Assembly: GCA_046340755.1 (NCBI GenBank)
Contig: JBKDSY010000065.1
Location: 3,633-67,632, forward strand
Length of the DNA stretch: 64,000 nucleotides
Source of the DNA: Cyanobacteriota bacterium
GTDB lineage: Bacteria > Cyanobacteriota > Cyanobacteriia > PCC-6307 > Cyanobiaceae
Direction of reading: 5' to 3'
The translations under genes were made by a program, and so were the position numbers. The first letter of the stretch is position 1; each line of letters starts with the position of its first letter. Of this stretch, positions 1 through 64,000 are shown in pieces. The notes below the pieces were generated by a model. That model saw nothing but the letters and a program-made list of their open reading frames with translations. It was not told where the DNA came from and did no database searches.

Positions 1-2232
1 TTGAGAGATGATCTACTTACAGAAGATCCAGAAAACGAAGTTTACATTACCGAATCTTCAACTACACTAGAAAAGATTGGGGACCTATTTTTCAAGAAAA
101 ACAAATATGAAGAAGCAAGTCTTAATTATGACCAGGCAATCAAGCAGCTTTATTCATACTTACGCATTTCAGAGAGCAGCGATTATCATCGCAGATTGGG
201 TTCTGTTTTGAGCAAAGTTGCGAATTTGCATTATTCAAGCAGAGATTTTCCAATGGCAATCAAGATTTACAGCAAGGCCATTGCAATGCTAAAAGCAGCT
301 CCAAAGGCTGGCATGACGGAGCCACAAGCAGACAAGGAGCTTACTTCACTTATGGAAGAATATGAGAGTGTCCTGCGCGAATATGGGAGATTGCAGCAAA
401 GCAAGGGAATAGCAGGTGCATCAAGGGTACCTATGCAGTATCGCGCTCAAGTAACAGGTCGTTGCCAGCGTCAGTATATTAAGAAGCCGCGCAATGCGCC
501 ACCAGGATGGCGCTCAGATCTACAACGCTGGATCGATGAGTGGGTGGAACGCGTGGATCGCTCCTCACCCTTCTCCAGCAGAAGGTTGCGAATCGTGGAG
601 GCCCAAATCGACTGGCGGCTCATCAGCAACAGCGGCGTCGATGAGGGGATCATCAGGCCCGTGATTGGTGCTGGGGGGTGGCCGATGATCCCCGGCAGCG
701 GCATCAAGGGTCTGTTTCGGCGTGCCTGTGACCCCCACCGTTTGGAGCGGTGGTGCGGCAGCTCCAGTGATTCCGCTGCCTCTACGGGTCTTCAGCCGGG
801 CATCCTGCGATTCCATGGGGCTTGGCCCGCCGATCCATCCTGGGCCCATGGTCTGCTGGATGTGGCCCATCCGCAACAGAACTGGCAGGTGGGTTTTACC
901 AATGGCGGCGAGAGCCATTCGGCGTTTGGAGTCGTCAGCCTGTTCCAACCCAAGTTGCAGATTGGCCTGAGCTGCAGCGATCCAGACCTAACCCCTGAGG
1001 AGTGGGATGAAGTCGTCAAGACCCTGAAACGAGCCCTGGGCGCCGGTCTTGGTGGTCGCACCTGCGTGGGTTATGGCAGCAGTGGCCGACTTCGAGGCGA
1101 TGTCCTGTTCCAATGCAGCCTGGAAGGCCAAGGCCCAGCCGCAAAACTACTGAATGACAGCGCTGAATTCCGACCCACCATGTTTCGGGCCGCCATCCGA
1201 GGGATGGCCCTGCGCCTCTTTGGTGGATTGACCGATTCAGAGGCAGCGCTGAGGATTGTTGGCAAGCTCTTTGGCTCGCTGGGCAAAGAGCAGAGTCAAA
1301 ATGTCGGCCTTCTCGCCACGGCCTACACCGATGCCGTCACCAATCTGGGCTCCTACGGCCGAGGCAGCTGGGAACAGCCGATCTACGCCACCTCGGGTGT
1401 GTTGCAGTGGCGGCTGACGCACTCACCAGGGCCAGACACCACAACGGCATTGCTCGCCGATCTGTTGGCCGCGCTACACGGATTGACGATGAGCCTGGCT
1501 GGCTTCGGCAAGGGCTGGAGACGACCAGACCATCGCATCTTCTACCACCATCGCTACGACAAAACACCCATTGGCTGCCACTGGCAATGGCGTGAGCCCC
1601 AAGACCTTCCCGCCTGGATCCATGTGCAATCCCCCCGCGATCTTGCCCGATTGCTGCAGCGGGCTCGACAACTGGCCAGCCAATGGCTGGAGCTGAATCA
1701 AGTCCGCCACGGGGAACCTGCCCCTTGGCGTGAGGTCATGCACCCCCAATGCATGCGCATCTGGATCCGCCAAGCCAGCGGTCCCGACGATGCCGTGGCT
1801 GTGGCCTGGTTCCACCATTCACCAGCCGAAGGGGAACACTCCAGCGACCCCACGGACCCTAGAGATCTCAAACGCACCCGCCTGGCCGGTCAAATGAATC
1901 AGGTCGGCTTGATCTGGAACAGGCTCCTGCCTCTGATGGAAAAGCGCCAGACGTCCAAAAGTGCTGCAGCCGCAAGGCCGGCCAGCCCCATGGCCCGACC
2001 AACCGCCGCAGCCCTCGCCCGTCCCGGGTCCCCTCGTCAACAGCAAGCCCAGCCCCCACGACCGCGCGGCGAGGTCTCCATCCCAGCCCATCAGGGGGCC
2101 TATCTGGAATCCTTGGTTCTGCATTCGCTACCTGGAAACGCCCGGCCAGAGGAAAGCCTGCATTACCAGCGATTCATCGACGAAATGAACCGTGGCGCCG
2201 GTGCGGATTTTGAGGCGCTGGACTGGTCGTGA
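1..2232 (+). CDS. cmr6: TPR-extended double-RAMP (Cas7-Cas7) protein, Cmr6+Cmr1-like, type III-B-like CRISPR effector subunit; probably 5'-truncated by the window
   Basis: aa 1-140: two TPR-like units (TLEKIGDLFFKKNKYEEASLNYDQAIKQL; VLSKVANLHYSSRDFPMAIKIYSKAIAML). RAMP1: VPMQYRAQ, PMIPGSGIKG, GILRFHGAWP, G-loop GLGGRTCVGYG. RAMP2: EFRPTMFRAAIRG, LFGS, GFGKGWRR. Open from base 1. Confidence 0.8.
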   Translation: MRDDLLTEDPENEVYITESSTTLEKIGDLFFKKNKYEEASLNYDQAIKQLYSYLRISESSDYHRRLGSVLSKVANLHYSSRDFPMAIKIYSKAIAMLKAAPKAGMTEPQADKELTSLMEEYESVLREYGRLQQSKGIAGASRVPMQYRAQVTGRCQRQYIKKPRNAPPGWRSDLQRWIDEWVERVDRSSPFSSRRLRIVEAQIDWRLISNSGVDEGIIRPVIGAGGWPMIPGSGIKGLFRRACDPHRLERWCGSSSDSAASTGLQPGILRFHGAWPADPSWAHGLLDVAHPQQNWQVGFTNGGESHSAFGVVSLFQPKLQIGLSCSDPDLTPEEWDEVVKTLKRALGAGLGGRTCVGYGSSGRLRGDVLFQCSLEGQGPAAKLLNDSAEFRPTMFRAAIRGMALRLFGGLTDSEAALRIVGKLFGSLGKEQSQNVGLLATAYTDAVTNLGSYGRGSWEQPIYATSGVLQWRLTHSPGPDTTTALLADLLAALHGLTMSLAGFGKGWRRPDHRIFYHHRYDKTPIGCHWQWREPQDLPAWIHVQSPRDLARLLQRARQLASQWLELNQVRHGEPAPWREVMHPQCMRIWIRQASGPDDAVAVAWFHHSPAEGEHSSDPTDPRDLKRTRLAGQMNQVGLIWNRLLPLMEKRQTSKSAAAARPASPMARPTAAALARPGSPRQQQAQPPRPRGEVSIPAHQGAYLESLVLHSLPGNARPEESLHYQRFIDEMNRGAGADFEALDWS

Positions 2233-3031
2233 CCATGGAACCGAGCCAGAGCAGCACCTCGCTCCAGGCCATCTTTGATGGTCTCCAGGCTCAGATGGAA
2301 GGGGCCCTCAAGGGGAACCGTCTTGCTGTCGGGCATCCCCCAGGCCGTGGCGAGGCAGCCGAGGAAGAGTGGATCAAGCTCTTGCAAGATCACTTGCCCC
2401 ACCGCTACCAGGCCGATCGCGCAGTTGTCATTGACGCCCATGGCGGCTGTAGTGATCAGATTGATGTCGTCATCTATGATCGCCAGTTTTCTCCTTTACT
2501 TTACAATAGAAGCCAGCAACGAATCATCCCTGCAGAAAGTGTCTATGCGGTGTTGGAGGTGAAGCAGAATCTCAACAAGGAGCACATTCAGTATGCCGCC
2601 GCAAAAGCCGCCTCCGTACGCAGGCTTCAACGCTCCAGAGGGCAGATTGGCATCTGAATGGCAAGGATGATTCACGCGAACTCAAGCCAATCCTGGCCGG
2701 CATACTCTGCTTTGAAAGCGATTGGTCACCACCATTTGGCCAGGCCTTCCGGAAAAGCCTCACAGGCCTCAGCGGCCTGCACCAGTTGAACATCGGCTGC
2801 TCTCTGCGTCACGGTTCCTTCGAGATCCCTTACCCAGCGGAGGCCACAGGATATCCATCTCTCCCTGACGATCCCATCATCCTGGAAGACAGCCGACCCC
2901 TCCTGCAGTTTCTGCTTCGGCTACTTAAACAACTTCAGCCCCTTGCCTCTGCCCCCGCGATCGATTATGAAGCCTATCTGGCATGCCTTGATCTAGAATC
3001 CTTAGATTTCAGCCCTGCTGATGACGCCTAA
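2229..3031 (+). pseudogene. nucC: NucC cyclic-oligoadenylate-activated endonuclease, split by a one-base frameshift near 2648
   Basis: Frame 1: HPPGRGEAAEEEWIKLLQDHLPHRY, SDQIDVVIYDRQFSP, IIPAESVYAVLEVKQ, ASVRRLQRS. Shifted frame: WHLNG, PILAGILCFESDWSPPFG, LNIGCSLRHG, FLLRLLKQLQ, APAIDYEAY. This is collinear with E. coli-type NucC as I recall it. The GTG start overlaps the upstream TGA (2229-2232). Confidence 0.9.
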
Positions 3032-3690
3032 CTCCCTAGAATATTGATCGCCCTGGCAGCCACAGCCGCCAGATTCACCAACGAAATAGCACTTTCCGCC
3101 ATCATCAGCAATTTGGCCCGTGCCGTGAGGGGCAGGGTGTCGGTGGGGCTGAAGGCCGTGGCGGTGGTGAAGGCCAGGAACAGGTAGTCGACAAAGGTGG
3201 GATGCCAACCCGGCACCATCTCCTGTGGCAGTCCCGCATGGGGGAAGAGCCAGTCGGGATGGGTGACGCGATGGTGCAAGCGGGCTTCCGGGCCCCCCAA
3301 ATCGATCTGCCAGTAGAGCAGGGAAAAGATGAGCACATTCCCCACCCAGAGCACAATGCTCGACGTCAACAGATACACGCCGTCGATGGCGCTCGAGTTG
3401 GAGACGATCGCCCGGATCAAGCCGGCCAAGCCCCCCAGGGTGGCGATGGTCATGATCACGCACAACAGCAACACCATGGCCCGTTCCACCCGCAGCCAAC
3501 GGCGCACGCCACCGGTGCAGCGCACCGCCACCATGGAGGCCATAACAGCCATCACGGGCAGATACAACGCCAAACCGGGCACCAGGCGGATGCGATCGGG
3601 CAGTGCCCTGGCCAACACCAGGGCCACGCCGATCGTCAGGGCCACGGGCCAGCGGGCTTCGATCGACCGGGTGGGAACGGGGGCCTGCAT
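3028..3690 (-). CDS. DUF1345-like membrane protein
   Basis: Hydrophobic helices plus WHPTFVDYLFLAFTTATAFSPTDTLPLTARAKLLMMAES. Start placed at ATG 3690 (MQAPVP); the upstream part of the 566-aa track ORF is the shadow of the opposite-strand gene. Confidence 0.75.
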   Translation of the reverse strand: MQAPVPTRSIEARWPVALTIGVALVLARALPDRIRLVPGLALYLPVMAVMASMVAVRCTGGVRRWLRVERAMVLLLCVIMTIATLGGLAGLIRAIVSNSSAIDGVYLLTSSIVLWVGNVLIFSLLYWQIDLGGPEARLHHRVTHPDWLFPHAGLPQEMVPGWHPTFVDYLFLAFTTATAFSPTDTLPLTARAKLLMMAESAISLVNLAAVAARAINILGS

Positions 3691-3915
3691 CAGCGCATCC
3701 AAGGGGCGGTCCACTGATTCAACAGGGCTGGGCCTGGCCGTGGCAGCCCGCCGAAGTCGCCCCACCCATGGGGCCCCGGCGGCCCAGAATGGGTTGGCAC
3801 GCACCATTCTCCCCTCCTGGACATCACCGGCCCGGATCAACAGGCCCTGCCGGAGGGCCATGGGCCCCTGCTGAGCGCCATCGCCGAAGGGGCGGCCGAG
3901 AGTGATCAACACGGC

Positions 3916-4929
3916 GTGGCCCGCGCCACCATCGATGCCCTCGCCGCCCGAGGGCTGGTGGGCACGCCGCTGGAGCCCGTCTCCCTGCAGCGGGAACTGG
4001 TGGAGCGACTTTTCATGGCCGACGGCTCCCTCGCCTTCTGCCTGCAGCAACATCAACTGCCCCTGCGGCGGCTGCGCGGGGCCACCGCCACGGCAGAGGC
4101 CCCGGCCGCCGACACCCTGCGGCAGCGCTGGCTGGCCCCCGTGGCCAGCGGTCAGGCCCTGGCGGCAGTGGCCTTTGCCCATCTCCGCCGTCCAGGCCCC
4201 CCGAACCCCTCGGCAACCCGGATCCCAGACGGTTGGCGTCTCGACGGACACCTCGATTGGATCACCTCCTGGGACATCGCCGATCTGGTGCTCCTCTGCG
4301 CCCGCTGCGTCGACGACAGCGGAGATTGGGTCGTGGGCTTGCTGCTGGGCGCCGGCGCCTCGGGGGAGCCCCCACCGGCCGGTCTGCGGCTGGGCGATCC
4401 CCTGCGCCTGCTGGCGATGGGCGGCACCCACACCCGTCCCGCCGAGCTGAGCGGTGTCGAGATCCCCGAGAGTCAGGTGCTCTTTGTGGAGGCGTTCAGC
4501 CGCTGGAGCCAGGCGGATGCGGTCCAGGTCTGCCGGGTCAGCCCGATGGTGTTTGGGTGCATCCGTGGAGCCATCGCTGATCTCGCTGACGTCGGCCGCC
4601 GCCAGGGAAATGGCGACGCCCTCACCCTGGCCGAAACCCTGGCCACCCGCTGTCGCCAGCTGCGCCGCAACGCCTACCAATGCATCGACGATCCCGCCTT
4701 CAACGCTCCAGAGGCGCAAGGGCGCCATCGCCTGCTCCGCGCCCAGGCCCTGGAGCTGGCCATGCGCAGCGCCCAGGCCGCGGTGGTCGCCCAGGCCGGA
4801 GCCGCGATGCGCCGCGGCTCCGGGGCGGAACGTCGCCTGCGGGAGGCGGGCTTTCTCCTGGTGCAGGCCCAGACGGCCGCCTCCCGCCAGGAATCGCTGC
4901 GGTTGTTGAACGGAATCCTGGAGACCTGA
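3916..4929 (+). CDS. Acyl-CoA dehydrogenase family protein
   Basis: SLAFCLQQH, LRQRWLAPVASGQALAAVAFAHL, GWRLDGHLDWITSW, ERRLREAGF; true start may lie slightly upstream. Confidence 0.8.
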   Translation: MARATIDALAARGLVGTPLEPVSLQRELVERLFMADGSLAFCLQQHQLPLRRLRGATATAEAPAADTLRQRWLAPVASGQALAAVAFAHLRRPGPPNPSATRIPDGWRLDGHLDWITSWDIADLVLLCARCVDDSGDWVVGLLLGAGASGEPPPAGLRLGDPLRLLAMGGTHTRPAELSGVEIPESQVLFVEAFSRWSQADAVQVCRVSPMVFGCIRGAIADLADVGRRQGNGDALTLAETLATRCRQLRRNAYQCIDDPAFNAPEAQGRHRLLRAQALELAMRSAQAAVVAQAGAAMRRGSGAERRLREAGFLLVQAQTAASRQESLRLLNGILET

Positions 4930-4973
4930 GCGGGGCGAGGGAAAAGGGACCCGCCCCGGTGGTGGCCTTCGCC

Positions 4974-5486
4974 TCAGTGCAAGCCCAGGGATTGGCGCAT
5001 GCCGCCGACGACTTTTTTCATGTCTTCGTCACTGATGTGGCCCGCCTCCAGGAGCTGTTGGGCCAGGGCGAGCTTGGCGCGATTCAGCTGCATTTGCAGC
5101 AATCCGGAGCAGGTGTTCTTGAAGCCGGTGCCGCCAAGCGGCACCAACAGCGCCAAGCCGCCACCCATCCCGAGCGACTTGTTGAGTGTCTCCGGAAACG
5201 TGAGGGCCGTCCCGGCCGCCTCCTCCCCTTCCCGCCAGCGGCCATAGACCACCAGGGACGGGGGAGAACGGTCGGTCACGGAACAGGTGCTGCCATCATC
5301 CAGATCAACCTGCAGCCTCGGTTGGGGGGCGTAGGTTGAATCATTGTTGACGCTGATTCCCTCCGCGGCCCTCACGGGATGAGCCAGAAGCGCGAGCAGG
5401 ATTCCGTGGCCAACAGCGCGGACCCACTGGTTGCCCCTCCTCCTTGCCCTTCCTTGCGTTCGACAGGGGGGATGTAGAGAGCACAT
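4974..5486 (-). CDS. Hypothetical secreted protein, third gene of the pilin-like/chaperone-like cluster (start uncertain)
   Basis: Signal-like GILLALLAHPVRA, two Cys (GSTCS, KNTCS), GGLALLVPLGG, helical tail. Confidence 0.5.
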   Translation of the reverse strand: MCSLHPPCRTQGRARRRGNQWVRAVGHGILLALLAHPVRAAEGISVNNDSTYAPQPRLQVDLDDGSTCSVTDRSPPSLVVYGRWREGEEAAGTALTFPETLNKSLGMGGGLALLVPLGGTGFKNTCSGLLQMQLNRAKLALAQQLLEAGHISDEDMKKVVGGMRQSLGLH

Positions 5487-5803
5487 AGGAAGAAAGGAGT
5501 CTTTTGGGTGACATTTGCCGTGAGCGTCAGCATCAGCTTCTTCATCTTGTTGGGGGCAAGCTTGAAGCTGGATGGAGAGAGCACAACCCCTTCCGTCAAC
5601 ACCTCACCGGCCTTGGTGGGATCACTGCTAGGTCCTTTCACCCGCACCGTGAGATTGACCGGTTCTGATCGGGAGTGGGAGACTTGCAGCTTGATCCGGG
5701 CCGTTTGGTTGCGGAGAGGAAACTCTTTCTTGTCGAGATAAACAGTCTGGGCAGAAACCTGCCCAGACCACAGAACTGCTAGCAGCAGAAAACAACACTT
5801 CAC
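5372..5803 (-). CDS. Secreted Ig-like protein resembling the N-domain of a PapD/fimbrial chaperone
   Basis: Signal peptide MKCCFLLLAVLWSGQVSA; IKLQVSHSRSEPVNLTVRV and VVLSPSSFKLAPNKMKKLML resemble chaperone strands; starts 3 nt after the pilin-like stop. Confidence 0.5.
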   Translation of the reverse strand: MKCCFLLLAVLWSGQVSAQTVYLDKKEFPLRNQTARIKLQVSHSRSEPVNLTVRVKGPSSDPTKAGEVLTEGVVLSPSSFKLAPNKMKKLMLTLTANVTQKTPFFLCALYIPPVERKEGQGGGATSGSALLATESCSRFWLIP

Positions 5804-5806
5804 GGA

Positions 5807-6268
5807 TCAGAGGGCCGTGCAGGTGGCGGTGGCAGCAACGGAGTAGTCACCCGCCGAGAGCAAAGCATCCGCGTTGTTCTGAAGGATCTCGGTGGTGATA
5901 GCCCCGGTCAGTTTATTGATGCCCAGTTTGGGATCACCCGTCACAGCTGCCGTTGTGGAGGTGCTGGACACCAGGTTGGCCAGGCTCACCGAAGGGGTGT
6001 AGGCAGCCGCACCCTGAGGCGCGGTTGGTGAGAGGAGGCTGAGGGTGACAGTGGTGTCACCATTGGCCACAAACTGGTAGGTGCCGGTGCCACTGAGTTT
6101 GTCTTTCTCTGCAGAGATCGACATGGCAATCGGACCGCCCGTGTTGGAAATGTCGCAGAAGCTGGGGGTGGAACCTGAGGCATTGATGTCGGCGGAGTTT
6201 CCCGCAATGCCTGCGACTGGCGCACAGACCAGGGAGAGGACTGTGGCGAATGCAAGTCGTTTTTTCAT
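5807..6268 (-). CDS. Secreted fimbrial-subunit-like protein
   Basis: 153 aa, signal peptide, N-terminal ADINASGSTPSFCDIS, Thr/Ser/Ala-rich beta core, C-terminal LSAGDYSVAATATC typical of chaperone-usher-type subunits. Confidence 0.5.
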   Translation of the reverse strand: MKKRLAFATVLSLVCAPVAGIAGNSADINASGSTPSFCDISNTGGPIAMSISAEKDKLSGTGTYQFVANGDTTVTLSLLSPTAPQGAAAYTPSVSLANLVSSTSTTAAVTGDPKLGINKLTGAITTEILQNNADALLSAGDYSVAATATCTAL

Positions 6269-6348
6269 GGGAAGGAAAGAAGGTGAACGCTGCCCTGCGA
6301 GGGCCTCCTCGTCATAGGCGGATGCAATCAACAGGGTCAAGGCGTGAT

Positions 6349-7787
6349 TGAAGTGCCCCCATCTTTTCAGACCAGTGCGATCGTTAATGGCAGTTGCCTC
6401 ACATACTCTCGCCAGGTCTCCCTCCAGACCCATGAGCAAACGTCGCAGTCATTCACCTGAGTTCAAAGCCCAGGTCGTGCTGGAAGCTCTGCGCGGCGAA
6501 GCCACCCTGGCCGCCGTCGCAGCCAACCACAGACTTCATCCAGTTCAAGTTTGTCAATGGAAGCAACAAGCCACCAAACAACTACCTGAAACTTTCCGAC
6601 AAGCAAAAGGTGAAGCCACCAGCAAGAATCACGAAGAACTCACCGTAAAGCTGGCCAGGCTTGAGCAGACCAACACCAATCTTGCAACGGAGATTGATTG
6701 GCTGAAAAAAAAATTCTGCAGCTACGATCAAGCGATTTTACGCTCTCTCCTGGAACCCGATCATCCTCTTATCTCGTTACGGCGGCAATGTGAGCTACTG
6801 GGAGTCACGCGATCAAGTTACTACTACCAACCAACAAGATTTACCCAGAAAAACAGAGGAATCGTCCATAGAATTGACGCTTTCTGCGCCGAGAACCCGG
6901 CCATCAGCAGTCGAAAGCTGCTCACGCAGCTGCAGGCCACAGGCATGTCCATTTGCGTGAATCATCTGCATCGCCTCCTGTGCCGCCTTGGTTTTGCCCC
7001 CTTTGAACGAAGATTGATCAAGATGTCTGCAGGCAGATTGGAAACAACTCCACCCCTTCCCTTCCGCATGGAATCCACTACCAACTACGGCGAGCAGTGG
7101 ATCTTGGACATCGCCTATTGGCCGTCCTCTAAGACCGATCTATTTGCAGCCCTATTGGTGGATGGCCACAGCAACTCGTGCCTGGCCTGGGGCCTTTCCG
7201 ACCACCCCTCCTCCGCCTTGACAACAGGAGTGTTGACTGTGGCTCTGGACAACCATCCAGCACCCTTCATCCTGCACAGCGAAACGTTCTTGACCTTCCT
7301 TAGCCCGCCTCTGCTGCGTCGACTGCGACAGGAGGGCATCTGTCTTGTGGGTCCCCTATGGCTCAACTCCCTGGAGGGAGCAGGGCGCAACACTCCATTG
7401 GCTCAGATCTGGATGGAGATCAAGCAACAGGCGCGTGTTCTACGCTCCAAGCATCCCCAGGCTCAAGAAGATTGGATTCTGCCAACAGCGATCATCCAGC
7501 GCACGACTCCCGGGGCAAAAAACTCAATTTGTGGTAAGGCTTTGTCCTGGTCGGGAGGGGATTTAGCTCTGGTGCCAGGAGCAAGCATTAACGATCCAGC
7601 GACAGGCCCTCAGCACAATTGCGGAGAGACAAGAAGATTCCCAACGTCGTCGACTTCTCCATCCACAGAGAAGTCGCATGGCTCGAAGATTTTGCGAATC
7701 ACCTGCCAAGGCACGGCGCAAATGCCCCCTGCAGCTGATCCTCAGATGAAATACATCACCTGGGACTGGGAGATGGCATTGCGCTGA
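6349..7787 (+). mobile_element. IS3-family-derived element: single fused OrfAB (ATG 6432 to 7787) with a degenerate DDE core
   Basis: OrfA HTH (RRSHSPEFKAQVVLEAL, LHPVQVCQWK); WLKKK over an A9 run (6705-6713); OrfB start LISLRRQCELLGVTRSSYYY; IRL-like TGAAGTGCCCCCATCTTTTCAGACCA at 6349-6374; no convincing right IR. Confidence 0.8.
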
Positions 7788-8170
7788 TCGAGCAAGTCTT
7801 GAAGCGTCGTCTCCTGAAGCAATTGCTGACGTGCCCTCAAAAGCTGCCCTTCCAGGTTGGCCAACACCTGAAATTCGGGGGACTGGCGCCCATTGCCGTT
7901 GCTGTCGGGTTCCCCTTCCAGGCAGGCCACGATCTCGGCCAGCTTCACCTGGGATGGGGATCGGGCCAGCTGGTAGCCGCCCTTGGGGCCCCGCAGGCTG
8001 CGGAGGATGTGGCTGCGGCGCAGGGTGGTGAGCATCTGCTCCAGATAGCGATCGGGAATCGACTGGCGCTGGGCAATTTCACCCACCTGCAACACCCCCC
8101 CCTGGCCATGGATCGCGGCCAACTCAATCAGCGACACCAGGGCGTACTGCGTCTTGGCGCTGAAGGTCAC
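7742..8170 (-). CDS. Rrf2-family transcriptional regulator (CymR-like)
   Basis: FSAKTQYAL, IPDRYLEQMLTTLRR, SLRGPKGGYQLAR; no Cys triad. Confidence 0.9.
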   Translation of the reverse strand: MTFSAKTQYALVSLIELAAIHGQGGVLQVGEIAQRQSIPDRYLEQMLTTLRRSHILRSLRGPKGGYQLARSPSQVKLAEIVACLEGEPDSNGNGRQSPEFQVLANLEGQLLRARQQLLQETTLQDLLDQRNAISQSQVMYFI

Positions 8171-8231
8171 GGCAATCCCCACCACACTGGTGGGGATTGT
8201 GCCAGTTGGCCGCCCTCGCTGGGGCCTCTCC

Positions 8232-9173
8232 TCAGCGCACGCTCACCTCGGTGACCCGGGCACCCAGCCGGTTGACCCGCTGCAGAGCCTGGTTCAGGCG
8301 GCTGTAGGGCACCCGCACCACGTAGGCGCCGCTGCGCACCACCCCGTTGCGGGCCACCCCCGTGGCCGCCAAGGCAGCCAGCCGTCCGGCGTTGTCGCCG
8401 CTGTCGCGGCTGCCGGCACCCACGCCCAGCAGCTCCCGGCGATGCTCACGGCCGGGCGAGAGGCGCTGGCCCGTGGCCTCCTCCCCGCTGGGCAGGCCGG
8501 TCTCCTCGCTGATCCGCGCCCGGAAGGGCCCTTCCGTGGACACGATCAACACCCGGCCCACACCGCCGCTGACGGGCAGGGGCCGCTCCTGATGCAAGGC
8601 CCGCCCAAGCCGGGCGCGGCGCACATCCCCATCCCCCTTGGCGGAGGCCGCCACCCCCCGAGCCAGTCGGGTGAGCCAGGAAAACTGGAGCCCGCACTGG
8701 CCGGCGGAGTAGGACCAGCCATGGAGCCAGGGCACCCGATCGCTGCCGAAACGCTCCTGGTATTCAGCGCTGTAGATGTAGGAATCAATTTCCGCCCCGA
8801 AACCCTGCTGCTGAAGGATGGTGAAGTGGGCAAGCATTTCGGCCTTGCTTTGCGGTGCCCGCCCGAGCAGATGCTTGTGGTTGAGCTCAATGAAGCGATA
8901 GGGATTGCAGGTATCGAAAAAACGGGCGCGGTAAAGATCGCTCTGGGCCAGCCCACGCACCAACTCGCGAACAGACAACTCACCATTGCGGAACAGGGAT
9001 TCCAGCCCCGTCAAGCGCTCCCGTTCCATCACATACTGCTGGCCCAACACCTGCTGATAGGCCGCCCGCAGGATGGCCTCACATTCAGAGGAAGACCAGC
9101 CCTGTCGTCGCTCGTTGGAACGTTCGGACGCCAAGCGTTGAATCCCCAGGGTTGGGGCAGCCAGAAGGGTCAT
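8232..9173 (-). CDS. Phycobilisome rod linker polypeptide (CpeC/CpcC-like; PBS linker plus CpcD-like domain)
   Basis: AAYQQVLG, ERLTGLESLFRNGELSVRELVRGLAQSDLY, RFIELNHKHLLGRAP; C-terminal VPYSRLNQALQRVNRLGARVTEVS. Confidence 0.9.
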   Translation of the reverse strand: MTLLAAPTLGIQRLASERSNERRQGWSSSECEAILRAAYQQVLGQQYVMERERLTGLESLFRNGELSVRELVRGLAQSDLYRARFFDTCNPYRFIELNHKHLLGRAPQSKAEMLAHFTILQQQGFGAEIDSYIYSAEYQERFGSDRVPWLHGWSYSAGQCGLQFSWLTRLARGVAASAKGDGDVRRARLGRALHQERPLPVSGGVGRVLIVSTEGPFRARISEETGLPSGEEATGQRLSPGREHRRELLGVGAGSRDSGDNAGRLAALAATGVARNGVVRSGAYVVRVPYSRLNQALQRVNRLGARVTEVSVR

Positions 9174-9343
9174 GAATAGGGGGGCAAAAGGGAGAAAAAA
9201 GCCGCCCCCACAACGATGGAAGGAGGCAACCTTCAGGAGGGTAGGGGAAATTTTGGCCTCGGCCTTTGCGGGCCGACGTCATCACAACGTTCTTTACTTG
9301 CGCCTCATGTTTCTTTACGCCACGGCCGGCGCGGCCAGCCCCA

Positions 9344-10294
9344 TCAGGGCGCTGGCGATGGCGGGGGGGGGACCGGGCGGCGCTCATCCACGGCCGTGTT
9401 GCCGCAGAGATCGAGCACGATCTGTTGGCCCACCGAGCGGGGGGCCGGCACCGTCCAGGCCTCCCAGGCTTCCTTCACCCGCCAGGTGTGGCGCAGGGTG
9501 GAGCAATCCACGGCAATGGCGGTGGCCTGGGCCCGCTCAGGCCCCACGTCTTTGGCCGCCGCCTGCACCAGGGTGAAGCGCACCCCATCCTGCAGCCGCT
9601 TCCAGCTGCCCCAATCCACCACCGTGTCGCCGTAATAGCGCCAGCGCCCACGGGTGGTGGCTTCGGGGGGGGCGGAGGTCACCGGGGGCGCGGGGGTCAC
9701 CGGGGGCACCGAGGGGCGCAAGGGAGGCGCGTCCGGCACGACCGTTGGCGTGGCGGGAGGGGGAGAGGCCGTCTTGGCTGGGGGGGAGGCCGGAGCGGGG
9801 GCTGGGGCGGCCTTCGGCTGGGAGGGCGCGGGCTGGGGCGCGGAGGAGGGAAGCCGCAGGGTGCTGCCCACCTTGAGTTTCTCCGGTTGCACCCCCGGAT
9901 TGGCCTTTTGCAACGCCGCCACCGTGGTGTTGTGGGCCTTGGCGATGGTGTCCAGTGTGTCGCCGCTCTTGATCACCACCGTGCCACTCTTGCGGGGCGG
10001 GGTAGACAGGCGCAGGGTCTGGCCCACCTGCAGCAGGTCGGCATCCTTGAGGCCGTTGAGCCGTTTGAGATCGGCCACGGAAACGCCCGTGCGCTGGCTG
10101 ATGCCCTCCAGGGTGTCGCCGCTGCGCACGGTGACCGTGCGGCTTCCGGAGGTGGTCTGGGCGCTGGCGGGAGGAGGAGTGGTGGCGGCGGTGAGGAGCA
10201 CGGCGAGGAGGACGGGCCAAGACATCCGCCGCCAGCGCGGGAGGAGCCGCGAGAGGAACCGCGAGTCGTTGGTCCAATCCGCACCCATGGGCAA
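9344..10294 (-). CDS. LysM-domain protein (two LysM, Pro-rich linker, C-terminal domain)
   Basis: VTVRSGDTLEGIS...LQVGQTLRL and VVIKSGDTLDTIA...LKVGSTLRL after a signal-like segment. Confidence 0.9.
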   Translation of the reverse strand: MPMGADWTNDSRFLSRLLPRWRRMSWPVLLAVLLTAATTPPPASAQTTSGSRTVTVRSGDTLEGISQRTGVSVADLKRLNGLKDADLLQVGQTLRLSTPPRKSGTVVIKSGDTLDTIAKAHNTTVAALQKANPGVQPEKLKVGSTLRLPSSAPQPAPSQPKAAPAPAPASPPAKTASPPPATPTVVPDAPPLRPSVPPVTPAPPVTSAPPEATTRGRWRYYGDTVVDWGSWKRLQDGVRFTLVQAAAKDVGPERAQATAIAVDCSTLRHTWRVKEAWEAWTVPAPRSVGQQIVLDLCGNTAVDERRPVPPPPSPAP

Positions 10295-10486
10295 CCATCA
10301 CCTTCGCTCTGAAGTGGACCTTACCGCCGATTGGGCGCTCCAACACCCCGTCCCTTGAGGATCAACCAACGCCCTCGGCACCAAAGCTGTCGGTGCTTCG
10401 AAGGCCCATGGGTCCAGGCCCCCCAAAGTCCATCAGGTTGCAGATCCGGCGCGCCACCATGGCGGGGCGATGGAACGGAACCCGCC

Positions 10487-13174
10487 GTGAGCCAGCCCCC
10501 CGCCGCGGCCACCGCCAAGCCTTCCCCACCGTGGATCGAGCGGGAGTCGTTGCTGCGGGCCGCCCAGGAGAGCCCCGAAGCCCTCCTGGCCCGGCTGAAC
10601 ACCAGCGCCGACGGGCTCAGCGGCCTTCAGTCGCGCCTGCGGCTGGCGCGGGTGGGGCCCAACGCCATCGCCCACGAGCAACCCCAGGCCTGGCCGTGGC
10701 AACTGCTGCGCACCTTCCGCAACCCCCTCGTGATGCTGCTGGGGGCCCTGGCCGCCCTCTCCCTCCTGAGCGGTGACACCAAGGCCGCCCTGATCATCAC
10801 CACGATGATCCTCTTCAGCGTGGCCCTGCGGTTCTCCCAGGAGTCACGCTCCCTGCGGGCCGCCGAGGCCCTGCGGCGGCTGGTGCACACCACCGCCACC
10901 GTGAAGCGCCATGACGCCCACAACGACATCACGCCCAGCCTGGCCGCCGATTTGGGCCTGGAGCTGGAGGCGGAGGCCCCCGGCCTGCGGGAGGTGCCCC
11001 TGGAGGGCATCGTGCCGGGAGATGTGGTGCTCCTCTCGGCGGGCGACATGGTGCCGGCCGATGTGCGGCTCCTGCGCTCGAAAGACCTCTTCGTTTCCCA
11101 GGGGACCCTCAGCGCCGAATCCCTCCCGGTGGAAAAGCACGCCACCCTCTCTCCCCGGCAGCAGGCCCTCAATGACCCCCTGGAGCTGGAAACGCTGTGC
11201 TTTCTGGGCACCACCGTGGTGAGTGGCACCGCCACCGCCGTGGTGCTCGCCACGGGCGATCGCACTTGCCTGGGCTCCATCGCCAATGCGGTGACGGGGG
11301 TGCGCAAGACCACCAGCTTCGAGCGGGGCATCAACCAGGTGAGCCTGCTGTTGCTGCGCTTCATGGCGGTGATGGCACCAGCGGTGTTCGTGATCAACGG
11401 GGTGAGCAAGGGCGACTGGGGGGAAGCCTTCTTTTTTGCCCTGTCCGTGGCCGTCGGGCTGACGCCGGAAATGCTGCCGATGATCGTCACCGCCAATCTC
11501 TCGCGGGGGGCGATTGCGATGGCAGCGGAAAAAGTGATTGTGAAAAATCTGGACGCCATTCAAAACTTTGGCGCCATGGATGTGCTTTGCACAGATAAAA
11601 CCGGCACCCTCACCCAAGACCGCATCGTCTTAATGAAACACCTCGATTAGCGGGGGGAAGACAGTGAAGAGGTGCTAGCACTTGCCTTTCTAAACAGCTA
11701 TTACCAAACGGGCCTCAAGAGCCTGCTGGATGTGGCTGTATTGGAACATGTAGAGGTGAAGGAAGCCCTACAACTGGAGCAGAGTTTCAGCAAGATCGAT
11801 GAGATTCCCTTCGATTTCCAACGGCGGCGCCTCTCGGTGGTGGTGGAGGAAGCCAACCATCACCACGAGTTGATCTGCAAAGGGGCCGTGGAGGAGACCC
11901 TGGCCATCTGCACCTTGTTGCGGGATGGCCCCAACGTGCGGCCCCTGGAGGAGGAGAGCCGCCAGGCGATTCTGGATCTGAATGGCGGTCTCAACAACGA
12001 CGGCCTGCGGGTGATCGCCGTCGCCTACAAGGAGGTGCCGTTGCAGCCCGGGCCCTATTCCCTGGCCGATGAAGTCGATTTGATCCTGGTGGGCCTGATC
12101 GCGTTCCTCGATCCACCCAAGGAGTCGGCCGCGGAAGCCCTGCGGCAACTCCGGGAGAGTCAGGTGGCCGTGAAGGTGCTCACGGGAGACAACCCGGTGA
12201 TCGCGCGGAAAACCTGCCGCGACGTGGGCCTGGCGGTGGAGGGGGTGCTGTTGGGCCCGGAGGTGGAGGCGCTGGATGACACGGCCCTGGGCGAGAGGGT
12301 AGACACCACCACGATCTTCGCCAAACTTTCACCCCTCGACAAGGCGCGCATCATTCGCCTGCTGCGCCATCAAGGCCACGTGGTGGGCTTCCTCGGCGAT
12401 GGCATCAATGACGCCGCCGCCCTGCGCGAAGCCGACATTGGCCTCTCCGTTGACACGGCGGTGGACATCGCCAAGGAGTCGGCCGACATCGTGCTGCTGG
12501 AGAAAAGCCTGTTGGTGCTTCTGGCGGGCGTGCGCGAGGGACGCCGCACCTTCGGCAACATCAGCCGATACATCAAAATGGGCACAAGTTCTGCCTTTGG
12601 CAACATGTTCAGCATGCTTGGCGCAAGCCTTGTTTTGCCCTTTCTGCCCATGTTGCCCCTGCAGATTCTGCTCAACAACCTCCTCTACGATGTTTCACAA
12701 ACCGGCATCCCCTTCGACCGGGTTGATGCCGACTACCTGGCCAAGCCACGCCAATGGAAACTGCCCAATCTGCGACGTTTCATGCTCATCATCGGCCCAG
12801 TGAGCTCCATGTTTGATTACGTCACATTTACGGTGTTGTGGTTTGTCTTCGCCGCCAACACACCCGAGCGGCAAAGCCTGTTTCAAACCGGCTGGTTTGT
12901 GGAAAGCCTTCTCACCCAAACCTCAATCGTCTACATCATCCGCATCAGCCACATTCCCTTTTTCCAGAGCAATCCCGCGCCCCTGATGGCCCTGATCAGC
13001 CTGGCGGTGATGGCCGTCGGTCTCACCATCCCCTTCACGCCCATTGGCCCGGGGCTGGGGCTGGTGCCCCTGCCAGCGGCCTACTTCGGCTTGCTGGCGC
13101 TGATTCTCCTGGCCTATGCCTGCCTCACCCAGCAGGTGAAGCGCTGGTTCGTGCATCGCTACGGCGACGATTGA
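10487..13174 (+). pseudogene. mgtA: Magnesium-translocating P-type ATPase interrupted by an in-frame TAG at 11648-11650
   Basis: GLTPEMLPMI, CTDKTGTLT, KVLTGDN, GDGINDA, QILLNNLLYD; the two track ORFs are in frame (MKHLD*RGEDSEEVL). Confidence 0.9.
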
Positions 13175-14097
13175 CCATCGGACGAGGGCAGCCGATCCAG
13201 GGCCAACCGGGCCGCACCCAGGCGACCGGCCCCATTCCCCAGGGCGCAACGCTCGATCACCAATCCCTCCCGACTGGGACGCACCACCCGCGTCTCGATC
13301 TCCCGCCATACCGCCGGCAAGAAGTAAGGAAAGGCCCCGCTGAGGCCGCCACCGATCAACACCCGCTCTGGCGTGAGCACATAGAGCAGCGAGCTCAAGC
13401 CAATGCCCAGCCAACGGCCATAGCGCTCCCACACCGCCAGCGCCTCCGCCTCTCCTGCCTCCGCCCGCTGGCTGAGCTCCCGGGGATCCAAAGGGCTGAG
13501 GCGGGCCAGGGCGCCGATGCTGCAATGTTGTTCGAGGGAGCCCCGGTTGCCGCTGCGGCAAGGAGGACCCTCCGGATCCACGCCGATCAGACCCAGCTCC
13601 CCGGCGGCGCCGCCATGGCCCGTGAACAGGGCGCCATTGAGCCAGATCCCGCCCCCCACCCCCGTGCCGAGGGTGAGCAGGATGGCGTTGTCACATCCCC
13701 GTGCCGCCCCCAACCAGGCCTCTCCCACCATGGCGCAGTTGGCGTCGTTGGCCAGGGTCACGGTTCGCTCCAGCTCCGGCTCCAGCCAGTCGGCCAGGGG
13801 CACCTCCCGCCAACCCTCCAGGTTGATCGCCAGACGGGCCACCCGCCCGGCCGCGTCCGTGGGGCCAGGCAGCCCGATGCCCACCCGGCCGGCCCTGCCC
13901 TGCGGATCCAGGGCCGCAATGGCATCGGCGATGGCCACGGCCACCGCACCGGGCACCGATGGCCGGGGGGTGGCCACCTCCCGTTCGCCCAGCAGGGTGC
14001 CCGACCCATCAAACAGGCCCAGCTTGATCGCCGTTCCCCCCAGATCCACCCCGATCAGGTCGGGGCCCATCGCCTTGGGGGAAACCGCTGCTGTCAT
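13159..14097 (-). CDS. ROK-family sugar kinase (glucokinase-like)
   Basis: GVDLGGT, LANDANCA, LTLGTGVGGG, GELG, CRSGNRGSLEQHCS. Confidence 0.9.
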   Translation of the reverse strand: MTAAVSPKAMGPDLIGVDLGGTAIKLGLFDGSGTLLGEREVATPRPSVPGAVAVAIADAIAALDPQGRAGRVGIGLPGPTDAAGRVARLAINLEGWREVPLADWLEPELERTVTLANDANCAMVGEAWLGAARGCDNAILLTLGTGVGGGIWLNGALFTGHGGAAGELGLIGVDPEGPPCRSGNRGSLEQHCSIGALARLSPLDPRELSQRAEAGEAEALAVWERYGRWLGIGLSSLLYVLTPERVLIGGGLSGAFPYFLPAVWREIETRVVRPSREGLVIERCALGNGAGRLGAARLALDRLPSSDGQSSP

Positions 14098-14157
14098 TCC
14101 AGGCCCCGGGGTGTGGCTGGCACCTGGAGCCATGCTCCCACGGCAGGGGAGGGGACC

Positions 14158-17100
14158 TCAGAAGCGGAAGAGCAGGCGCAGCTGGGTGCCCCAGGCCCCC
14201 AGGGTGTCGATGAAGGTTTCCACGTTGATGGCTTCCGACGCCTTGTAGTTGAGCGTGACCTGGGGAGCCACGTCGGAGCGGTTCGGGGCGGCCAGGGCCG
14301 AGAGATTCACCCTGTCGGTGATGTCGAAGCCCACCTCCGCCCCCAGCACCAGCTGGGGAGGCACCCGCCGGGAGCGGCGGGCCTGCGCGCTGGCGATCTC
14401 GGGATTCACGTAGGTGGGGTAAAGGGCAAGGCTCACCCGCTGACCCAGGGCATCGCTCAGGCCACTGAGCAAGGGCGACAGCAGCGACTGCCCCACCACC
14501 GTGGCCAGGGCGGTGCCGGCCCCTCCCTGGCTGAGACCCGCCAGGGTGTTGCCACCGATCAGGGCCACCAGCCGCTCCTGGGGGAGGGGGGGATTGCTGC
14601 TCAGACGGATGGAGTTGGTGATCTGATCCGCCCGCCCGCTCACGCTGAGGGTCACCAGGATCAAATTGAGTTGGCGCAGGGAGGAGAAGCCGTTCTCCGG
14701 CGCCCCCGCCGTCAACCCCGTGGCCAGGCTTCCAGCCCCTTGTGACTCCCCCAGGCCATTGGGCGCCACCAGACCGATGTTGTCGGCGATGCGGGTGCGC
14801 AGGGCGATGTCGAGGTAGGGCATCAGCCCCAGGGAGGGGGTGAAGACGGCCACGTTGGGGGCGTCGGGATCCAGGCTGAAACTGGTGGTGAACAGCGTCA
14901 GCCGACCGGAGAGCAGCCGCACCACCCCGCTGGCCCGCAGGCTGGGATCGAGACGCCCCGTGATGCGCACCGATCCGCCGGTGTCGAAGCTGGCCACATT
15001 GGGCACCACCACCCGCAGTTCGGGGCCAAAGCGCAGCTGCAGGCCCTGAAAACTCAACCAGGGGAGGCGGGGAATCGCCTCCTCCATGCCGGGGGAATCG
15101 AGGGCCTGAATCTGGGGACCCAGCAGCACCAGGGGCTGCTTGAAATCCCACTTCTGCTCGAGCAGCTGGGCCAGGGAGCTTGGGCTGGCGGGCTGGTTGG
15201 AGCCGGGCTGGGAGGGGGAGAGCTGGCCCGGCTGGGCGTTGATTTTTCCCCGGCTGATGGTCAACTCCCCGCCGAGCACCGGCGCCGTCAGGCTGCCGCC
15301 GAGGGTGAGGCGCCCGTCGCCGCGGGCGTTGAGGCGGCTGACAGCCAGGGGCACCTCCTTCAGCTGCACGGCGAGGGTGGGCTCGGCGCTCAGCTGGCGC
15401 CGCAATCCGATGCGACCCTCCCCCTCCAGGCGCCCCCGTTGCCCGGCCCGGGCCCGCAGCTCCTGCACCAAGACCTGCTCGAAATCAAACAACACGGTCG
15501 CTTCCACCTCGGAGAGGGTCTGGCCGGCGAGCTGGTATTCCCCCCCCCGCAGGCGGATGAAGCCGTTGGCGATCGGATCCTTCACACTGCCGCGCACCAG
15601 CAGCTGCAGGTCCGTGCTGCCCTGTTTCCACACCACCGCGTCCCCGGCCAGTCGCGTCAACACCCGCAAGCCATCCCCCCTGCTCGCCACCCGCAGCTCC
15701 AGCCCCTCCCGGGATGGATCGAGAGGAAGGGTGCCGGCCAGCGTCACCAGGTTGGTCGCGCTCCCCCCCCGGGCCGCCAAATCCACCGTCAACCGCCCTT
15801 TCTCCAAGGTGAGCTCGCCCCGCTCCAGGGCCAGGGGCGCCGGGCCGATGCCCCCCTCCTCCAGGGCCAGGGCCACCCCCAGCTTGGGCTGGGCCCCCAG
15901 GCGGTAACGACCACTCAGCGCCAGCTGGCCCCGCAGGGTTTCCGGAATGGGGGTGAGCAGGGCGAGCAGGCCAAGGGGCAAGCCCCCCAGGGAAAAACTG
16001 CCGCTTCCGTCCCGCAGGGGCCCCTCGAGGCGCAGGGAAAACGGCGTGCTGGTGAGGGCCTGATCCCGATCAGGGAGCCCCACCCAGACATGGCCGCCCC
16101 CCTCCAGCTCCACTTGCACCCGGCGCCAATCCGGACCCTCCAGGGTGAGGTCGGCGTCGACACGGGTTTGGAGGGAAGCCAGCAGGGGCCCAAGGCCGGC
16201 CGGACGGGTCAAGGTCTGGAAGCGCTCCTGGGTCTCCTCCACCGCTTGCTGGAGCGCCCGCAACTGGTCATCCAGGCTCCTGCCGAGGGTGTCGAACACC
16301 AGGCTTCCCAGATCCTCCGCCCGACCCCAGGAGCGGGCCTCGAACCCTCCGCCCGGGCCGCGGGCGGCAAGAAGGGTGCGAAAGAGCTGGGCATCCAGGT
16401 GGCGCGCCTGGAAGCGCCCGCGGAAAGGCCCCTGCCAACGGCCCTCCAGGCTGACGTCGATGCTGCCGGCACCCAGGGGCTCCACCAGACCGCGCAGCCG
16501 GTAAGCCCGGTTGGCGTAGGCCCCCCGGGCCTGCACCCGGCGACCCGGCAGCCCGAACATCCGGGGCTGGTCCAGGGTCACCTCCCCCTGGAAGGCCAGG
16601 GGTTGCAAGGCCAGGGTGCCTTCCCCCCCCAACAGGCCCTGGAGGGCTTCCATCCGTCGCCCGAAGGCCAGGGCCAGCCCCTGGAGGGGCAGCTGGCTGG
16701 CCCGCCAGCGATAGCTCCGGGGAGAACCGTCCAGGGTGATTCGTCCCCCTTGTCGCTCCAGGGTGACCCGCCGGGGCTGCCAGCGCCGATCCAGCCAGGC
16801 CTCCAGCCGGCCCAGGGGCGCGGGAGCCTGGGCCGCCATGCGCAGCAATCCCCCGCCCACCTCCCCCCCCAGGGGGTTGGCGGGATCCAGCTCCGCCTGG
16901 AGCCGCCCGCTCCAGGTTTCCTCCAACCGCAGGGGGCCCGCCATGGGTCGTCGCAGCCGCAACTGCAGATCCGGTTTCAGGTGCCGCAAGGGTCCACGCA
17001 CCACCCCCCGGGCTTCGATGACCCCACCCAACGTGGTGCCGACCACCGGCTGGAGCCGGGCCAGGGGGTAGGGAGCCAGGTCGAAGCGGGCCTCCAGCGG

Positions 17101-18570
17101 TCCCACCTCCAGCCCCCGCCGGGGCCGGGAGAGCAGGGGCAGGGTGGCGCTGGCCCGCAGATGCTCCGTTTGGAAGCGCCGCAGCACGAGGAGGCCATCG
17201 CTCCAGTCCACCTCGGCCTGCCAGGGCCCCAGCAGGCGGTGGCTGCGTTGACCGGTGACCACCGCCAGGCGGGGGGTGCCCAGCCGTCCGCCCAGCCGCA
17301 GGTCTCCGGTGAGGGGTGCCTCCAGCAGCCAGTCGGGCAAGGCCGCCGCGCCCGGCAGGTCGGCGGGTGCCAGGCGCCAGGAGCCTTCCAGGTCGAGGGC
17401 CGCGGCCACGGAGCCGGCCACCGCCAGGCTGGAACCGCCCCGCTCAGCCCGAAAGCGCACCTCCCTCAGGCCCCCCTGGCCGATCACCCCATCCAGCCGT
17501 CCCTCCAGGGGGCGGGAACCGAGGCGGAGGGAGGGCGGCGGCTGGGCCGTGGCGGCCAGTTGCAGCCGCCGGCCCGCCAGAGTCCCGCCCACCCGGCCGC
17601 CCCAAGGGCCGAACCGCCAGGGGCTGGGGGCCAGCGCCAGGGCCGTGCCGTCGCAGCGCAGGGAAGCCCGGGGCATCTCCAGGGCCGGTGACGACGGCTG
17701 GGGGCGCCAGCGCATCCCCTCCCCCAGCAGCCCGCCGGCGCAGTGAACCCGGCCCTTCTCGATGCCGAGGGTCAGCTGGCCGCTGCCCACGCCCGCCACC
17801 TGACCCCGCAGGGGCAGCAGCTGAACCAGGGGGGCCACCGCCCAACGGCTGGCCCACACCTGCGTGCGCCAGCGCTGGCTTTTCCAAGTTCCACCGCCCA
17901 CCAGCCGCGCCACACCTCCTCCAATCGGCTGTTGGGCCCGGGCACGCCAGTCGACCGTTTGGCGGTGCACCGTCACCCTGGCTTGGCCCAACACATTCAG
18001 CCGCAGGGGCCTCGAGGCGGGGCCCAGATTCCAGAGCCGGGCCTGGGCCGGCTCCACCAACTGCACGGTGAGGTGGAGGCGGGGGGGCGTGCGGCCCGGC
18101 GCCGCGGCGCCGAAGGCCCAGTACGGGCCCTGACCCTTGCGGCGCAGATCCACCTCCGCGCCCCGCAGATCCATGGCCAGATGAAGGGCTCGATCCTGCC
18201 AGCTGGTGAGGGGATCGAGGCGCACCACCAGGCTCCGGGCCGCCGCGGAGGAGCCATCCCGGGCCCCGGGAAGGAAGCGACTGGGGCCGATGCGCACCCC
18301 GTCCAGCCCCCAGCCCTGAAACTCCCCCAACCGCAGGGGACGGCCCATGGCCTTGCCCACCTGGCCCTCCAACCAGGGGCGCCAGTGGCCATAGAGCCGG
18401 CCCAGCAGCCAATCCGACCGCTGCCAGGCCAGCCATGCTCCCCCCCCCACGGCGGCCACGCCCCCCAACAGCAGCCAGGGCAGCGCGCGCGCCAGCGTCC
18501 CCTTCCTCCGTGGGGGAGGGCAGGGCGGAGGCTCGCCCAACGTTCGTGGCAGCTCAGGCAGTGGCTTCAT
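14158..18570 (-). CDS. tamB: TamB/DUF490 translocation-assembly module protein
   Basis: About 1470 aa, single N-terminal TM helix, beta-rich body, C-terminal NVAVFTPSLGLMPYLDIAL and LSSNPPLPQERLVALIGG. Confidence 0.8.
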   Translation of the reverse strand: MKPLPELPRTLGEPPPCPPPRRKGTLARALPWLLLGGVAAVGGGAWLAWQRSDWLLGRLYGHWRPWLEGQVGKAMGRPLRLGEFQGWGLDGVRIGPSRFLPGARDGSSAAARSLVVRLDPLTSWQDRALHLAMDLRGAEVDLRRKGQGPYWAFGAAAPGRTPPRLHLTVQLVEPAQARLWNLGPASRPLRLNVLGQARVTVHRQTVDWRARAQQPIGGGVARLVGGGTWKSQRWRTQVWASRWAVAPLVQLLPLRGQVAGVGSGQLTLGIEKGRVHCAGGLLGEGMRWRPQPSSPALEMPRASLRCDGTALALAPSPWRFGPWGGRVGGTLAGRRLQLAATAQPPPSLRLGSRPLEGRLDGVIGQGGLREVRFRAERGGSSLAVAGSVAAALDLEGSWRLAPADLPGAAALPDWLLEAPLTGDLRLGGRLGTPRLAVVTGQRSHRLLGPWQAEVDWSDGLLVLRRFQTEHLRASATLPLLSRPRRGLEVGPLEARFDLAPYPLARLQPVVGTTLGGVIEARGVVRGPLRHLKPDLQLRLRRPMAGPLRLEETWSGRLQAELDPANPLGGEVGGGLLRMAAQAPAPLGRLEAWLDRRWQPRRVTLERQGGRITLDGSPRSYRWRASQLPLQGLALAFGRRMEALQGLLGGEGTLALQPLAFQGEVTLDQPRMFGLPGRRVQARGAYANRAYRLRGLVEPLGAGSIDVSLEGRWQGPFRGRFQARHLDAQLFRTLLAARGPGGGFEARSWGRAEDLGSLVFDTLGRSLDDQLRALQQAVEETQERFQTLTRPAGLGPLLASLQTRVDADLTLEGPDWRRVQVELEGGGHVWVGLPDRDQALTSTPFSLRLEGPLRDGSGSFSLGGLPLGLLALLTPIPETLRGQLALSGRYRLGAQPKLGVALALEEGGIGPAPLALERGELTLEKGRLTVDLAARGGSATNLVTLAGTLPLDPSREGLELRVASRGDGLRVLTRLAGDAVVWKQGSTDLQLLVRGSVKDPIANGFIRLRGGEYQLAGQTLSEVEATVLFDFEQVLVQELRARAGQRGRLEGEGRIGLRRQLSAEPTLAVQLKEVPLAVSRLNARGDGRLTLGGSLTAPVLGGELTISRGKINAQPGQLSPSQPGSNQPASPSSLAQLLEQKWDFKQPLVLLGPQIQALDSPGMEEAIPRLPWLSFQGLQLRFGPELRVVVPNVASFDTGGSVRITGRLDPSLRASGVVRLLSGRLTLFTTSFSLDPDAPNVAVFTPSLGLMPYLDIALRTRIADNIGLVAPNGLGESQGAGSLATGLTAGAPENGFSSLRQLNLILVTLSVSGRADQITNSIRLSSNPPLPQERLVALIGGNTLAGLSQGGAGTALATVVGQSLLSPLLSGLSDALGQRVSLALYPTYVNPEIASAQARRSRRVPPQLVLGAEVGFDITDRVNLSALAAPNRSDVAPQVTLNYKASEAINVETFIDTLGAWGTQLRLLFRF

Positions 18571-18635
18571 CTGCCTGGGACAACCCCCGTGCGGGCGGGC
18601 GCAATATAAGGAGCCTGTCCGTCCTGACCAGTCCC

Positions 18636-19112
18636 ATGGCCGCTGATCCGATTCTCCTGGTGGCCGCCCAATGGTTGGGATGGGCAGCCCTGGCCCTGGT
18701 GGCACTGACGATCGGGGGCTTCGCGGGGCGGTGGGGAATTCGCTTCCGTCTGGTGGGCATCACCAGTTTCACGGCGCTGCTGGCCATCTCCTGCGCGGCC
18801 TTCGCCGTGAGCTACAGCGCCCGGGTGACGGTGCCCGGCGCCGTGACCGCACCCGTGGTGTTCGACAACGGAGCTGACCTGGTAGTGGTGGCCGCCCCGG
18901 TGGATCTGCCCCCCGGGGCGGAAGCTCCCACGGCCGAGCAGGTGGCCCGCAACCTTCGGCCCACCGGCCGCTCGCCCGCCGACGGCGTGGTGCGGGTGCG
19001 GCTGCGGCGCCTGGAGCCCGCCGGCGCGGGCGTCGCCCGGCCGGTGGTGCTGGCGGAAGCCCGGCTCGACCTGAGGACGGGGGAGGTGACCGTGGGGCGC
19101 CCAGACTCTTGA
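18636..19112 (+). CDS. ycf51: Ycf51-family (DUF2518) protein
   Basis: WGIRFRLVGITSFTALL, VVFDNGADLVV. Confidence 0.85.
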   Translation: MAADPILLVAAQWLGWAALALVALTIGGFAGRWGIRFRLVGITSFTALLAISCAAFAVSYSARVTVPGAVTAPVVFDNGADLVVVAAPVDLPPGAEAPTAEQVARNLRPTGRSPADGVVRVRLRRLEPAGAGVARPVVLAEARLDLRTGEVTVGRPDS

Positions 19113-19519
19113 AGGGGCCCCGGGGCGGCGGAACGGACGACCTCCCGGGCCCGTTCCGCCAGGAGCTGACCGTGCTGCGGGAGGCCGGGGTGACCCCCTG
19201 GTCGCGGGTGGCCGACCTGACGGAGGAGCAGCTGCGCACCCTGGCCAGGCCCGGAAAAGCCAGCGAGGCTCGCCTGCTGCGGCTCCGGGCCCAGGCCCGG
19301 CTGATGGCCGCCGCGGGGCTGGCGGCCGCGGAAGCCTCCCTGTTGATGCATGCGGGGATTGCGGAGGCCGCCGCCTTGGCGGCGGCCGATCCCCAGGGGT
19401 TGCTGGTGCGGGTGAACCGTCTCTGCAGACGGTTGCTCGGCACCGACGCGCCCCCCGTCAGCCTGGCCACCGTGCGGCGGTGGATCCAGGCGGCGGCCGC
19501 GAGTCGCTCCGGGAACTGA
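19109..19519 (+). CDS. DUF4332-like protein
   Basis: ASEARLLRLRAQARL, ASLLMHAGI, ATVRRWI; overlaps the ycf51 stop. Confidence 0.7.
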   Translation: MKGPRGGGTDDLPGPFRQELTVLREAGVTPWSRVADLTEEQLRTLARPGKASEARLLRLRAQARLMAAAGLAAAEASLLMHAGIAEAAALAAADPQGLLVRVNRLCRRLLGTDAPPVSLATVRRWIQAAAASRSGN

Positions 19520-19538
19520 CCCTTGCCGGGCTCCCGCC

Positions 19539-19892
19539 ATGGCCCGGCGTGGATGGAATGGAGTTTCCCCCTGGGGGACATCGATGCTCTCCCGAATGAC
19601 CCATCCCTGGCGCCCGAGGCGTCCCCTGTTGTCCCTCGCTGGCGGCCTTTCCATGGCGGTGTTGCTGGCCTCTCCCCTGGAGGCCGCTTCCGCCCTACTG
19701 GAAACGGTCAAGCAGAACCCCGCTCTGGCCAAGAGCCTCTGCGCCCAGTTCAAACAACTCAACGCCTCCGGCCGTTCCGCCACGGCCCCCGAATCGATCG
19801 CCATCGTGGCCAGCAGCCAGGGCCTCAGCCAGGTGGATGCCGAAGTGCTCACCACCTACGTGATCGGCCTCCACTGCCCGGATGTGCGCTGA
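19539..19892 (+). CDS. Conserved picocyanobacterial hypothetical secreted protein
   Basis: Signal-like segment, AKSLCAQF, DAEVLTTYVIGLHCPDVR; abuts the next gene. Confidence 0.6.
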   Translation: MARRGWNGVSPWGTSMLSRMTHPWRPRRPLLSLAGGLSMAVLLASPLEAASALLETVKQNPALAKSLCAQFKQLNASGRSATAPESIAIVASSQGLSQVDAEVLTTYVIGLHCPDVR

Positions 19893-21566
19893 GTGAGCCG
19901 GCCGCGGCAGGGCTGGATGACCTGTGCCGACGGCGTGCGTCTGGCCAGTCGGCTGTGGAGCCCCGAGGGCTCCGGCCCCTGGCCTGCCCTGCTGATGCGC
20001 CAACCCTACGGATCGGCCCTGGCCTCCACCGTCACCTACGCCCACCCCCAGTGGTACGCCGACCAGGGCTTTCTTGTGGTGGTGCAGGACGTGCGCGGCC
20101 GGGGGGAGTCGGAGGGAACGTTCCGGGGGTTTGGGCAGGAGGCGGCTGACGGGGCGGAGGCGGTGCGTTGGGTGCGGGGCCTGCCCGGCTGCAATGGCCG
20201 CCTGGGCACTTACGGGTTCTCATACCAGGGCCTGACCCAGCTTCTCAACGCCGGCGCCGGCGGCACCACCGGCCCCGACCCCATCCCCGATTGCCTGGCC
20301 CCGGCCATGTGCGGCGTCGACGAGCGGCTGGACTGGGCCAGCGAGGGGGGCGCCCACTGGTGGGCCCTGGGGCTGGGCTGGGCCCTGCAACTGGCCGCCC
20401 AGGGGGCCCGGCGACGGGACGACCTCCAGGGCTGGCGCACGCTGCGCCACAGCCTGGAGAGCGGCGCCTTTCTGGAGGAGGGCCTGGCCCTGCTGGAGCG
20501 CCATGACCCGGAGGGGATGGGGTTGGCCTGGCTGCGGGCCGATCCCCTAAACGCCGAGGCTTGGCGCGTGCACCAGCCCCCCGCCGCCCTGCTCCGGCGG
20601 CCCATGCTCCTGATCGGCGGCTGGCACGATCCCCACCTGCGCGGCGTGCTCCAGTTGTGGCAAGCGGCCCGGGCCGCCGGGGGGCAGCCGGCGCTGCAGG
20701 TGGGGGCCTGGTCACACCTGAATTGGGATGGGGGGATGGACGCCGAGCAGGTGGCCTTTTTTCGTCGCCACCTCGGCGGGAGCCCCGACCGGGGGGAACC
20801 CGGGCCCGCCACACGCCCCATCGCGCCAGGGGCCCTCTGGCTGCAGGATGCCACCACCGGCGACTGGTTCCCCTTCAACCCGGCAGCCCCGCACCCCGAG
20901 CCGACCTGGGGGCTGGCAAGCGATGGCCGGGCGGCGATCCGCCGCGACGGGGGGCAACTGATCCCCGGGGCGCCACCGCCCGTTGGCGATGGCGCCTCCA
21001 GCCGTTCCGTGGTGCTGGTGCACGACCCTTGGCGCCCCGTGCCGGGGCGGGGGGGCCACCTGGGGGGCGAGGCCCGGCTGGTGGAGCGCAACGATCTGGA
21101 TGGCCGTGGCGACGTGGCCTGCTTCACCACCGCCCCCTTGGCCGCCCCCCTGCGTCTGCTGGGACGGCCGATCCTGCGGCTGCGGGTAGAGGCCGATCAG
21201 CCGGGATTTGACCTCTGCGCCGCCCTGGCGGTGGTGAGCGCCGATGGGGCCACGGCGCGCCAGCTCTGCACGGGGGTCGCCCGGGTGGTGGGCGATGGGG
21301 CCCTGGTCCCCCTGGAGCGGCGGGTGGAGCTGCAGCCCCTGGCCGCAACCCTGGGGGCCGGGGAGCGGTTGCGCCTCTCCCTTGCTGCGGCGGCCTGGCC
21401 CCAGGTGGCCGTCAATGCCGGAGACGGGCGCCAGCCCCAGGGTGGCCCCTCGGCCAGGCATCGCCTGATCACCCTCACCCTGCTGCTGGCGGGGGCCACC
21501 CTGGCGATCCATCCCCTGGTTTCGCCGGGTGGCGATGGCGCGGCTTCAGGGGGTGCAGCAAACTGA
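19893..21566 (+). CDS. CocE/NonD-family alpha/beta hydrolase (S15)
   Basis: LLMRQPYG, VVQDVRGRGESEG, GTYGFSYQG, IGGWHD. Confidence 0.85.
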   Translation: MSRPRQGWMTCADGVRLASRLWSPEGSGPWPALLMRQPYGSALASTVTYAHPQWYADQGFLVVVQDVRGRGESEGTFRGFGQEAADGAEAVRWVRGLPGCNGRLGTYGFSYQGLTQLLNAGAGGTTGPDPIPDCLAPAMCGVDERLDWASEGGAHWWALGLGWALQLAAQGARRRDDLQGWRTLRHSLESGAFLEEGLALLERHDPEGMGLAWLRADPLNAEAWRVHQPPAALLRRPMLLIGGWHDPHLRGVLQLWQAARAAGGQPALQVGAWSHLNWDGGMDAEQVAFFRRHLGGSPDRGEPGPATRPIAPGALWLQDATTGDWFPFNPAAPHPEPTWGLASDGRAAIRRDGGQLIPGAPPPVGDGASSRSVVLVHDPWRPVPGRGGHLGGEARLVERNDLDGRGDVACFTTAPLAAPLRLLGRPILRLRVEADQPGFDLCAALAVVSADGATARQLCTGVARVVGDGALVPLERRVELQPLAATLGAGERLRLSLAAAAWPQVAVNAGDGRQPQGGPSARHRLITLTLLLAGATLAIHPLVSPGGDGAASGGAAN

Positions 21567-21574
21567 ACCCACTC

Positions 21575-22357
21575 TTGTTCCTCTGTTCCATGCGCCGTTT
21601 GCTGCTTCGCTTTGGAGTGGTGGCCCTCGCCCTGGCGGCCCAGGTCACCCCCTTGACGCAGGGGGTGACCCGGGCCCAGGGGGTGGAGCCGGCGGTGCGG
21701 GCGACCAGCGCCGCCATGGTGGAGCAGCGGGCGCGATTGGCCGCGGAGCGGGTGCTGCAGGCCCTGCGGGATGGGGATGCCCAGGCCCGCTACAACCAGT
21801 TCGCGCCCGACCTGCAACGCATGACCAGCCCCTATCTGGTGTCGATGAACATGCGCCGGCAGCCCAAGATCCTGCGGTGGCAGATCACCTCCGTGATCCC
21901 CGGGATCGATTCCAGCACCGTTGAAGCCCGCCTGCAGACCAGCACTGGCGAGCGCACGCTGTTGATGGTGATTGATGAAAACGGCCGCCTGGCGGGATAC
22001 CACATCAACATGGCCGACCTACCGGCAGAAAAGGTGGTGGCCGATTTCATGGACGCCCTGGTCGATGGTCGCTTCGTGGCTGCCTCCAGCTTCCTCTCCC
22101 CCGAGATGCAGGAGGAGATTTCAGCGGCCAGCCTGCAACGCAAATGGCAAGGTCTGCAGCGACGCACCGGCAACGTGGTGAAGGTGCGCCGCATTGCCCG
22201 CTCGGAACACACCTCAGACGTGAAGCTGTTGCTGGTGAACACCCAGTTCACGCGCACAACCGACAACTTATTTGTGATTCTTGACAACAGCAACCAAATT
22301 GTCGGTGTCGATTTCCCAACGGATCCGCAGCTGGCCTCCCCATCGGCCCAGCCCTAG
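21575..22357 (+). CDS. Secreted protein with two DUF3887-like domains
   Basis: Signal peptide; two related halves (AERVLQALRDGD...LQRMTSP; AEKVVADFMDALVDGRF...MQEEISAASLQRKW). Confidence 0.6.
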   Translation: MFLCSMRRLLLRFGVVALALAAQVTPLTQGVTRAQGVEPAVRATSAAMVEQRARLAAERVLQALRDGDAQARYNQFAPDLQRMTSPYLVSMNMRRQPKILRWQITSVIPGIDSSTVEARLQTSTGERTLLMVIDENGRLAGYHINMADLPAEKVVADFMDALVDGRFVAASSFLSPEMQEEISAASLQRKWQGLQRRTGNVVKVRRIARSEHTSDVKLLLVNTQFTRTTDNLFVILDNSNQIVGVDFPTDPQLASPSAQP

Positions 22358-22414
22358 CAGGGAACGGGCAAGGGAGCCGTAAGCTCCCGTCGAGTCCCTC
22401 GCCACCTTCAGCCC

Positions 22415-24715
22415 ATGACCCGCCTCGAGTGGATGGTCGACGATGCCAGCCGGCTGGCGGAGTGCCGTCACGACCATCCCCTGGCTGTTCTGGGCCCCCA
22501 ACCCCTGGGGGAGGGGAGGTGGGTGGTGCGGGCCTGGATGCCGGAAGCGGAAACGGTGGAGCTGTTGCGGGATGGAACCGACCCGCTCCCCGTGGGCAAC
22601 CCCCATCACCCCTGGTTGTTCGAGGCCGAACTCGAGGATGACCCTGGTAGCACCTACCGCTATCGGGTGCGGCGGGCCGGGATCGAGCACATCCAGCACG
22701 ACCCCTGGGCGTTTCGGCAGGAGTGGATGGGGGAGCTGGATCGGCACCTGTTTGCCGAGGGCAACCACCACCACATCTGGAAGTTCATGGGCGCCCATCC
22801 GGGCGAGCGTGATGGGGTGCGGGGGGTGCAGTTCTGCCTGTGGGCGCCCCATGCCCGCAGCTGTGCCGTGCTCGGCGATTTCAACGGCTGGGATGGCCGC
22901 CACCATCCGATGCAGCTGCGGCTGGGGGGGGTATGGGAGCTGTTCATCCCCGGCATCCAGCCGGGAACGATCTACAAATACGAAGTGCGGGCGCAAAACG
23001 GCCATTGCTACCAAAAGGCCGACCCCTACGGTTTTCGCCATGAGGTGCGCCCCAACCATGGCTCAGTGGTGGCCGACCTCGGCCGTTACCACTGGAACGA
23101 TGGCCATTGGATCGACCAGCGCGACAGCCGTAATGCCCTCGACCAGCCGATCGCGGTCTACGAGATGCACCTCGGGAGCTGGATCCACGCCGCGGCGGAC
23201 GCGCCCTACATCGAGCCCGACGGCACCGTGCGGCCACCGGTGCCCGCGGCAGACCTCAAACCGGGAGCCCGGCTGCTCACCTATCCCGAACTGGCGGATC
23301 GCCTGATCCCCTATGTGAAGGAGCGGGGATTCACCCACATCGAGTTGCTACCAATTTCCGAACACCCGTTTGATGGGTCCTGGGGATATCAGGTCACGGG
23401 GTGGTATGCCCCCACGAGTCGTTACGGCACGCCGGATGAATTCCGTGCGTTTGTGGATCGTTGCCACAGCGAAGGGATCGGCGTGATCCTCGACTGGGTG
23501 CCGGGCCACTTTCCAAAAGATGCCCATGGCTTGGCCTTCTTTGACGGCACCCATCTCTACGAGCATGGCGATCCACGCATTGGGGAGCACAAGGAATGGG
23601 GAACGCTGATCTTTAATTACAGCCGCAATGAGGTGCGCAATTTTCTCGTTGCCAACCTGGTGTTCTGGTTTGAGGAATATCACATTGACGGCATCCGAGT
23701 CGACGCGGTGGCCTCCATGCTCTATCGGGATTATCTGCGTCCCGAAGGTCAGTGGATTCCGAACGAACACGGGGGCCGAGAAAACACGGAGGCGGTGAGA
23801 TTTCTGCAGCAAGCCAACCACGTGCTCTTTCAACATTTTCCCGGGGCCCTCTCCATCGCCGAGGAATCCACCACCTGGCCCCTGGTCACCCAACCGACGG
23901 ACATCGGTGGCCTTGGCTTCAACCTCAAGTGGAACATGGGCTGGATGCATGACATGCTCGATTACTTCGAGCTGGATCCATGGTTCCGGCAATTCCACCA
24001 GAACAATGTCACCTTCTCCATCTGGTATGCCTTCACCGAAAACTTCATGCTGGCTCTAAGCCACGACGAAGTTGTGCATGGCAAGAGCAACCTGCTTCAT
24101 AAAATGCCTGGGGATGATTGGCAGAAATTTGCCAATACTCGAGCCCTGTTGGCCTACATGTGGACCCACCCCGGCAAGAAAACCATCTTCATGGGCATGG
24201 AGTTTGGCCAGCGGGCGGAATGGAATGTCTGGGGTGACCTACAGTGGGACCTGCTGCAACACGAGCCCCATCAAGGGCTGTTGCGCATGATTGATGATCT
24301 CAACGTTTTCTACAAGGAAGAACCAGCCCTCTGGCGAGACGACTTCAATCAATACGGCTTCCAATGGATTGACTGCAACGACAGCAGCAATTCCGTGATC
24401 AGCTTCATGCGACGCGAGAGCATCACCGGGCGCTGGCTCGTGGTGGTGGCTAACTTCACACCGCAAACCCATTCCCACTATCGAATCGGTGTGCCTTTGG
24501 AGGGCTATTACGCGGAGGTGTTCAACAGCGACAGCGGCCGTTATGGCGGCAGCAACCTGGGGAATCTCGGCGGGAAGTTCACCGATGAGTGGGCGCTGCA
24601 CAGCTACAACCAATCCCTCGATCTCTGCCTGCCCCCCTTGAGTGTGTTGATCTTCCGCCGCGATGATGTGAAAAGCCTGCAACGGGAGGAGGAGCAGCGC
24701 GCCCTGAACGCCTGA
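22415..24715 (+). CDS. glgB: 1,4-alpha-glucan branching enzyme
   Basis: [57 protein letters not shown]. Confidence 0.98.
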
Positions 24716-24741
24716 ACCGCACCTGCAACGAGCCCAGGACC

Positions 24742-25449
24742 GTGGACCGCTTCCCTCGCCGCCTCCTCTGGCTCTGCCTGCTGGTGTTGGCAACCACGGC
24801 CCTGCCTTCCTCCCTGGCTCGGCTCACCTGGCTTGGCTACCCCGCCCTGTGCCTGTTGCTCCTGCATGGGCTGAGTCAACGCCCCCCCTGGAAAAGGCCC
24901 TGGAGAAAACGCCTCTACCAGGGCCTGGGACTGGCCAGCGTGGTGGCGCAAGTCGTGTGGGTGTTCAGTCCCCGCAGCCTCCTCACCACGGGGGTGCCCC
25001 TGTTGATCCTCTTCCTGGTGTTCATGGGATGGAGCCTGGCCCGCCTGCTGCATCGCCTAGCCCGGGAGTCGCCCCAGGACGGGGACCTGGTGGCGGGGGG
25101 CCTGGCGGGCTACCTGCTTCTGGGCATCAGCGGAGGCCTGTTGCTGTTGGTGATCGACAGCCTGGTGCCCGGATCGTTCCGGAACGTGGCCACGGGGGCA
25201 ACCGTGCAGCTCCCGCCCATGGGGGCCTCCGTCGCGGCCACGTTTACTTGGGACATGAATGCGCGGGTCATCCTCTATTTCGCCTTTGTCAGCCTCACCA
25301 CCGTCGGCTATGGCGACATCGCCCCGATCCAGCCCCTGGCCCAACTGGCCAGCGTGTCGCTGAGCGTGTTGGGGCCGTTCTACATCGCGGTGGTGCTAGG
25401 GGTGGTCGTGAGTCGCCTGGTCAACGCCGCCCAGGGGCCGCGGGTCTGA
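24742..25449 (+). CDS. Potassium channel family protein (KcsA-like pore with extra N-terminal helices)
   Basis: Pore helix and filter LYFAFVSLTTVGYGDIAP; no RCK domain. Confidence 0.8.
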   Translation: MDRFPRRLLWLCLLVLATTALPSSLARLTWLGYPALCLLLLHGLSQRPPWKRPWRKRLYQGLGLASVVAQVVWVFSPRSLLTTGVPLLILFLVFMGWSLARLLHRLARESPQDGDLVAGGLAGYLLLGISGGLLLLVIDSLVPGSFRNVATGATVQLPPMGASVAATFTWDMNARVILYFAFVSLTTVGYGDIAPIQPLAQLASVSLSVLGPFYIAVVLGVVVSRLVNAAQGPRV

Positions 25450-25461
25450 GGGACCACCCCC

Positions 25462-26679
25462 TCAACTGGCAGGGGAACTGCTGCCCTCCCCGGAGGGCGG
25501 TTGAAGCAGACCTTCCTCGTCAAACCGCCTCCAGATGGCCAATTTCACTTCCGCCGTGATGGCGCCGGCCCGGAGGGGATCGACGATGGAAAAAGAGAGT
25601 TTGTAGCTGTGGGAGGTGGGGCTGAAGCTCAGCAGCACGGCCCGGGGGGGAGGCACCTTCAGCACCTGGGGATTGGCCAAGGCCAGCTCCCGCAGGAGGG
25701 TGATCATCCGATCGGGCGTCCAACTGCTGGGGGCCGTCACATCAAGGGTGCAGCGGCGGGTTCGGTCGCTGCGGGTGTACGTGGTGGTGGTGGCGGTGAA
25801 AAAACTCTGGTTGGGCACCACCAACTCCGCGTTGTCACTGGCCCTCAGGAGGGTGGCGGCCCGCAAATCCAAGCGACGCACCTCACAGGCCTCGCCGTCA
25901 TGGATCAACACCTCTCCGGGCCGCACCGATCCTTCCATCAGCAGCCAGAGGCCACTGATGAAGTTGGAAAACACCTCCTTCACGCCAAATCCCAATCCCA
26001 CGGAGAGGCCCCCCGCCACCGCCCACAGGCCGGCCTTGTCGATGCCCAAGCGTTCCACGGCCCAAACCAGGCCGAGGCCGATCACCCCGTAGCGCAGCAG
26101 GGTGACCATGGCCCTGCGGCTGCCATCGCCGATGCCCAAGGAGCGCTTGGCCAACCAACCGACGGCCAGGGCTGGAAAGATGGAGCCGGAGACGACGAAG
26201 TACAACACGACCACCACCATGGTGATGGTGCCGAGCTGGATCTCGCTGCCAAACCAGGTGCCCAGGGAAAGGGAGGACAGGTCCCGCAGGGAGGCCACGG
26301 CATCAAGCAACACGAGCGAAACGGTGAGCACGAAGGCGGGGCGCAGAAACCGACTCACCAGCTTTTGATACGCCTCTGGCGGCAGCCAACGTTTAAGGAG
26401 CTGCTGCTCCACCAGCCGCAGGAGCCCAAAGGAGGCCAGGATCTGCCAGAAGAGGAGCAACAGGCCCAGACGGCGCTGCAACAGGGCGGCCACGGCCATG
26501 GCGATCAGCAGGGCCAGAAGACAGGCGAAGAGTCGGGAGAATCGCCACGGCCACCAGGCGCGACGCTGGAGCACGCCGATCAAGGCCAGGGCCAGCCCCG
26601 CCAAGAGCAACTGCTCCAGCACAAAGGGGCGGTTGAGGAACCCCAACCAACCCAGGCCTTGCAGAAACAGGTTGTTCAT
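25462..26679 (-). CDS. MscS-family mechanosensitive channel with N-terminal TM extension
   Basis: AVAGGLSVGLGFGVKEVFSNFISGLWLLMEGSVRPGE, ELVVPNQSF; start MNNLFLQG at 26679. Confidence 0.85.
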   Translation of the reverse strand: MNNLFLQGLGWLGFLNRPFVLEQLLLAGLALALIGVLQRRAWWPWRFSRLFACLLALLIAMAVAALLQRRLGLLLLFWQILASFGLLRLVEQQLLKRWLPPEAYQKLVSRFLRPAFVLTVSLVLLDAVASLRDLSSLSLGTWFGSEIQLGTITMVVVVLYFVVSGSIFPALAVGWLAKRSLGIGDGSRRAMVTLLRYGVIGLGLVWAVERLGIDKAGLWAVAGGLSVGLGFGVKEVFSNFISGLWLLMEGSVRPGEVLIHDGEACEVRRLDLRAATLLRASDNAELVVPNQSFFTATTTTYTRSDRTRRCTLDVTAPSSWTPDRMITLLRELALANPQVLKVPPPRAVLLSFSPTSHSYKLSFSIVDPLRAGAITAEVKLAIWRRFDEEGLLQPPSGEGSSSPAS

Positions 26680-27968
26680 CGGCTGTTCTCCCCCAACCGC
26701 TGAATCGCCTCCATGCCCTCCCGGGGCGTGAGCACCCCCACCATCACCTGTTGAATCAACTCCTCCAACTGGAGAGCCACCACCGAGAGATGATTGAGGG
26801 TGAAGGGCGAGCTCAGGAGGGGGGAGCCTGCCTGAAATTGATTCTGGGCCTCCGCCAGGGCAGCCAACACCCCGGAACTGGCCACGGGTGTCTCCACCGC
26901 CAGGTTCACGGGCAACACCTCCCGGCTTTCCAGCACATAACGGCGCTGCAGCAGGGGGTCCACACTGAGCCTGGCCAGGTCGGAGGCGTAGGCCCGCTGG
27001 CGAGGGCTGGAATCCAGCCCAAAGGCCCACACCTGGAGGGAATTGAAGGGACTCGGCACGCCTCCGGGGCCCCTGGGCAGGGCGCTGACCCCCAGCCGAT
27101 TCCCCATCTGCGTTTTCAGCAGATCGAGGGTGATGCTGAAACAGGGAATCCAATCCAAACGGGAGGAGATCAAGCCTTCGCTGAGTTCCTGGGGGCCGCT
27201 GGCGATGTCGACATTGCTTTGCTGGGCGATCTGACGCAGCCAGGCCAACCAGGCGGTGATTTTGGCTTCGTTCAGCGCATCGGTGGTGGCTGGACCGGAG
27301 GCGAGATTGCCGGTCAGGAGGGGCACAATGGCCTTGTCCGCGTCGCGGGTTCCAGCGGTCCACCAGATGCCGTAGGGATCGATCGACAGGCCGATGGTGC
27401 GCCCGGAGGCGGCCAGGGCCATCAAATCCTCGGTGGTGCTGGGGGGACTGGACACCCGCTGGCGGTTGAAACAGGCCAAGGTGACCAGCTCGTGGAGAGG
27501 CAAGCCCGCCAGATCGGAACCATGGCGCACCCGGGCCAGGTAGCGCGGCGCAATCTGCTCGATGGTGCGCTCCATCGACGGTGTCAGGGGAACCGGCGCA
27601 ATCAGTCCCTCCTCCAACAGGGTGTTGGCCAGGGGGGCCCGCACCAGGATCAGATCCGGCCCCAATCCCCGGGAGGTGCGCCGCCGCAGCTCCTGCTCCA
27701 CCCCATCCTCATTCACCGTGAAGAGGCTCAAGCGCACATTGGGGTGCAGGCGGCGGTATTCCTCCACCAGGGGGTTCCAGAGGCGATCCTCCAGGGCATC
27801 CCGGCGGAGCCAATCCAGGGAGGTCTGGGTCACCACCATCACATAGAGGGTCTGGCCGTTGATCCAGTCCAGGGACGAACAGCCCTGGAGGCCTGCCAGA
27901 CCAAGCAAGATCAGGGGGAGGAGCCACCGTCGCGGACGGATCCATCCGCCAGCGGTAAAACATGACAC
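26676..27968 (-). CDS. Extracellular solute-binding lipoprotein (sugar-type ABC SBP fold)
   Basis: Lipobox-like LAGLQGC, GPDLILV, LGVSALPRGPGG, PFNSLQVWAFG; the stop overlaps the MscS ATG. Confidence 0.75.
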   Translation of the reverse strand: MSCFTAGGWIRPRRWLLPLILLGLAGLQGCSSLDWINGQTLYVMVVTQTSLDWLRRDALEDRLWNPLVEEYRRLHPNVRLSLFTVNEDGVEQELRRRTSRGLGPDLILVRAPLANTLLEEGLIAPVPLTPSMERTIEQIAPRYLARVRHGSDLAGLPLHELVTLACFNRQRVSSPPSTTEDLMALAASGRTIGLSIDPYGIWWTAGTRDADKAIVPLLTGNLASGPATTDALNEAKITAWLAWLRQIAQQSNVDIASGPQELSEGLISSRLDWIPCFSITLDLLKTQMGNRLGVSALPRGPGGVPSPFNSLQVWAFGLDSSPRQRAYASDLARLSVDPLLQRRYVLESREVLPVNLAVETPVASSGVLAALAEAQNQFQAGSPLLSSPFTLNHLSVVALQLEELIQQVMVGVLTPREGMEAIQRLGENSR

Positions 27969-28199
27969 CAACTGCTGCCTGGACGGGCGATTGGCGGACT
28001 TTAGGCAACAATCCAACAAAGCACCACCCGCCCAGGAAGACCGCGGTGACCCCGGCGGTTCGAGGGATCCGCCAGACAGCGGTGGGGGTAAAGCATGAAG
28101 AAACACGTCGCGGCCGGGGTGGCGCAGGCCCCGCCTGGGGAACGCTGACGGGTGCTCGGCTAGGTTTCCGATCTCTCTTCTGGCCGTCATCCCGCTTCC

Positions 28200-29258
28200 A
28201 TGGCTGAATCGCTACCCCTCCTGCTGCGCGCCGCCCGAGGGGAGCCCGTGGAGCGGCCACCTGTCTGGATGATGCGGCAGGCCGGGCGCTACATGAAGGT
28301 GTATCGCGACCTGCGGGATCGCCATCCAGGCTTCCGGGAGCGATCGGAAAACCCCGATCTCTCCTATGAGATTTCGATGCAACCTTTCCACGCCTTCCAG
28401 CCGGATGGCGTGATCCTGTTTTCCGACATCCTCACCCCCCTGCCCGGCATGGGGATCGACTTCGACATCATCGAGAGCAAGGGGCCCATCATTGAGCCGG
28501 CCATTCGCAGCCAGGCCCAGGTAAACGCCCTGCGCCCCCTCGATCCCGAGGAGGCCCTGCCCTTTGTGGGGGAGGTGCTCGGCAGGCTGCGGCGGGATGT
28601 GGGCAATGGGGCCACCGTCCTGGGATTCGTGGGCGCCCCCTGGACCCTGGCGGCCTACGCCGTGGAGGGGAAAAGCAGCAAAACCTACGCCGTGATTAAA
28701 GCCATGGCGTTTCGCGAGCCGGAGCTGCTCCACCAGTTGCTGGGCCACCTGGCGGATTCCATCGCCACCTACGTGCGGTATCAGATCGACAGCGGTGCCC
28801 AGGTGGTGCAACTCTTTGATTCCTGGGCGGGCCAGCTCAGCCCGATCGATTACGACGTGTTCGCCGCACCCTATCAACAACGGGTGATCGACCAGGTGAA
28901 GGCCACCCATCCCGACACCCCATTGATTCTTTACATCTCCGGCAGCGCGGGCGTGCTCGAGCGCATGGCCCGCACCGGCATCGACATCATCTCCCTTGAT
29001 TGGACCGTCGACATGGCCGATGGCTGCGCCCGACTGCCAGCCCACGTGGGGGTGCAGGGGAATGTGGACCCCGGGCTGCTGTTTGGCACTCCGGAGGCCA
29101 TTCGCCATCGGATTCTCGACACGGTGCGCAAGGCCCGGGGGCGGCGTCACATTCTTAACCTGGGTCATGGCATCCTGCCGGGCACACCGGAGGAGAACGC
29201 CAAGGTGTTCTTTGAAACGGGCAAAGCCATCCCCGAGCTGCTCGGAGCGGCGGCTTGA
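28200..29258 (+). CDS. hemE: Uroporphyrinogen decarboxylase
   Basis: [38 protein letters not shown]. Confidence 0.98.
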
Positions 29259-30286
29259 GCGCCAGCAGCGCCGTAGGCCATGGCCCGATACGGATCCTGA
29301 TCACCGGCGCCAGCGGCTGCGTCGGCCAATACATTGCCGAAACCCTTTACCACCACAGCGAGGCCCATCTGCTATTGCTGCTGCGGGATCCCGCCAAGCT
29401 GACGGCCGTGCCCCGCACTGATCCCCGCATCACCCTTCTGGTGGGCGATCTGCGGGAGCTGGAGCCCCACGCCGAGGCCATCGCCTCCGCCCACCGGGTG
29501 ATCCACACCGCCACCGCCTGGGGGGATCCGGAGCGGGCCCAGGCCGTGAACGTGGTGGCGGTGAAACGTCTGTTGGCCCTTCTAGACCCGGAGCGCCTCG
29601 AGCAGGTGATCTATTTCTCCACCGCCAGCATTCTGAACCGGAACCTCGGGCTCTTGCCCGAAGCCCGGGCCCATGGCACGGAATACATCCAAACCAAAGC
29701 CCAGTGTCTGCAAGACCTGGAGGCCCATCCGCTGGCGTCCCGCATTGTGGCGGTCTTTCCAACCCTGGTGTTTGGCGGTCGGCTGATGGGGGCCGATCCC
29801 CACCCCACCAGCTACCTGACAGCGGGGGTGGGGGAAGCGGTGGGCTGGTTGTGGCTGGCCCGCTGGCTGCGGGCCGACGCCAGCTTCCACTTCATCCACG
29901 CCGCCGACATCGCCACGGTGTGCGCCCACCTCGCCACCACGCCCCACCAGGCCAATCCAGAGCCGGGGCAGGGCCCCGTGCGGCGGTTGGTGCTGGGCCA
30001 GGCGCCCCTTCAGGTGAACACGGCGGTGGCCATCCTCTGCCGCTGGCGGGGCCTCTGGCGGCCGCCGGTGGGGCTGGATCTACGGGGCTGGTTGATTGAG
30101 GGGCTGATCCGCCTGCTGCGGCTGGATGTGAACGAATGGGACCGGTTCTCCATCCGCCAGCGCCACTTCGTGCACGAGCCCGTCAGTCCGCCGGAGCGGT
30201 TTGGCCTGACCAGCCTGGCGCCCACCCTGGAAAAGGTGTTGGAAACCGCAGGGCTTCCCCACCGCGGACCGGTGCCGAGGGCCTGA
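29255..30286 (+). CDS. NAD-dependent epimerase/dehydratase family protein
   Basis: [24 protein letters not shown]. Confidence 0.8.
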
Positions 30287-30378
30287 GGGGGCGATTGTTG
30301 CAGATCTGTCAGGGAGGCCTTGGAAAACCCCGACAAATCCTTAATGTGGTCCGGTTGCGTGTGCGATCTGCACCTCCC

Positions 30379-30720
30379 ATGCGTCGTCTTTTTTCCCTTC
30401 TCGCTCTCTGTCTGACCCTGGTGCTGGGTGCGGCCCCGAGCTTCGCGGCTGACGCCGCCCATGGCGCCCAGATTTTCTCCGCAAATTGCGCCGCCTGCCA
30501 CATGGGTGGCGGCAATGTGGTGAACGCCGAGCGCACGCTCAAAGCGGATGCGCTCAAGGCCTACCTGGCCAACTACTCCGATGGCCCTGAGGCCGCGGTG
30601 GCGTATCAAGTCACCAACGGCAAAAACGCCATGCCCGCCTTCGGCGGCAAGCTCAGCGATGTTGACATCGCTGATGTAGCGGCCTACGTGATCGAACAAT
30701 CCGCCAAGGGTTGGGCCTGA
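30379..30720 (+). CDS. petJ: Cytochrome c6
   Basis: Signal peptide, GAQIFSANCAACH (CxxCH), GKNAMPAFGGKL. Confidence 0.95.
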   Translation: MRRLFSLLALCLTLVLGAAPSFAADAAHGAQIFSANCAACHMGGGNVVNAERTLKADALKAYLANYSDGPEAAVAYQVTNGKNAMPAFGGKLSDVDIADVAAYVIEQSAKGWA

Positions 30721-30742
30721 TCTCTCCCCCTTGAACGAAAGG

Positions 30743-30777
30743 ATCCCCGCCGGAGGCCCCTCCGGCGGGGATTTTTT
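30743..30777 (+). terminator. Rho-independent terminator after petJ
   Basis: Stem ATCCCCGCCGGAG / CTCCGGCGGGGAT followed by a T run. Confidence 0.8.
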
Positions 30778-30803
30778 CTGTCGCCAAACCGATGCTGCCC
30801 TGG

Positions 30804-31034
30804 TCAGCCTTTGCTGTTGGAGGCCTGGCGCCGGCAATCAAGCACCGCCAAATAGAGCGCCTCCGGCACCTCCCGGATGTCATATTCCGAAGGCAACACC
30901 CCATGCACATGGCGGTGAACCGCCATCCAGCAGTTGCGTTCCGCGTCCGAACCCGTCTGGTCGAACGCTCGGGAGGCCTCCGCCAGCTGTCGCACCAGGG
31001 TCAGGTCTGTGGGATCGGTGGACGGATGGGACAT
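30804..31034 (-). CDS. Small conserved picocyanobacterial hypothetical protein (76 aa)
   Basis: WMAVHRHVHGVLPSEYDIREV motif recalled from Prochlorococcus/Synechococcus small proteins. Confidence 0.55.
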   Translation of the reverse strand: MSHPSTDPTDLTLVRQLAEASRAFDQTGSDAERNCWMAVHRHVHGVLPSEYDIREVPEALYLAVLDCRRQASNSKG

Positions 31035-31090
31035 GGCCGGGGCGTTGCGCGCAACGAAGCACTGGGGGCCATCATGGCGAGGGCCCAGGG

Positions 31091-31876
31091 TCAGCTCCCC
31101 TTGCCGTAGGCCACCTGACAGACGGCATTCAACAACTGGGCCTGGGCCGCGGTGGCGGGCACCTGGCCGTTGAGCAGACCCGCCTGGCAATTGGCCGCCC
31201 CCATTAGGTTGGCACCATCGCCAAGATTGTAGGCAAAGCTCACGCCATACTGGCCCACCGCTTCCACCGAGCCATAGTTGAGCTGATAGCTGCTCCCGGG
31301 CACCACGATCACCGTTTGCTGGCGATCGGCGGCGCTATTCACCAGGCTGGTGATCGCCGCCCCTGTGGCCAATCCGGCCGCTAGCCCCCAGCCCGCGCTA
31401 TTCCAACCCCACCAACCCCAGGTGGATGGTGTCCAGCCATACCAACCGGCATTCCAAGGACGGTTGTTCCAATATCCTCCCCTCGCCCAGTTGGAATTCC
31501 AACCGTTGACATTGCGATTGTAGAAGTTGTTGTTGACATTGACGTTCTTTTCAAAAGTATCGTTATCAAAACTCCGATTCGTGCGCCATTGATCATCGTT
31601 CCGGGGTCCCGGCTCCTGCCAGGCCGGGCGGCTGTCGGGCCCGTAATGGGGGTGGTAGCCCTGATAGCCCCGCTGCCAATCCTCCATGGGTCGGCGGCCG
31701 TCATAGCCCGCACCACCAAAGTGGTAGCCCCCAAATCCTCCGCCGTCGCCGCCAAGGCGCACGCCTCCGCCTCCAAAGCCGCCCCTGGGAAAGGCCAAGG
31801 CCGGGCCGAGGCCTGGGACGAGACCGAGCAGGGTTAGGCAGGCCGCAAGCAGGGGCTTGGCACAGTGTCTTGGCAT
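31091..31876 (-). CDS. Secreted Gly/Asn/Trp-rich low-complexity protein
   Basis: Signal peptide, GGFGGGG, NVNVNNNFYNRNVNGWN, WGWWGW, C-terminal domain with two Cys. Confidence 0.7.
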   Translation of the reverse strand: MPRHCAKPLLAACLTLLGLVPGLGPALAFPRGGFGGGGVRLGGDGGGFGGYHFGGAGYDGRRPMEDWQRGYQGYHPHYGPDSRPAWQEPGPRNDDQWRTNRSFDNDTFEKNVNVNNNFYNRNVNGWNSNWARGGYWNNRPWNAGWYGWTPSTWGWWGWNSAGWGLAAGLATGAAITSLVNSAADRQQTVIVVPGSSYQLNYGSVEAVGQYGVSFAYNLGDGANLMGAANCQAGLLNGQVPATAAQAQLLNAVCQVAYGKGS

Positions 31877-32140
31877 GGTCAAGCAGGGGGGAGACCGCAC
31901 CATCCTCCACCGTCCAGCGCTGGGGAATGGAGGGGAGTGCAGCAGATGCACCATCGCGAAACAAGCCTTTCAGCGGCGGCGGCCCCGCCAAACCCTCGCG
32001 AAGGACTGCGATCCTCCATGGAAGGTTGACGATCGTGATGTTGGCTAGCTGGCTGGAGAACACCACGACAACGTCTTAACCGCCACACCAGGGAAGGAAA
32101 AATTCAAGAATCGTGCTATGAAAAATGCAAAAAATTTTTT

Positions 32141-33370
32141 ATGGGCCACTCATCCTTGCTTGGGTCTCTCCTGGCCGCCTCTGTCCTCACACTTCCACTG
32201 GATGCACGAGCACAGATCTCCCAATCCGTGAATGCACCAGCCCCCTCCCAGCTTGTGCCACAAGACCATACCCACCGCACCATCTCTGGACTGTTTTCCG
32301 GGATGCCCTGGATCGCCAACAATTTGATTGTTGGCACCACGTCCACTGCCACCCAAGCGGGGGGTGGAAACCCGATTTTCAATCCAACCATGCCCGCCTA
32401 CTCGGGGGTGGCCACACTCTTGATTACGAAGGGATCCCAAGGCAGCTTCATCTGCTCGGGATCCCTTCTGGATGATCGCCGCTCGATCCTCACCGCAGCC
32501 CATTGCATCAGCGACAATCTGGGCAATCTGAATGCCACAGCGGCCTCGGCCTATTTCTATGACGGCAGCCTGGCCCCCCCTTACGACCCAGACACCGTTG
32601 TTTGGAGCAGCCCAGCAGCAACAGCCGTCACCGTCTCCAACTATTTCATTGCCCCTGGCTACTCAGGCGCAGTGATTGAAAACGACGATGTTGCCGTCCT
32701 TCGCCTGTCGACCGAGGCCCCTTCTTTTGCTACAAGTTATGGGCTTTATCAAAATAACTTAATGTCGACAGATTTCAATGTTGCCGGCTATGGTCAGCGT
32801 TCAGATGTGGGTGGAAATGTGGGCGCCAACCTGTCCTCCGGACGCCTGCGCCAAGGGGACAATCGTTATGAATTTCAGTGGAGCGACCCAAATTTTAATG
32901 GCGCCTTTACGACCGATCCTGATTTCATTAGTGGCGCCAATACATGGGCGGCCGATTTCGACAACGGCCTGGCCGCCAATGATGCTGGTTGCAAGATTGC
33001 TGTGGCTGTCAATCCTTCCCTTGCCAACAATCCCTCCTACTGCAACCTGGGCGTTGGCGCCAAAGAAGCGGCGATCGCCAGCGGAGACTCCGGCAGCCCC
33101 GCATTTGTGAACGGTGTTATTGCCTCCGTCAGCTCCTATGCCCTTTCCTTTGGCCCAACCTATGGAGACATCAATAGCAGCCTCAATGTTTCCTTCGGAG
33201 AATTTTCCGGCTACGTTCCGGTGTCGTCCCATTTGACCTTCATCGAGTCAGTGAAGGTGCCCGGGCCCCTTCCCATCGCTGGCACCGCCGCGATGCTCGG
33301 CTGGAGCCGGAAACTCCGCCAACTCCGCCGGCGCATTGCCGCCACCAACCGTTCCCAGCCCGGCGCCTGA
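32141..33370 (+). CDS. Trypsin-like serine protease with a PEP-CTERM-like sorting tail
   Basis: ILTAAHC, DDVAVLRL, GDSGSP triad motifs; tail VPGPLPIAGTAAMLGWSRKLR. Confidence 0.9.
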   Translation: MGHSSLLGSLLAASVLTLPLDARAQISQSVNAPAPSQLVPQDHTHRTISGLFSGMPWIANNLIVGTTSTATQAGGGNPIFNPTMPAYSGVATLLITKGSQGSFICSGSLLDDRRSILTAAHCISDNLGNLNATAASAYFYDGSLAPPYDPDTVVWSSPAATAVTVSNYFIAPGYSGAVIENDDVAVLRLSTEAPSFATSYGLYQNNLMSTDFNVAGYGQRSDVGGNVGANLSSGRLRQGDNRYEFQWSDPNFNGAFTTDPDFISGANTWAADFDNGLAANDAGCKIAVAVNPSLANNPSYCNLGVGAKEAAIASGDSGSPAFVNGVIASVSSYALSFGPTYGDINSSLNVSFGEFSGYVPVSSHLTFIESVKVPGPLPIAGTAAMLGWSRKLRQLRRRIAATNRSQPGA

Positions 33371-33589
33371 AGCCCGTTCACCATTGCGACGGATGGGACC
33401 TGTCTCCACCACTTCAGCGGCGGCCAGCTCTCCTTGGCCGGTCTGCCCTCCCCCGGGGTACGGCCCTTCCCACCCCGGGGGTGCCACCTGGTCGGTCCGG
33501 TTCGGTCCTCCCACTGCTCGGCCGATGGCGGTTTGCATACGCTCCCAAGTGACAAGCCACTCCGTCCAAGCCTCCGGAGGCTCCCCACC

Positions 33590-36220
33590 ATGCATCCCAC
33601 CGCCGAACTGTTCACCGAGAAGGCCTGGGCCGCCGTCGTTGCCGCCCAGCAACTGGCCCAGCAAAAGCGGCAACAGCAAATGGAGAGCGAGCATCTCTTT
33701 GCCGCCCTCCTCACCGAGGAGGGCCTGGCCAGCCGCATCCTGGAGAAGGCCGGTGTTGACCTGGGCAGCCTGAACCAGAAAATCAATGCCTACATCGCCA
33801 GCCAGCCCAGCCTGAGCACGGCCCCAGACAACGTCTATCTGGGGAAGGGTCTCAACGCCGTGCTCGATCAAGCCGACGCCCTGAAGAAGAGCTTTGACGA
33901 CAGCTACATCGCCATCGAGCACCTGCTGCTGGCCCTTGCCATCGACGATCGCTGCGGCAAGCAACTCCTCAGCCAGTGCGGTTGCAATGCCGATAAGCTC
34001 AAACAGGCCGTGGTCGCCGTGAGAGGCAATCAAAAAGTGACCGATCAAAATCCCGAAGGCACCTACGAATCCCTGGAGAAGTATGGCCGCGACCTCACCG
34101 CCGCCGCCCGGGACGGCAAGTTGGATCCGGTGATTGGCCGGGATGAGGAAATCCGCCGCACGATTCAAATCCTGAGCCGTCGCACGAAAAACAACCCCGT
34201 GTTGATCGGCGAGCCCGGTGTGGGCAAGACAGCCATTGTCGAGGGGCTGGCCCAGCGGATCGTCAACGGTGACGTGCCCGCCGCCCTGCAAAACCGCCAG
34301 CTGATCGCCCTCGACATGGGGGCCCTGATCGCTGGCGCCAAATACCGGGGTGAATTCGAGGAGCGGCTGAAGGCTGTGCTGAAGGAGGTCACCGCCTCGG
34401 AAGGGCAAATCGTGCTCTTCATTGATGAGATTCACACCGTGGTGGGAGCTGGCGCCACGGGCGGGGCCATGGATGCCAGCAACCTGCTCAAGCCCATGCT
34501 CGCCCGGGGCGAGCTGCGCTGCATTGGGGCCACCACCCTCGACGAACACCGTCAACACATTGAAAAGGATCCCGCCCTGGAGCGCCGCTTCCAGCAGGTG
34601 TTTGTCGACCAGCCCACGGTGGAAGACACGATCTCGATCCTGCGCGGCCTGAAGGAGCGCTACGAGGTGCACCATGGCGTGCGCATCGCCGATAACGCGA
34701 TCGTTGCCTCGGCGGTGCTCTCCAGCCGCTACATCGCCGATCGCTTCCTGCCCGACAAAGCCATCGACCTGATGGACGAAGCAGCGGCGCGGTTGAAGAT
34801 GGAGATCACCTCCAAGCCAGAGGAGATCGACGAGCTGGATCGGCGCATCCTGCAACTGGAGATGGAAAAACTCTCCTTGGGGCGCGAATCCGATGTGGCC
34901 AGCAAAGACCGACTGGAGCGGTTGGAGAAGGAACTGGCCGAGCTGGGTGAACAGCAGAGTTCCCTCAACGCCCAGTGGCAAAAGGAAAAGGGCGCCATCG
35001 ACGAGCTGGGCGCGATCAAGGAGGAGATCGAGCAGGTGCAACTGCAGATTGAACAGGCCAAGCGCAGCTACGACCTCAACAAGGCCGCAGAATTGGAATA
35101 CGGCACCCTGGGCGTCCTCAACCGCAAGCTGGCGGCCAAGGAAGCGGAACTCAACAGCGGTCAGGGAGGCAAAACCCTGCTGCGGGAGGAGGTCACCGAG
35201 GATGACATCGCCGAGGTGATCGCCAAGTGGACGGGTATTCCCGTGAGCAAGCTGGTGCAAAGCGAGATGGAGAAACTGCTCCATCTCGAAGATGAACTCC
35301 ACACCCGCGTGATTGGCCAGCAACAGGCCGTCACGGCCGTAGCCGATGCGATCCAGCGCTCCCGGGCTGGTCTGAGCGATCCCAACCGCCCCATTGCCAG
35401 CTTCCTGTTCCTCGGCCCCACAGGTGTGGGCAAGACAGAGTTGAGCAAGGCACTGGCCTCTCAACTCTTCGATTCCGAGGAGGCGATGGTGCGGATCGAC
35501 ATGAGCGAATACATGGAGAAGCACGCCGTCAGTCGTCTGATCGGGGCTCCTCCGGGCTACGTGGGCTACGAAGAAGGCGGCCAGCTGACGGAGGCTGTGC
35601 GGCGGCGCCCCTACGCGGTGATCCTCTTTGACGAGGTGGAGAAGGCCCACCCCGATGTGTTCAACGTCATGCTCCAGATCCTCGATGACGGCCGCGTCAC
35701 CGATGGCCAGGGCCGCACGGTGGATTTCACCAACACGGTGCTCATCCTCACCAGCAACATCGGCAGTGCATCCATTCTGGATCTGGCCGGTGATCCAGGC
35801 CGCCACGCCGAGATGGAGAAGAGGGTGAACGAGGCCCTCCGTGCCCACTTCCGGCCGGAATTCCTCAACCGCCTCGATGAATCGATCATCTTCCACAGCC
35901 TCAAGGCCGAGGAGCTGCGCCAGATCGTGGAGCTCCAAGTGAAGCGGTTGACCAAGCGGCTGGAAGACCGGAAGCTGGGCCTGCAGCTCAATGGCGAAGC
36001 CCTCGACTGGCTGGCTGGAGTGGGCTACGACCCGGTCTACGGCGCCCGCCCCCTCAAGCGGGCCATCCAACGGGAGCTGGAAACACCCATCGCCAAGGCG
36101 ATCCTCTCGGGCACCTTCCCACCCGGCGCAACGATCGCGGTGGACGTTGAACACGAGCGGCTGCGCTTCCAACAGGCCCCTGTCGCCAACCTGACCGGTC
36201 CCCTGCCGGTGACGGTGTAA
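33590..36220 (+). CDS. clpB: ATP-dependent chaperone ClpB
   Basis: [37 protein letters not shown]; coiled-coil middle domain. Confidence 0.98.
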
Positions 36221-36265
36221 CGCTCTGCGTGCAGTGGAGGGGAGGAGCTTCCCCTCCCCATCAGC

Positions 36266-36943
36266 ATGAAGACAGTTGCTGTGGAAGGAGAAAAGTCGAT
36301 GAATGCTCCAAAGGCAAGCCCTCGGGCGGTGATGGCCCCCTGGTGGGCTGCGACCGCCGCTGCCCTGCTGCTCTGCCCCGTGGCTCCGGCCTCCGCTGGC
36401 GTCGCCGACCTTGCGCAAGGCAGCGGTCCCCCCATGGGCATGGGGTATGGCCCGGGGGCCAGGGGCCAGCGCTCCGCCGATGCTCACTTGATCGTGATGA
36501 TGATTCCCCATCACGACGGCGCCATTGCCATGGCGGAGCTGGCCCTGACCCGAGCCCGCCATGGCGAGATCAAGGCCCTGGCGGAGCGGATCAAGACGAG
36601 CCAGTCGCAGGAGAATGCCCTGATGCGCCGGTGGTATAGCGAATGGTTTGGCGGCTCGGTGCCGCCATGGCCGGGGGGCGACCATGGCATGGGCAGGATG
36701 GGCATGCTCGGCATGGGCACAAGCCTGCAGGCCCTGAGGGAGGCGCCGGATTTTGATCGGGCCTTCCTCGAGCAGATGATCGCCCACCACCGCATGGGCG
36801 TGATGATGGCCTCCCACGCCCAGTGGGGCACGGTGCATGCCGAGTTGCAGGAGCTGGAGGCGGCGATGGTGCGGGTGCAGAGCCAGGAGATCGGGCAGAT
36901 GGAGCGCTGGTATCAGCAGTGGTATGGCGGCCGAGCCAGCTGA
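36266..36943 (+). CDS. DUF305-domain ferritin-like secreted protein
   Basis: MMIPHHDGAIAMA, QMIAHHRMGVMMA, QSQEIGQM. Confidence 0.85.
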   Translation: MKTVAVEGEKSMNAPKASPRAVMAPWWAATAAALLLCPVAPASAGVADLAQGSGPPMGMGYGPGARGQRSADAHLIVMMIPHHDGAIAMAELALTRARHGEIKALAERIKTSQSQENALMRRWYSEWFGGSVPPWPGGDHGMGRMGMLGMGTSLQALREAPDFDRAFLEQMIAHHRMGVMMASHAQWGTVHAELQELEAAMVRVQSQEIGQMERWYQQWYGGRAS

Positions 36944-37004
36944 AGGGAAGGAGGTGACAGGGGAGGGAGCGGAACGGGCGGCCAGCCATCGAGGGGATTC
37001 GTGC

Positions 37005-37020
37005 TAGTACATGTGAACCC
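37005..37020 (+). promoter_or_regulatory. Possible LexA-box-like site
   Basis: TAGTACATGTGAACCC: one perfect TAGTACA half-site and a degenerate second half, 12 nt before the 37033 ATG. Confidence 0.35.
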
Positions 37021-37032
37021 CATCCCCGGCCC

Positions 37033-37317
37033 ATGGCTCCCCCCACTCCCCGCGGCGCGTCACCCAGCGCCAGCCCCCTCGAGGCGATCGAGGAATGGCC
37101 CTATCTCGATCAAGAGGTGCTGCGGGCCAGCCGCAGCCGGCAGGTGTGCCTCACCTGCCACTGGTTTCGCCACCACGCCGGCCCCAACTGCGTGCCCCTG
37201 CTCACCTGCCAGCTCCACCAGGGCCTGATCGCCCATGGGGAGCACATCACCCATCGCTGCGGCCACTGGACGGAAGACCAGATCCGCCAGCGGGGCTGGG
37301 CGCCGGAGGTGGCCTGA
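37033..37317 (+). CDS. Small Cys/His-rich conserved picocyanobacterial protein (putative metal binding)
   Basis: VCLTCHWFRH, LLTCQLHQG, HRCGHW. Confidence 0.7.
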   Translation: MAPPTPRGASPSASPLEAIEEWPYLDQEVLRASRSRQVCLTCHWFRHHAGPNCVPLLTCQLHQGLIAHGEHITHRCGHWTEDQIRQRGWAPEVA

Positions 37318-37601
37318 AGGAGCCCGGGGCCAGGAGAGGGCTTCGCCCCACACCGCCGCGGGAGGCCTGGATCAGTGATGGCCGCCTGGTGATGCACTTC
37401 CGCCCCGCCCGCTGGGACCAATGGAGTCAAATGCTGGAGGTGACGAGCGGCGAGTGGCTGCCCGACCAGGCGGAACCGCTGCTCAAGCACCGCCGGCAAC
37501 TCAGCCGGGAACAAGCCCTCGAGCTCTGGCTTGGTTTGCGGCAGGACGGTTGGGCAGCCTGTCCGCCCCAATGGCGGCCGCCACCAGCCCCTGGCAGGTG
37601 A
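37314..37601 (+). CDS. DUF1651-domain protein (start uncertain, CTG overlapping the upstream stop)
   Basis: AWISDGRLVMHF, PLLKHRRQLSREQALELW, GWAACPPQW. Confidence 0.7.
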   Translation: MKEPGARRGLRPTPPREAWISDGRLVMHFRPARWDQWSQMLEVTSGEWLPDQAEPLLKHRRQLSREQALELWLGLRQDGWAACPPQWRPPPAPGR

Positions 37602-38431
37602 GTCAAGGAGTGAACCTTTCACCACATCTGAGACCAGAGCTCAGACGGCCGGGGGACAGATCGTTGCAAACGACCCTTCCGCACTCGGATGGCGACTAGG
37701 GCGGGCCAGAAGCTTTGCCGCATGCTGGGGCCTCTCACTCAAATCAGCGGCTCTGATTCCAAGAACACGACACGCGGATCGAACGATGAGAATGCGAAAG
37801 CCGGAGCCATCCGCCTGAGACCAGGCCTGCTGAAACCCATCAACAAACAGGCCCCGCTTGGACACGCAGATGGTGCGGCACTGATTCGAGGCAGGGCCCT
37901 ACACAGAACCTCCAACCACCACCTGATTCGGAGCCTGAAATAGGATCTGAGTTATGTCGGCGCAGCTGCCCGCTGAATCGTTCGGTTGGCACCTGGCAAC
38001 AGCCGTAAGCCTAGCTCTTCACACTGCAACGGGAATGAGGTCATCGCGGGATTCGATTGGCCGAGGCAGAGCCTTCCAGGGGATAAGCACCTCCACCTTA
38101 GTGAAGTCACACCCAGGACGAGCATACCCATGCCCCTGGACTGCCCGTGATCACCAGCCCAAGACTTTTGGAGGCCCTGGAAGACCAAAATCACCAACGA
38201 TAACCACATCATTCCTGCGTGAATTGACCAAGTCTTCCAGAATTCAGCTAGCGCAGAACCAATCATTCATGCCAGCAAATCCCAGAAATCCCCGCAATCC
38301 AAGCGAAGAAAGAGACAAGGTTCTGCAGCAAGCAAGTGTCGATCACAACAGCATGTAACACAAGCCCACAGGCATTCCCATTGTCCGTGACAGCTGGATA
38401 AGATGGATTTAAAGTTAAACTACCCCAACCA

Positions 38432-41400
38432 ATGCAGCTTTTTGACACCATCAATGGTGAGCCCTTTCTCTGGGAAAGCGACGTATTTTTGCCTGCAACT
38501 ACTCCGACAACCTATCGCCTACAGCTCCTCCACTATTCCGATTCAGAGGCTGGATTTCTGGCCCCCCAGACCGCTCCATACTTGGCAGCACTTGTTGATG
38601 GCTTTGATGACACATTTTCTAATACCATTATTCTAGCGGGTGGAGACAACTACATTGCCAGCCCCTTTCTCAACGGTGGAACTGACCTCAGCGTGCGTGA
38701 TGAGCTGAATGCCGTCACGGGATCCAGCATCAATCTCGATGTCAGCACGAATCATCCAATTGCGGCTGTCGATATTGCCATCCACAGCGTAATTGGCGTT
38801 GAAGCGTCAACGATTGGCAACCATGAGTTTGACCTGGGCACCAGAATCTTCCGGGATGCGTTTACTCCTGGTTCAGTGACGGGCTGGGTTGGCGCTCAAT
38901 TCCCCTACCTGTCAGCCAATCTCGATTTCAGCGGTGATGTCGACTTGAAGACACGATTCAACGATACCACAGCCATGCCAGGGCTGGAAGAAGCGTCGAC
39001 ATTGAAGGGAAAGATCGTGCCCTCCGCTGTGGTCACCGAAGGTGGAGAAAAGATCGGCCTTGTGGGAGCCACCACCCAACTCTTGGAGCAGATCGGCTCC
39101 ACCGGAGGTGTGGAAGTGAAGGGCTTCGAGGGTGATGGTGCGGAACGTGACGACATGGCGCTGCTGGCCAGCCAACTGCAGCCCGTGATCGACGATCTGA
39201 TCAGCCAGGGGGTGAACAAGGTGATCCTGATGGCTCACCTTCAGCTCATCACCAACGAAATCGCTCTGGCCTCCTTGTTGCGTGGGGTGGACATCATCCT
39301 TTCCGCAGGCTCCCATACCCGTCTGGGAGATGAAAACGATCAAGCCGTCGCCTTTCCCAGCCATGCCGCCGACTTTGCCGACACCTATCCCCTATTGACC
39401 ACCGGCGCTGATGGTGGTACCACCTTGATCGTAAACACGGACAACGAATACACCTACCTGGGTCGCCTGGTGGTGGATTTCGATGATCAGGGTCGAATCA
39501 TTACGGAACTCCTTGATCCCAACCTGAATGGCGCTTATGCGGCCACGGCTGCGACCGTGGCGCAGGTGTGGAATGTCAGCGAGTCAGACTTATCCACCAC
39601 CGCCTTTGCAGAAGGCAGCAAAGGCGACAACGTCCAAACCCTCACCGAAGCGGTGCAGGCAGTGGTCAACAGCAAGGACGGTCAGATATGGGGTTATGGA
39701 AGCGTTTATCTGGAGGGGGAAAGGTCGATCATGCGTAGCCAGGAAACCAACCTCGGTAACCTGACGGCTGATGCCAATCTCGCCTACGCAAAAAGCATTG
39801 ACCCGACTGTGGTTCTGTCGCTGAAAAATGGTGGAGGCATCCGTTCCCAGATCGGGTCCATTGATCCCTTGACAGGAGAAAAGAAACCGACAGCTGCCAA
39901 TCCCTCCGCAGATAAACCCGAAGGCGGGATCTCCACCCTCGATATCGAATACTCCCTGCGCTTCAACAACAGCCTCTCTCTGGTCACAGTGACCGCCAGT
40001 CAGTTGAAAGCGATGCTGGAACATGGAGTCTCCAGCTATCCCAATCAGGGCCGCTTTCCGCAGGTGTCCGGGATGGCGTTCAGCTTTGATCCCAGCCGCC
40101 CGGAAGGAAGTCGAATTGTCAATCTGACAATTGAAGACGCGAGCGGCAAGGATCTCGATGTGATCGTGCGCAATGGAGACCTTTACGGCGATCCAAACCG
40201 CACCTTCCGCATGGTGACCCTGTACTTCATCGCCGGTGGAGGGGATGGTTATCCAACGCCAACCGATCCCGCCGCCAACCGAGTCGATCTCTACAACCCT
40301 GATGCGCCCCGCACTGGTGCGGCCACCTTCTCAGGAGATGGCACCGAGCAGGACGTGCTTGCGGAATACCTGGCCGCCACCCATGGCACCCTGGAAACGG
40401 CCTACGGCGAAGCCGACACACCGTCTAGCCATGATCAGCGCATGCAAAATCTTGGAGTACGCAGCGATAGCGTGGTTGATGGGGCAAGCCTGTCGCTGAG
40501 CCCGCTGGCGGCCGACAAGACGGAAGGCAACATCGGTTCCACCCCGTTCACCTTCACCATCCATCGCGCAGGCGATCCCACCGTTCCTGTCAGCGTCTCC
40601 TGGGCCGTCAGTCCCGTTGGCAGCAACCCTGTCAACGCTCTCGACTTCGCCGGTGGAACCTTGCCCACGGGAACCGTGATCCTCGCGGCAGGGCAGACCA
40701 GCCAACAGATCACGGTGGATGTGGTTGGTGACAACACTCTGGAGAACGACGAAACATTTTCCGTTTCTCTATCCGACCCCATCGGCGCTGTTCTGGAGAT
40801 TGGAGCCTCCAGCGCCATTGGTCACATCCTGAACGATGATGTCAGCGCTCCACCCTCCTATACCTTCAACACAAGCGCGACCACTGTGGAGGAAGGTGGC
40901 GTCCTGATCATCGGTGCCGCCACGAATGCGACTCCAGGATCTGAGATCTTCTGGCAGTTCAGCGGGGCAGGGATCATGTCATCTGATTTCAGCAATAGCC
41001 TCCTCAGCGGCTCAAGCCTGATCGGGCTCGATGGCCGTGCAAGCTTTGGCACCACCATCGCGGCGGATGGTGTCATTGATCCCAATGAAACCCTTGAGCT
41101 GCGGTTTTACACCGATGCCGCCCGCACCCAGCAAGTGGGGAGCACCCTCACGGTGACCATCAAAGAACCCAGCGTGGGAATTGTCACCGACGGAAGTGAC
41201 ATCATCACCGGCACCAACACTGCGGAAGTCCTGATTGGCGTGCCAACGGGCTCCACCCTTCGTGGCAGTGGCTCTCTCGATCAACTCACCGGCGGAGGCG
41301 GCGATGATCTCTTCGTCCTGGGCGATGCCCTGGGACGCTTCTACGACGATGGCACGTCAGGTCTGGGCACCACGGATTTGGCACTCATCACCGATTTTAC

Positions 41401-41590
41401 GGCCGGGGACAGGATCCAACTGCATGGCAGCAGTGCCGATTACGTTCTGGTCAGCGCGCGTCACAACCGAATTCCGGGTGTGCGCATTGATGCGGTGACA
41501 CTTGGCTCACCAGAAACGATTGGCTTTGTTCATGGGGCAACTCTGTCCAGCTTGAATCTGGCCAATGCTGCTCAATTCACTTTTATCTGA
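38432..41590 (+). CDS. Large 5'-nucleotidase/atypical alkaline phosphatase with a Calx-beta domain and RTX-like tail
   Basis: LQLLHYSDSE, GGDNY, GNHEFD, NGGGIR, GGGDGY; Calx-beta TEGNIGSTPFTFTI...VVGDNTLENDETF; DQLTGGGGDDLFVLG...ITDF. Confidence 0.85.
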   Translation: MQLFDTINGEPFLWESDVFLPATTPTTYRLQLLHYSDSEAGFLAPQTAPYLAALVDGFDDTFSNTIILAGGDNYIASPFLNGGTDLSVRDELNAVTGSSINLDVSTNHPIAAVDIAIHSVIGVEASTIGNHEFDLGTRIFRDAFTPGSVTGWVGAQFPYLSANLDFSGDVDLKTRFNDTTAMPGLEEASTLKGKIVPSAVVTEGGEKIGLVGATTQLLEQIGSTGGVEVKGFEGDGAERDDMALLASQLQPVIDDLISQGVNKVILMAHLQLITNEIALASLLRGVDIILSAGSHTRLGDENDQAVAFPSHAADFADTYPLLTTGADGGTTLIVNTDNEYTYLGRLVVDFDDQGRIITELLDPNLNGAYAATAATVAQVWNVSESDLSTTAFAEGSKGDNVQTLTEAVQAVVNSKDGQIWGYGSVYLEGERSIMRSQETNLGNLTADANLAYAKSIDPTVVLSLKNGGGIRSQIGSIDPLTGEKKPTAANPSADKPEGGISTLDIEYSLRFNNSLSLVTVTASQLKAMLEHGVSSYPNQGRFPQVSGMAFSFDPSRPEGSRIVNLTIEDASGKDLDVIVRNGDLYGDPNRTFRMVTLYFIAGGGDGYPTPTDPAANRVDLYNPDAPRTGAATFSGDGTEQDVLAEYLAATHGTLETAYGEADTPSSHDQRMQNLGVRSDSVVDGASLSLSPLAADKTEGNIGSTPFTFTIHRAGDPTVPVSVSWAVSPVGSNPVNALDFAGGTLPTGTVILAAGQTSQQITVDVVGDNTLENDETFSVSLSDPIGAVLEIGASSAIGHILNDDVSAPPSYTFNTSATTVEEGGVLIIGAATNATPGSEIFWQFSGAGIMSSDFSNSLLSGSSLIGLDGRASFGTTIAADGVIDPNETLELRFYTDAARTQQVGSTLTVTIKEPSVGIVTDGSDIITGTNTAEVLIGVPTGSTLRGSGSLDQLTGGGGDDLFVLGDALGRFYDDGTSGLGTTDLALITDFTAGDRIQLHGSSADYVLVSARHNRIPGVRIDAVTLGSPETIGFVHGATLSSLNLANAAQFTFI

Positions 41591-41600
41591 TTGATTCATC

Positions 41601-42089
41601 ATGTCTTCGTCCCTTCGTGTTGCAACTCTTGCAATTCTGAGCACTGCTGCTCTGCCTTTTCTGTCTCCTACACCCGCATCCGCTGTGGTGGTCAACGTCG
41701 GTGGACAGTCCTATGACGTCACCGTATTGAACACCTCCTATGCGAACAGCACCGGCATGTTCCAGCTTCCTCCAGCCGGTGCCATGCCCTGGTGGGGGGA
41801 TGACATGTTGGCGTCTGAGTTTGCCGCTGAGGTATACAACTCGCTTGGCGCAGGCTGGGATGCAAATTATGGTCCCGTCTTTGCCCATGGTGAATCGCTT
41901 GGACAGGTGTTGGGATTGACCCAATCGATCTCCAATCCCCTGGATCAAATCGATGTGACACTCACCACAAACACCACCATGACCTATGCGATTGCCACCA
42001 CCCCGGTGCCGGGTCCGCTGCCGTTGTTTGGGGCTGCTGCAGCCTTTGGCTGGTCGCGTCGACTGAGAAAGCGGCTGGTGATTCGCTGA
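41601..42089 (+). CDS. Secreted protein with a PEP-CTERM-like sorting tail
   Basis: Signal peptide; tail VPGPLPLFGAAAAFGWSRRLRKRL. Confidence 0.8.
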   Translation: MSSSLRVATLAILSTAALPFLSPTPASAVVVNVGGQSYDVTVLNTSYANSTGMFQLPPAGAMPWWGDDMLASEFAAEVYNSLGAGWDANYGPVFAHGESLGQVLGLTQSISNPLDQIDVTLTTNTTMTYAIATTPVPGPLPLFGAAAAFGWSRRLRKRLVIR

Positions 42090-42149
42090 CCGCCATCTGG
42101 TTGCATTCAGGCCACGGCCGGTGTGCTGGTAAAGGCATCACCGGCCTCC

Positions 42150-42512
42150 CTAGACACATGCTCCCAGCATTGAGGCGGGTGCGGATATCAGCCAGCTCGG
42201 TGCTCGACCGGGAGAGCTGTGCGGAGAGTTGGTGCAGCTCTCCAACCACAACCAGCCAAAACTGATCACCTGCAGGGGCACCAGCAGGGCAAACACCACC
42301 CCCCAGCGGCTGGCGAGCTTAAGGGTCTGGGGAATGAGGGTGGCCCCCTGCTCGTCGTTGGGGCTGTGAAAAAGGCTGGAGAAACGCAGCAGGATCACGG
42401 CCAGCAGCACCAGAATCTCCAACACAACGGCCAGCCGGCGGGCATGGGCAGGCACGGCGTTGCGACGATCGGCGTTGGCCGCTGGTTGGGGTGGTGGCCT
42501 CATCACGCGCAC
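42150..42512 (-). pseudogene. HpsJ-like membrane protein remnant
   Basis: ALLVPLQVISFGWLW; the expected coiled-coil continuation (ELHQLSAQLSRSSTELADIRTRL) is in another frame near 42240; shorter than intact members. Confidence 0.45.
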
Positions 42513-42823
42513 ACGTTGCTCGCGGCCTGGCGCAGGCGCTGGGTCTGGCTGCGCAGGCGGCGGCTGTAGCCCAAGGCGAACGCGGAACCCAGGATCGGCA
42601 GGGGGGCGGGCACGGGCTGGGTTTCAGACGCCATGCTCAGGCCGCCATCAGTGGCCACGTAGATGGTGCTACCGCTGGCGTAAACGCCACTTCCAAAGTC
42701 TCCGCCCAAGCCTTTGTAGGTGGTTTTGTTGGTGAAAGTGAGTCCATTTGCCTGGGAAGGCGGTGCGGCAGCCAGGATGCCTGCAATGGCAGCAGCTCAA
42801 ACGTTTGGGACAACAAACCACAT
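42503..42823 (-). pseudogene. Collapsed PEP-CTERM-like repeat protein with a TGA in the signal peptide
   Basis: MWFVVPNV*AAAIAGILAAAPPSQA (TGA 42797-42799), one repeat unit TFTNKTT...GVYASGSTIYVATDGGLS, tail VPAPLPILGSAFALGYSRRLR. Confidence 0.65.
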
Positions 42824-42990
42824 GGGAATATCTTCGTCGAATCCAAGCCTCCCCCCCTAAAAAAAGGTCAACCATCTGTGCGCATGTGCTGACAGCAAAT
42901 GTGCGACGCTCTGCGGGTGGGTTTCAAGCGGCTGATGGCGGCCCATCCTTGCGTTGTTGGGCAGTGGTCAACCAATGATATGAGGTCATA

Positions 42991-43107
42991 ATGGTAGCAA
43001 TCGACCCAGTTCTTAAGCAGTTCAGCGCCGCCCTTGATGAGATATATGGCGTTCGTCTAGAGCGCGTCGTGCTATTCGTATATTTGCAGCGAGCCTACCG
43101 GCCGTGA
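42991..43107 (+). pseudogene. Truncated MNT-type nucleotidyltransferase antitoxin
   Basis: MVAIDPVLKQFSAALDEIYGVRLERVVLF breaks off where GS and the DxD motif should follow. Confidence 0.6.
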
Positions 43108-43131
43108 TCGCCACTTGGCGCTGCAAGCGCT

Positions 43132-43524
43132 TTAATCCGTTGCGGAGCGGAGGTCTGTATGCACGAAATCATCGCCTTTGAACAACAGAGCTTCGTCAAG
43201 AAAGCGTGCCAGGGCATAGGAGAAGCAATCACCAAGATTGAGTCCAGCGCGATGACGTCCCTTGCCGTAGCGTGCAAAGGCTGTACGGGCGAGTTCCGCC
43301 TGCTCCGGATTAAAGTTCACGATCTCCACCTGTGCTGTGCGGAGAAAGAGTTCAAGATCGGCCTGACCCTCGGCACCAAAACGTGCCAGAACCACGATCG
43401 AGAGTTCCACGAGCGTGGCGGCAGAGAGTGAGCATCTCTTGGCAGCCACGATCAAGGCATTGAATGTTCTACGCTCAGGCTCATCTTGGAGAATGGCGAG
43501 AACAGCGGAGGAATCGATCACCAT
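43132..43524 (-). CDS. vapC: VapC PIN-domain toxin
   Basis: MVIDSSAVLAIL, TLVE, LNLGDCFSYALA, LLFKGDDF. Confidence 0.92.
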   Translation of the reverse strand: MVIDSSAVLAILQDEPERRTFNALIVAAKRCSLSAATLVELSIVVLARFGAEGQADLELFLRTAQVEIVNFNPEQAELARTAFARYGKGRHRAGLNLGDCFSYALARFLDEALLFKGDDFVHTDLRSATD

Positions 43525-43793
43525 CAGCAGGGCAAGCCAGTGGCGTCGTATCCGCAGATCTCCTCGGCGCTGCGCGTATCAAGAATTGGCCTGGCAGCAC
43601 AGCGCAAGGCAATCCGATCGAGCCGATCAAGCCGGCTGTCCTGCTGCTCGTCCTGCGCCTGCCGTTGGTGCTGCAGGCGATGCAGCCGCTCCTTGAGGGC
43701 CTGAATCACCGCAGTGGTCTTGGTTTCCCCCGTGAGGATCGCCACCTCCGCGGCCAGCTGATTGGCCTCCTCACTGCGGATGTTGAGCGGCAT
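43524..43793 (-). CDS. vapB: VapB antitoxin (ribbon-helix-helix)
   Basis: MPLNIRSEEANQLAAEVAILTGETKTTAVIQAL; TGATG overlap with vapC. Confidence 0.9.
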   Translation of the reverse strand: MPLNIRSEEANQLAAEVAILTGETKTTAVIQALKERLHRLQHQRQAQDEQQDSRLDRLDRIALRCAARPILDTRSAEEICGYDATGLPC

Positions 43794-43894
43794 GATCCCA
43801 GCCGTGTAGACAGTCTATGGCCAGTGTAGACGGCGAATGCTCCTGTTGATCCATGGGCTCGTGCACTGAACCAACCTGGCTGAGGCAATTTCGC

Positions 43895-44004
43895 AGGCGC
43901 AGCGTCCGCGCCTGCCCCTGGAGCAACTGGAAGCCCTGGCAGAAGCCCTCCTCGATTTCCTCAGTCCGGCGGATCTGGAGCGCTGGCTGAAAGCCGCAGG
44001 CTGA
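43895..44004 (+). pseudogene. DUF4351-like C-terminal domain remnant
   Basis: LPLEQLEALAEALLDFLSPADLERWL*, no start, apparent frameshift near 43910. Confidence 0.6.
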
Positions 44005-44257
44005 TCCTCGACTGCTGGGCTCGCGACTTGCCTCGTCCAGCCACCAGGAGCTGTTGATCCAGCGGATCTTCCGGGTCGCATCACCCAGCCTCTCGCCCTC
44101 ACCGGCAGGCCGCGCCTTGCCCCAGCATTTGCCGAGGTGTGCGAAGCCCATCCAGACGCGGGGCTGGAGTTGTCCGCCGCTGGCGCGCTGATGGCGATGA
44201 CTCCAGTGTCAGGGAAACAGGCTCCCGCTATACCTTGAGCAGTCCCAGCAGCCCCCC

Positions 44258-44743
44258 ATGGCACCCTCCGCACCCCCGATCGACATCGGCATCCCCGACG
44301 CCCAACGGCAACAGATCGCCGAAGGGCTGGGTCGGGTGTTGGCGGACAGCACCGTGCTTTACAGCAAAACCCACGGCTTCCACTGGAACGTGACCGGGCC
44401 GATGTTCAACACGCTCCATCTGATGTTCATGGAGCACTACACCGAGCTCTGGACGGCCCTGGATGGCATCGCCGAGCGGATCCGCGCCCTCGGCTTCCCC
44501 GCCCCCTACGGAAGCAGCGCCATCGCCCGCCTCGCCTCCATCCCTGAAACCGAGGGCAATCCGGCCGCCCTGGCGATGGTGCGGGAGCTGGTGATCGGCC
44601 ACGAGGCCGTGGCACGCACCATCCGGGAGGTGTTTGGGCTGGCGGAGGCAGCCAGTGACCAACCCACCGCCGACTTGCTCACCCAGCGGCTGCAGGTGCA
44701 CGAAAAAACGGCCTGGATGCTGCGCAGCCTCCTGGAAGACTGA
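44258..44743 (+). CDS. dps: Dps DNA starvation/stationary-phase protection protein
   Basis: KTHGFHWNVTGPMFNTLHLMF, DGIAERIRALG, HEKTAWMLRS. Confidence 0.95.
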   Translation: MAPSAPPIDIGIPDAQRQQIAEGLGRVLADSTVLYSKTHGFHWNVTGPMFNTLHLMFMEHYTELWTALDGIAERIRALGFPAPYGSSAIARLASIPETEGNPAALAMVRELVIGHEAVARTIREVFGLAEAASDQPTADLLTQRLQVHEKTAWMLRSLLED

Positions 44744-44792
44744 GTCAGCCCGCGCCCGAGCGTCGCTGAGAGGGTGGCCCGGGAAGACCTCA

Positions 44793-45881
44793 CTACCGCC
44801 AGCCGTTGGAGCGCATCAAGGTGACGGCCTCTCGATTGCGCGCCCCCATGGCCTGGGCGCTCACCCCATCCGCCTGGAAACTCCCCCAGCGATTGAGGAT
44901 GGGATGGCCGCCCATGCCCTTAAGGGGATATTCGTTGTTGGCAGCGGCGTAGCCCTTGCCGCCGCTGGCGGAGGCCAGAAACTCAATCAACTTGGTGGCG
45001 GCCGCCGCCTTCTTTGACGCCCGAGTCACCCCCGCCCCAGTGACATTCACGTGGGCGGGGGTGGGGAAGACCACCTGGATCTGGCTGGCCAGGGCTTTGT
45101 CACCCGCGCCGCTCTCTCCGGAGAGCATCCGGGCCACGTAGTAGGAATTCACCAGGCCAACGGCACAATCGCCCTTGGCCACAGCCCGGGCCAGGGGGAC
45201 GTCGGCGGTGAAGAAGGCTTGTCGGGGGTTGCGATTGGCCACCATCCCCCGGATCCAGTCGCGAGTGGCATTGACACCACGAAGAATTAATTGATCCGCC
45301 ACCAGCGACTGGTTGTAAACGCTGCGACTGTCCCGCAGGCACAGCTTGCCCTTGAGGGCAGGCTTGGCGAGATCGGCGTAGGTGCGGATGGTCGCGGGAT
45401 TGACCTGTTTCGGATTGACGATCACCACCCGCACCCGGCGGGTGAGGGCATACCACCGATCCTGGCCGTCTCGCAACGGCGCCGGCACGTCACGGCGCAG
45501 GGCAGCGGATCGAATCGGCTGAAACAGTCCCATCTGCGCGGCCTTGTCCAGTCGGGCCGCGTCCACGAGCACCAGCACATCGGCCGGGCTGTTGGCACCC
45601 TCCTGCCGCAGGCGCTCGATGAGGGCATCGTCCTTGCCCTCCAGCAACTTGATGCGAATGCCGGTGCGGGCGGTGAAGGCCTTGTAGAGGGCCTGATCGC
45701 TGTTGTAGTGGCGGCCGGAGTACACCCCCAGCTCAATCTGGGCCAGGGCGGCGGGGGAAACCAGGGCCCCCAGGGCAAGGGTGCAAGGTAGGGCCAGACC
45801 GGCCATCAGGCGGGTGGCCAGCGGGGAGCGTGTGGGGCGATTCAGAAGGGGTGTCACCGGAAAACCTCTTGAAGTCGCCAT
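44793..45881 (-). CDS. futA: Fe(III) ABC transporter substrate-binding protein FutA/IdiA
   Basis: VYSGRHYNSD, ANSPADV, SVYNQSL, VNSYY, AANNEYP. Confidence 0.92.
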   Translation of the reverse strand: MATSRGFPVTPLLNRPTRSPLATRLMAGLALPCTLALGALVSPAALAQIELGVYSGRHYNSDQALYKAFTARTGIRIKLLEGKDDALIERLRQEGANSPADVLVLVDAARLDKAAQMGLFQPIRSAALRRDVPAPLRDGQDRWYALTRRVRVVIVNPKQVNPATIRTYADLAKPALKGKLCLRDSRSVYNQSLVADQLILRGVNATRDWIRGMVANRNPRQAFFTADVPLARAVAKGDCAVGLVNSYYVARMLSGESGAGDKALASQIQVVFPTPAHVNVTGAGVTRASKKAAAATKLIEFLASASGGKGYAAANNEYPLKGMGGHPILNRWGSFQADGVSAQAMGARNREAVTLMRSNGWR

Positions 45882-46027
45882 CCCCCCCTCGGCCCGTGCC
45901 CTTGGCCAGCCCGCTGCGGAAGGCTGGAGAGCTCGCATTGGTTGACCCAGGGGGAGGGACGGCAAGGCGATGGAGCGAGGCTAGAAATCCCCAGGAAGGC
46001 AGCCCCTGGCAAATGCTGCCAAGTGAA

Positions 46028-46081
46028 GTGACTTTTGCTACCAGCGCCCCACCACCCTCCTGCAATTGAGAATCGCTTGCA
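46028..46081. promoter_or_regulatory. Candidate operator sites in the futA/crp divergent promoter
   Basis: GTG-N8-TAC at 46028-46041 (CRP/NtcA-family-like); TGCAA-N11-TTGCA containing ATTGAGAAT at 46061-46081 (Fur-box-like). Confidence 0.3.
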
Positions 46082-46140
46082 AAAAGGTGGGTGGGTCCCC
46101 TAGGTTGCGGCCATTCGTCACGCCAGCTTCCTTGGCTCCG

Positions 46141-46737
46141 ATGGCCCAACGCTCCGAGTCCCCTCCCCCGGGGCTTCCCATCCAGCTCCCCCCTGGCCAA
46201 ACCGTGCTCCTCGATCCGGGCTTTCGGCCCTCAGGGGCCTGCCTGCAGGTGCTCAGTGGCATCGCCCGGGTGTATTGCCCCTGTGAGGAAACCGAGGGGA
46301 TGACCATCGCCTTCCTGCAGGCTGGCGACCAGCTCCGCACCGATCGGCTCTGCAGCGAGGGCGTCTGCGTCGAAGCCCTGACGGCCTTGAGCTTCTGCCG
46401 CCATGACCCGGCCGGGGAGGGCTTGGGCTTTGACCCCGTGAATGAATGGACCCTCCAGCTCCTGCGCATCCGCCACCTCGGCAACGCAGAAAAGCGCCTG
46501 CACGCCTTGCTCGCCCTGCTGGTGCGGCGCCTGGGTCGCCGTTGTGGCGCTTGGTGTGATCTCCCCTTCCGCCTCACCCATGAGCGGATCGCCGAGCTGA
46601 TCGGCACCACCCGGGTCACCACCACCCGCCTGCTCTCCCGCATCCGCAACGCCGACCTGCTGCTCGTGCCCGCCGGAGAGCCGGGTCTGCGCCTGGCTCC
46701 CTCCCTGGTGGAAACCGCTCCCCTGGCCGAGGGCTGA
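46141..46737 (+). CDS. Crp/Fnr-family transcriptional regulator
   Basis: GMTIAFLQAGD, FRLTHERIAELIGTTRVTTTRLL HTH. Confidence 0.9.
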   Translation: MAQRSESPPPGLPIQLPPGQTVLLDPGFRPSGACLQVLSGIARVYCPCEETEGMTIAFLQAGDQLRTDRLCSEGVCVEALTALSFCRHDPAGEGLGFDPVNEWTLQLLRIRHLGNAEKRLHALLALLVRRLGRRCGAWCDLPFRLTHERIAELIGTTRVTTTRLLSRIRNADLLLVPAGEPGLRLAPSLVETAPLAEG

Positions 46738-46739
46738 CG

Positions 46740-48239
46740 TCAGCGCCGCGCCGCCCGCAGGGCCAGGCCGGCGGCCACCATCCCCAGCAGGGGTCTCTCT
46801 CCTCCACGGAGGTAGGGGGTGAAGCCGAAGCTGGCGGGCACGCGAAACCATCCGCTGGTGGTGCGTCCACTGGGCAGGGAAGCCTCCACCTGGCCCGAGG
46901 GGTTCACCAGCACACTCGGGCCGGTGTTGGCCGCGCTCACGAGCCAGCGGCCACTTTCCATCGCCCGAAGCCGCGCCAAGGCCTCGAATTGGCTCTGCAG
47001 GGAGAGGGGATAGGGGTCGAGATTGGCGCTGGCAAGCAGCCAGCGAGCGCCCTCGCGACTGGCCCGGGCCAAGGCGCGGCCATCGGCGATCTCGTAGCAG
47101 ATCGCCACCCCGATGGGCCCCGACGGACGCCACAGCAACCGTGAGGCGTCGCCCGGCTCCACGCCTCCCACGGCGGAGAGGCCACTCCAGCGCAGCAGCG
47201 GGGCCAGGGGCACCCATTCCCCCAGGGGCACCACCCGGTGCTTGTCCACCCAGCCGCCGGCGGTGGTGCTGTGTGGCGCGAAACGCAGCAGGGCACTGCG
47301 CAGGGAGACGTCATCACGGCGAAAGCCACCACTGAGCACCTCCACCGACACCCTCTCGGGAAGGGGTTGCCCCTCGAGCAACGCCCCCTCCGGCAACACC
47401 ACCGTCGCCCCGCTGGGCTGGGCCTCCCGCAGGGCCGCGGCCAGCAGGCCCACCAGCCGCTTCTGCTGGGCGGGCAGGAATTTCTGGCGGGTGGGAATCG
47501 CCGGTTGCACCACCAAGACGGTCTCCGCGGGGGACGCTGCCCCGACCGCTGGCTCGGCCTCCGCCCGGGGAACCAGGGCCGCGGCCCCCACCCCGTGGGC
47601 CACCACCAGGCCCATGGTCAGCAGCACCCCCCAGGCGCCCGATGTCAGGCCGACAAGGGGCCGCTCCCCGCTCCACCGCCTGGCCAGGGCCCGAGCCCAA
47701 CGCCACAGCCCCCAGCCCAGGAGCATCTGCAGCGCCGCGATCCCGCCAGCCCCCACCACGGCGGCCAGGCCCGCCAGCCAGGGGTCGCCAGGCAGGGGGG
47801 AAGCCCCCAACCCAATCCAGAACAGGGGGCCCTTGGCCAACCCCACCTCTGCAAGGCCCCACAGCCCCGCCCCCAGCAGGGCCGAGCTGGCCCGTGCGGG
47901 ATCCAGGCGCCGCGCCAGGGCCATCCAGGCCCCCACCAACAGGCCACCGAGCGATGCGCAGAAGCCCCAAAGGACAAGGCAGATGGGCAGGCTCAGGGGG
48001 GCGGGCACCCCAATCCAATCCAGGGGATGGAGCGCCGGCAGCCACCGATGGCTGACCAACACGGCGGCGGTTCCCCACACCCAACCGGCCCTCCAGCCCG
48101 GCGGTCCGCTGGTCTGGGCCCACAGCACCGCCAAGCAGGGCCACAGCAACCAGGGCCAGCCCAGGGGGGGAAGCGAGAGACCCGCCAAGGCTCCGGCCGT
48201 CCCCGCCAGGAGCAGCCGCGGGAGCCGGTCATTTCCCAT
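46740..48239 (-). CDS. lnt: Apolipoprotein N-acyltransferase
   Basis: VVQPAIP, VVLPEGA, DKHRVVPLGEW, AICYE, ARLRAMESGRWLVSAANTGPS. Confidence 0.9.
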   Translation of the reverse strand: MGNDRLPRLLLAGTAGALAGLSLPPLGWPWLLWPCLAVLWAQTSGPPGWRAGWVWGTAAVLVSHRWLPALHPLDWIGVPAPLSLPICLVLWGFCASLGGLLVGAWMALARRLDPARASSALLGAGLWGLAEVGLAKGPLFWIGLGASPLPGDPWLAGLAAVVGAGGIAALQMLLGWGLWRWARALARRWSGERPLVGLTSGAWGVLLTMGLVVAHGVGAAALVPRAEAEPAVGAASPAETVLVVQPAIPTRQKFLPAQQKRLVGLLAAALREAQPSGATVVLPEGALLEGQPLPERVSVEVLSGGFRRDDVSLRSALLRFAPHSTTAGGWVDKHRVVPLGEWVPLAPLLRWSGLSAVGGVEPGDASRLLWRPSGPIGVAICYEIADGRALARASREGARWLLASANLDPYPLSLQSQFEALARLRAMESGRWLVSAANTGPSVLVNPSGQVEASLPSGRTTSGWFRVPASFGFTPYLRGGERPLLGMVAAGLALRAARR

Positions 48240-48298
48240 GGTCAAGACCTCTCCACGTTGCCATTCTCCCTTTGGCTCCCCCGCACACCATTGCCACC

Positions 48299-48634
48299 AT
48301 GGACCAGGGCAACCTTCTCCAGATGCTCCTTCTGAGGGGCCTCGGCACCACCACCCTGGTGGCCGAACGCTTGCGCTACGTCACCCAGGAATGGGTGCAA
48401 AGCGGCAAGTTGGATCCCTCCCACGCCCCCGCCCTCGTGGAAGACGTGCTGAAAGCCCTGCGGGGCGAGACCCCGGAGGTGGAACAGCAGGCGGAGCGCC
48501 AGTTGGAGCGCAACCGCGACCAGCTGCTCCATGACCTGGGCCTGGCCCGCCAGCGGGAACTCGACGAGCTGCGCGGCCGCATTGATCGCCTTGAAAGTCA
48601 ATTGCGCCAAAGCCAGGGTCAGGGCCAGGGCTAG
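48299..48634 (+). CDS. Phasin-like coiled-coil protein
   Basis: LRGLGTT, LGLARQRELDELRGRIDRLE. Confidence 0.6.
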   Translation: MDQGNLLQMLLLRGLGTTTLVAERLRYVTQEWVQSGKLDPSHAPALVEDVLKALRGETPEVEQQAERQLERNRDQLLHDLGLARQRELDELRGRIDRLESQLRQSQGQGQG

Positions 48635-48695
48635 GGCCAGGCTTCAGGCCCCCCCTGCCAGAATCCCCCCAACCCCTCCTCCCGTCCCGACCTCC

Positions 48696-49331
48696 ATGCG
48701 AGACATTCTCATCAGCGCTGGCGTCTGCCTGGCCTGTCTGATGGTGGCGCTGATCAGCCAACTGGTCACTCCCACGGTGGTGGAGGCGGCCCCCCCCGAG
48801 CCCACCACCACGGTGGCCGCCGCCCTGGCCACCCCCGGGGCAGCGGGCGACCCCGTCGCCGCCGTGCTGCGCTCGCCGCTTGAACTCGATCCCGACGACT
48901 CCAACCCTGCCCTGTTTGCCATGGCCCCCTCGGATGACGCGCCCACCCTTGCCCAGGCCAATGCCCTTGGGGGAGAGATGAGCGCTCCCAAGCCGCGCAC
49001 CACGGCCAGTGGGCTGCAGATCACCGATCTGGTGGTGGGAGAGGGCGAGGAGGCCACGGCTGGCCGAACCGTCTCCGTGAACTACCGCGGCACGTTGCAA
49101 AACGGCAAGGAGTTTGATAGCAGCTACGGCCGAGGCCCCTTCAGCTTTCCGCTCGGCGCCAGCCGGGTGATCAAAGGCTGGGATGAGGGGGTGGCGGGCA
49201 TGAAGGTGGGTGGCAAGCGGCAGCTGGTGATCCCCCCCGATCTGGCCTATGGCTCCCGCGGCGCCGGCGGCGTGATTCCTCCGGATGCCACGCTCCTGTT
49301 TGATGTGGAGCTGCTGGAGGTGGGTCGCTGA
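48696..49331 (+). CDS. FKBP-type peptidyl-prolyl cis-trans isomerase
   Basis: VNYRGTLQNGKEFDSS, VIKGWDEG, IPPDLAYG, IPPDATLLFDVEL. Confidence 0.95.
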   Translation: MRDILISAGVCLACLMVALISQLVTPTVVEAAPPEPTTTVAAALATPGAAGDPVAAVLRSPLELDPDDSNPALFAMAPSDDAPTLAQANALGGEMSAPKPRTTASGLQITDLVVGEGEEATAGRTVSVNYRGTLQNGKEFDSSYGRGPFSFPLGASRVIKGWDEGVAGMKVGGKRQLVIPPDLAYGSRGAGGVIPPDATLLFDVELLEVGR

Positions 49332-49428
49332 GGGTCGGGCAGCCGCCCCGTCTGACCACGGATCCGGCCGGTAGGATGCCGCCGCCAACCGGTTTCATCC
49401 GGCCCTTACCCGCACGCTTTCCCTATCC

Positions 49429-50028
49429 ATGGCGCACCAGCTGCCCGCCCTTCCTTACAGCCTCGATGCGCTCGAGCCCCACATCTCCCGCAACACGCTG
49501 GAGTTTCACCACGGCAAACACCACGCGGCCTACGTCACCAACCTGAACAATCTGGTGGCCGGCACGGATCTCGAGGGCACGTCCCTCGACGACACCATCC
49601 TGGCCGTGGCTGGCGACGCCAGCAAGGCCGGCGTGTTCAACAACGCCGCCCAGGTGTGGAATCACACGTTCTACTGGCAGGGGATGAAGCCTGGCGGCGG
49701 CGGTGCCCCCAGCGGCGAGCTGGCCGCCAAGATCGATGAGGCCTTCGGCAGCTTCGAGGCCTTCAAGGAGCAGTTCAAGGCCGCTGGTGCCACCCAGTTT
49801 GGCAGTGGCTGGGCCTGGCTGGTGCTCGACAACGGCGCCCTGAAGATCACCAAGACAGGCAACGCCGATCTGCCCTTGGCCCATGGCCAGAAGGCCCTGC
49901 TCACCATGGATGTGTGGGAGCACGCCTATTACCTCGACTACCAGAATCGCCGCCCCGACTACATCACCACCTTCCTCGACAAGCTGGTGAATTGGGACTT
50001 TGTTGCCGCCAACCTGGCCGCCGCCTGA
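49429..50028 (+). CDS. sodB: Iron superoxide dismutase
   Basis: HHGKHH, FNNAAQVWNH (Fe-type), DVWEHAYY. Confidence 0.96.
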   Translation: MAHQLPALPYSLDALEPHISRNTLEFHHGKHHAAYVTNLNNLVAGTDLEGTSLDDTILAVAGDASKAGVFNNAAQVWNHTFYWQGMKPGGGGAPSGELAAKIDEAFGSFEAFKEQFKAAGATQFGSGWAWLVLDNGALKITKTGNADLPLAHGQKALLTMDVWEHAYYLDYQNRRPDYITTFLDKLVNWDFVAANLAAA

Positions 50029-50093
50029 CCTCCGTGGCTTTCTGGAGGCTTCCAACTCCCTAGGGGTTCGGTACCGAGAAATTGAGGATCGAC

Positions 50094-50130
50094 AAGACGC
50101 TCCGCCCCCAGTGGCCGGAGCGTCTTTTTT
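50094..50130 (+). terminator. Rho-independent terminator after sodB
   Basis: Stem AAGACGCTCCG / CGGAGCGTCTT followed by a T run. Confidence 0.75.
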
Positions 50131-50169
50131 GTGGTTGGTTGGTCCACTCCCTGCCGCGGGTCGCTCCAG

Positions 50170-50913
50170 ATGTTTGTGCTCAGCAAGCTGCTCCCTCTCC
50201 TGGTGTTGCCGTTGGGGGTGGCCCTGCTGCTGCTGGCCTGGGGCATCGGTCGCCGGCGCTGGACGCCGGTGCGAGGGGCCTTCGCCCTGCTCTGGGTGCT
50301 GGGGACACCCCTGACAGCCCAGGGACTCTGGCGCTGGATGGAGCGCCCCTGGCAACCCCTGCGTCCCCAAACCATGCCCACGGCCGCCGCGATCGTGGTG
50401 CTGGGAGGCGGCCGCCACCCCGCCCCGGGCCCCTTGCGCCGCACGGAATGGGTGGATGCCGATCGCTTCTTCGGCGGCCTGGACCTCTATCGCGCCGGCA
50501 GGGCCCCCCTGCTGCTCTTCACCGGCGGTGCCATCGCCCTCCAGAGCGGGCTGCCCACCGAAGGTGACGTACATCGCGAACAGGCCGAGGCCCTCGGCCT
50601 GCCCCCCCAGGCCCTGGCCGTCACCCCCTACGTGCGCAACACGGCCGAGGAAGCGCGGGCCGTGGCGGCCCAACTGCCCAAGGGCAGCCGGGTGCTGCTG
50701 GTGACCTCCGCCTTCCACATGGCGCGAGCCCGGGCCCTGTTTGAACGCCAGGGCCTGGCGGTGGTGCCCTACCCGGTCGACTTTCAATCCCGCGGCGCCT
50801 GGGCGGGCCCCGTGTGGAGGGATTTTCGCTATTGGTTCCCCAGTGCCGATGGGCTGGACAGCAGCAGCCGCGCCCTGCGGGAGGCGCTGGGGCGACTGTT
50901 GTATCGAAGTTGA
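50170..50913 (+). CDS. YdcF/DUF218-family membrane-anchored protein
   Basis: IVVLGGG, LLFTGG, RNTAEEA, LVTSAFHMARA. Confidence 0.88.
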   Translation: MFVLSKLLPLLVLPLGVALLLLAWGIGRRRWTPVRGAFALLWVLGTPLTAQGLWRWMERPWQPLRPQTMPTAAAIVVLGGGRHPAPGPLRRTEWVDADRFFGGLDLYRAGRAPLLLFTGGAIALQSGLPTEGDVHREQAEALGLPPQALAVTPYVRNTAEEARAVAAQLPKGSRVLLVTSAFHMARARALFERQGLAVVPYPVDFQSRGAWAGPVWRDFRYWFPSADGLDSSSRALREALGRLLYRS

Positions 50914-50995
50914 GCCCCCGCCGGCTGGCGAAAGCGCCAGGGCAGGGTGCTCGCCGCAACAGTGAACTAGACTAAGACTAGGTTCAGACTGATTC

Positions 50996-51229
50996 GTGAT
51001 GGAAGTGGTGAACATCCATCAAGCCAAAACCCACCTCTCCCAGCTTCTGCAGGAGGTGGAACAAGGGCAGGAGGTGGTGATCGCGCGCTCAGGGGTGCCG
51101 ATTGCCCGGTTGGTGGCCTGGCAGGCTCCCGCCCAGCCCGTGGCCGCGCCCGGGGCCATGCGCGGCCAGATCCAGCTGACAGACGATTTCGATGCCCCGC
51201 TTGAGGAGCTGTTTGAGGTGCTGCGGTGA
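50996..51229 (+). CDS. Phd/YefM-family antitoxin
   Basis: VNIHQAKTHLSQLLQEVEQGQEVVIARSGVPIARL. Confidence 0.92.
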   Translation: MMEVVNIHQAKTHLSQLLQEVEQGQEVVIARSGVPIARLVAWQAPAQPVAAPGAMRGQIQLTDDFDAPLEELFEVLR

Positions 51230-51618
51230 CGCGGCTGCTGCTCGACACCCATGTGCTGCTGTGGTGGCTGAACGACGATCCACGTCTGCCGGAGACCGTG
51301 GTGCAGCGGGTGCGGGCGCCGGAGGCGGAGGTATTTGTGAGCCAGGCCTCGCTGTGGGAGATGGCGATCAAGGTGTCGATCGGCCGGCTGGTGGTGGATC
51401 TGCAGGACCTGGAGCGCCAAGTGCCGCGGCAGGGGTTCCGTTGGCTGCAAGTCAGCAACGCCCACCTGCTGGCCGTGGCGAACCTGGAAACCGCTGGCCT
51501 TCACCGGGATCCCTTTGATCGCCTGCTGGTGTGCCAGAGCCGGGTGGAGCCGATGCTGTTGCTGAGTGTGGATCGCCAACTGCGGAGCTACGGCAACACG
51601 GTGATTGTTGTGGCGTAA
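51226..51618 (+). CDS. vapC: PIN-domain (VapC) toxin
   Basis: LLLDTHVLLWW, SLWEMAIK, HRDPFDRLL; GTGA overlap with the antitoxin. Confidence 0.92.
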   Translation: MTRLLLDTHVLLWWLNDDPRLPETVVQRVRAPEAEVFVSQASLWEMAIKVSIGRLVVDLQDLERQVPRQGFRWLQVSNAHLLAVANLETAGLHRDPFDRLLVCQSRVEPMLLLSVDRQLRSYGNTVIVVA

Positions 51619-51899
51619 GGAGAAACCCAAGGACGTTGGTTGAACCGCAGGCTGAAACGCAATGAGACGTGCCTGGATTGGCAGACGGACCGGCGGCCGC
51701 GAGCGAATTTCCACGACCACTCCGTTGCCATTCGACAACCCGATCAACCGTTCCAGCAGGTGTGATGTCTTGCCAAGGCTCCAGGGAACCGGCCTGCCCA
51801 ACAATCCAACTGGCGACTGGGGCTGGGGCCATCTCCCTTAACGGATACCATCATCTCTTGCCCAGCTCCCGCGTCCACTCGTTCCGCCGCATCGGCTCA

Positions 51900-53198
51900 G
51901 TGACCATCCAGCCAACGTCAGCAGGGGAGACAGAGACCACCACGTTGCCCGGGGTACCGGGCCAGCCGCTTCACCCACCGCTGGCGCTGGAGGGGCCGCC
52001 GCCGCCGCCGCCACTCGGCGACACTCCCGCGGCGTTGCCCAAGGCCACTTCTGAGGCTCTTCCCGGAATCGTGGAGGAACTGCAGACCTGCCTGGCCACC
52101 CCCAGCCCCCTGTTCCTCGGCCAGGCGATCGAAGCAGAGTTGGTGCAGACTCTGGCCGCCCATGAGTTCGACACCCTGTTCCTGTTCAGCGAGCCGCGGG
52201 TGTTCGCCGTCCATGGCCAGCCTCTGCTAGATCGCCTGCGGCACGGCCAGCGCTGTGTGCTTCAACTGGTGGGAACGGGGGAGAGCTGCAAGCGCTTTGC
52301 CAGCCTGGAGGGGGTGCTGGAAGGATTGATCGCCGCGGGAGCCAGCAAGCGCTCGCTCCTGATCGCCTTTGGCGGTGGCGCGGTGGGCAATCTGGTGGGA
52401 CTGGCGGCGGCCCTGCTGTTTCGCGGCGTGCGCTACATCGAGATCCCCACCACCATGACGGGGCAGACCGACAGCGTGTTGAGCAACAAGCAGGCGATCA
52501 ACGGCCGATACGGCAAAAACCTGTTTGGTCTTTATCACGCGCCACTGTTCATCTGGGTCGACACCCACTACCTGCTGAGTGAACCGCTGGCCTCCTGCCG
52601 GAGCGGCATCGTGGAGGGCATAAAGAATGGCTTCATCGCCGATCCGCCCTTTCTTGCCTACCTGGAGAGCGTTCTGGAACCCGAGCATCGCTACAGCGCC
52701 AACCAGCGCCATGGGCTGGTGAGGCGCCTGATCCTCTCCAAGCTGCCGATTCTGCGCCGCGATCCATCCGAAAAGGGCTACGGCATCATCTTGGAATACG
52801 GCCACACCTTCGGCCATGGGCTGGAGTTTCTGCTGGGTGGCCGGATGCAGCATGGTGAAGCAGTGGCTTACGGCATGCGCATCGCCGCGCGGCTGGCCCA
52901 TCGCCTCGGGCTGATCAACGCTGCGCTGGTGGACCGGCACGATCAGCTCATTGTTCAGCGGCTGGGCTTCGCAGCACCATGGCCTGAGTCGGTGCGGGCC
53001 AACGATTTGCTCAACGCCATGGCGTCGGACAACAAGAAAACGGGGCGGGAGTTGCGCTATGTGTTGCTGGAAGGGCTCGGCCACTGCGCCAATCCGGAGG
53101 GCGATTGGATGATGAAGGTTGAGGATGGCTTGGTGCTGGAGGTGTTGGAAGCGTTCATTGCCGAGATTGGCGTCAGGGAGGCGACGACTCCATGCTGA
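51900..53198 (+). CDS. 2-deoxy-scyllo-inosose synthase-like sugar phosphate cyclase (BtrC-like); start uncertain
   Basis: EFDTLFLFSE, GGGAVGNLVG, DSVLSNKQAIN, GKNLFGLY, VEGIKN, EKGYGIILEYGHTFGH, HGEAV. These match BtrC-type motifs as I recall them, not AroB (GD, DSSVGGK, LNFGH). Confidence 0.8.
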   Translation: MTIQPTSAGETETTTLPGVPGQPLHPPLALEGPPPPPPLGDTPAALPKATSEALPGIVEELQTCLATPSPLFLGQAIEAELVQTLAAHEFDTLFLFSEPRVFAVHGQPLLDRLRHGQRCVLQLVGTGESCKRFASLEGVLEGLIAAGASKRSLLIAFGGGAVGNLVGLAAALLFRGVRYIEIPTTMTGQTDSVLSNKQAINGRYGKNLFGLYHAPLFIWVDTHYLLSEPLASCRSGIVEGIKNGFIADPPFLAYLESVLEPEHRYSANQRHGLVRRLILSKLPILRRDPSEKGYGIILEYGHTFGHGLEFLLGGRMQHGEAVAYGMRIAARLAHRLGLINAALVDRHDQLIVQRLGFAAPWPESVRANDLLNAMASDNKKTGRELRYVLLEGLGHCANPEGDWMMKVEDGLVLEVLEAFIAEIGVREATTPC

Positions 53199-54304
53199 GC
53201 GGCGCCCTGGGCCTGGTTCTGGCCGCCGCACCGCCCGCACTGCCGGTGCCGCCCAGAGTGCCCGCACCCGCGGCTTCGCTGCCGGAGACGATTCGCAGTT
53301 TCACGATCACCTGCCTGGCCAAGGCGCGTGCGGGGCTGAACGCCTTCGGGGGCATCGGCGGGGTGACCTACGAACGGAGCCATGATCGCTGGTGGATGGC
53401 CTCAGAAGGCCTGCCCTTGCTCTTTCCGGTGACCGTTGATCCGCGCTCCCCCGATCCTCGGCCGCGCATCGGCACACCACTCACCCTCCATGGCGATCCC
53501 CGCGGGGAAACGTTCAAAAAGGTGGAAGCCCTCGCCCTCTGCCACGATCGTTTCTTCATCGGCACGGAAGCCGTGATGGCCAGCGATCTCCCCAGTGGCA
53601 GGGAGCAGGATCTGAGGGTGGTCATCGCTGACCGGCTGGCGCGTGTCACGGGGGAGTTGGCTCTGCCCGCCCATGTGCAGCGGCTCCGCCCGGGGATTGG
53701 ATCCCATCTCTACCGCGGCATCCAGGGCCTCTCCTGCAGCCCCGATGGCCATCAGCTCCTGGTGAGCCTGCAGCGGCCCCTGCAACAAGATGGCGCCGTG
53801 TCTATGAGCCGCCAGCTGCTCTACCGCTTGCACCCAGACCGCCAGACCTTCGTGCTCGAGCGGGAGTTTCTGTTGCCCCTCACCCACCAGCTCGGTCTGA
53901 TGGACAGCGTGTTGCTGGGGAACGGCGACGGGTTGATGCTGCAGAACGAGGTCAAGCCGCGCCAGCGCAACACCCTCTCCCACTTTCGTCTTGACGGGGG
54001 CGAAGACAGCGGCGGCTGCGTCTCCCTGCTGGATTGCCCAGCCCGCCCAGCGGCCGCCACCGTGGTGCTGGATCACATCGAGCGCCAGGCCGGTGTGGAT
54101 CTGGCTGCCAACGAGGTGCAATACGACGCCGCCGCCCTGGGCCCCACCCTGGCGGATGGCCGCCGTGTCGTGCTCCTCGTCAATGACGACGACCATTGCG
54201 GCACCCTCACCAGCCCCAACGCCACCATCGCGCCCGGCTTCGCGGGCACCACCTTCACCCGTGTTCTTCTCCCCCCCGCGCCCCCCGAGGGAGGTGGGCC
54301 ATGA
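53192..54304 (+). CDS. Secreted phytase-like/esterase-like beta-propeller protein
   Basis: Signal peptide; FGGIGGVTY, VEALAL, IQGLS, ALGPTLADGRRVVLLVNDDD resemble the phytase-like family. Confidence 0.7.
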   Translation: MLSGALGLVLAAAPPALPVPPRVPAPAASLPETIRSFTITCLAKARAGLNAFGGIGGVTYERSHDRWWMASEGLPLLFPVTVDPRSPDPRPRIGTPLTLHGDPRGETFKKVEALALCHDRFFIGTEAVMASDLPSGREQDLRVVIADRLARVTGELALPAHVQRLRPGIGSHLYRGIQGLSCSPDGHQLLVSLQRPLQQDGAVSMSRQLLYRLHPDRQTFVLEREFLLPLTHQLGLMDSVLLGNGDGLMLQNEVKPRQRNTLSHFRLDGGEDSGGCVSLLDCPARPAAATVVLDHIERQAGVDLAANEVQYDAAALGPTLADGRRVVLLVNDDDHCGTLTSPNATIAPGFAGTTFTRVLLPPAPPEGGGP

Positions 54305-55104
54305 CCCAGCCGGTCCAGTCCCCAACACCCGATCCACCCTTCCCCCTTTATCAGGATTTGCGCGGGCGCGGGGTGGTGATCACCGGGGGCGCCGCGGGCA
54401 TCGGCGCGGCCCTCTGTGAGGCGTTTGTGGGTCAGGGCGCGCGGGTGATCAGCCTGGATCGGGACACGGAGGGCCATCGGCGCCTGATGGAGCGTTGCGC
54501 CGAGGGGCCCGGTGCGCTGGAGGGGCTGGAGGTGGATCTCTGTGATGGCACCGCCCTGGTGCGCACGTTGGCTCAGGTGCGCGAACGATTGCCGGAGCTG
54601 CGCGTGGTGATCGCCAATGCCGGCTACGACCCTCGCCACGACGGCCTGGCGATGGAGGAGCGCCAATGGAACGAACTCTTTCAGCTCAACGTCACCCACG
54701 CCTTTCTCACCTGCCGCGAACTCCTGCCCCAACTGGTCGCCAATGGCGGCGGCAGTGTGATCCTCACCACCAGCCACACCGCCTGGATCGCCAAGCCCGA
54801 ACTGATCGCCTACAACAGCACCAAGGCGGCGCTGGTGGGTCTCACCCGTGGCCTGGCGGAGGCCTATGGAGGCCAGGGCATTCGGGTGAATGCCGTCGCG
54901 CCGGGCTGGACGATGACCGAACGACAGTTGCGCCAATGGGTGACGCCGGAGGCTCTCGATGAGACCGTGCATCGCCTGCAGGCCATGCCCCTCACCCTCA
55001 CCCCCGAGCTGATCGCCCAACCGTTTCTGTTCCTCGCCAGCGATGCCTCCCTGGCCCTCACGCGCCAGGTGTTGATCGCCGACGCGGGTCAAACCAAGAT
55101 CTGA
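54301..55104 (+). CDS. SDR-family NAD(P)-dependent oxidoreductase (aldose-dehydrogenase-like)
   Basis: ITGGAAGIG, NAGYDPRH, YNSTK, GIRVNAVAPGWTMTERQLRQW; resembles Caulobacter XylB-type SDRs. Confidence 0.9.
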   Translation: MTQPVQSPTPDPPFPLYQDLRGRGVVITGGAAGIGAALCEAFVGQGARVISLDRDTEGHRRLMERCAEGPGALEGLEVDLCDGTALVRTLAQVRERLPELRVVIANAGYDPRHDGLAMEERQWNELFQLNVTHAFLTCRELLPQLVANGGGSVILTTSHTAWIAKPELIAYNSTKAALVGLTRGLAEAYGGQGIRVNAVAPGWTMTERQLRQWVTPEALDETVHRLQAMPLTLTPELIAQPFLFLASDASLALTRQVLIADAGQTKI

Positions 55105-55110
55105 GGCGCC

Positions 55111-55953
55111 ATGGCGGATGACATCGGCCTCTGCACCTGGATCTTCGGCCACCAACGCCACCCGGAGATCGCGGCGGTGGCGGCTGACCTGGGCTGCGCG
55201 GGGGTGGAGCTGCACGTGCCGCTGGACGTCTGGCCCGCCGCCGAGTGGCGACACCTCTACCGCTCCTTCGGATTGCGCATCCTCTCGCTGACGCCGGAGA
55301 ATGTCGATTTGGCCCATCCCCATCCGCGCGAACGGGAGCGGGCGGCGCACTACTACAGCCGTCTGATCGCTTTTGCCGCGGAGCTGGAGGCGCCAGCGAT
55401 CACGATCCACGAGTATGTGGGACGCGGCGCGGCGCCTGATGGCCAGCAGCCGGAATGGGAGCGGTTGCTGGTGGCTTGCCGGCGGCTGGTGCCCTTGGCG
55501 GAGGAGCGGCGGGTGGATCTGCTGTTGGAGCCCCTCCGGCCGCCCCTGGTGAGTCAGATCCAGCGGGCCGCCGATGCCGTGCGGCTCTCTGAGGCGGTGG
55601 GGTCGGAGCGGTTGCGCATCGTGCTCGACACCTTCCACATGGAAGCCGCCGAGGCGAATCCAGGCGGCGCGATTCGCCTCTGCGCGGACCGGCTGGGGGC
55701 GGTGCAACTGGCAGACCGCCAGCGGCGGGGGCTGGGGCTTGGCGGCATGGAGCTCCAGCCTTATTGGGACGCCTTTGCCGCCATCGGCTTTCGCGGCCCC
55801 TGGATCCTGGAATGCGCCGCGGGCCTGAGCGGCCCCTCCCTGCAACACCGTGACGTCGACCTGACCCTGTTGCGGGGGGAGCTGGAGAGCAGTCTGGTTG
55901 TGCTGCGCCGCCATCTGGTGTTGCCACCGCCGGTTTCGGATGGACCGGTCTGA
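55111..55953 (+). CDS. Sugar phosphate isomerase/epimerase (ketose 3-epimerase/IolI-like TIM barrel)
   Basis: LLLEPL, VLDTFHM, VQLAD..R, WILEC. Confidence 0.85.
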   Translation: MADDIGLCTWIFGHQRHPEIAAVAADLGCAGVELHVPLDVWPAAEWRHLYRSFGLRILSLTPENVDLAHPHPRERERAAHYYSRLIAFAAELEAPAITIHEYVGRGAAPDGQQPEWERLLVACRRLVPLAEERRVDLLLEPLRPPLVSQIQRAADAVRLSEAVGSERLRIVLDTFHMEAAEANPGGAIRLCADRLGAVQLADRQRRGLGLGGMELQPYWDAFAAIGFRGPWILECAAGLSGPSLQHRDVDLTLLRGELESSLVVLRRHLVLPPPVSDGPV

Positions 55954-55979
55954 GGGGCGAGACGGAGGAGGGGCTGGAA

Positions 55980-56816
55980 TCAACCAGGCCGCAGCTGACC
56001 CTGCCACCCCTGCCAGAGCAGGAGCGCCCCGCTGAGCAGCAGGGCGCCGCTGAACACCGCGTACACCCCCTCCTTGGAGGTGTTGCGCAAGAAGCGCTGT
56101 CCGAGCACGATCCCGATCGGCGTGAGCGGCAGGAACAGCAGGGAGAGTCGTAGTGCGGGCAGATCCAGCTGCCCCGTGGCCACGAAGGGCAGCACCTTGC
56201 TGGTGTTCAGGCAGGCAAACAACCAGGCCTGGGTGCCGGCCAGCAGTCGTGGCTCCAGCCGCTGCCCCATCAGGTGCACCATCACGGGCGGTCCGCCGGC
56301 GTGAACGAGCATGCTGGTGAAGCCCGCCAGCGCCCCCCACAGCCTGCCGATGCCATCTCCTGATCTCCGCGGCAGCGGCTGTGGCGAGGGGGGATTGGCG
56401 ACCATGGGCCGACGCAGCCAGCGCAGCAGCACGAACCCCAGGCAGATCACGCCAATCAGAATGCGCAGCCCGTCGTCCGAGAGCCAGCGGCCGACAAGGG
56501 CGGCCGCCACCATGCCCAGCAGGGCTGGGGGCAGCAGCAGTCGCAGCTGATGGCGATCGAAACAGCCGCGGAAGCTGACCAGGGCCAGCGCATCCAGCAC
56601 GAGCAGCAGCGGCAGCAGGATCGCCGCCGCCTGAAAGGGCGGCAGCACCAGGCTCATCAACGGCACGCAGATGGCGCTCAGCGGTGCCCCGGCGCCCCCC
56701 TTGGCAAAGCCATACACCAACACGGCGAGGCTGATGACAAGGATCTGGGCCGGGCTGAGCGCCGTTAGGGCAGAGGGGAGCAAACCAGCAGCGTGGTGGG
56801 CCTGCTGATCCTGCAT
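55980..56816 (-). CDS. TauE/SafE-family exporter
   Basis: YGFAKGGAG, AAAILLPLLLVLD, GFTSMLVHAGGPP; about 8 TM helices. Confidence 0.85.
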   Translation of the reverse strand: MQDQQAHHAAGLLPSALTALSPAQILVISLAVLVYGFAKGGAGAPLSAICVPLMSLVLPPFQAAAILLPLLLVLDALALVSFRGCFDRHQLRLLLPPALLGMVAAALVGRWLSDDGLRILIGVICLGFVLLRWLRRPMVANPPSPQPLPRRSGDGIGRLWGALAGFTSMLVHAGGPPVMVHLMGQRLEPRLLAGTQAWLFACLNTSKVLPFVATGQLDLPALRLSLLFLPLTPIGIVLGQRFLRNTSKEGVYAVFSGALLLSGALLLWQGWQGQLRPG

Positions 56817-56997
56817 GATCGAGGGGCAGGCGGGGATCGCGGCGGATCAGGCGCGTCTCCACGGCTGCCGGGTTTAGGAAGGACTGCCAGACCCCGCCTT
56901 GGTCGCAGAGCCTTGACGTTGCGCCCTGGAGCGGATAGGCCGAGATGGAGCCGGCAGCGTGGTTCGTAGCGCCGGTCGCTCGCTGGCGCCAGGATCT

Positions 56998-57828
56998 TCA
57001 GGCTGAGCTTGGCTGCGGCAGGACGGACTGCAGGAGGCCCTGTTGGATCAGGCGTTCGAAATGATCCCAGACATCATCGGCATGGGCGGGGCTGCTGAGA
57101 TGGAGGCCCAGCTCGAAGTTGGAGAGCTGAGCGGCATCCGTCAGGTTGGCGCTGGTGACGAGCAACTCTTGATCGGCTACCACCGCCTTGACGTGACAAA
57201 CAGCTTTCTCCCGTTCAAGCGATAGGGAACGGGGGTCGAAGAACACCGCAGGAGCAGGCGGTTCAGGCCAAAGGCGTGACCAGGTTTGATGTTGAAACTT
57301 ACGGATCAAGGCCTCAGGGCTTGAGGTGTCGCCACGATCCCGGTGGATGTTGCAGACCATCCGCACGTGCAACGTCGGGTGCGCCACCATGCGCTCCCGG
57401 ATCAGCTGAAACAACTCTTGGATGAAGGGCCCGTTGTAGAAGGCGTAGGTGGTGAGCAGCAGGCGCTGCTCGGCCCGCTCCACCAACTGACGAATCAGCA
57501 CCGACTGATCGCGGGTGACCGACCCTGCTCCTGCATCCGGGCCTGACCACACCAGTTCGATCGACCGTGCTGCCATGTCACTGCGTCGCTGATCCAAGAG
57601 GGCCTGAAGGGACAGGAGCAGGGCCTCTCTGCTGCCGCCTGAGGCACGCCAGTGCACCAGCCAGGCATCCAGGGAACCGGGGCCGGTCGCCAGACCGATT
57701 CGGGCCAGGAAGGCTGGAGGATCAGCCAGGTCGGCCGCGAGAGAACCGGAATCGCCGCGGTGGGAATCCAGCGCCGCCAACAGGGTTTCCAGCTCAGCGG
57801 TGCTCAGATTGGGGAAGGCCGCAGCCAT
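56998..57828 (-). CDS. drmC: DISARM phospholipase D-family nuclease DrmC
   Basis: ELVWSGP, HVKAVVAD (HxKxxxxD), TSANLT, NFELG; directly after drmB. Confidence 0.88.
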   Translation of the reverse strand: MAAAFPNLSTAELETLLAALDSHRGDSGSLAADLADPPAFLARIGLATGPGSLDAWLVHWRASGGSREALLLSLQALLDQRRSDMAARSIELVWSGPDAGAGSVTRDQSVLIRQLVERAEQRLLLTTYAFYNGPFIQELFQLIRERMVAHPTLHVRMVCNIHRDRGDTSSPEALIRKFQHQTWSRLWPEPPAPAVFFDPRSLSLEREKAVCHVKAVVADQELLVTSANLTDAAQLSNFELGLHLSSPAHADDVWDHFERLIQQGLLQSVLPQPSSA

Positions 57829-59750
57829 CAGGGGGCGTCCGTGAAGAAGGCTGCGTCCTGCTGGATCAGGGTGGGAACGACAAGAGCGCGATCGAGAAAC
57901 TCATTGCGGCGTTCACAGCTGGTTTCAGCGATCAGCAGACAGCCATGGCAGGCGGCGCCGTGGGAGTAACGCTTCTCCAGTTCGCTGTTGGGGTCGTGGC
58001 TGGCGCAGAAGGGGTCGTTGGAGCAGAGGGAGGCTCGCTCCAGCGCCATCGCCAGCAGTTCATCAATGCGATCAGCCATGCCCACCAGGCCACCGAGCGA
58101 GCCCTCCGAACCGCTGCCTCCGGTATAGAGAAGGATACCGTAACCAATGTCATCGAAGGCGTAAATGCGCTCCTTGATCGCCGAGGCGCCATAGCCGCAA
58201 TCAAGTGCAGCCTCGGTGATCAGCAGGTGGGCGAGGCTATGGAGCATCAGGTAGGCGCCCCCAGGCCACTGAAACTTCTCCTCAGTGAGACCATGTTCCT
58301 TATTCCAGATCTTGAAAGCCTCACGGTGTTTGGAGAGGTGCTGAGCAGCTCCGTCACTCTTGAGCCAGCTGCGGATGGCCTCTGGATCGAAGCCAAGGAA
58401 GAGGCCTTCACCGAGATTTTCCACGGCCGGCAGCCAGGTTTCTTCTTTCACATCGATCTTCGCTCGCTTCACCCCAAGATCGAGGGGATCACCATCGATC
58501 TGGCTCACCACAGGCTCCAGGCGGGTGAAGCCCAGGAGGGCCATCACTTCCCGCAACTGGTGCACCTTTAACACTCGGTTGACGCGCTGCCGGAACCAGG
58601 CTGGTTTGGCTGCCAGATCAAGCTGTTCTGCTTCAAAGCGGCTGTTGCCTGTGCCGCGCGGCAGCCCATCGATGGGGCCGACCAAGGCGCGCAGTTCCTG
58701 TCGCTTGAGGGCCTCGGTCTTCTCCGGCGCAGCTTCACCCCCACGGATGGCTTCGAGAGCTGCGAAGATCTCAGCGGGGGCTGCACCAGCGAGAGGATCC
58801 TTGATGTGGTCGGGCGCGAAGTCCTCGAGCCAGACTTCGAGTTTGGCAGCACTGGTGATCTTCTCGAACGCCTTGAGGTGCTTGCTGATCACCTCCCGCA
58901 CCGCATCGATCGGTTGGGGAATGGAGATCGCCGAGATTAGCTCGGGGAAGTAGGCATTGCTGGCGGACCTCACCAGCAGGCGATTGGCGTAGCTGCCGCC
59001 CTTGCCCTTGCCGTTGTCGCAGGCCTCCTGGCCGAACGGACCCAGCCAGGGCCGATGCCCCTGGCAGAAACCCAGGGCTGGTCTTTCGTCTTCCTCGCCT
59101 CTGAGTTTCTGCTTGGCCTCAGAGAGCTGTCTGCGTCCCTTCTCTTCCATGCACTTTGGGTTGGAGCAGCGCACAAAGATCTCGGTGAAGTCGTTGCCAG
59201 CCCCGGCCTCATCCAGCCAGAGGGTGGCCCGGCAGGTGGTTTTGCCGCGGTGCACGAACTCCCGCCAGTCGATGTCGCTGAGATGGCCATTGGGGCAGGT
59301 CTGCACAAAGCGCACCGGCACGACGCGATGGGCCTTGCGATCGGCATCAACGAACTTGCGTTTGTCGAGGCGAGCGCCCTCCACCAGGGGGCGGCTGCGG
59401 TAGGTCTTGCCATCGAAGATCTCCGTTTTGTCCAGCTGGGCCACAAACCAGTTGGGGAACTCGGGGCTGCGGATGCCGCCGGGGCGGCTCAGGCCGCCCG
59501 GGCCAACATCGTGGATGGGCGGTTTGCGGAGGCGCAAGGAGCCCACATTGAGGCTCTGGCGAAGCTTGGCGATCAGCCGTGGTTCGTCGATCTCCTCGGG
59601 AGGCTGATCAGGGCCGTACATCCAGAGGTTGAGGCCCCCGATCACCACCGAGCAATCGGGCAGATCCACCATGGCGCCCGGGCCATGGGTGGTGATCAGC
59701 TGGCTATGGCGCACTTCCCCCTGGGGGCGCATGGACGGTTGAGGGGCCAT
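57828..59750 (-). CDS. drmB: DISARM DUF1998-domain protein DrmB
   Basis: VRHSQLITTHGPGAMVDL, MLHSLAHLL, CSNDPFC, AACHGC, ETSCE. Confidence 0.92.
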   Translation of the reverse strand: MAPQPSMRPQGEVRHSQLITTHGPGAMVDLPDCSVVIGGLNLWMYGPDQPPEEIDEPRLIAKLRQSLNVGSLRLRKPPIHDVGPGGLSRPGGIRSPEFPNWFVAQLDKTEIFDGKTYRSRPLVEGARLDKRKFVDADRKAHRVVPVRFVQTCPNGHLSDIDWREFVHRGKTTCRATLWLDEAGAGNDFTEIFVRCSNPKCMEEKGRRQLSEAKQKLRGEEDERPALGFCQGHRPWLGPFGQEACDNGKGKGGSYANRLLVRSASNAYFPELISAISIPQPIDAVREVISKHLKAFEKITSAAKLEVWLEDFAPDHIKDPLAGAAPAEIFAALEAIRGGEAAPEKTEALKRQELRALVGPIDGLPRGTGNSRFEAEQLDLAAKPAWFRQRVNRVLKVHQLREVMALLGFTRLEPVVSQIDGDPLDLGVKRAKIDVKEETWLPAVENLGEGLFLGFDPEAIRSWLKSDGAAQHLSKHREAFKIWNKEHGLTEEKFQWPGGAYLMLHSLAHLLITEAALDCGYGASAIKERIYAFDDIGYGILLYTGGSGSEGSLGGLVGMADRIDELLAMALERASLCSNDPFCASHDPNSELEKRYSHGAACHGCLLIAETSCERRNEFLDRALVVPTLIQQDAAFFTDAP

Positions 59751-62700
59751 CAGGTCATCTCCTCATCGCGATCAGGGCGTTGTCGGATCAGAGCAGCGCT
59801 GGGTTCCACATCGCGCAGGCTCCAGTTGGCCAGGAATTCCTGCTCCATCGCTTTGAGCTCCTTGAGATCGGGGTCAAGCGGGGTGTGGAGCAGGGGAGCC
59901 ACTTCACCTGCTTCACGGCCGTACTGGAGCAGGCCGTCCTTGTCACGGGCAATGCGGATCCACTTGTCGAGAAGGTTCATCACCCGCTGACGGACCTCAG
60001 CCTCGGTGTGTTCGCTGAGGGCCTTGCTCGGCGCGGAGCGGCGGGCCCGGTCCCCGATCCGCTGGGCCACCTCCGCCTGGCCGGCATTCTTGGCCCTGCT
60101 GAGCTCTGGGCTGAGGTGACGGGCGAGCGCCACGGTGATGGCTGGCAGCCCTCGCTGCAGGGCTCTGGACGACCAGGGTGTGACGCTGGTGGCTTCCACA
60201 TCGCGATAAAAGACCGAGTGCCAGAAGCTGAAGCGCTCGGAGTGGGAGCGGTCGCGCGGTCGGTTGGGGTTGAGCAACACCACCACCAGGCCAGGGCGCT
60301 GGTCGTCGCGGCCGACGCGGCTGCTGGCCTGGATGTATTCGGCCGTGGTCTTGGGTTGGCCCAGCATCACCATCAAACCGAGGCGGCTGATGTCGAGACC
60401 CACCGAGATCATGTTGGTGGCCAGCGCCGTATCGACGCGCTGCTTCTCATTGTCGAAACTGAGCTCGAGGCGGGCCTTGGTGGTGCTCACTTCCGAGGTG
60501 GGCACCCGTGAGGTGAGCTCCAGGGGTTCATTGGCGATCTTGCGGCGGGCGTAGCGCGCGCTGGTTTCGTTGAGGCGACGGCGCTGGTCGTAGGTGGTGA
60601 GCAGGGAGGTGACTTCTTCTTCCAGCAGGCGGCGGGTGATGCCGAGCTCCTTGATGGTGTTGAAGTAGCCCAGGAAGGTCATGTAGGGGTCAACGGGGTT
60701 GGGCCCCTTGGCTTCGCCTCGTTTCTCGCGGGCCTTGCGTTCCTTTTCGGCCTGGGTATAGAGCTTTTGGGCCGTGCTCATCAAGGCCAGGCCCACCCGC
60801 AGCAGCAAGGCCTTGATGTTGCGCCCAGGAGCAGAGATCCCGAGATAGATCCGTCCTTCTGCCTCGGTGACCGAGGCGGTGTAGGAGAAGAAGGAATCAC
60901 GGCGATCGGGGCCCGGGGCTGGGAAGACCGCCGGTGGGCTGCTGCGGCCGAACAGAGCCTGCATCTGCTGGCTGGCCCGGCGCACGGTGGCGGTGGAGGC
61001 CACGATCTTGGGCCTCACGATCTTGGCTCCATTGGCTGTCTCCACCTGGCGTGCACAGAGTTCATCGATCACCGCCTCATAGAGGCCGCCCATCGATCCC
61101 AGGGGGCCGGAGATGAGGTGGAGTTCGTCTTGAATGATCAGATCGGGGGGCTCCAGCCCCCGGGGCAGCAGCCCTCCAGCCTGATCACTGCCATCGCTGG
61201 GGCCAAAGAAGCCCTTGCCTGGCTGGGCATGGGTCACGCGGCCGAAGAGCTTCCCGGTCGCTCCCACCCAGGGCAGGGCAGCGAACTTGTCGACCGTGGC
61301 GATCACGAAGGCCGGCAGGCGTTGATAAAGCATCTCGTCGACGGCCACCAGCGGCAGGGTGTTGTCGCCCGAGAAGCGGCACTGGCGGTTGCGGCAGCAG
61401 ACCCTCAGCTCCTTCGGCTGATCGGCATTGGGGAGGAGGCGAAACACCCCGCGGGCCACCGCCGGACGCTCATCGCCCGGGGAAGCCTTGCCAAGCTCGG
61501 CGCCACACCATGGGCAGTTGTCGATCGGAATCGGCTTGTTGTCACCCCCGCTCCAGGCCAGCACGCGGGAGCGGGCACTGTTGTCGTCGTTATCGCCTTT
61601 GTGGCCCAGCTTGTTGGGGGTGCCGCTCTGCCCCACCCACAGGCCGATCTCGAAGGGCCACTGGCCGAGCCGCTTGGGATCCTTGCGGCGTTCCAGCTCC
61701 AGGGCGCAGATCAAGGTGGAGGCCCGGCCGAGCTGATCGAGGGTGAGCAGGCGGAGTGTGTAGCGCATCAGCACGCTCATGCCGGCCGACGCGATCGATC
61801 CCCCGTGGCGCAGCCGGCGCAGCACCAGGGTGTAGGCCGCCAGCCCCAGGTAAGCCTCGGTCTTGCCGCCGCCGGTGGGAAAGAACAGCAGGTCGATGGT
61901 GTCGCGATCGCCATCGGTGGGCTCCGCCATCCCAACGAGGTTCATCAGCACAAAGGCGAGCTGGAACGGCCGCCATTGGGGTTTCACGGCATCGGGGTTT
62001 TGGTTCCGCATCACCCCGAATCGCTGACGGGCAGCGGCGGCCATCACGCGGTTGGCGATCGCAAAGGCCAGCCGCACCTGTTCGTTCTCCAGGGCTTCGA
62101 TGCCACGCTCGATCCGCCGGGCCTGCTTGCTGGCCTCGTGCAGAAGCTCTGCGGCTGTGGCCTGTTGCTGCGTGCTCGCCGTATCTGTCGTTGTGCGCTG
62201 CTGCTCGATCCAGTCCGTGTAGGCCGTCACGAGAGGGCGTAAGGCCGTCTGCACAGGGTCGGCCCCTTCGCTCGCCAGGCGATCCAGCTCCGGCATCGAC
62301 AGCACCAGGCCGGCGGCTTCCAGTTCCCCCACCCTGGGCAGCACCCTCTCCACAGTGGCCTGGGGCAGCCAGGTGGTGCTGATCTGGAGGCAGCGGCCGT
62401 TGGCCTCGAGGCGGGGTGCCACGGAGATGTTGTGCCCCACGGCGAACTCGTGGTCGCCCCGGTAGTGGAGGTTGTTGACGCGGTGGTCCCAGTCGTTGGC
62501 GTTGATGGCCAGATCAGCGGCGCGGGGGTCGCGGCGCTCCAGGAAGCCGGCGCCGCAGATCACATCCAGCTGCACTTGGTAGGCACTGGCACGATCGCGG
62601 TCTTCCGCACTGCGGCCTTCAAAGCGGCGTTCGTTGGTGAGGAACAGGCTCACGGCCACGGCGCCGGGCGGGTAGCCCTGAGCCACAGGCGCGGGCCGCA

Positions 62701-63286
62701 GGTGCCATCGCAGCATCAGGCCCTCGCTGCCGGGCACCGGCTTGGCCTGGGCCGATCGGCCCCTGGGCGCCAGCCATTCGGCCGGGATGCTGATCTGCTC
62801 GGTGTGGGGTTCACGCAACCAGGCTTCGTCGGCCTTGCTGCCTTCTGGCGGGGCGGTGGGCTTGTAGCTGGCCCAGTGCACCGTGACCTCCAGCCCGGTG
62901 GCTGCCGGGATGAGCAGGCTCAAGCCAACGGAGCAGGTGAAGAACACTCGCCGCGCTGGCCCGGCTTCACTGGCGCCGGTGTCATCGCCTCGGGCGTTGC
63001 TCTTGCGTTTGGGGGAGAGGTTCTGGCCATCGAGGCCGGCGAATTCGTCGTCGGCCGCATCATCGGCGCGCTCGCCCAGGCTGGTTTCACTGGGGATCAG
63101 GAAACCGGTCTGGTACCAGCGGTTCGGGGGGCGATCGAGCACCTCTTCGCGCAGCTCGGTTGCCTCCTGGCTCTGGCCTTCGGCCTCCAGCTGCGCAAGA
63201 AGGCAAGGGGTGGGCCCCACGAGATCGAGCTCCAGGGCCTGGATCAGCTGTTCTCGCACCGCTGCGCTGGTGGAGTTGGACGTCAC
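59750..63286 (-). CDS. drmA: DISARM SF2 helicase DrmA
   Basis: ALELDLVGP, WRPFQLAF, FPTGGGKTEAY, QDELH, ATNMISVGLD, YIQASSRVGR. Confidence 0.92.
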   Translation of the reverse strand: MTSNSTSAAVREQLIQALELDLVGPTPCLLAQLEAEGQSQEATELREEVLDRPPNRWYQTGFLIPSETSLGERADDAADDEFAGLDGQNLSPKRKSNARGDDTGASEAGPARRVFFTCSVGLSLLIPAATGLEVTVHWASYKPTAPPEGSKADEAWLREPHTEQISIPAEWLAPRGRSAQAKPVPGSEGLMLRWHLRPAPVAQGYPPGAVAVSLFLTNERRFEGRSAEDRDRASAYQVQLDVICGAGFLERRDPRAADLAINANDWDHRVNNLHYRGDHEFAVGHNISVAPRLEANGRCLQISTTWLPQATVERVLPRVGELEAAGLVLSMPELDRLASEGADPVQTALRPLVTAYTDWIEQQRTTTDTASTQQQATAAELLHEASKQARRIERGIEALENEQVRLAFAIANRVMAAAARQRFGVMRNQNPDAVKPQWRPFQLAFVLMNLVGMAEPTDGDRDTIDLLFFPTGGGKTEAYLGLAAYTLVLRRLRHGGSIASAGMSVLMRYTLRLLTLDQLGRASTLICALELERRKDPKRLGQWPFEIGLWVGQSGTPNKLGHKGDNDDNSARSRVLAWSGGDNKPIPIDNCPWCGAELGKASPGDERPAVARGVFRLLPNADQPKELRVCCRNRQCRFSGDNTLPLVAVDEMLYQRLPAFVIATVDKFAALPWVGATGKLFGRVTHAQPGKGFFGPSDGSDQAGGLLPRGLEPPDLIIQDELHLISGPLGSMGGLYEAVIDELCARQVETANGAKIVRPKIVASTATVRRASQQMQALFGRSSPPAVFPAPGPDRRDSFFSYTASVTEAEGRIYLGISAPGRNIKALLLRVGLALMSTAQKLYTQAEKERKAREKRGEAKGPNPVDPYMTFLGYFNTIKELGITRRLLEEEVTSLLTTYDQRRRLNETSARYARRKIANEPLELTSRVPTSEVSTTKARLELSFDNEKQRVDTALATNMISVGLDISRLGLMVMLGQPKTTAEYIQASSRVGRDDQRPGLVVVLLNPNRPRDRSHSERFSFWHSVFYRDVEATSVTPWSSRALQRGLPAITVALARHLSPELSRAKNAGQAEVAQRIGDRARRSAPSKALSEHTEAEVRQRVMNLLDKWIRIARDKDGLLQYGREAGEVAPLLHTPLDPDLKELKAMEQEFLANWSLRDVEPSAALIRQRPDRDEEMT

Positions 63287-63289
63287 GGC

Positions 63290-63646
63290 TCAGCTCTCCT
63301 CGCGTTGCAAGCTGTCAATCAATGCAGAACAGGTGGTGCGCATTGGCGAGAGCGATGTTTGAATCACACCCCAAACAAGTGCATCATCCACCCTGTCGTA
63401 TTCATGGGTGAGCTTGTTGCGGAAGCTGATGATCCGCACAGCCTGATCAATGCGGGCAAACACGCCACTGTCGACCCGCGAAAGGTTGTTGAGAGCTTCA
63501 CCAATGGTGATGAACTCCCTCTCAATGGCAGCACGGATCAGGCGGCTGTTGCAGTAGTCACCGAAACTGACGCCCTTGACCGCATCGGCAATGGCGTCTG
63601 CCGATTCGACGACAGCCATGAGCAGCACCCTGGAATCACGCCGCAT
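63290..63646 (-). CDS. HEPN (DUF86/HepT-like) ribonuclease toxin
   Basis: MRRDSR...IGEAL...FRNKLTHEYD: R-x4-H motif followed closely by Tyr; start at ATG 63646, overlapping the MNT gene. Confidence 0.88.
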   Translation of the reverse strand: MRRDSRVLLMAVVESADAIADAVKGVSFGDYCNSRLIRAAIEREFITIGEALNNLSRVDSGVFARIDQAVRIISFRNKLTHEYDRVDDALVWGVIQTSLSPMRTTCSALIDSLQREES

Positions 63647-63974
63647 AGAGCAACCGCTTGGTGGCGTCGATGTCGGCCTGCACGATGGGGTTGCGCCTGG
63701 CGGTTGCCATGACCAAATCCACCGGAGTGCCAAGGCGGTCGACGAGCTGTTCCTCGAGCCCGAAGTAGGCATCCACAAGCTCGGTGGGTTCCAGCGGCTG
63801 GAACTCCACCAGCAGGTCGATGTCGCTCTGACCTGGGCGGTAATCGGGGCGCAGCAGCGAACCAAACACATAGAGCCGTGAAACGTGGTGTTGGCTGCAG
63901 GCTGCCGTGATGACCGCAAGTTGGGGCTTGGTGAGCGGGAGCGCTCCCATGTCGTGATCGTGCTGGCTCATCAC
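63636..63974 (-). CDS. Minimal nucleotidyltransferase (MntA-like) antitoxin
   Basis: LYVFGSLLRPDYRPGQSDIDLLVEF, PVDLV. Confidence 0.9.
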   Translation of the reverse strand: MMSQHDHDMGALPLTKPQLAVITAACSQHHVSRLYVFGSLLRPDYRPGQSDIDLLVEFQPLEPTELVDAYFGLEEQLVDRLGTPVDLVMATARRNPIVQADIDATKRLLYAA

Positions 63975-64000
63975 CCCAACCCCATCTGGTCGACCTTGCT
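63971..64000 (-). other. Possible 3' end of an upstream gene coupled to the MNT gene
   Basis: Open frame SKVDQMGLG* whose TGA overlaps ATG 63971 (TGATG); only 10 codons visible. Confidence 0.4.

Follow-up and report, generated by a model that had tools for sequence, protein, structure and literature searches.

Results

Gene content and genomic setting of the locus

The DNA analysed (the window) is a stretch of 64,000 nucleotides from a member of the Cyanobacteriota. At 51900..53198 of the plus strand it contains the gene of a sugar phosphate cyclase similar to 2-deoxy-scyllo-inosose (DOI) synthases (DOIS), with 432 aa when read from the GTG at 51900 and with the Pfam domains DHQ_synthase and DHQS_C. 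Three genes follow on the same strand, coding for a 'phytase-like' PF13449 beta-propeller protein (53192..54304; Pfam 6e-21), a short-chain dehydrogenase/reductase (SDR) of the sugar-1-dehydrogenase-like subgroup (54301..55104; Pfam adh_short) and a xylose-isomerase-like TIM barrel (55111..55953; Pfam AP_endonuc_2). The four genes are tightly packed: the start of the propeller gene overlaps the stop of the cyclase gene (53192/53198), and the SDR gene begins in an ATGA overlap with the propeller gene (54301/54304). A fifth gene, on the minus strand and convergent with this operon, encodes a membrane protein of the TauE/SafE (TSUP) family (55980..56816; Pfam TauE, 4.6e-28).

The setting of this cassette is an accessory, defence-rich island. 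Upstream, the gene of a PIN-domain (VapC-like) toxin (51226-51618, plus strand) ends 50 bases before the open frame that holds the cyclase gene. Directly downstream are the genes DrmC, DrmB and DrmA of a DISARM system (56998-63286, minus strand) and, after them, a HepT-like RNase (63290-63919, minus strand); the remaining components of DISARM, the methyltransferase among them, would fall past the end of the window.

The host is a freshwater-type picocyanobacterium. The window contains a phycobilisome linker gene (8232-9173), and the closest carriers of the cyclase gene are metagenome-assembled genomes (MAGs) named Cyanobium sp. and Synechococcaceae. The genome has 3.35 Mb, in a family that also includes genomes of 1.6–2.7 Mb, and the mean GC of the window is about 65%.

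Some other features of the window were recorded. A P-type cation ATPase gene (10331-13174, plus strand) has a single in-frame TAG at 11648-11650, which could correspond to a pseudogene, a sequencing error or read-through. The region 14158-22357 is of very high GC (0.73–0.74) and encodes a TamB-like protein of 1515 aa, an S15 peptidase and a DUF3887 protein. Two large open reading frames of the minus strand, at 33248-36838 (1196 aa) and 3028-4728 (566 aa), gave no match to Pfam or PADLOC; the first of them adjoins a stretch of lower GC (38–42 kb, GC 0.54–0.58) with a protein of 1052 aa containing a 5'-nucleotidase C-domain.

Sequence features of the cyclase

The cyclase gene is held by an uninterrupted frame at 51669-53198 of the plus strand. 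Another possible start is the TTG at 51858, and the public gene call for an identical protein, with 446 aa, matches it. The N-terminus is a Pro-rich extension of about 55 aa, which in alignments is covered by picocyanobacterial homologues only. The remainder corresponds to the two-domain fold of dehydroquinate synthase (DHQS), as indicated by the Pfam matches to DHQ_synthase and DHQS_C (E around 1e-26 each). In a search of PDB sequences the best match was BtrC, the DOI synthase of Bacillus circulans (2d2x; 171.7 bits, E 2e-49), which was used as solved reference and for residue numbering. In view of the E values of both searches, the assignment to this superfamily is not a chance match.

The initial annotation of the locus had singled out three motifs and a set of metal ligands, and all of them were located in the translation of 51900-53198 (plus strand). 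Numbering from the GTG at 51900, they are GGGAVGN at 158–164, DSVLSNKQAIN at 191–201, E239..K242-N243, ILEYGHTFGH at 297–306 (containing E299, H302 and H306) and H318. The metal ligands E239, H302 and H318 correspond to Glu183, His246 and His262 of BtrC. The phosphate pocket is also fully kept, with Arg175, Lys197, Asn207, His306 and Lys379 at the positions of R119, K141, N151, H250 and K322 of BtrC.

Relationship of the cyclase to known sugar phosphate cyclases

Behind BtrC, the other PDB matches of the cyclase were the best AroB (153.7 bits), ValA, an EEVS (88 bits), and DDGS (67 bits), the last two being cyclases of sedoheptulose-7-phosphate. With sequence profiles, the cyclase scored 305 bits for DOIS (a profile built from 20 named DOIS), 216 for AroB and 97 for EboD; with the same profiles, the AroB of its own genome scored 210, 490 and 136 bits, respectively. 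The top NCBIfam model for the cyclase was aroB (TIGR01357), but the score of 240 bits was under the equivalog cut-off of 305. A genuine aroB, with 360 bits for the same model and cut-off, is located on contig C232 of the genome, so that the separate aroB envisaged in the initial annotation does exist.

Two phylogenetic trees were constructed, a quick one of 86 rows and a careful one of 53 rows. They included the named DOIS gathered from Paenibacillus, Micromonospora, Streptoalloteichus, Streptomyces and Pseudomonas, the EboD of three ebo loci of cyanobacteria located with the EboE model, and other representatives drawn from an exhaustive HMMER search. Some of the sequences were incomplete, as they were taken from PDB alignments (BtrC 65–364, ValA 41–353 and two AroB cores), and references for DDGS, EVS and aminoDHQS were not included. 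Both trees concurred in a DOIS-like superclade (100/100, branch 0.87) that includes the cyclase and is apart from AroB, EboD and ValA, the latter being far across the tree. The superclade is divided into clade 1 (100/99), with BtrC and all the named DOIS, and clade 2 (100/95), with the cyclase of the window, four other picocyanobacterial proteins, proteins of other cyanobacteria, and some, uncharacterised, that come from different phyla. Clades 1 and 2 are sister groups (94/93) and, in the careful tree, the cyclase of the window was not nested within the clade of the characterised DOIS.

So, the cyclase groups with DOIS, and not with AroB, EEVS or EboD. The initial annotation had considered it a BtrC-type DOI synthase and had pointed to phylogeny as one of the ways to check this. 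The affinity to DOIS is borne out by the profile, by the active-site residues described below and by the separation from AroB and from the EEVS ValA in the trees; on the other hand, membership of the BtrC type needs qualification, as the protein belongs to a sister clade of its own, outside the named DOIS lineages.

Active-site residues

Nineteen alignment columns were invariant in DOIS but different in AroB. In twelve of them clade 2 has the DOIS residue (N108, S136, S139, Q142, A143, N187, E243, G258, A274, H291, N321 and L338, in BtrC numbering), in four it shows conservative changes (F118Y, L189F, L240I and R323K), and in the other three it displays fixed differences (H125E, A255L and M335Y/F). 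Besides, Arg94, invariant in all the other groups, is Lys in clade 2. The metal ligands are invariant throughout this clade.

The residues of BtrC that discriminate DOIS are Asn108, Lys141, Gly/Ala239 and Glu243, to which we attribute here the active-site roles known for BtrC. The cyclase of the window is of the DOIS type at all four of them (N164, K197, G295 and E299). Asn108, Glu243 and Lys141 occur in 14/14 members of clade 2, and Gly239 in 13/14, with Ala in the remaining one. In contrast, position 108 is Asp, 239 is Arg and 243 is Asn in all seven AroB aligned, including that of the same genome, and in EboD positions 108 and 243 are both Asp. The changes of Asp to Asn in GGGAVGN and of Asn to Glu in ILEYGHTFGH, already noticed in the initial annotation, are thus the DOIS-type Asn108 and Glu243. 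Arg264 and Asn268 of DHQS, which we take to be the binders of the carboxylate and the phosphate of DAHP, are replaced by Gly and Glu in the cyclase. Lys236 is common to the cyclase and to about half of the DOIS set, the remainder having mostly Arg.

The other proteins of the cassette

The propeller protein is hydrophobic at the N-terminus, contains five invariant cysteines and is probably periplasmic or secreted, acting outside the cytoplasm. Its homologues were only 35 among 5.8 billion proteins, and the few named ones come from cyanobacterial MAGs (Cyanobium sp. and Cyanobacteriota). A PDB sequence search gave no match, and a fold search with its AF2 model (pLDDT 79) returned only generic WD40/propeller matches with TM around 0.4.

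Concerning the SDR, the best NCBIfam match was D-xylose 1-dehydrogenase (179 bits, under the cut-off), and the PDB neighbours include sulfoquinovose 1-dehydrogenase (9gwu). The pair Asp99/Arg101, which binds the 2- and 3-hydroxyls in the latter enzyme, is kept in the SDR, but the sulfonate-binding Arg152 is missing (the alignment has a gap at this position) and Lys takes the place of Arg154. An assignment as sulfoquinovose dehydrogenase was rejected for the lack of Arg152. The SDR is predicted to be a keto-cyclitol reductase or a cyclitol dehydrogenase.

The TIM barrel matched ketose 3-epimerases in the PDB sequence search (E 2e-12). Its AF2 model (pLDDT 90.7) gave Foldseek TM values of 0.88 to D-tagatose 3-epimerase and of 0.82–0.87 to YcjR, a 4-epimerase of 3-keto-glucosides. 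Ketose 3-epimerases and YcjR-type enzymes invert the carbon adjoining a ketone, and an inosose offers such chemistry. The family-invariant residues E140, D173, H176, Q199, R205 and E234 correspond to E150, D183, H186, H209, R215 and E244 of DPEase. The two enzyme types have in common both catalytic Glu, the Asp that binds the metal, and the His and Arg that contact the substrate. The difference is at Q199, which is Gln throughout the family of the TIM barrel where ketose 3-epimerases have a His metal ligand. The cassette also resembles the YcjS/YcjR pairs in that the TIM barrel has an NAD(P) oxidoreductase as partner, in this case an SDR. The modelled structure and the residues conserved predict a metal-dependent epimerase/isomerase acting beside a ring ketone; judging from the context, this ketone presumably belongs to a carbocycle and not to a sugar.

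The TauE/SafE protein is predicted, from its family, to be the exporter of the pathway product.

Conservation and distribution of the cassette

The same five genes, in the same order, were found in all five picocyanobacterial loci, those of the window being 58–90% identical to those of the other four. The TauE copy is in the same place in 4/4 of these other loci (L025-L028), with 73–89% identity. A tblastx comparison of the window flanks with the four loci gave no match at 1e-20, and thus the flanks of the cassette are not shared.

Outside picocyanobacteria the neighbourhood varies. About 30 other cyanobacterial loci are arranged as cyclase, MFS_3 exporter, which in these clusters replaces TauE, orthologous TIM barrel (33–37% identity) and orthologous SDR (51–55%). 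About 18 loci have the cyclase with a TIM barrel of a different subfamily and sometimes an MFS exporter, and a Heliomicrobium MAG has the cyclase with an SDR (59% identity) and a TIM barrel (44%). The propeller gene was present in 5/5 picocyanobacterial loci and in none of the others. Across the clade, most sampled loci encode, within a few kb of the cyclase, an AP_endonuc_2 TIM barrel that belongs to any one of three subfamilies.

The initial annotation had labelled the pathway as of the aminoglycoside type. This label does not fit the gene neighbourhood, made up of the propeller, the SDR, the epimerase-like TIM barrel and the exporter: in the Pfam and NCBIfam annotation of the neighbours there was no aminotransferase, DOIA dehydrogenase or glycosyltransferase near the cyclase, and the 2-deoxystreptamine gene set was found in none of the annotated loci.

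In more distant relatives of the cyclase, a SAM methyltransferase is fused to it or encoded after it, and there are larger clusters with a third type of TIM barrel, TatD, PLP enzymes and radical SAM proteins. Two non-cyanobacterial loci (L022, 5844-15134; L024, 1707-11840) encode a PALP enzyme, the cyclase with a SAM methyltransferase, a TIM barrel, a TatD-like protein and a PLP decarboxylase, and continue with a B12-radical SAM protein, a Zn-ADH and an AMP-ligase. This conserved cluster looks like an uncharacterised natural-product pathway for a cyclitol.

Scanning 185,579 species genomes for the motif returned 111 loci, about 50 of them cyanobacterial. Orthologues with 52–58% identity occur in about 45 other cyanobacterial species. 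Many of them are labelled '2-deoxy-scyllo-inosose synthase' by NCBI; many relatives of the cyclase are annotated as 3-dehydroquinate synthase in the source databases. The gene is thus not unique among cyanobacteria, whose sugar phosphate cyclases the initial annotation had taken to be normally AroB or DDGS/EEVS; EboD, a known C6 cyclase, occurs in them as well (PMC12904256). It is the rarity of the gene within picocyanobacteria that is unusual. In a first sample the orthologue was found in 0/36 other species genomes of the genus and, at the family level, in 2/401 genomes including that of the window, being absent from 399 of the 400 others sampled.

Seven congeners (G005, G020, G021, G023, G027, G028 and G034) carry a second DHQS-like gene that is only distantly similar to the cyclase of the window (about 80 bits and about 30% identity) and may be of the DDGS/EEVS or EboD type; the genome of the window does not have such a second distant gene.

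Discussion

Proposed function of the cyclase and the cassette

The similarity of the cyclase to BtrC comprises the fold with its two Pfam domains, a local alignment that runs without gaps through most of the core, the metal ligands E183/H246/H262, the phosphate pocket, Asn108, Gly239 and Glu243, the DS.LS.KQA.N motif and DNK. The differences are the position in a sister clade, the changes H125E, A255L, M335Y/F and R94K fixed in it, the Pro-rich N-terminal extension, and a context without the aminotransferase, dehydrogenase and glycosyltransferase of 2-deoxystreptamine pathways. A literature search found no characterised member of clade 2 and no paper on its cluster.

From these sequence comparisons, it can be said with considerable confidence that the protein is a C6 sugar-phosphate cyclase of some kind. 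That its substrate is glucose-6-phosphate (G6P) and its product DOI or a close stereoisomer seems somewhat probable. The lower confidence in the second statement is due to the placement in a sister clade, to the changes fixed specifically in that clade and to the precedent of EboD. The substrate of EboD was earlier predicted to be sedoheptulose-7-phosphate (PMC5133447) and turned out to be mannose-6-phosphate (PMC12904256), so guesses of substrate from tree position can fail in this superfamily. Since clade 2 is a sister of the named DOIS lineages and is itself uncharacterised, it is from homology that we infer G6P as the substrate of the cyclase.

The cyclase would be an NAD+- and divalent-metal-dependent enzyme of the DOIS type, catalysing the first step of an operon that appears to be horizontally mobile, translationally coupled and accessory. 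By homology with BtrC and DHQS, a hexose-6-phosphate, most probably G6P, would bind to the conserved phosphate pocket. Tightly bound NAD+ would oxidise C4, phosphate would be lost across C5–C6 with the aid of Glu299, and C4 would then be reduced back. Ring opening and an intramolecular aldol reaction would yield 2-deoxy-scyllo-inosose or a close stereoisomer. The TIM barrel may then epimerise or isomerise the carbon beside the ketone, through a metal-stabilised enediolate, and the SDR may reduce the ketone to give a C6 cyclitol of the deoxy-inositol type, which would leave the cell by the TauE-family exporter (the MFS_3 exporter in other cyanobacteria). The roles of the SDR, the TIM barrel and the propeller, and the order of the later steps, are those suggested by fold and family only.

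Alternative interpretations

The alternative with most weight, although we consider it rather unlikely, is that clade 2 represents a new sugar phosphate cyclase activity, which would use another hexose-6-phosphate (mannose-, galactose-, allose- or glucosamine-6-phosphate) or give another ring stereochemistry, the product not being DOI; the SDR and the TIM barrel may then act before the cyclase, in making its substrate, and not after it, on its product. The separateness of a well supported clade (100/95) with no characterised member would agree with this, and so would R323K and the four other changes fixed in it at DOIS-invariant positions (H125E, A255L, M335Y/F and R94K), as well as the neighbours, which in most sampled loci include an epimerase-like TIM barrel and in none of the annotated ones the 2-deoxystreptamine enzymes. 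EboD itself, a C6 cyclase of cyanobacteria acting on mannose-6-phosphate, is a precedent for C6 cyclases with substrates other than G6P (PMC12904256). However, the residues surrounding the substrate (DS.LS.KQA.N, E..KN, EK..G..EYGHT and DNK) are of the DOIS type, unlike those of DHQS, EEVS and EboD, and the DOIS profile score of 305 bits is high. Identity with EboD, the cyclase (DEIS) that acts on mannose-6-phosphate in the ebo/thallusin pathway, is a different matter and the least probable of the readings considered. The two proteins share the superfamily, the C6 cyclase character, a product that is not an aminoglycoside and a TIM-barrel partner, as a DHQS-like cyclase and a xylose-isomerase-like TIM barrel occur side by side in ebo clusters of cyanobacteria (PMC12904256; PMC5133447; preprint 10.64898/2026.05.21.724671). 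Nevertheless, EboD was ruled out by the residues (Asp108 and Asp243), by the tree, where EboD groups with ValA far from the cyclase, by an identity of only about 30% to the three cyanobacterial EboD, and by the absence of EboE from the genome. The TIM barrel of the cassette matches neither the EboE model nor an EboE sequence, the EboD profile score is only 97 bits, and the genes of EboA, EboB, EboC, EboE, EboF, the UbiA prenyltransferase, TatD and the phosphodiesterase are not near the cyclase.

A second, divergent 3-dehydroquinate synthase, that is, an AroB isozyme for the shikimate pathway, would account for aroB being the top NCBIfam model (240 bits), for the annotation of many relatives as 3-dehydroquinate synthase and for the common superfamily, NAD+/metal chemistry and 30–35% identity. 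It is nonetheless highly improbable: the score is under the equivalog cut-off, the genome already has a canonical aroB, the residues specific for DAHP have been exchanged (Gly for Arg264, Glu for Asn268, and N for the last residue of GGGxxGD), the tree splits the cyclase from AroB with 100/100 support, and the gene, lacking in 399/400 other family genomes, is accessory and not core. Hardly more credible is the extreme form of a new activity, a cyclising sulfoquinovose lyase, in which DOIS chemistry on 6-deoxy-6-sulfoglucose would eliminate sulfite, to be removed by TauE/SafE. The TauE/SafE family owes its name to the export of sulfite and sulfonates, and the picocyanobacterial cassette has kept a member of it, while the SDR resembles sulfoquinovose 1-dehydrogenase (134 bits) with Asp99 and Arg101 kept. 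Against this, the cyclase keeps all the DOIS residues of the phosphate pocket, the SDR has no sulfonate-binding Arg152 and has Lys for Arg154, there is no sulfoquinovosidase in the cassette, and the orthologous clusters of other cyanobacteria use MFS_3 and not TauE. Sulfoquinovose, a look-alike of G6P, is produced by cyanobacteria according to one article (PMC9594981), but the literature search gave no paper tying it to such an enzyme.

Biological significance

DOI is known to us in nature almost only as the entry to the 2-deoxystreptamine antibiotics of actinomycetes and bacilli, BtrC-type DOIS being part of the butirosin, neomycin, kanamycin and gentamicin pathways. The enzyme-level DOIS call is not new because NCBI already names many relatives '2-deoxy-scyllo-inosose synthase'. 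What is new is a sister clade of DOIS with a non-aminoglycoside set of partners, extending over about 50 cyanobacterial species and scattered members of other phyla, in most of whose sampled loci the cyclase has an epimerase-like TIM barrel within a few kb and usually a reductase and an exporter. With the cyclase taken as a DOIS-type enzyme, these findings suggest that in phototrophs a DOI-type cyclitol has a second fate, other than antibiotics. The gene content suggests that the cassette probably makes and exports a six-carbon cyclitol that is not an antibiotic; it could be an exported solute, a signal or the precursor of a chelator. If the activity were instead a new one, the cassette would represent an undescribed pathway making and exporting a C6 carbocycle. 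A characterised activity would give the sugar phosphate cyclase superfamily another branch, soon after EboD and, as a rare accessory trait in picocyanobacteria, the cassette may mark a niche-specific metabolite.

Follow-up and report, generated by a model that had tools for sequence, protein, structure and literature searches.

Five adjacent genes in the DNA of a freshwater picocyanobacterium, at positions 51900-56816 of the 64,000-nucleotide stretch analyzed here (the window), recur together far beyond chance. On balance, we favor the reading that this cassette makes, tailors, and exports a six-carbon carbocycle with 2-deoxy-scyllo-inosose (DOI) as its precursor, as judged from the sequences of its proteins and their relatives. 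The core of the cassette, consisting of a cyclase of the DOI synthase (DOIS) type, a TIM barrel, and a dehydrogenase, is widespread beyond the picocyanobacteria.

Gene layout and the cyclase

The reading frames of all five genes are intact, and each product has a Pfam match over its cut-off. Four genes lie on the plus strand: a DOIS-like sugar phosphate cyclase (51900..53198; DHQ_synthase + DHQS_C, PF01761 + PF24621), a phytase-like beta-propeller (53192..54304; PF13449, 76 bits), a classical SDR (54301..55104; adh_short, 146 bits), and a xylose-isomerase-like TIM barrel (55111..55953; AP_endonuc_2, 123 bits). A TauE/SafE (TSUP) permease is encoded on the minus strand (55980..56816; TauE PF01925, 98.9 bits). 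The cyclase and propeller genes overlap by 7 nt (ATGCTGA, with the propeller start at 53192), the propeller and SDR genes by 4 nt (ATGA, with the SDR start at 54301), and a 6-nt gap precedes the TIM start at 55111. The TauE gene is convergent with the TIM gene, with 26 nt between the TIM stop and the end of the TauE gene. On re-reading, this layout agrees exactly with the one given in a first-pass annotation of the same DNA. Shine-Dalgarno-like sequences, GGGAGG and GGAGGTGGG, lie upstream of the two overlapping starts; together with the overlapping or nearly touching genes, they suggest that the four plus-strand genes are operon-like and translationally coupled. A search of the locus for promoter and terminator consensus sequences found none. 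The upstream flank carries Lnt, FKBP, and an unassigned stretch, and the downstream flank carries the DISARM genes for DrmC, DrmB, and a helicase; the cassette sits in a variable island beside these DISARM genes.

The start of the cyclase is ambiguous, being either GTG at 51900 (432 aa) or TTG at 51858 (446 aa, the choice of the gene caller). The first ~55 residues are rich in Pro and weakly conserved, and the conserved domain begins near residue 55. The aroB model gives the window cyclase 240 bits, under the cut-off of 305, and a canonical aroB scoring 360 bits is present elsewhere in the genome (contig C232); by these scores, the window cyclase is a second paralogue and not a true aroB. Its closest solved relative is the 2-deoxy-scyllo-inosose synthase BtrC (PDB 2D2X, 2e-49; ~39% identity). 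Comparison of the active sites has revealed agreement with BtrC at 13/13 positions, including the DOIS-specific Glu243 and Gly239, whose counterparts in DHQS are Asn and Arg. Among 78 relatives of the cyclase, Glu243 is present in every one and Gly or Ala at position 239 in 77, with 11 further common positions kept, whereas EboD differs from BtrC at 4 of the 13. Furthermore, a tree groups BtrC and the cyclase family apart from DHQS, AroB, and EboD (SH-aLRT 98), with BtrC, on a long branch, as the sole characterized DOIS included. Both the active-site fingerprint and the phylogeny support a DOIS-type enzyme, which, like BtrC, would convert glucose-6-phosphate to DOI as the first step of the pathway. 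However, because BtrC is only ~39% identical and lies on a long branch, the substrate or stereochemistry of the window cyclase could differ.

Partner proteins and distribution

The TIM barrel appears to be of the ketose-3-epimerase/IolO type. Its best PDB sequence matches are ketose 3-epimerases (1e-12), and a Foldseek search with its AF2 model (pLDDT 91) retrieves D-tagatose/psicose 3-epimerases (TM 0.88) and also YcjR; its NCBIfam matches, to IolO and psicose 3-epimerase, both score ~56 bits against a cut-off of 300. Nine residues are invariant (E33, E140, D173, H176, E181, Q199, D202, R205, and E234). The protein keeps the Glu/Asp/Glu metal ligands, the two catalytic Glu residues, and the substrate Arg, and the His metal ligand of the ketose 3-epimerases is replaced by an invariant Gln in 34/34 proteins of its group (TIM1).

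The SDR contains TGGAAGIG (the TGxxxGxG cofactor type) and YNSTK (Tyr-x3-Lys) and, in 36/42 orthologues, the Asp at the end of beta2 that marks NAD-type cofactor use; this Asp alone does not tell which way the reaction runs in vivo. Sugar 1-dehydrogenases are its closest relatives: the top NCBIfam match is D-xylose 1-dehydrogenase (179 bits, under the 400 cut-off), and PDB matches include 7wwx, 4lvu, and the sulfoquinovose 1-dehydrogenase 9gwu.

At its N terminus, the propeller bears a hydrophobic, signal-like segment; six of its Cys residues are invariant, as are its NDDDHCGT and PGFAGTTFTR motifs, and it is probably periplasmic or secreted. A PDB sequence search with it gave no match, and a fold search with its AF2 model (pLDDT 72) gave only generic propellers. 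The family is very small and lies in the cassette in every context examined. The calls of the first-pass annotation for three of the proteins hold up in the form of a DOIS-type cyclase, a ketose-3-epimerase-like TIM barrel, and a probably secreted propeller.

The Pfam match of the permease spans residues 30-265 of 278, the whole membrane domain. Its convergent 3'-to-3' position is kept in L018/L019-L022, L099-L101, and a JGI contig, and it is limited to the picocyanobacterial and marine variant of the locus; other cyanobacteria have an MFS transporter in its place. The substrates known so far for the TauE family are anions, and consequently a neutral cyclitol or phenol would be a poor fit as cargo.

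At least eight other contigs (L019-L022, L099/L100, L101, and the JGI contig) carry all five genes, at 45-90% identity, a recurrence that bears out the co-conservation expected in the first-pass annotation. The flanks of these orthologous cassettes are unrelated, the contigs span a GC content of 36-68%, and in one marine relative (36% GC) the order of the cassette genes is rearranged. The cassette is present in 2/401 sampled genomes of the class. Most likely, it is horizontally mobile.

The 78 related cyclase loci come from many phyla, including cyanobacteria, Proteobacteria, Acidobacteria, Firmicutes, and Planctomycetes. A TIM barrel lies beside the cyclase in 65 of them, and ~50 also have a dehydrogenase. 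An SDR orthologue adjoins the cyclase in ~35 loci (51-90% identity), and an MDR enzyme does so in 10. Many carry a transporter, of the MFS type in 35. The best-scoring families for the partner enzymes of the cyclase are IolO (for TIM1 and for group c7), IolM (for the MDR group, c9), and IolI (for c5), with the NCBIfam matches of the SDR, TIM, and MDR proteins all far under the equivalog cut-offs; the best PDB match of c7 is TM0416. Accessory genes of the relatives, each in a minority of loci and none of the quinone-type ones in the window, encode cytochrome b561 (10 loci), a PIG3-type quinone reductase (5 loci), DoxX (L099-L101), UbiD (3 loci), UbiX (2 loci), a VOC/glyoxalase protein (L018), a pyrogallol-transhydroxylase-like Mo enzyme (L075), and a UbiE-like methyltransferase (L082). 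In several anaerobes, IclR regulators adjoin the cyclase or are fused to it.

The proposed pathway and its rivals

From DOI, the metal-dependent TIM barrel would enolize the ketone in the manner of the ketose 3-epimerases, IolO, and YcjR, with the ring being epimerized, isomerized, or dehydrated beside the carbonyl. The NAD-type SDR would then act at a ring carbon, most likely oxidizing a hydroxyl so that a diketone results, by analogy with IolM and scyllo-inosose; such a diketone would readily lose water to yield a tri- or tetrahydroxybenzene or a hydroxyquinone. TauE would carry the product over the inner membrane, and the disulfide-rich propeller, once secreted, may bind it or act on it in the periplasm. 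Within this DOI scheme, an oxidized or aromatic product is a real possibility, if somewhat short of an even chance; a saturated deoxy-inositol is less likely than that, as is some other product. The NAD-type SDR, the IolM-like dehydrogenase found elsewhere, and the quinone- and phenol-related accessory genes make an oxidized or aromatized product at least as strongly indicated as quercitol, and consequently the polyhydroxybenzenes, listed in the first-pass annotation as an alternative, move up to at least equal standing. The precedent of the ebo pathway, where the deoxy-inosose DEI is the source of an aromatic ring (bioRxiv 10.64898/2026.05.21.724671), supports the aromatic reading of the cassette. 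As judged by sequence, the closest relatives of the TIM barrel are epimerases and not dehydratases, which suits the quercitol reading equally.

Tentatively, the module of cyclase, TIM barrel, and dehydrogenase may be a widespread route from hexose phosphate to tri- and tetrahydroxybenzenes and hydroxyquinones without shikimate or polyketide chemistry. Picocyanobacteria would deliver a redox-active hydroxyquinone into the periplasm for processing or binding by the propeller, and anaerobes would feed their trihydroxybenzene enzymes (transhydroxylase-like, UbiD/UbiX). If so, the propeller-handled hydroxyquinone could serve metal reduction or chelation, allelopathy, or signaling.

The first-pass annotation had preferred a route in which the TIM barrel epimerizes DOI beside the carbonyl and the SDR reduces it to a quercitol-type deoxy-inositol, which would either leave the cell, to act as an allelochemical or glycosidase inhibitor, or stay inside as a solute. 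The nearness of the TIM barrel to ketose 3-epimerases and YcjR in sequence and fold, with the catalytic Glu pair invariant, would suit the epimerization; sugar 1-dehydrogenase-type SDRs are reversible ring-carbonyl oxidoreductases, and a transporter accompanies the cassette loci. However, the SDR bears the NAD-type Asp, its counterpart in other phyla is IolM-like and oxidative, the accessory genes are related to quinones and phenols, and glycosyltransferases, kinases, and phosphatases of the sort usual for cyclitol solutes are absent from the annotated neighborhoods. Epimerization followed by reduction to quercitol therefore lacks specific support as an order of steps, and this route, while possible, is doubtful. 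A role as a compatible solute, also suggested earlier, is disfavored because the predicted exporter is a dedicated one, which counts against a retained product.

A DOIS-like fold could also accept another substrate, such as mannose-, galactose-, or glucosamine-6-phosphate or, more boldly, sulfoquinovose, with sulfite eliminated instead of phosphate and exported by TauE. The modest identity to BtrC leaves room for this, and EboD demonstrates that the superfamily can change its hexose phosphate (PMC12904256); in addition, the SDR also resembles the sulfoquinovose 1-dehydrogenase, and the TauE family is named after sulfite/sulfoacetate export. Nevertheless, such a substrate is improbable given that all of the BtrC active-site positions are kept where EboD has changed four, that most relatives have an MFS transporter and TauE is confined to one variant, and that the SDR matches xylose 1-dehydrogenase with a higher score. 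Still less likely is a ring-opening catabolism or bypass resembling Thermotoga inositol degradation, in which DOI would become a 1,3-diketone and be hydrolyzed to a deoxy-keto-hexonate, which the IolO-like TIM barrel would epimerize on the way to central metabolism. The top family matches to IolO and IolM, the TM0416 match of c7, and the IclR regulators at the cyclase in several anaerobes, which are common in catabolic operons, are in keeping with it. However, the cassette has no IolN-type hydrolase (the weak matches in the genome lie elsewhere), a kinase and an aldolase were not found nearby, exporters are conserved, and there is no evident benefit in spending glucose-6-phosphate on a ring that is then opened again. 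Finally, the rarity of the cassette and its place in a variable island might suggest chance neighbors or decaying remnants with no joint function; with intact, translationally coupled frames and co-conservation over such ranges of identity and GC content, this is scarcely credible. The preferred reading is still that of an exported DOI-derived carbocycle.

Relation to known systems

Up to now, DOIS has been regarded as the enzyme that opens the route to aminoglycoside antibiotics. The BtrC-type enzymes of the butirosin, neomycin, and kanamycin clusters have their superfamily, fold, active-site set, and clade in common with the window cyclase, but the family of the latter forms a separate clade, whose members come from cyanobacteria and many phyla other than actinomycetes, and is paired with a TIM barrel instead of the genes of 2-deoxystreptamine clusters. 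The DOI aminotransferase, second dehydrogenase, glycosyltransferases, and resistance gene of such clusters are absent within ~8 kb and in the orthologous cassettes, and no aminotransferase or glycosyltransferase was found within ~8 kb either side of the locus. The first-pass annotation was thus right to set 2-deoxystreptamine aside. DOIS-type cyclases include a large sister family that never has aminoglycoside genes beside it and is predominantly TIM-paired.

The best-scoring characterized families for the cyclase partners, namely IolM (scyllo-inosose 3-dehydrogenase) and IolO (5-keto-L-gluconate epimerase) of Thermotoga maritima, where they act with IolN, and IolI of Bacillus, all have inososes, or compounds formed directly from them, as substrates. 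The cyanobacterial dehydrogenase, however, is an SDR and not an MDR, and the presumed pathway starts from a biosynthetic cyclase and not from imported inositol. A Thermotoga-type IolM-IolN-IolO pathway was rejected, given the low IolO score, the SDR, and the absence of IolN from the cassette. Ketose 3-epimerases (D-tagatose/D-psicose) and YcjR, a 3-keto-glucoside 4-epimerase, have the fold of the TIM barrel (TM 0.82-0.88) but are ~21% identical to it, and the presumed substrate of the TIM barrel is a carbocyclic ketone instead of a ketose.

Should the cassette prove to make a cyclitol or hydroxyquinone for export, the compound would represent a new type of exometabolite for the picocyanobacteria of lakes and the ocean, and the enzymes would offer a short path to deoxy-cyclitols or polyhydroxybenzenes that starts from glucose. 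In picocyanobacteria, the core is joined by a TauE permease and by a private propeller family, probably secreted, and this version moves between genomes. Within the literature that could be searched, no description of this five-gene set was found, in line with the first-pass annotation, which knew of no such cluster.

A further likeness is to the ebo cluster, in which a deoxy-inosose-making sugar phosphate cyclase also adjoins a xylose-isomerase-like TIM barrel; there the ring undergoes more tailoring and becomes aromatic (PMC12904256; bioRxiv 10.64898/2026.05.21.724671). The cassette is not itself an ebo cluster: its cyclase is ~33% identical to an EboD encoded next to EboE (L098) and is not of the EboD type at the active site, the EboE model (NF035939) gives no match to the TIM barrel, and a profile search with it over the whole genome found none either. 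EboA, EboB, EboC, EboF, and a UbiA-type prenyltransferase are likewise absent from the cassette. The DOIS-type cyclases with their TIM barrel, and usually a dehydrogenase and a transporter as well, constitute an orphan pathway, comparable to ebo before the discovery of its product.

Layout and recurrence of the cassette

Five intact genes occupy positions 51900-56816, and both their open reading frames and their family matches bear out the arrangement described in the first-pass annotation. A cyclase of the DHQS superfamily (51900-53198, plus strand; its start is uncertain, and the 446-aa version of one gene caller begins at a TTG at 51858) is followed on the same strand by a PF13449 'phytase-like' propeller (Pfam; 53192-54304), a classical SDR (54301-55104), and an AP_endonuc_2 TIM barrel (Pfam; 55111-55953). 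A TauE/SafE permease (55980-56816) lies on the minus strand, opposite to the other four genes. The junctions are also as described: a 7-nt overlap (ATGCTGA), a 4-nt overlap (ATGA), a 6-nt gap, and 26 nt to the convergent stop. Both overlapping starts are preceded by GGGAGG-like Shine-Dalgarno motifs. There is no aminotransferase or glycosyltransferase within about 8 kb of the cassette. Neither within the operon nor ahead of it did any riboswitch or other RNA match Rfam at E <= 0.1, and in a promoter and terminator scan nothing exceeded the shuffled background.

The upstream flank of the cassette consists of Lnt, an FKBP isomerase, and a stretch of about 2.5 kb (49423-51899) in which no family match was found. 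A 530-aa minus-strand ORF in this region (49423-51015) is of low complexity and perhaps spurious in 66%-GC DNA; if so, an unusually long unassigned stretch precedes the cyclase gene. This ORF shows no similarity to a 536-aa ORF that precedes the cassette in L101, a freshwater locus. Directly downstream, DISARM genes occupy 56998-63286 on the minus strand, encoding DrmC (141 bits, NF038319), a DrmB-like protein with an MrfA Zn-binding domain, and a large helicase.

The cyclase gene was absent from all 24 congeneric genomes in a first sample, and in a class-wide sample of 401 genomes, the only carriers were the window's own genome and one congener, which has a contig in common with L021 (a lake-derived Cyanobium MAG). 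The complete five-gene set recurs in four picocyanobacterial MAGs (L019-L022, 57-90% identity per protein), in L101 (56% GC), in a JGI contig, and in two marine contigs, both at 36% GC and 45-59% identity: L099 (from the ENA marine-metagenome project PRJEB4352) and L100. In the marine contigs the gene order is rearranged, with propeller-SDR-TIM facing TauE-DoxX-cyclase. The window's flanking genes are absent at the recurring loci, save for a short DrmB-like fragment (102 aa, 52% identity) just upstream of the L020 cassette (3600-3839). Taken together, the recurrence of the set and the differing flanks argue that the cassette is a conserved functional unit moving between variable regions. A DoxX-family membrane protein, absent from the window, is the neighbour of TauE in both marine contigs and in a single freshwater locus (L099:4324-4806, L100:3992-4474, L101:7892-8395).

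The cyclase as a candidate DOI synthase

The best solved relative of the cyclase is BtrC, the 2-deoxy-scyllo-inosose (DOI) synthase (DOIS) of butirosin (E 2e-49), which ranks ahead of every DHQS. The window cyclase was aligned with BtrC, a DHQS, the AroB of the same genome, and an EboD from another cyanobacterium, in which an EboE gene adjoins it. All 13 compared active-site positions are identical between the window cyclase and BtrC, among them Glu243 and Gly239, where DHQS has Asn and Arg, respectively, and Glu243 is kept in 78 of 78 relatives collected. Furthermore, a maximum-likelihood tree places BtrC, on a long branch and with at most 39% identity, together with the cyclase family (SH-aLRT 98), apart from DHQS, AroB, and EboD. 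Given the fingerprint match and this grouping, DOIS activity is the best-supported reading of the cyclase sequence, and some members of the family have already been named '2-deoxy-scyllo-inosose synthase' by NCBI.

Other assignments were considered and rejected. A second aroB was ruled out by the DOIS fingerprint, by a score of about 240 bits against the aroB model, under its 305-bit cut-off, and by the presence of a canonical aroB (360 bits) on a different contig of the same genome. The EboD/EboE pair was ruled out because the EboD active site differs at four of the compared positions (His, Ser, Asp, Glu), and the TIGR04425 AroB-related phospholyase model gave 158 bits versus a cut-off of 400.

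Picocyanobacterial cyclases carry a variable, Pro-rich N-terminal extension of about 55 aa or more (window 51900-52060), which other family members lack. Certain Okeania genomes have the DOIS-like gene in two tandem copies at the cluster head (L028:980-3951, L031:7983-10929), and these copies fall into different sub-clades of the tree.

Partner enzymes and the wider module

Scanning of species-representative genomes yielded 79 cyclase loci, and partners, defined by clustering all ORFs around the cyclase, were counted over 78 of them. Culturable organisms that carry the core module include Aphanothece sacrum, Okeania hirsuta, Noviherbaspirillum suwonense DSM 26001, Desulfosporosinus fructosivorans 63.6F, and Holophaga foetida DSM 6591. 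An AP_endonuc_2 TIM barrel of any type lies beside the cyclase in 65 loci; the type found in the window (TIM1) accounts for 34, and two others, c5 and c7, for 19 and 12. An orthologous SDR (51-59% identity outside picocyanobacteria) is present in about 35 loci, an MFS transporter in 35, and a Zn-dependent MDR dehydrogenase (c9) in 10. The order cyclase-MFS-TIM1-SDR is the layout in most cyanobacteria (Okeania, Crocosphaera, Pleurocapsa, Xenococcaceae, Nostoc, Scytonema, Aphanothece), cyclase-c5-MFS alone occurs in other cyanobacteria and in some Proteobacteria and Oligoflexia, and cyclase-c7-c9 occurs in Acidobacteria, Firmicutes, and Thermodesulfobacteriota. Only the picocyanobacterial/marine variant has the propeller and TauE, the latter in the MFS position. 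In a Geopsychrobacteraceae MAG (L089:8010-9926) and a Holophagaceae MAG (L091, about 4197-6119), one 639-aa reading frame encodes the cyclase as a fusion with an entire IclR-type regulator (HTH_IclR plus IclR_C); acidobacterial loci and L093, another cyclase locus, have a separate IclR gene immediately upstream of the cyclase.

By sequence, TIM1 matches ketose 3-epimerases (1e-12), and its AlphaFold model (pLDDT 91) superposes on D-tagatose and D-psicose 3-epimerases (TM 0.88) and also on YcjR, a 3-keto-glucoside 4-epimerase. The metal/catalytic residues E140, D173, and E234 of the ketose 3-epimerases are invariant in TIM1, as is R205, but the epimerase His ligand is replaced by an invariant Gln in 34 of 34 TIM1 proteins. 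The same Glu-Asp-Gln-Glu site is presumably found in Bacillus IolI. The best NCBIfam families are IolO (5-keto-L-gluconate epimerase) for TIM1 and c7 (56-125 bits) and IolM (scyllo-inosose 3-dehydrogenase) for c9 (158 bits), all well under the equivalog cut-offs, and c5 matches IolI in the PDB weakly (2e-6). Thus, among the four partner types, TIM1/c7, c9, and c5 all have nearest characterised relatives that handle an inosose or its immediate product, which fits a pathway that would tailor DOI. The exception is the SDR, which is closest to sugar 1-dehydrogenases acting on xylose and sulfoquinovose.

The propeller has a conserved N-terminal hydrophobic segment, with a Lys in the marine homologue; six of its cysteines are invariant, as are the motifs NDDDHCGT and PGFAGTTFTR. 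From these features we infer that it is exported. A fold search with its model (pLDDT 72) returned only generic WD40/propeller matches (TM 0.3-0.47). The family is very small, with 35 sequence clusters in a collection of 5.8 billion proteins (in a search limited by word matching), and every context examined contained the full cassette.

These data also bear on other explanations of the gene set. Identity to BtrC is only 39%, but the complete fingerprint match makes it unlikely that the cyclase uses another substrate. A sulfoquinovose-desulfonating variant would account for TauE and for the resemblance of the SDR to sulfoquinovose dehydrogenase, but it leaves the MFS-bearing majority unexplained. 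A ring-opening route like that of Thermotoga is more improbable still, since the IolN hydrolase is missing, and chance juxtaposition of the five genes is scarcely credible, being excluded by the conservation data.

Possible product and relation to known cyclitol clusters

The first-pass annotation had postulated that DOI is epimerised and then reduced to a quercitol. This route is possible. Four indirect lines of evidence speak for oxidation. One is the NAD-type signature of the SDR: Asp ends beta2 in 36 of 42 orthologues, a residue that in SDRs marks the use of NAD, not NADP. Another is the IolM-like dehydrogenase in other phyla, which, by analogy, would convert DOI to a 1,3-diketone. Such a diketone is one dehydration short of tetrahydroxybenzene, and two dehydrations of DOI itself give 1,2,4-trihydroxybenzene. 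There are also quinone- or phenol-related accessory genes, each in a minority of loci: cytochrome b561 (10 cyanobacterial loci), a PIG3-type quinone reductase (5 cyanobacterial loci), DoxX (L099-L101), two VOC/glyoxalase genes flanking the cassette of L018, UbiD (three loci), UbiX (two loci), a pyrogallol-transhydroxylase-like molybdoenzyme with its Fe-S subunit (Desulfosporosinus), and a UbiE-like methyltransferase (Paenibacillus). Finally, according to a 2026 preprint on the ebo genes, the aromatic ring of thallusin comes from the EboD deoxy-inosose (bioRxiv 10.64898/2026.05.21.724671). These lines point toward oxidation, perhaps aromatisation.

In Desulfosporosinus fructosivorans (L075:4113-15194), the cyclase-TIM-MDR trio sits between the pyrogallol-hydroxytransferase-like molybdopterin enzyme and its Fe-S subunit on one side and UbiX, UbiD, and a sugar-type MFS transporter on the other. 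These neighbours, together with UbiD in the acidobacterial loci L079 and L083, suggest a tie to trihydroxybenzene metabolism. In Paenibacillus thailandensis (L082:7962-16046), a larger biosynthetic cluster begins with the cyclase and TIM barrel and also encodes the methyltransferase, an SDR, a BtrH_N/DUF4872 protein, a PLP decarboxylase, an AMP-dependent ligase, and a CN hydrolase; it resembles a natural-product pathway yet to be characterised. Since the module sits in quite different secondary-metabolite contexts in some relatives, it may supply a building block with a lineage-dependent fate.

No published description of the five-gene set was found in the full-text literature searched, and an earlier mention elsewhere is possible. 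A review of cyclitol pathways from 2026 has DOIS only under aminoglycosides, with EboD as the newest cyclase class. What the cassette adds of its own is the propeller, a family not seen outside it in the contexts checked. The cassette belongs among the clusters that build cyclitols with a sugar phosphate cyclase, as a new variant.
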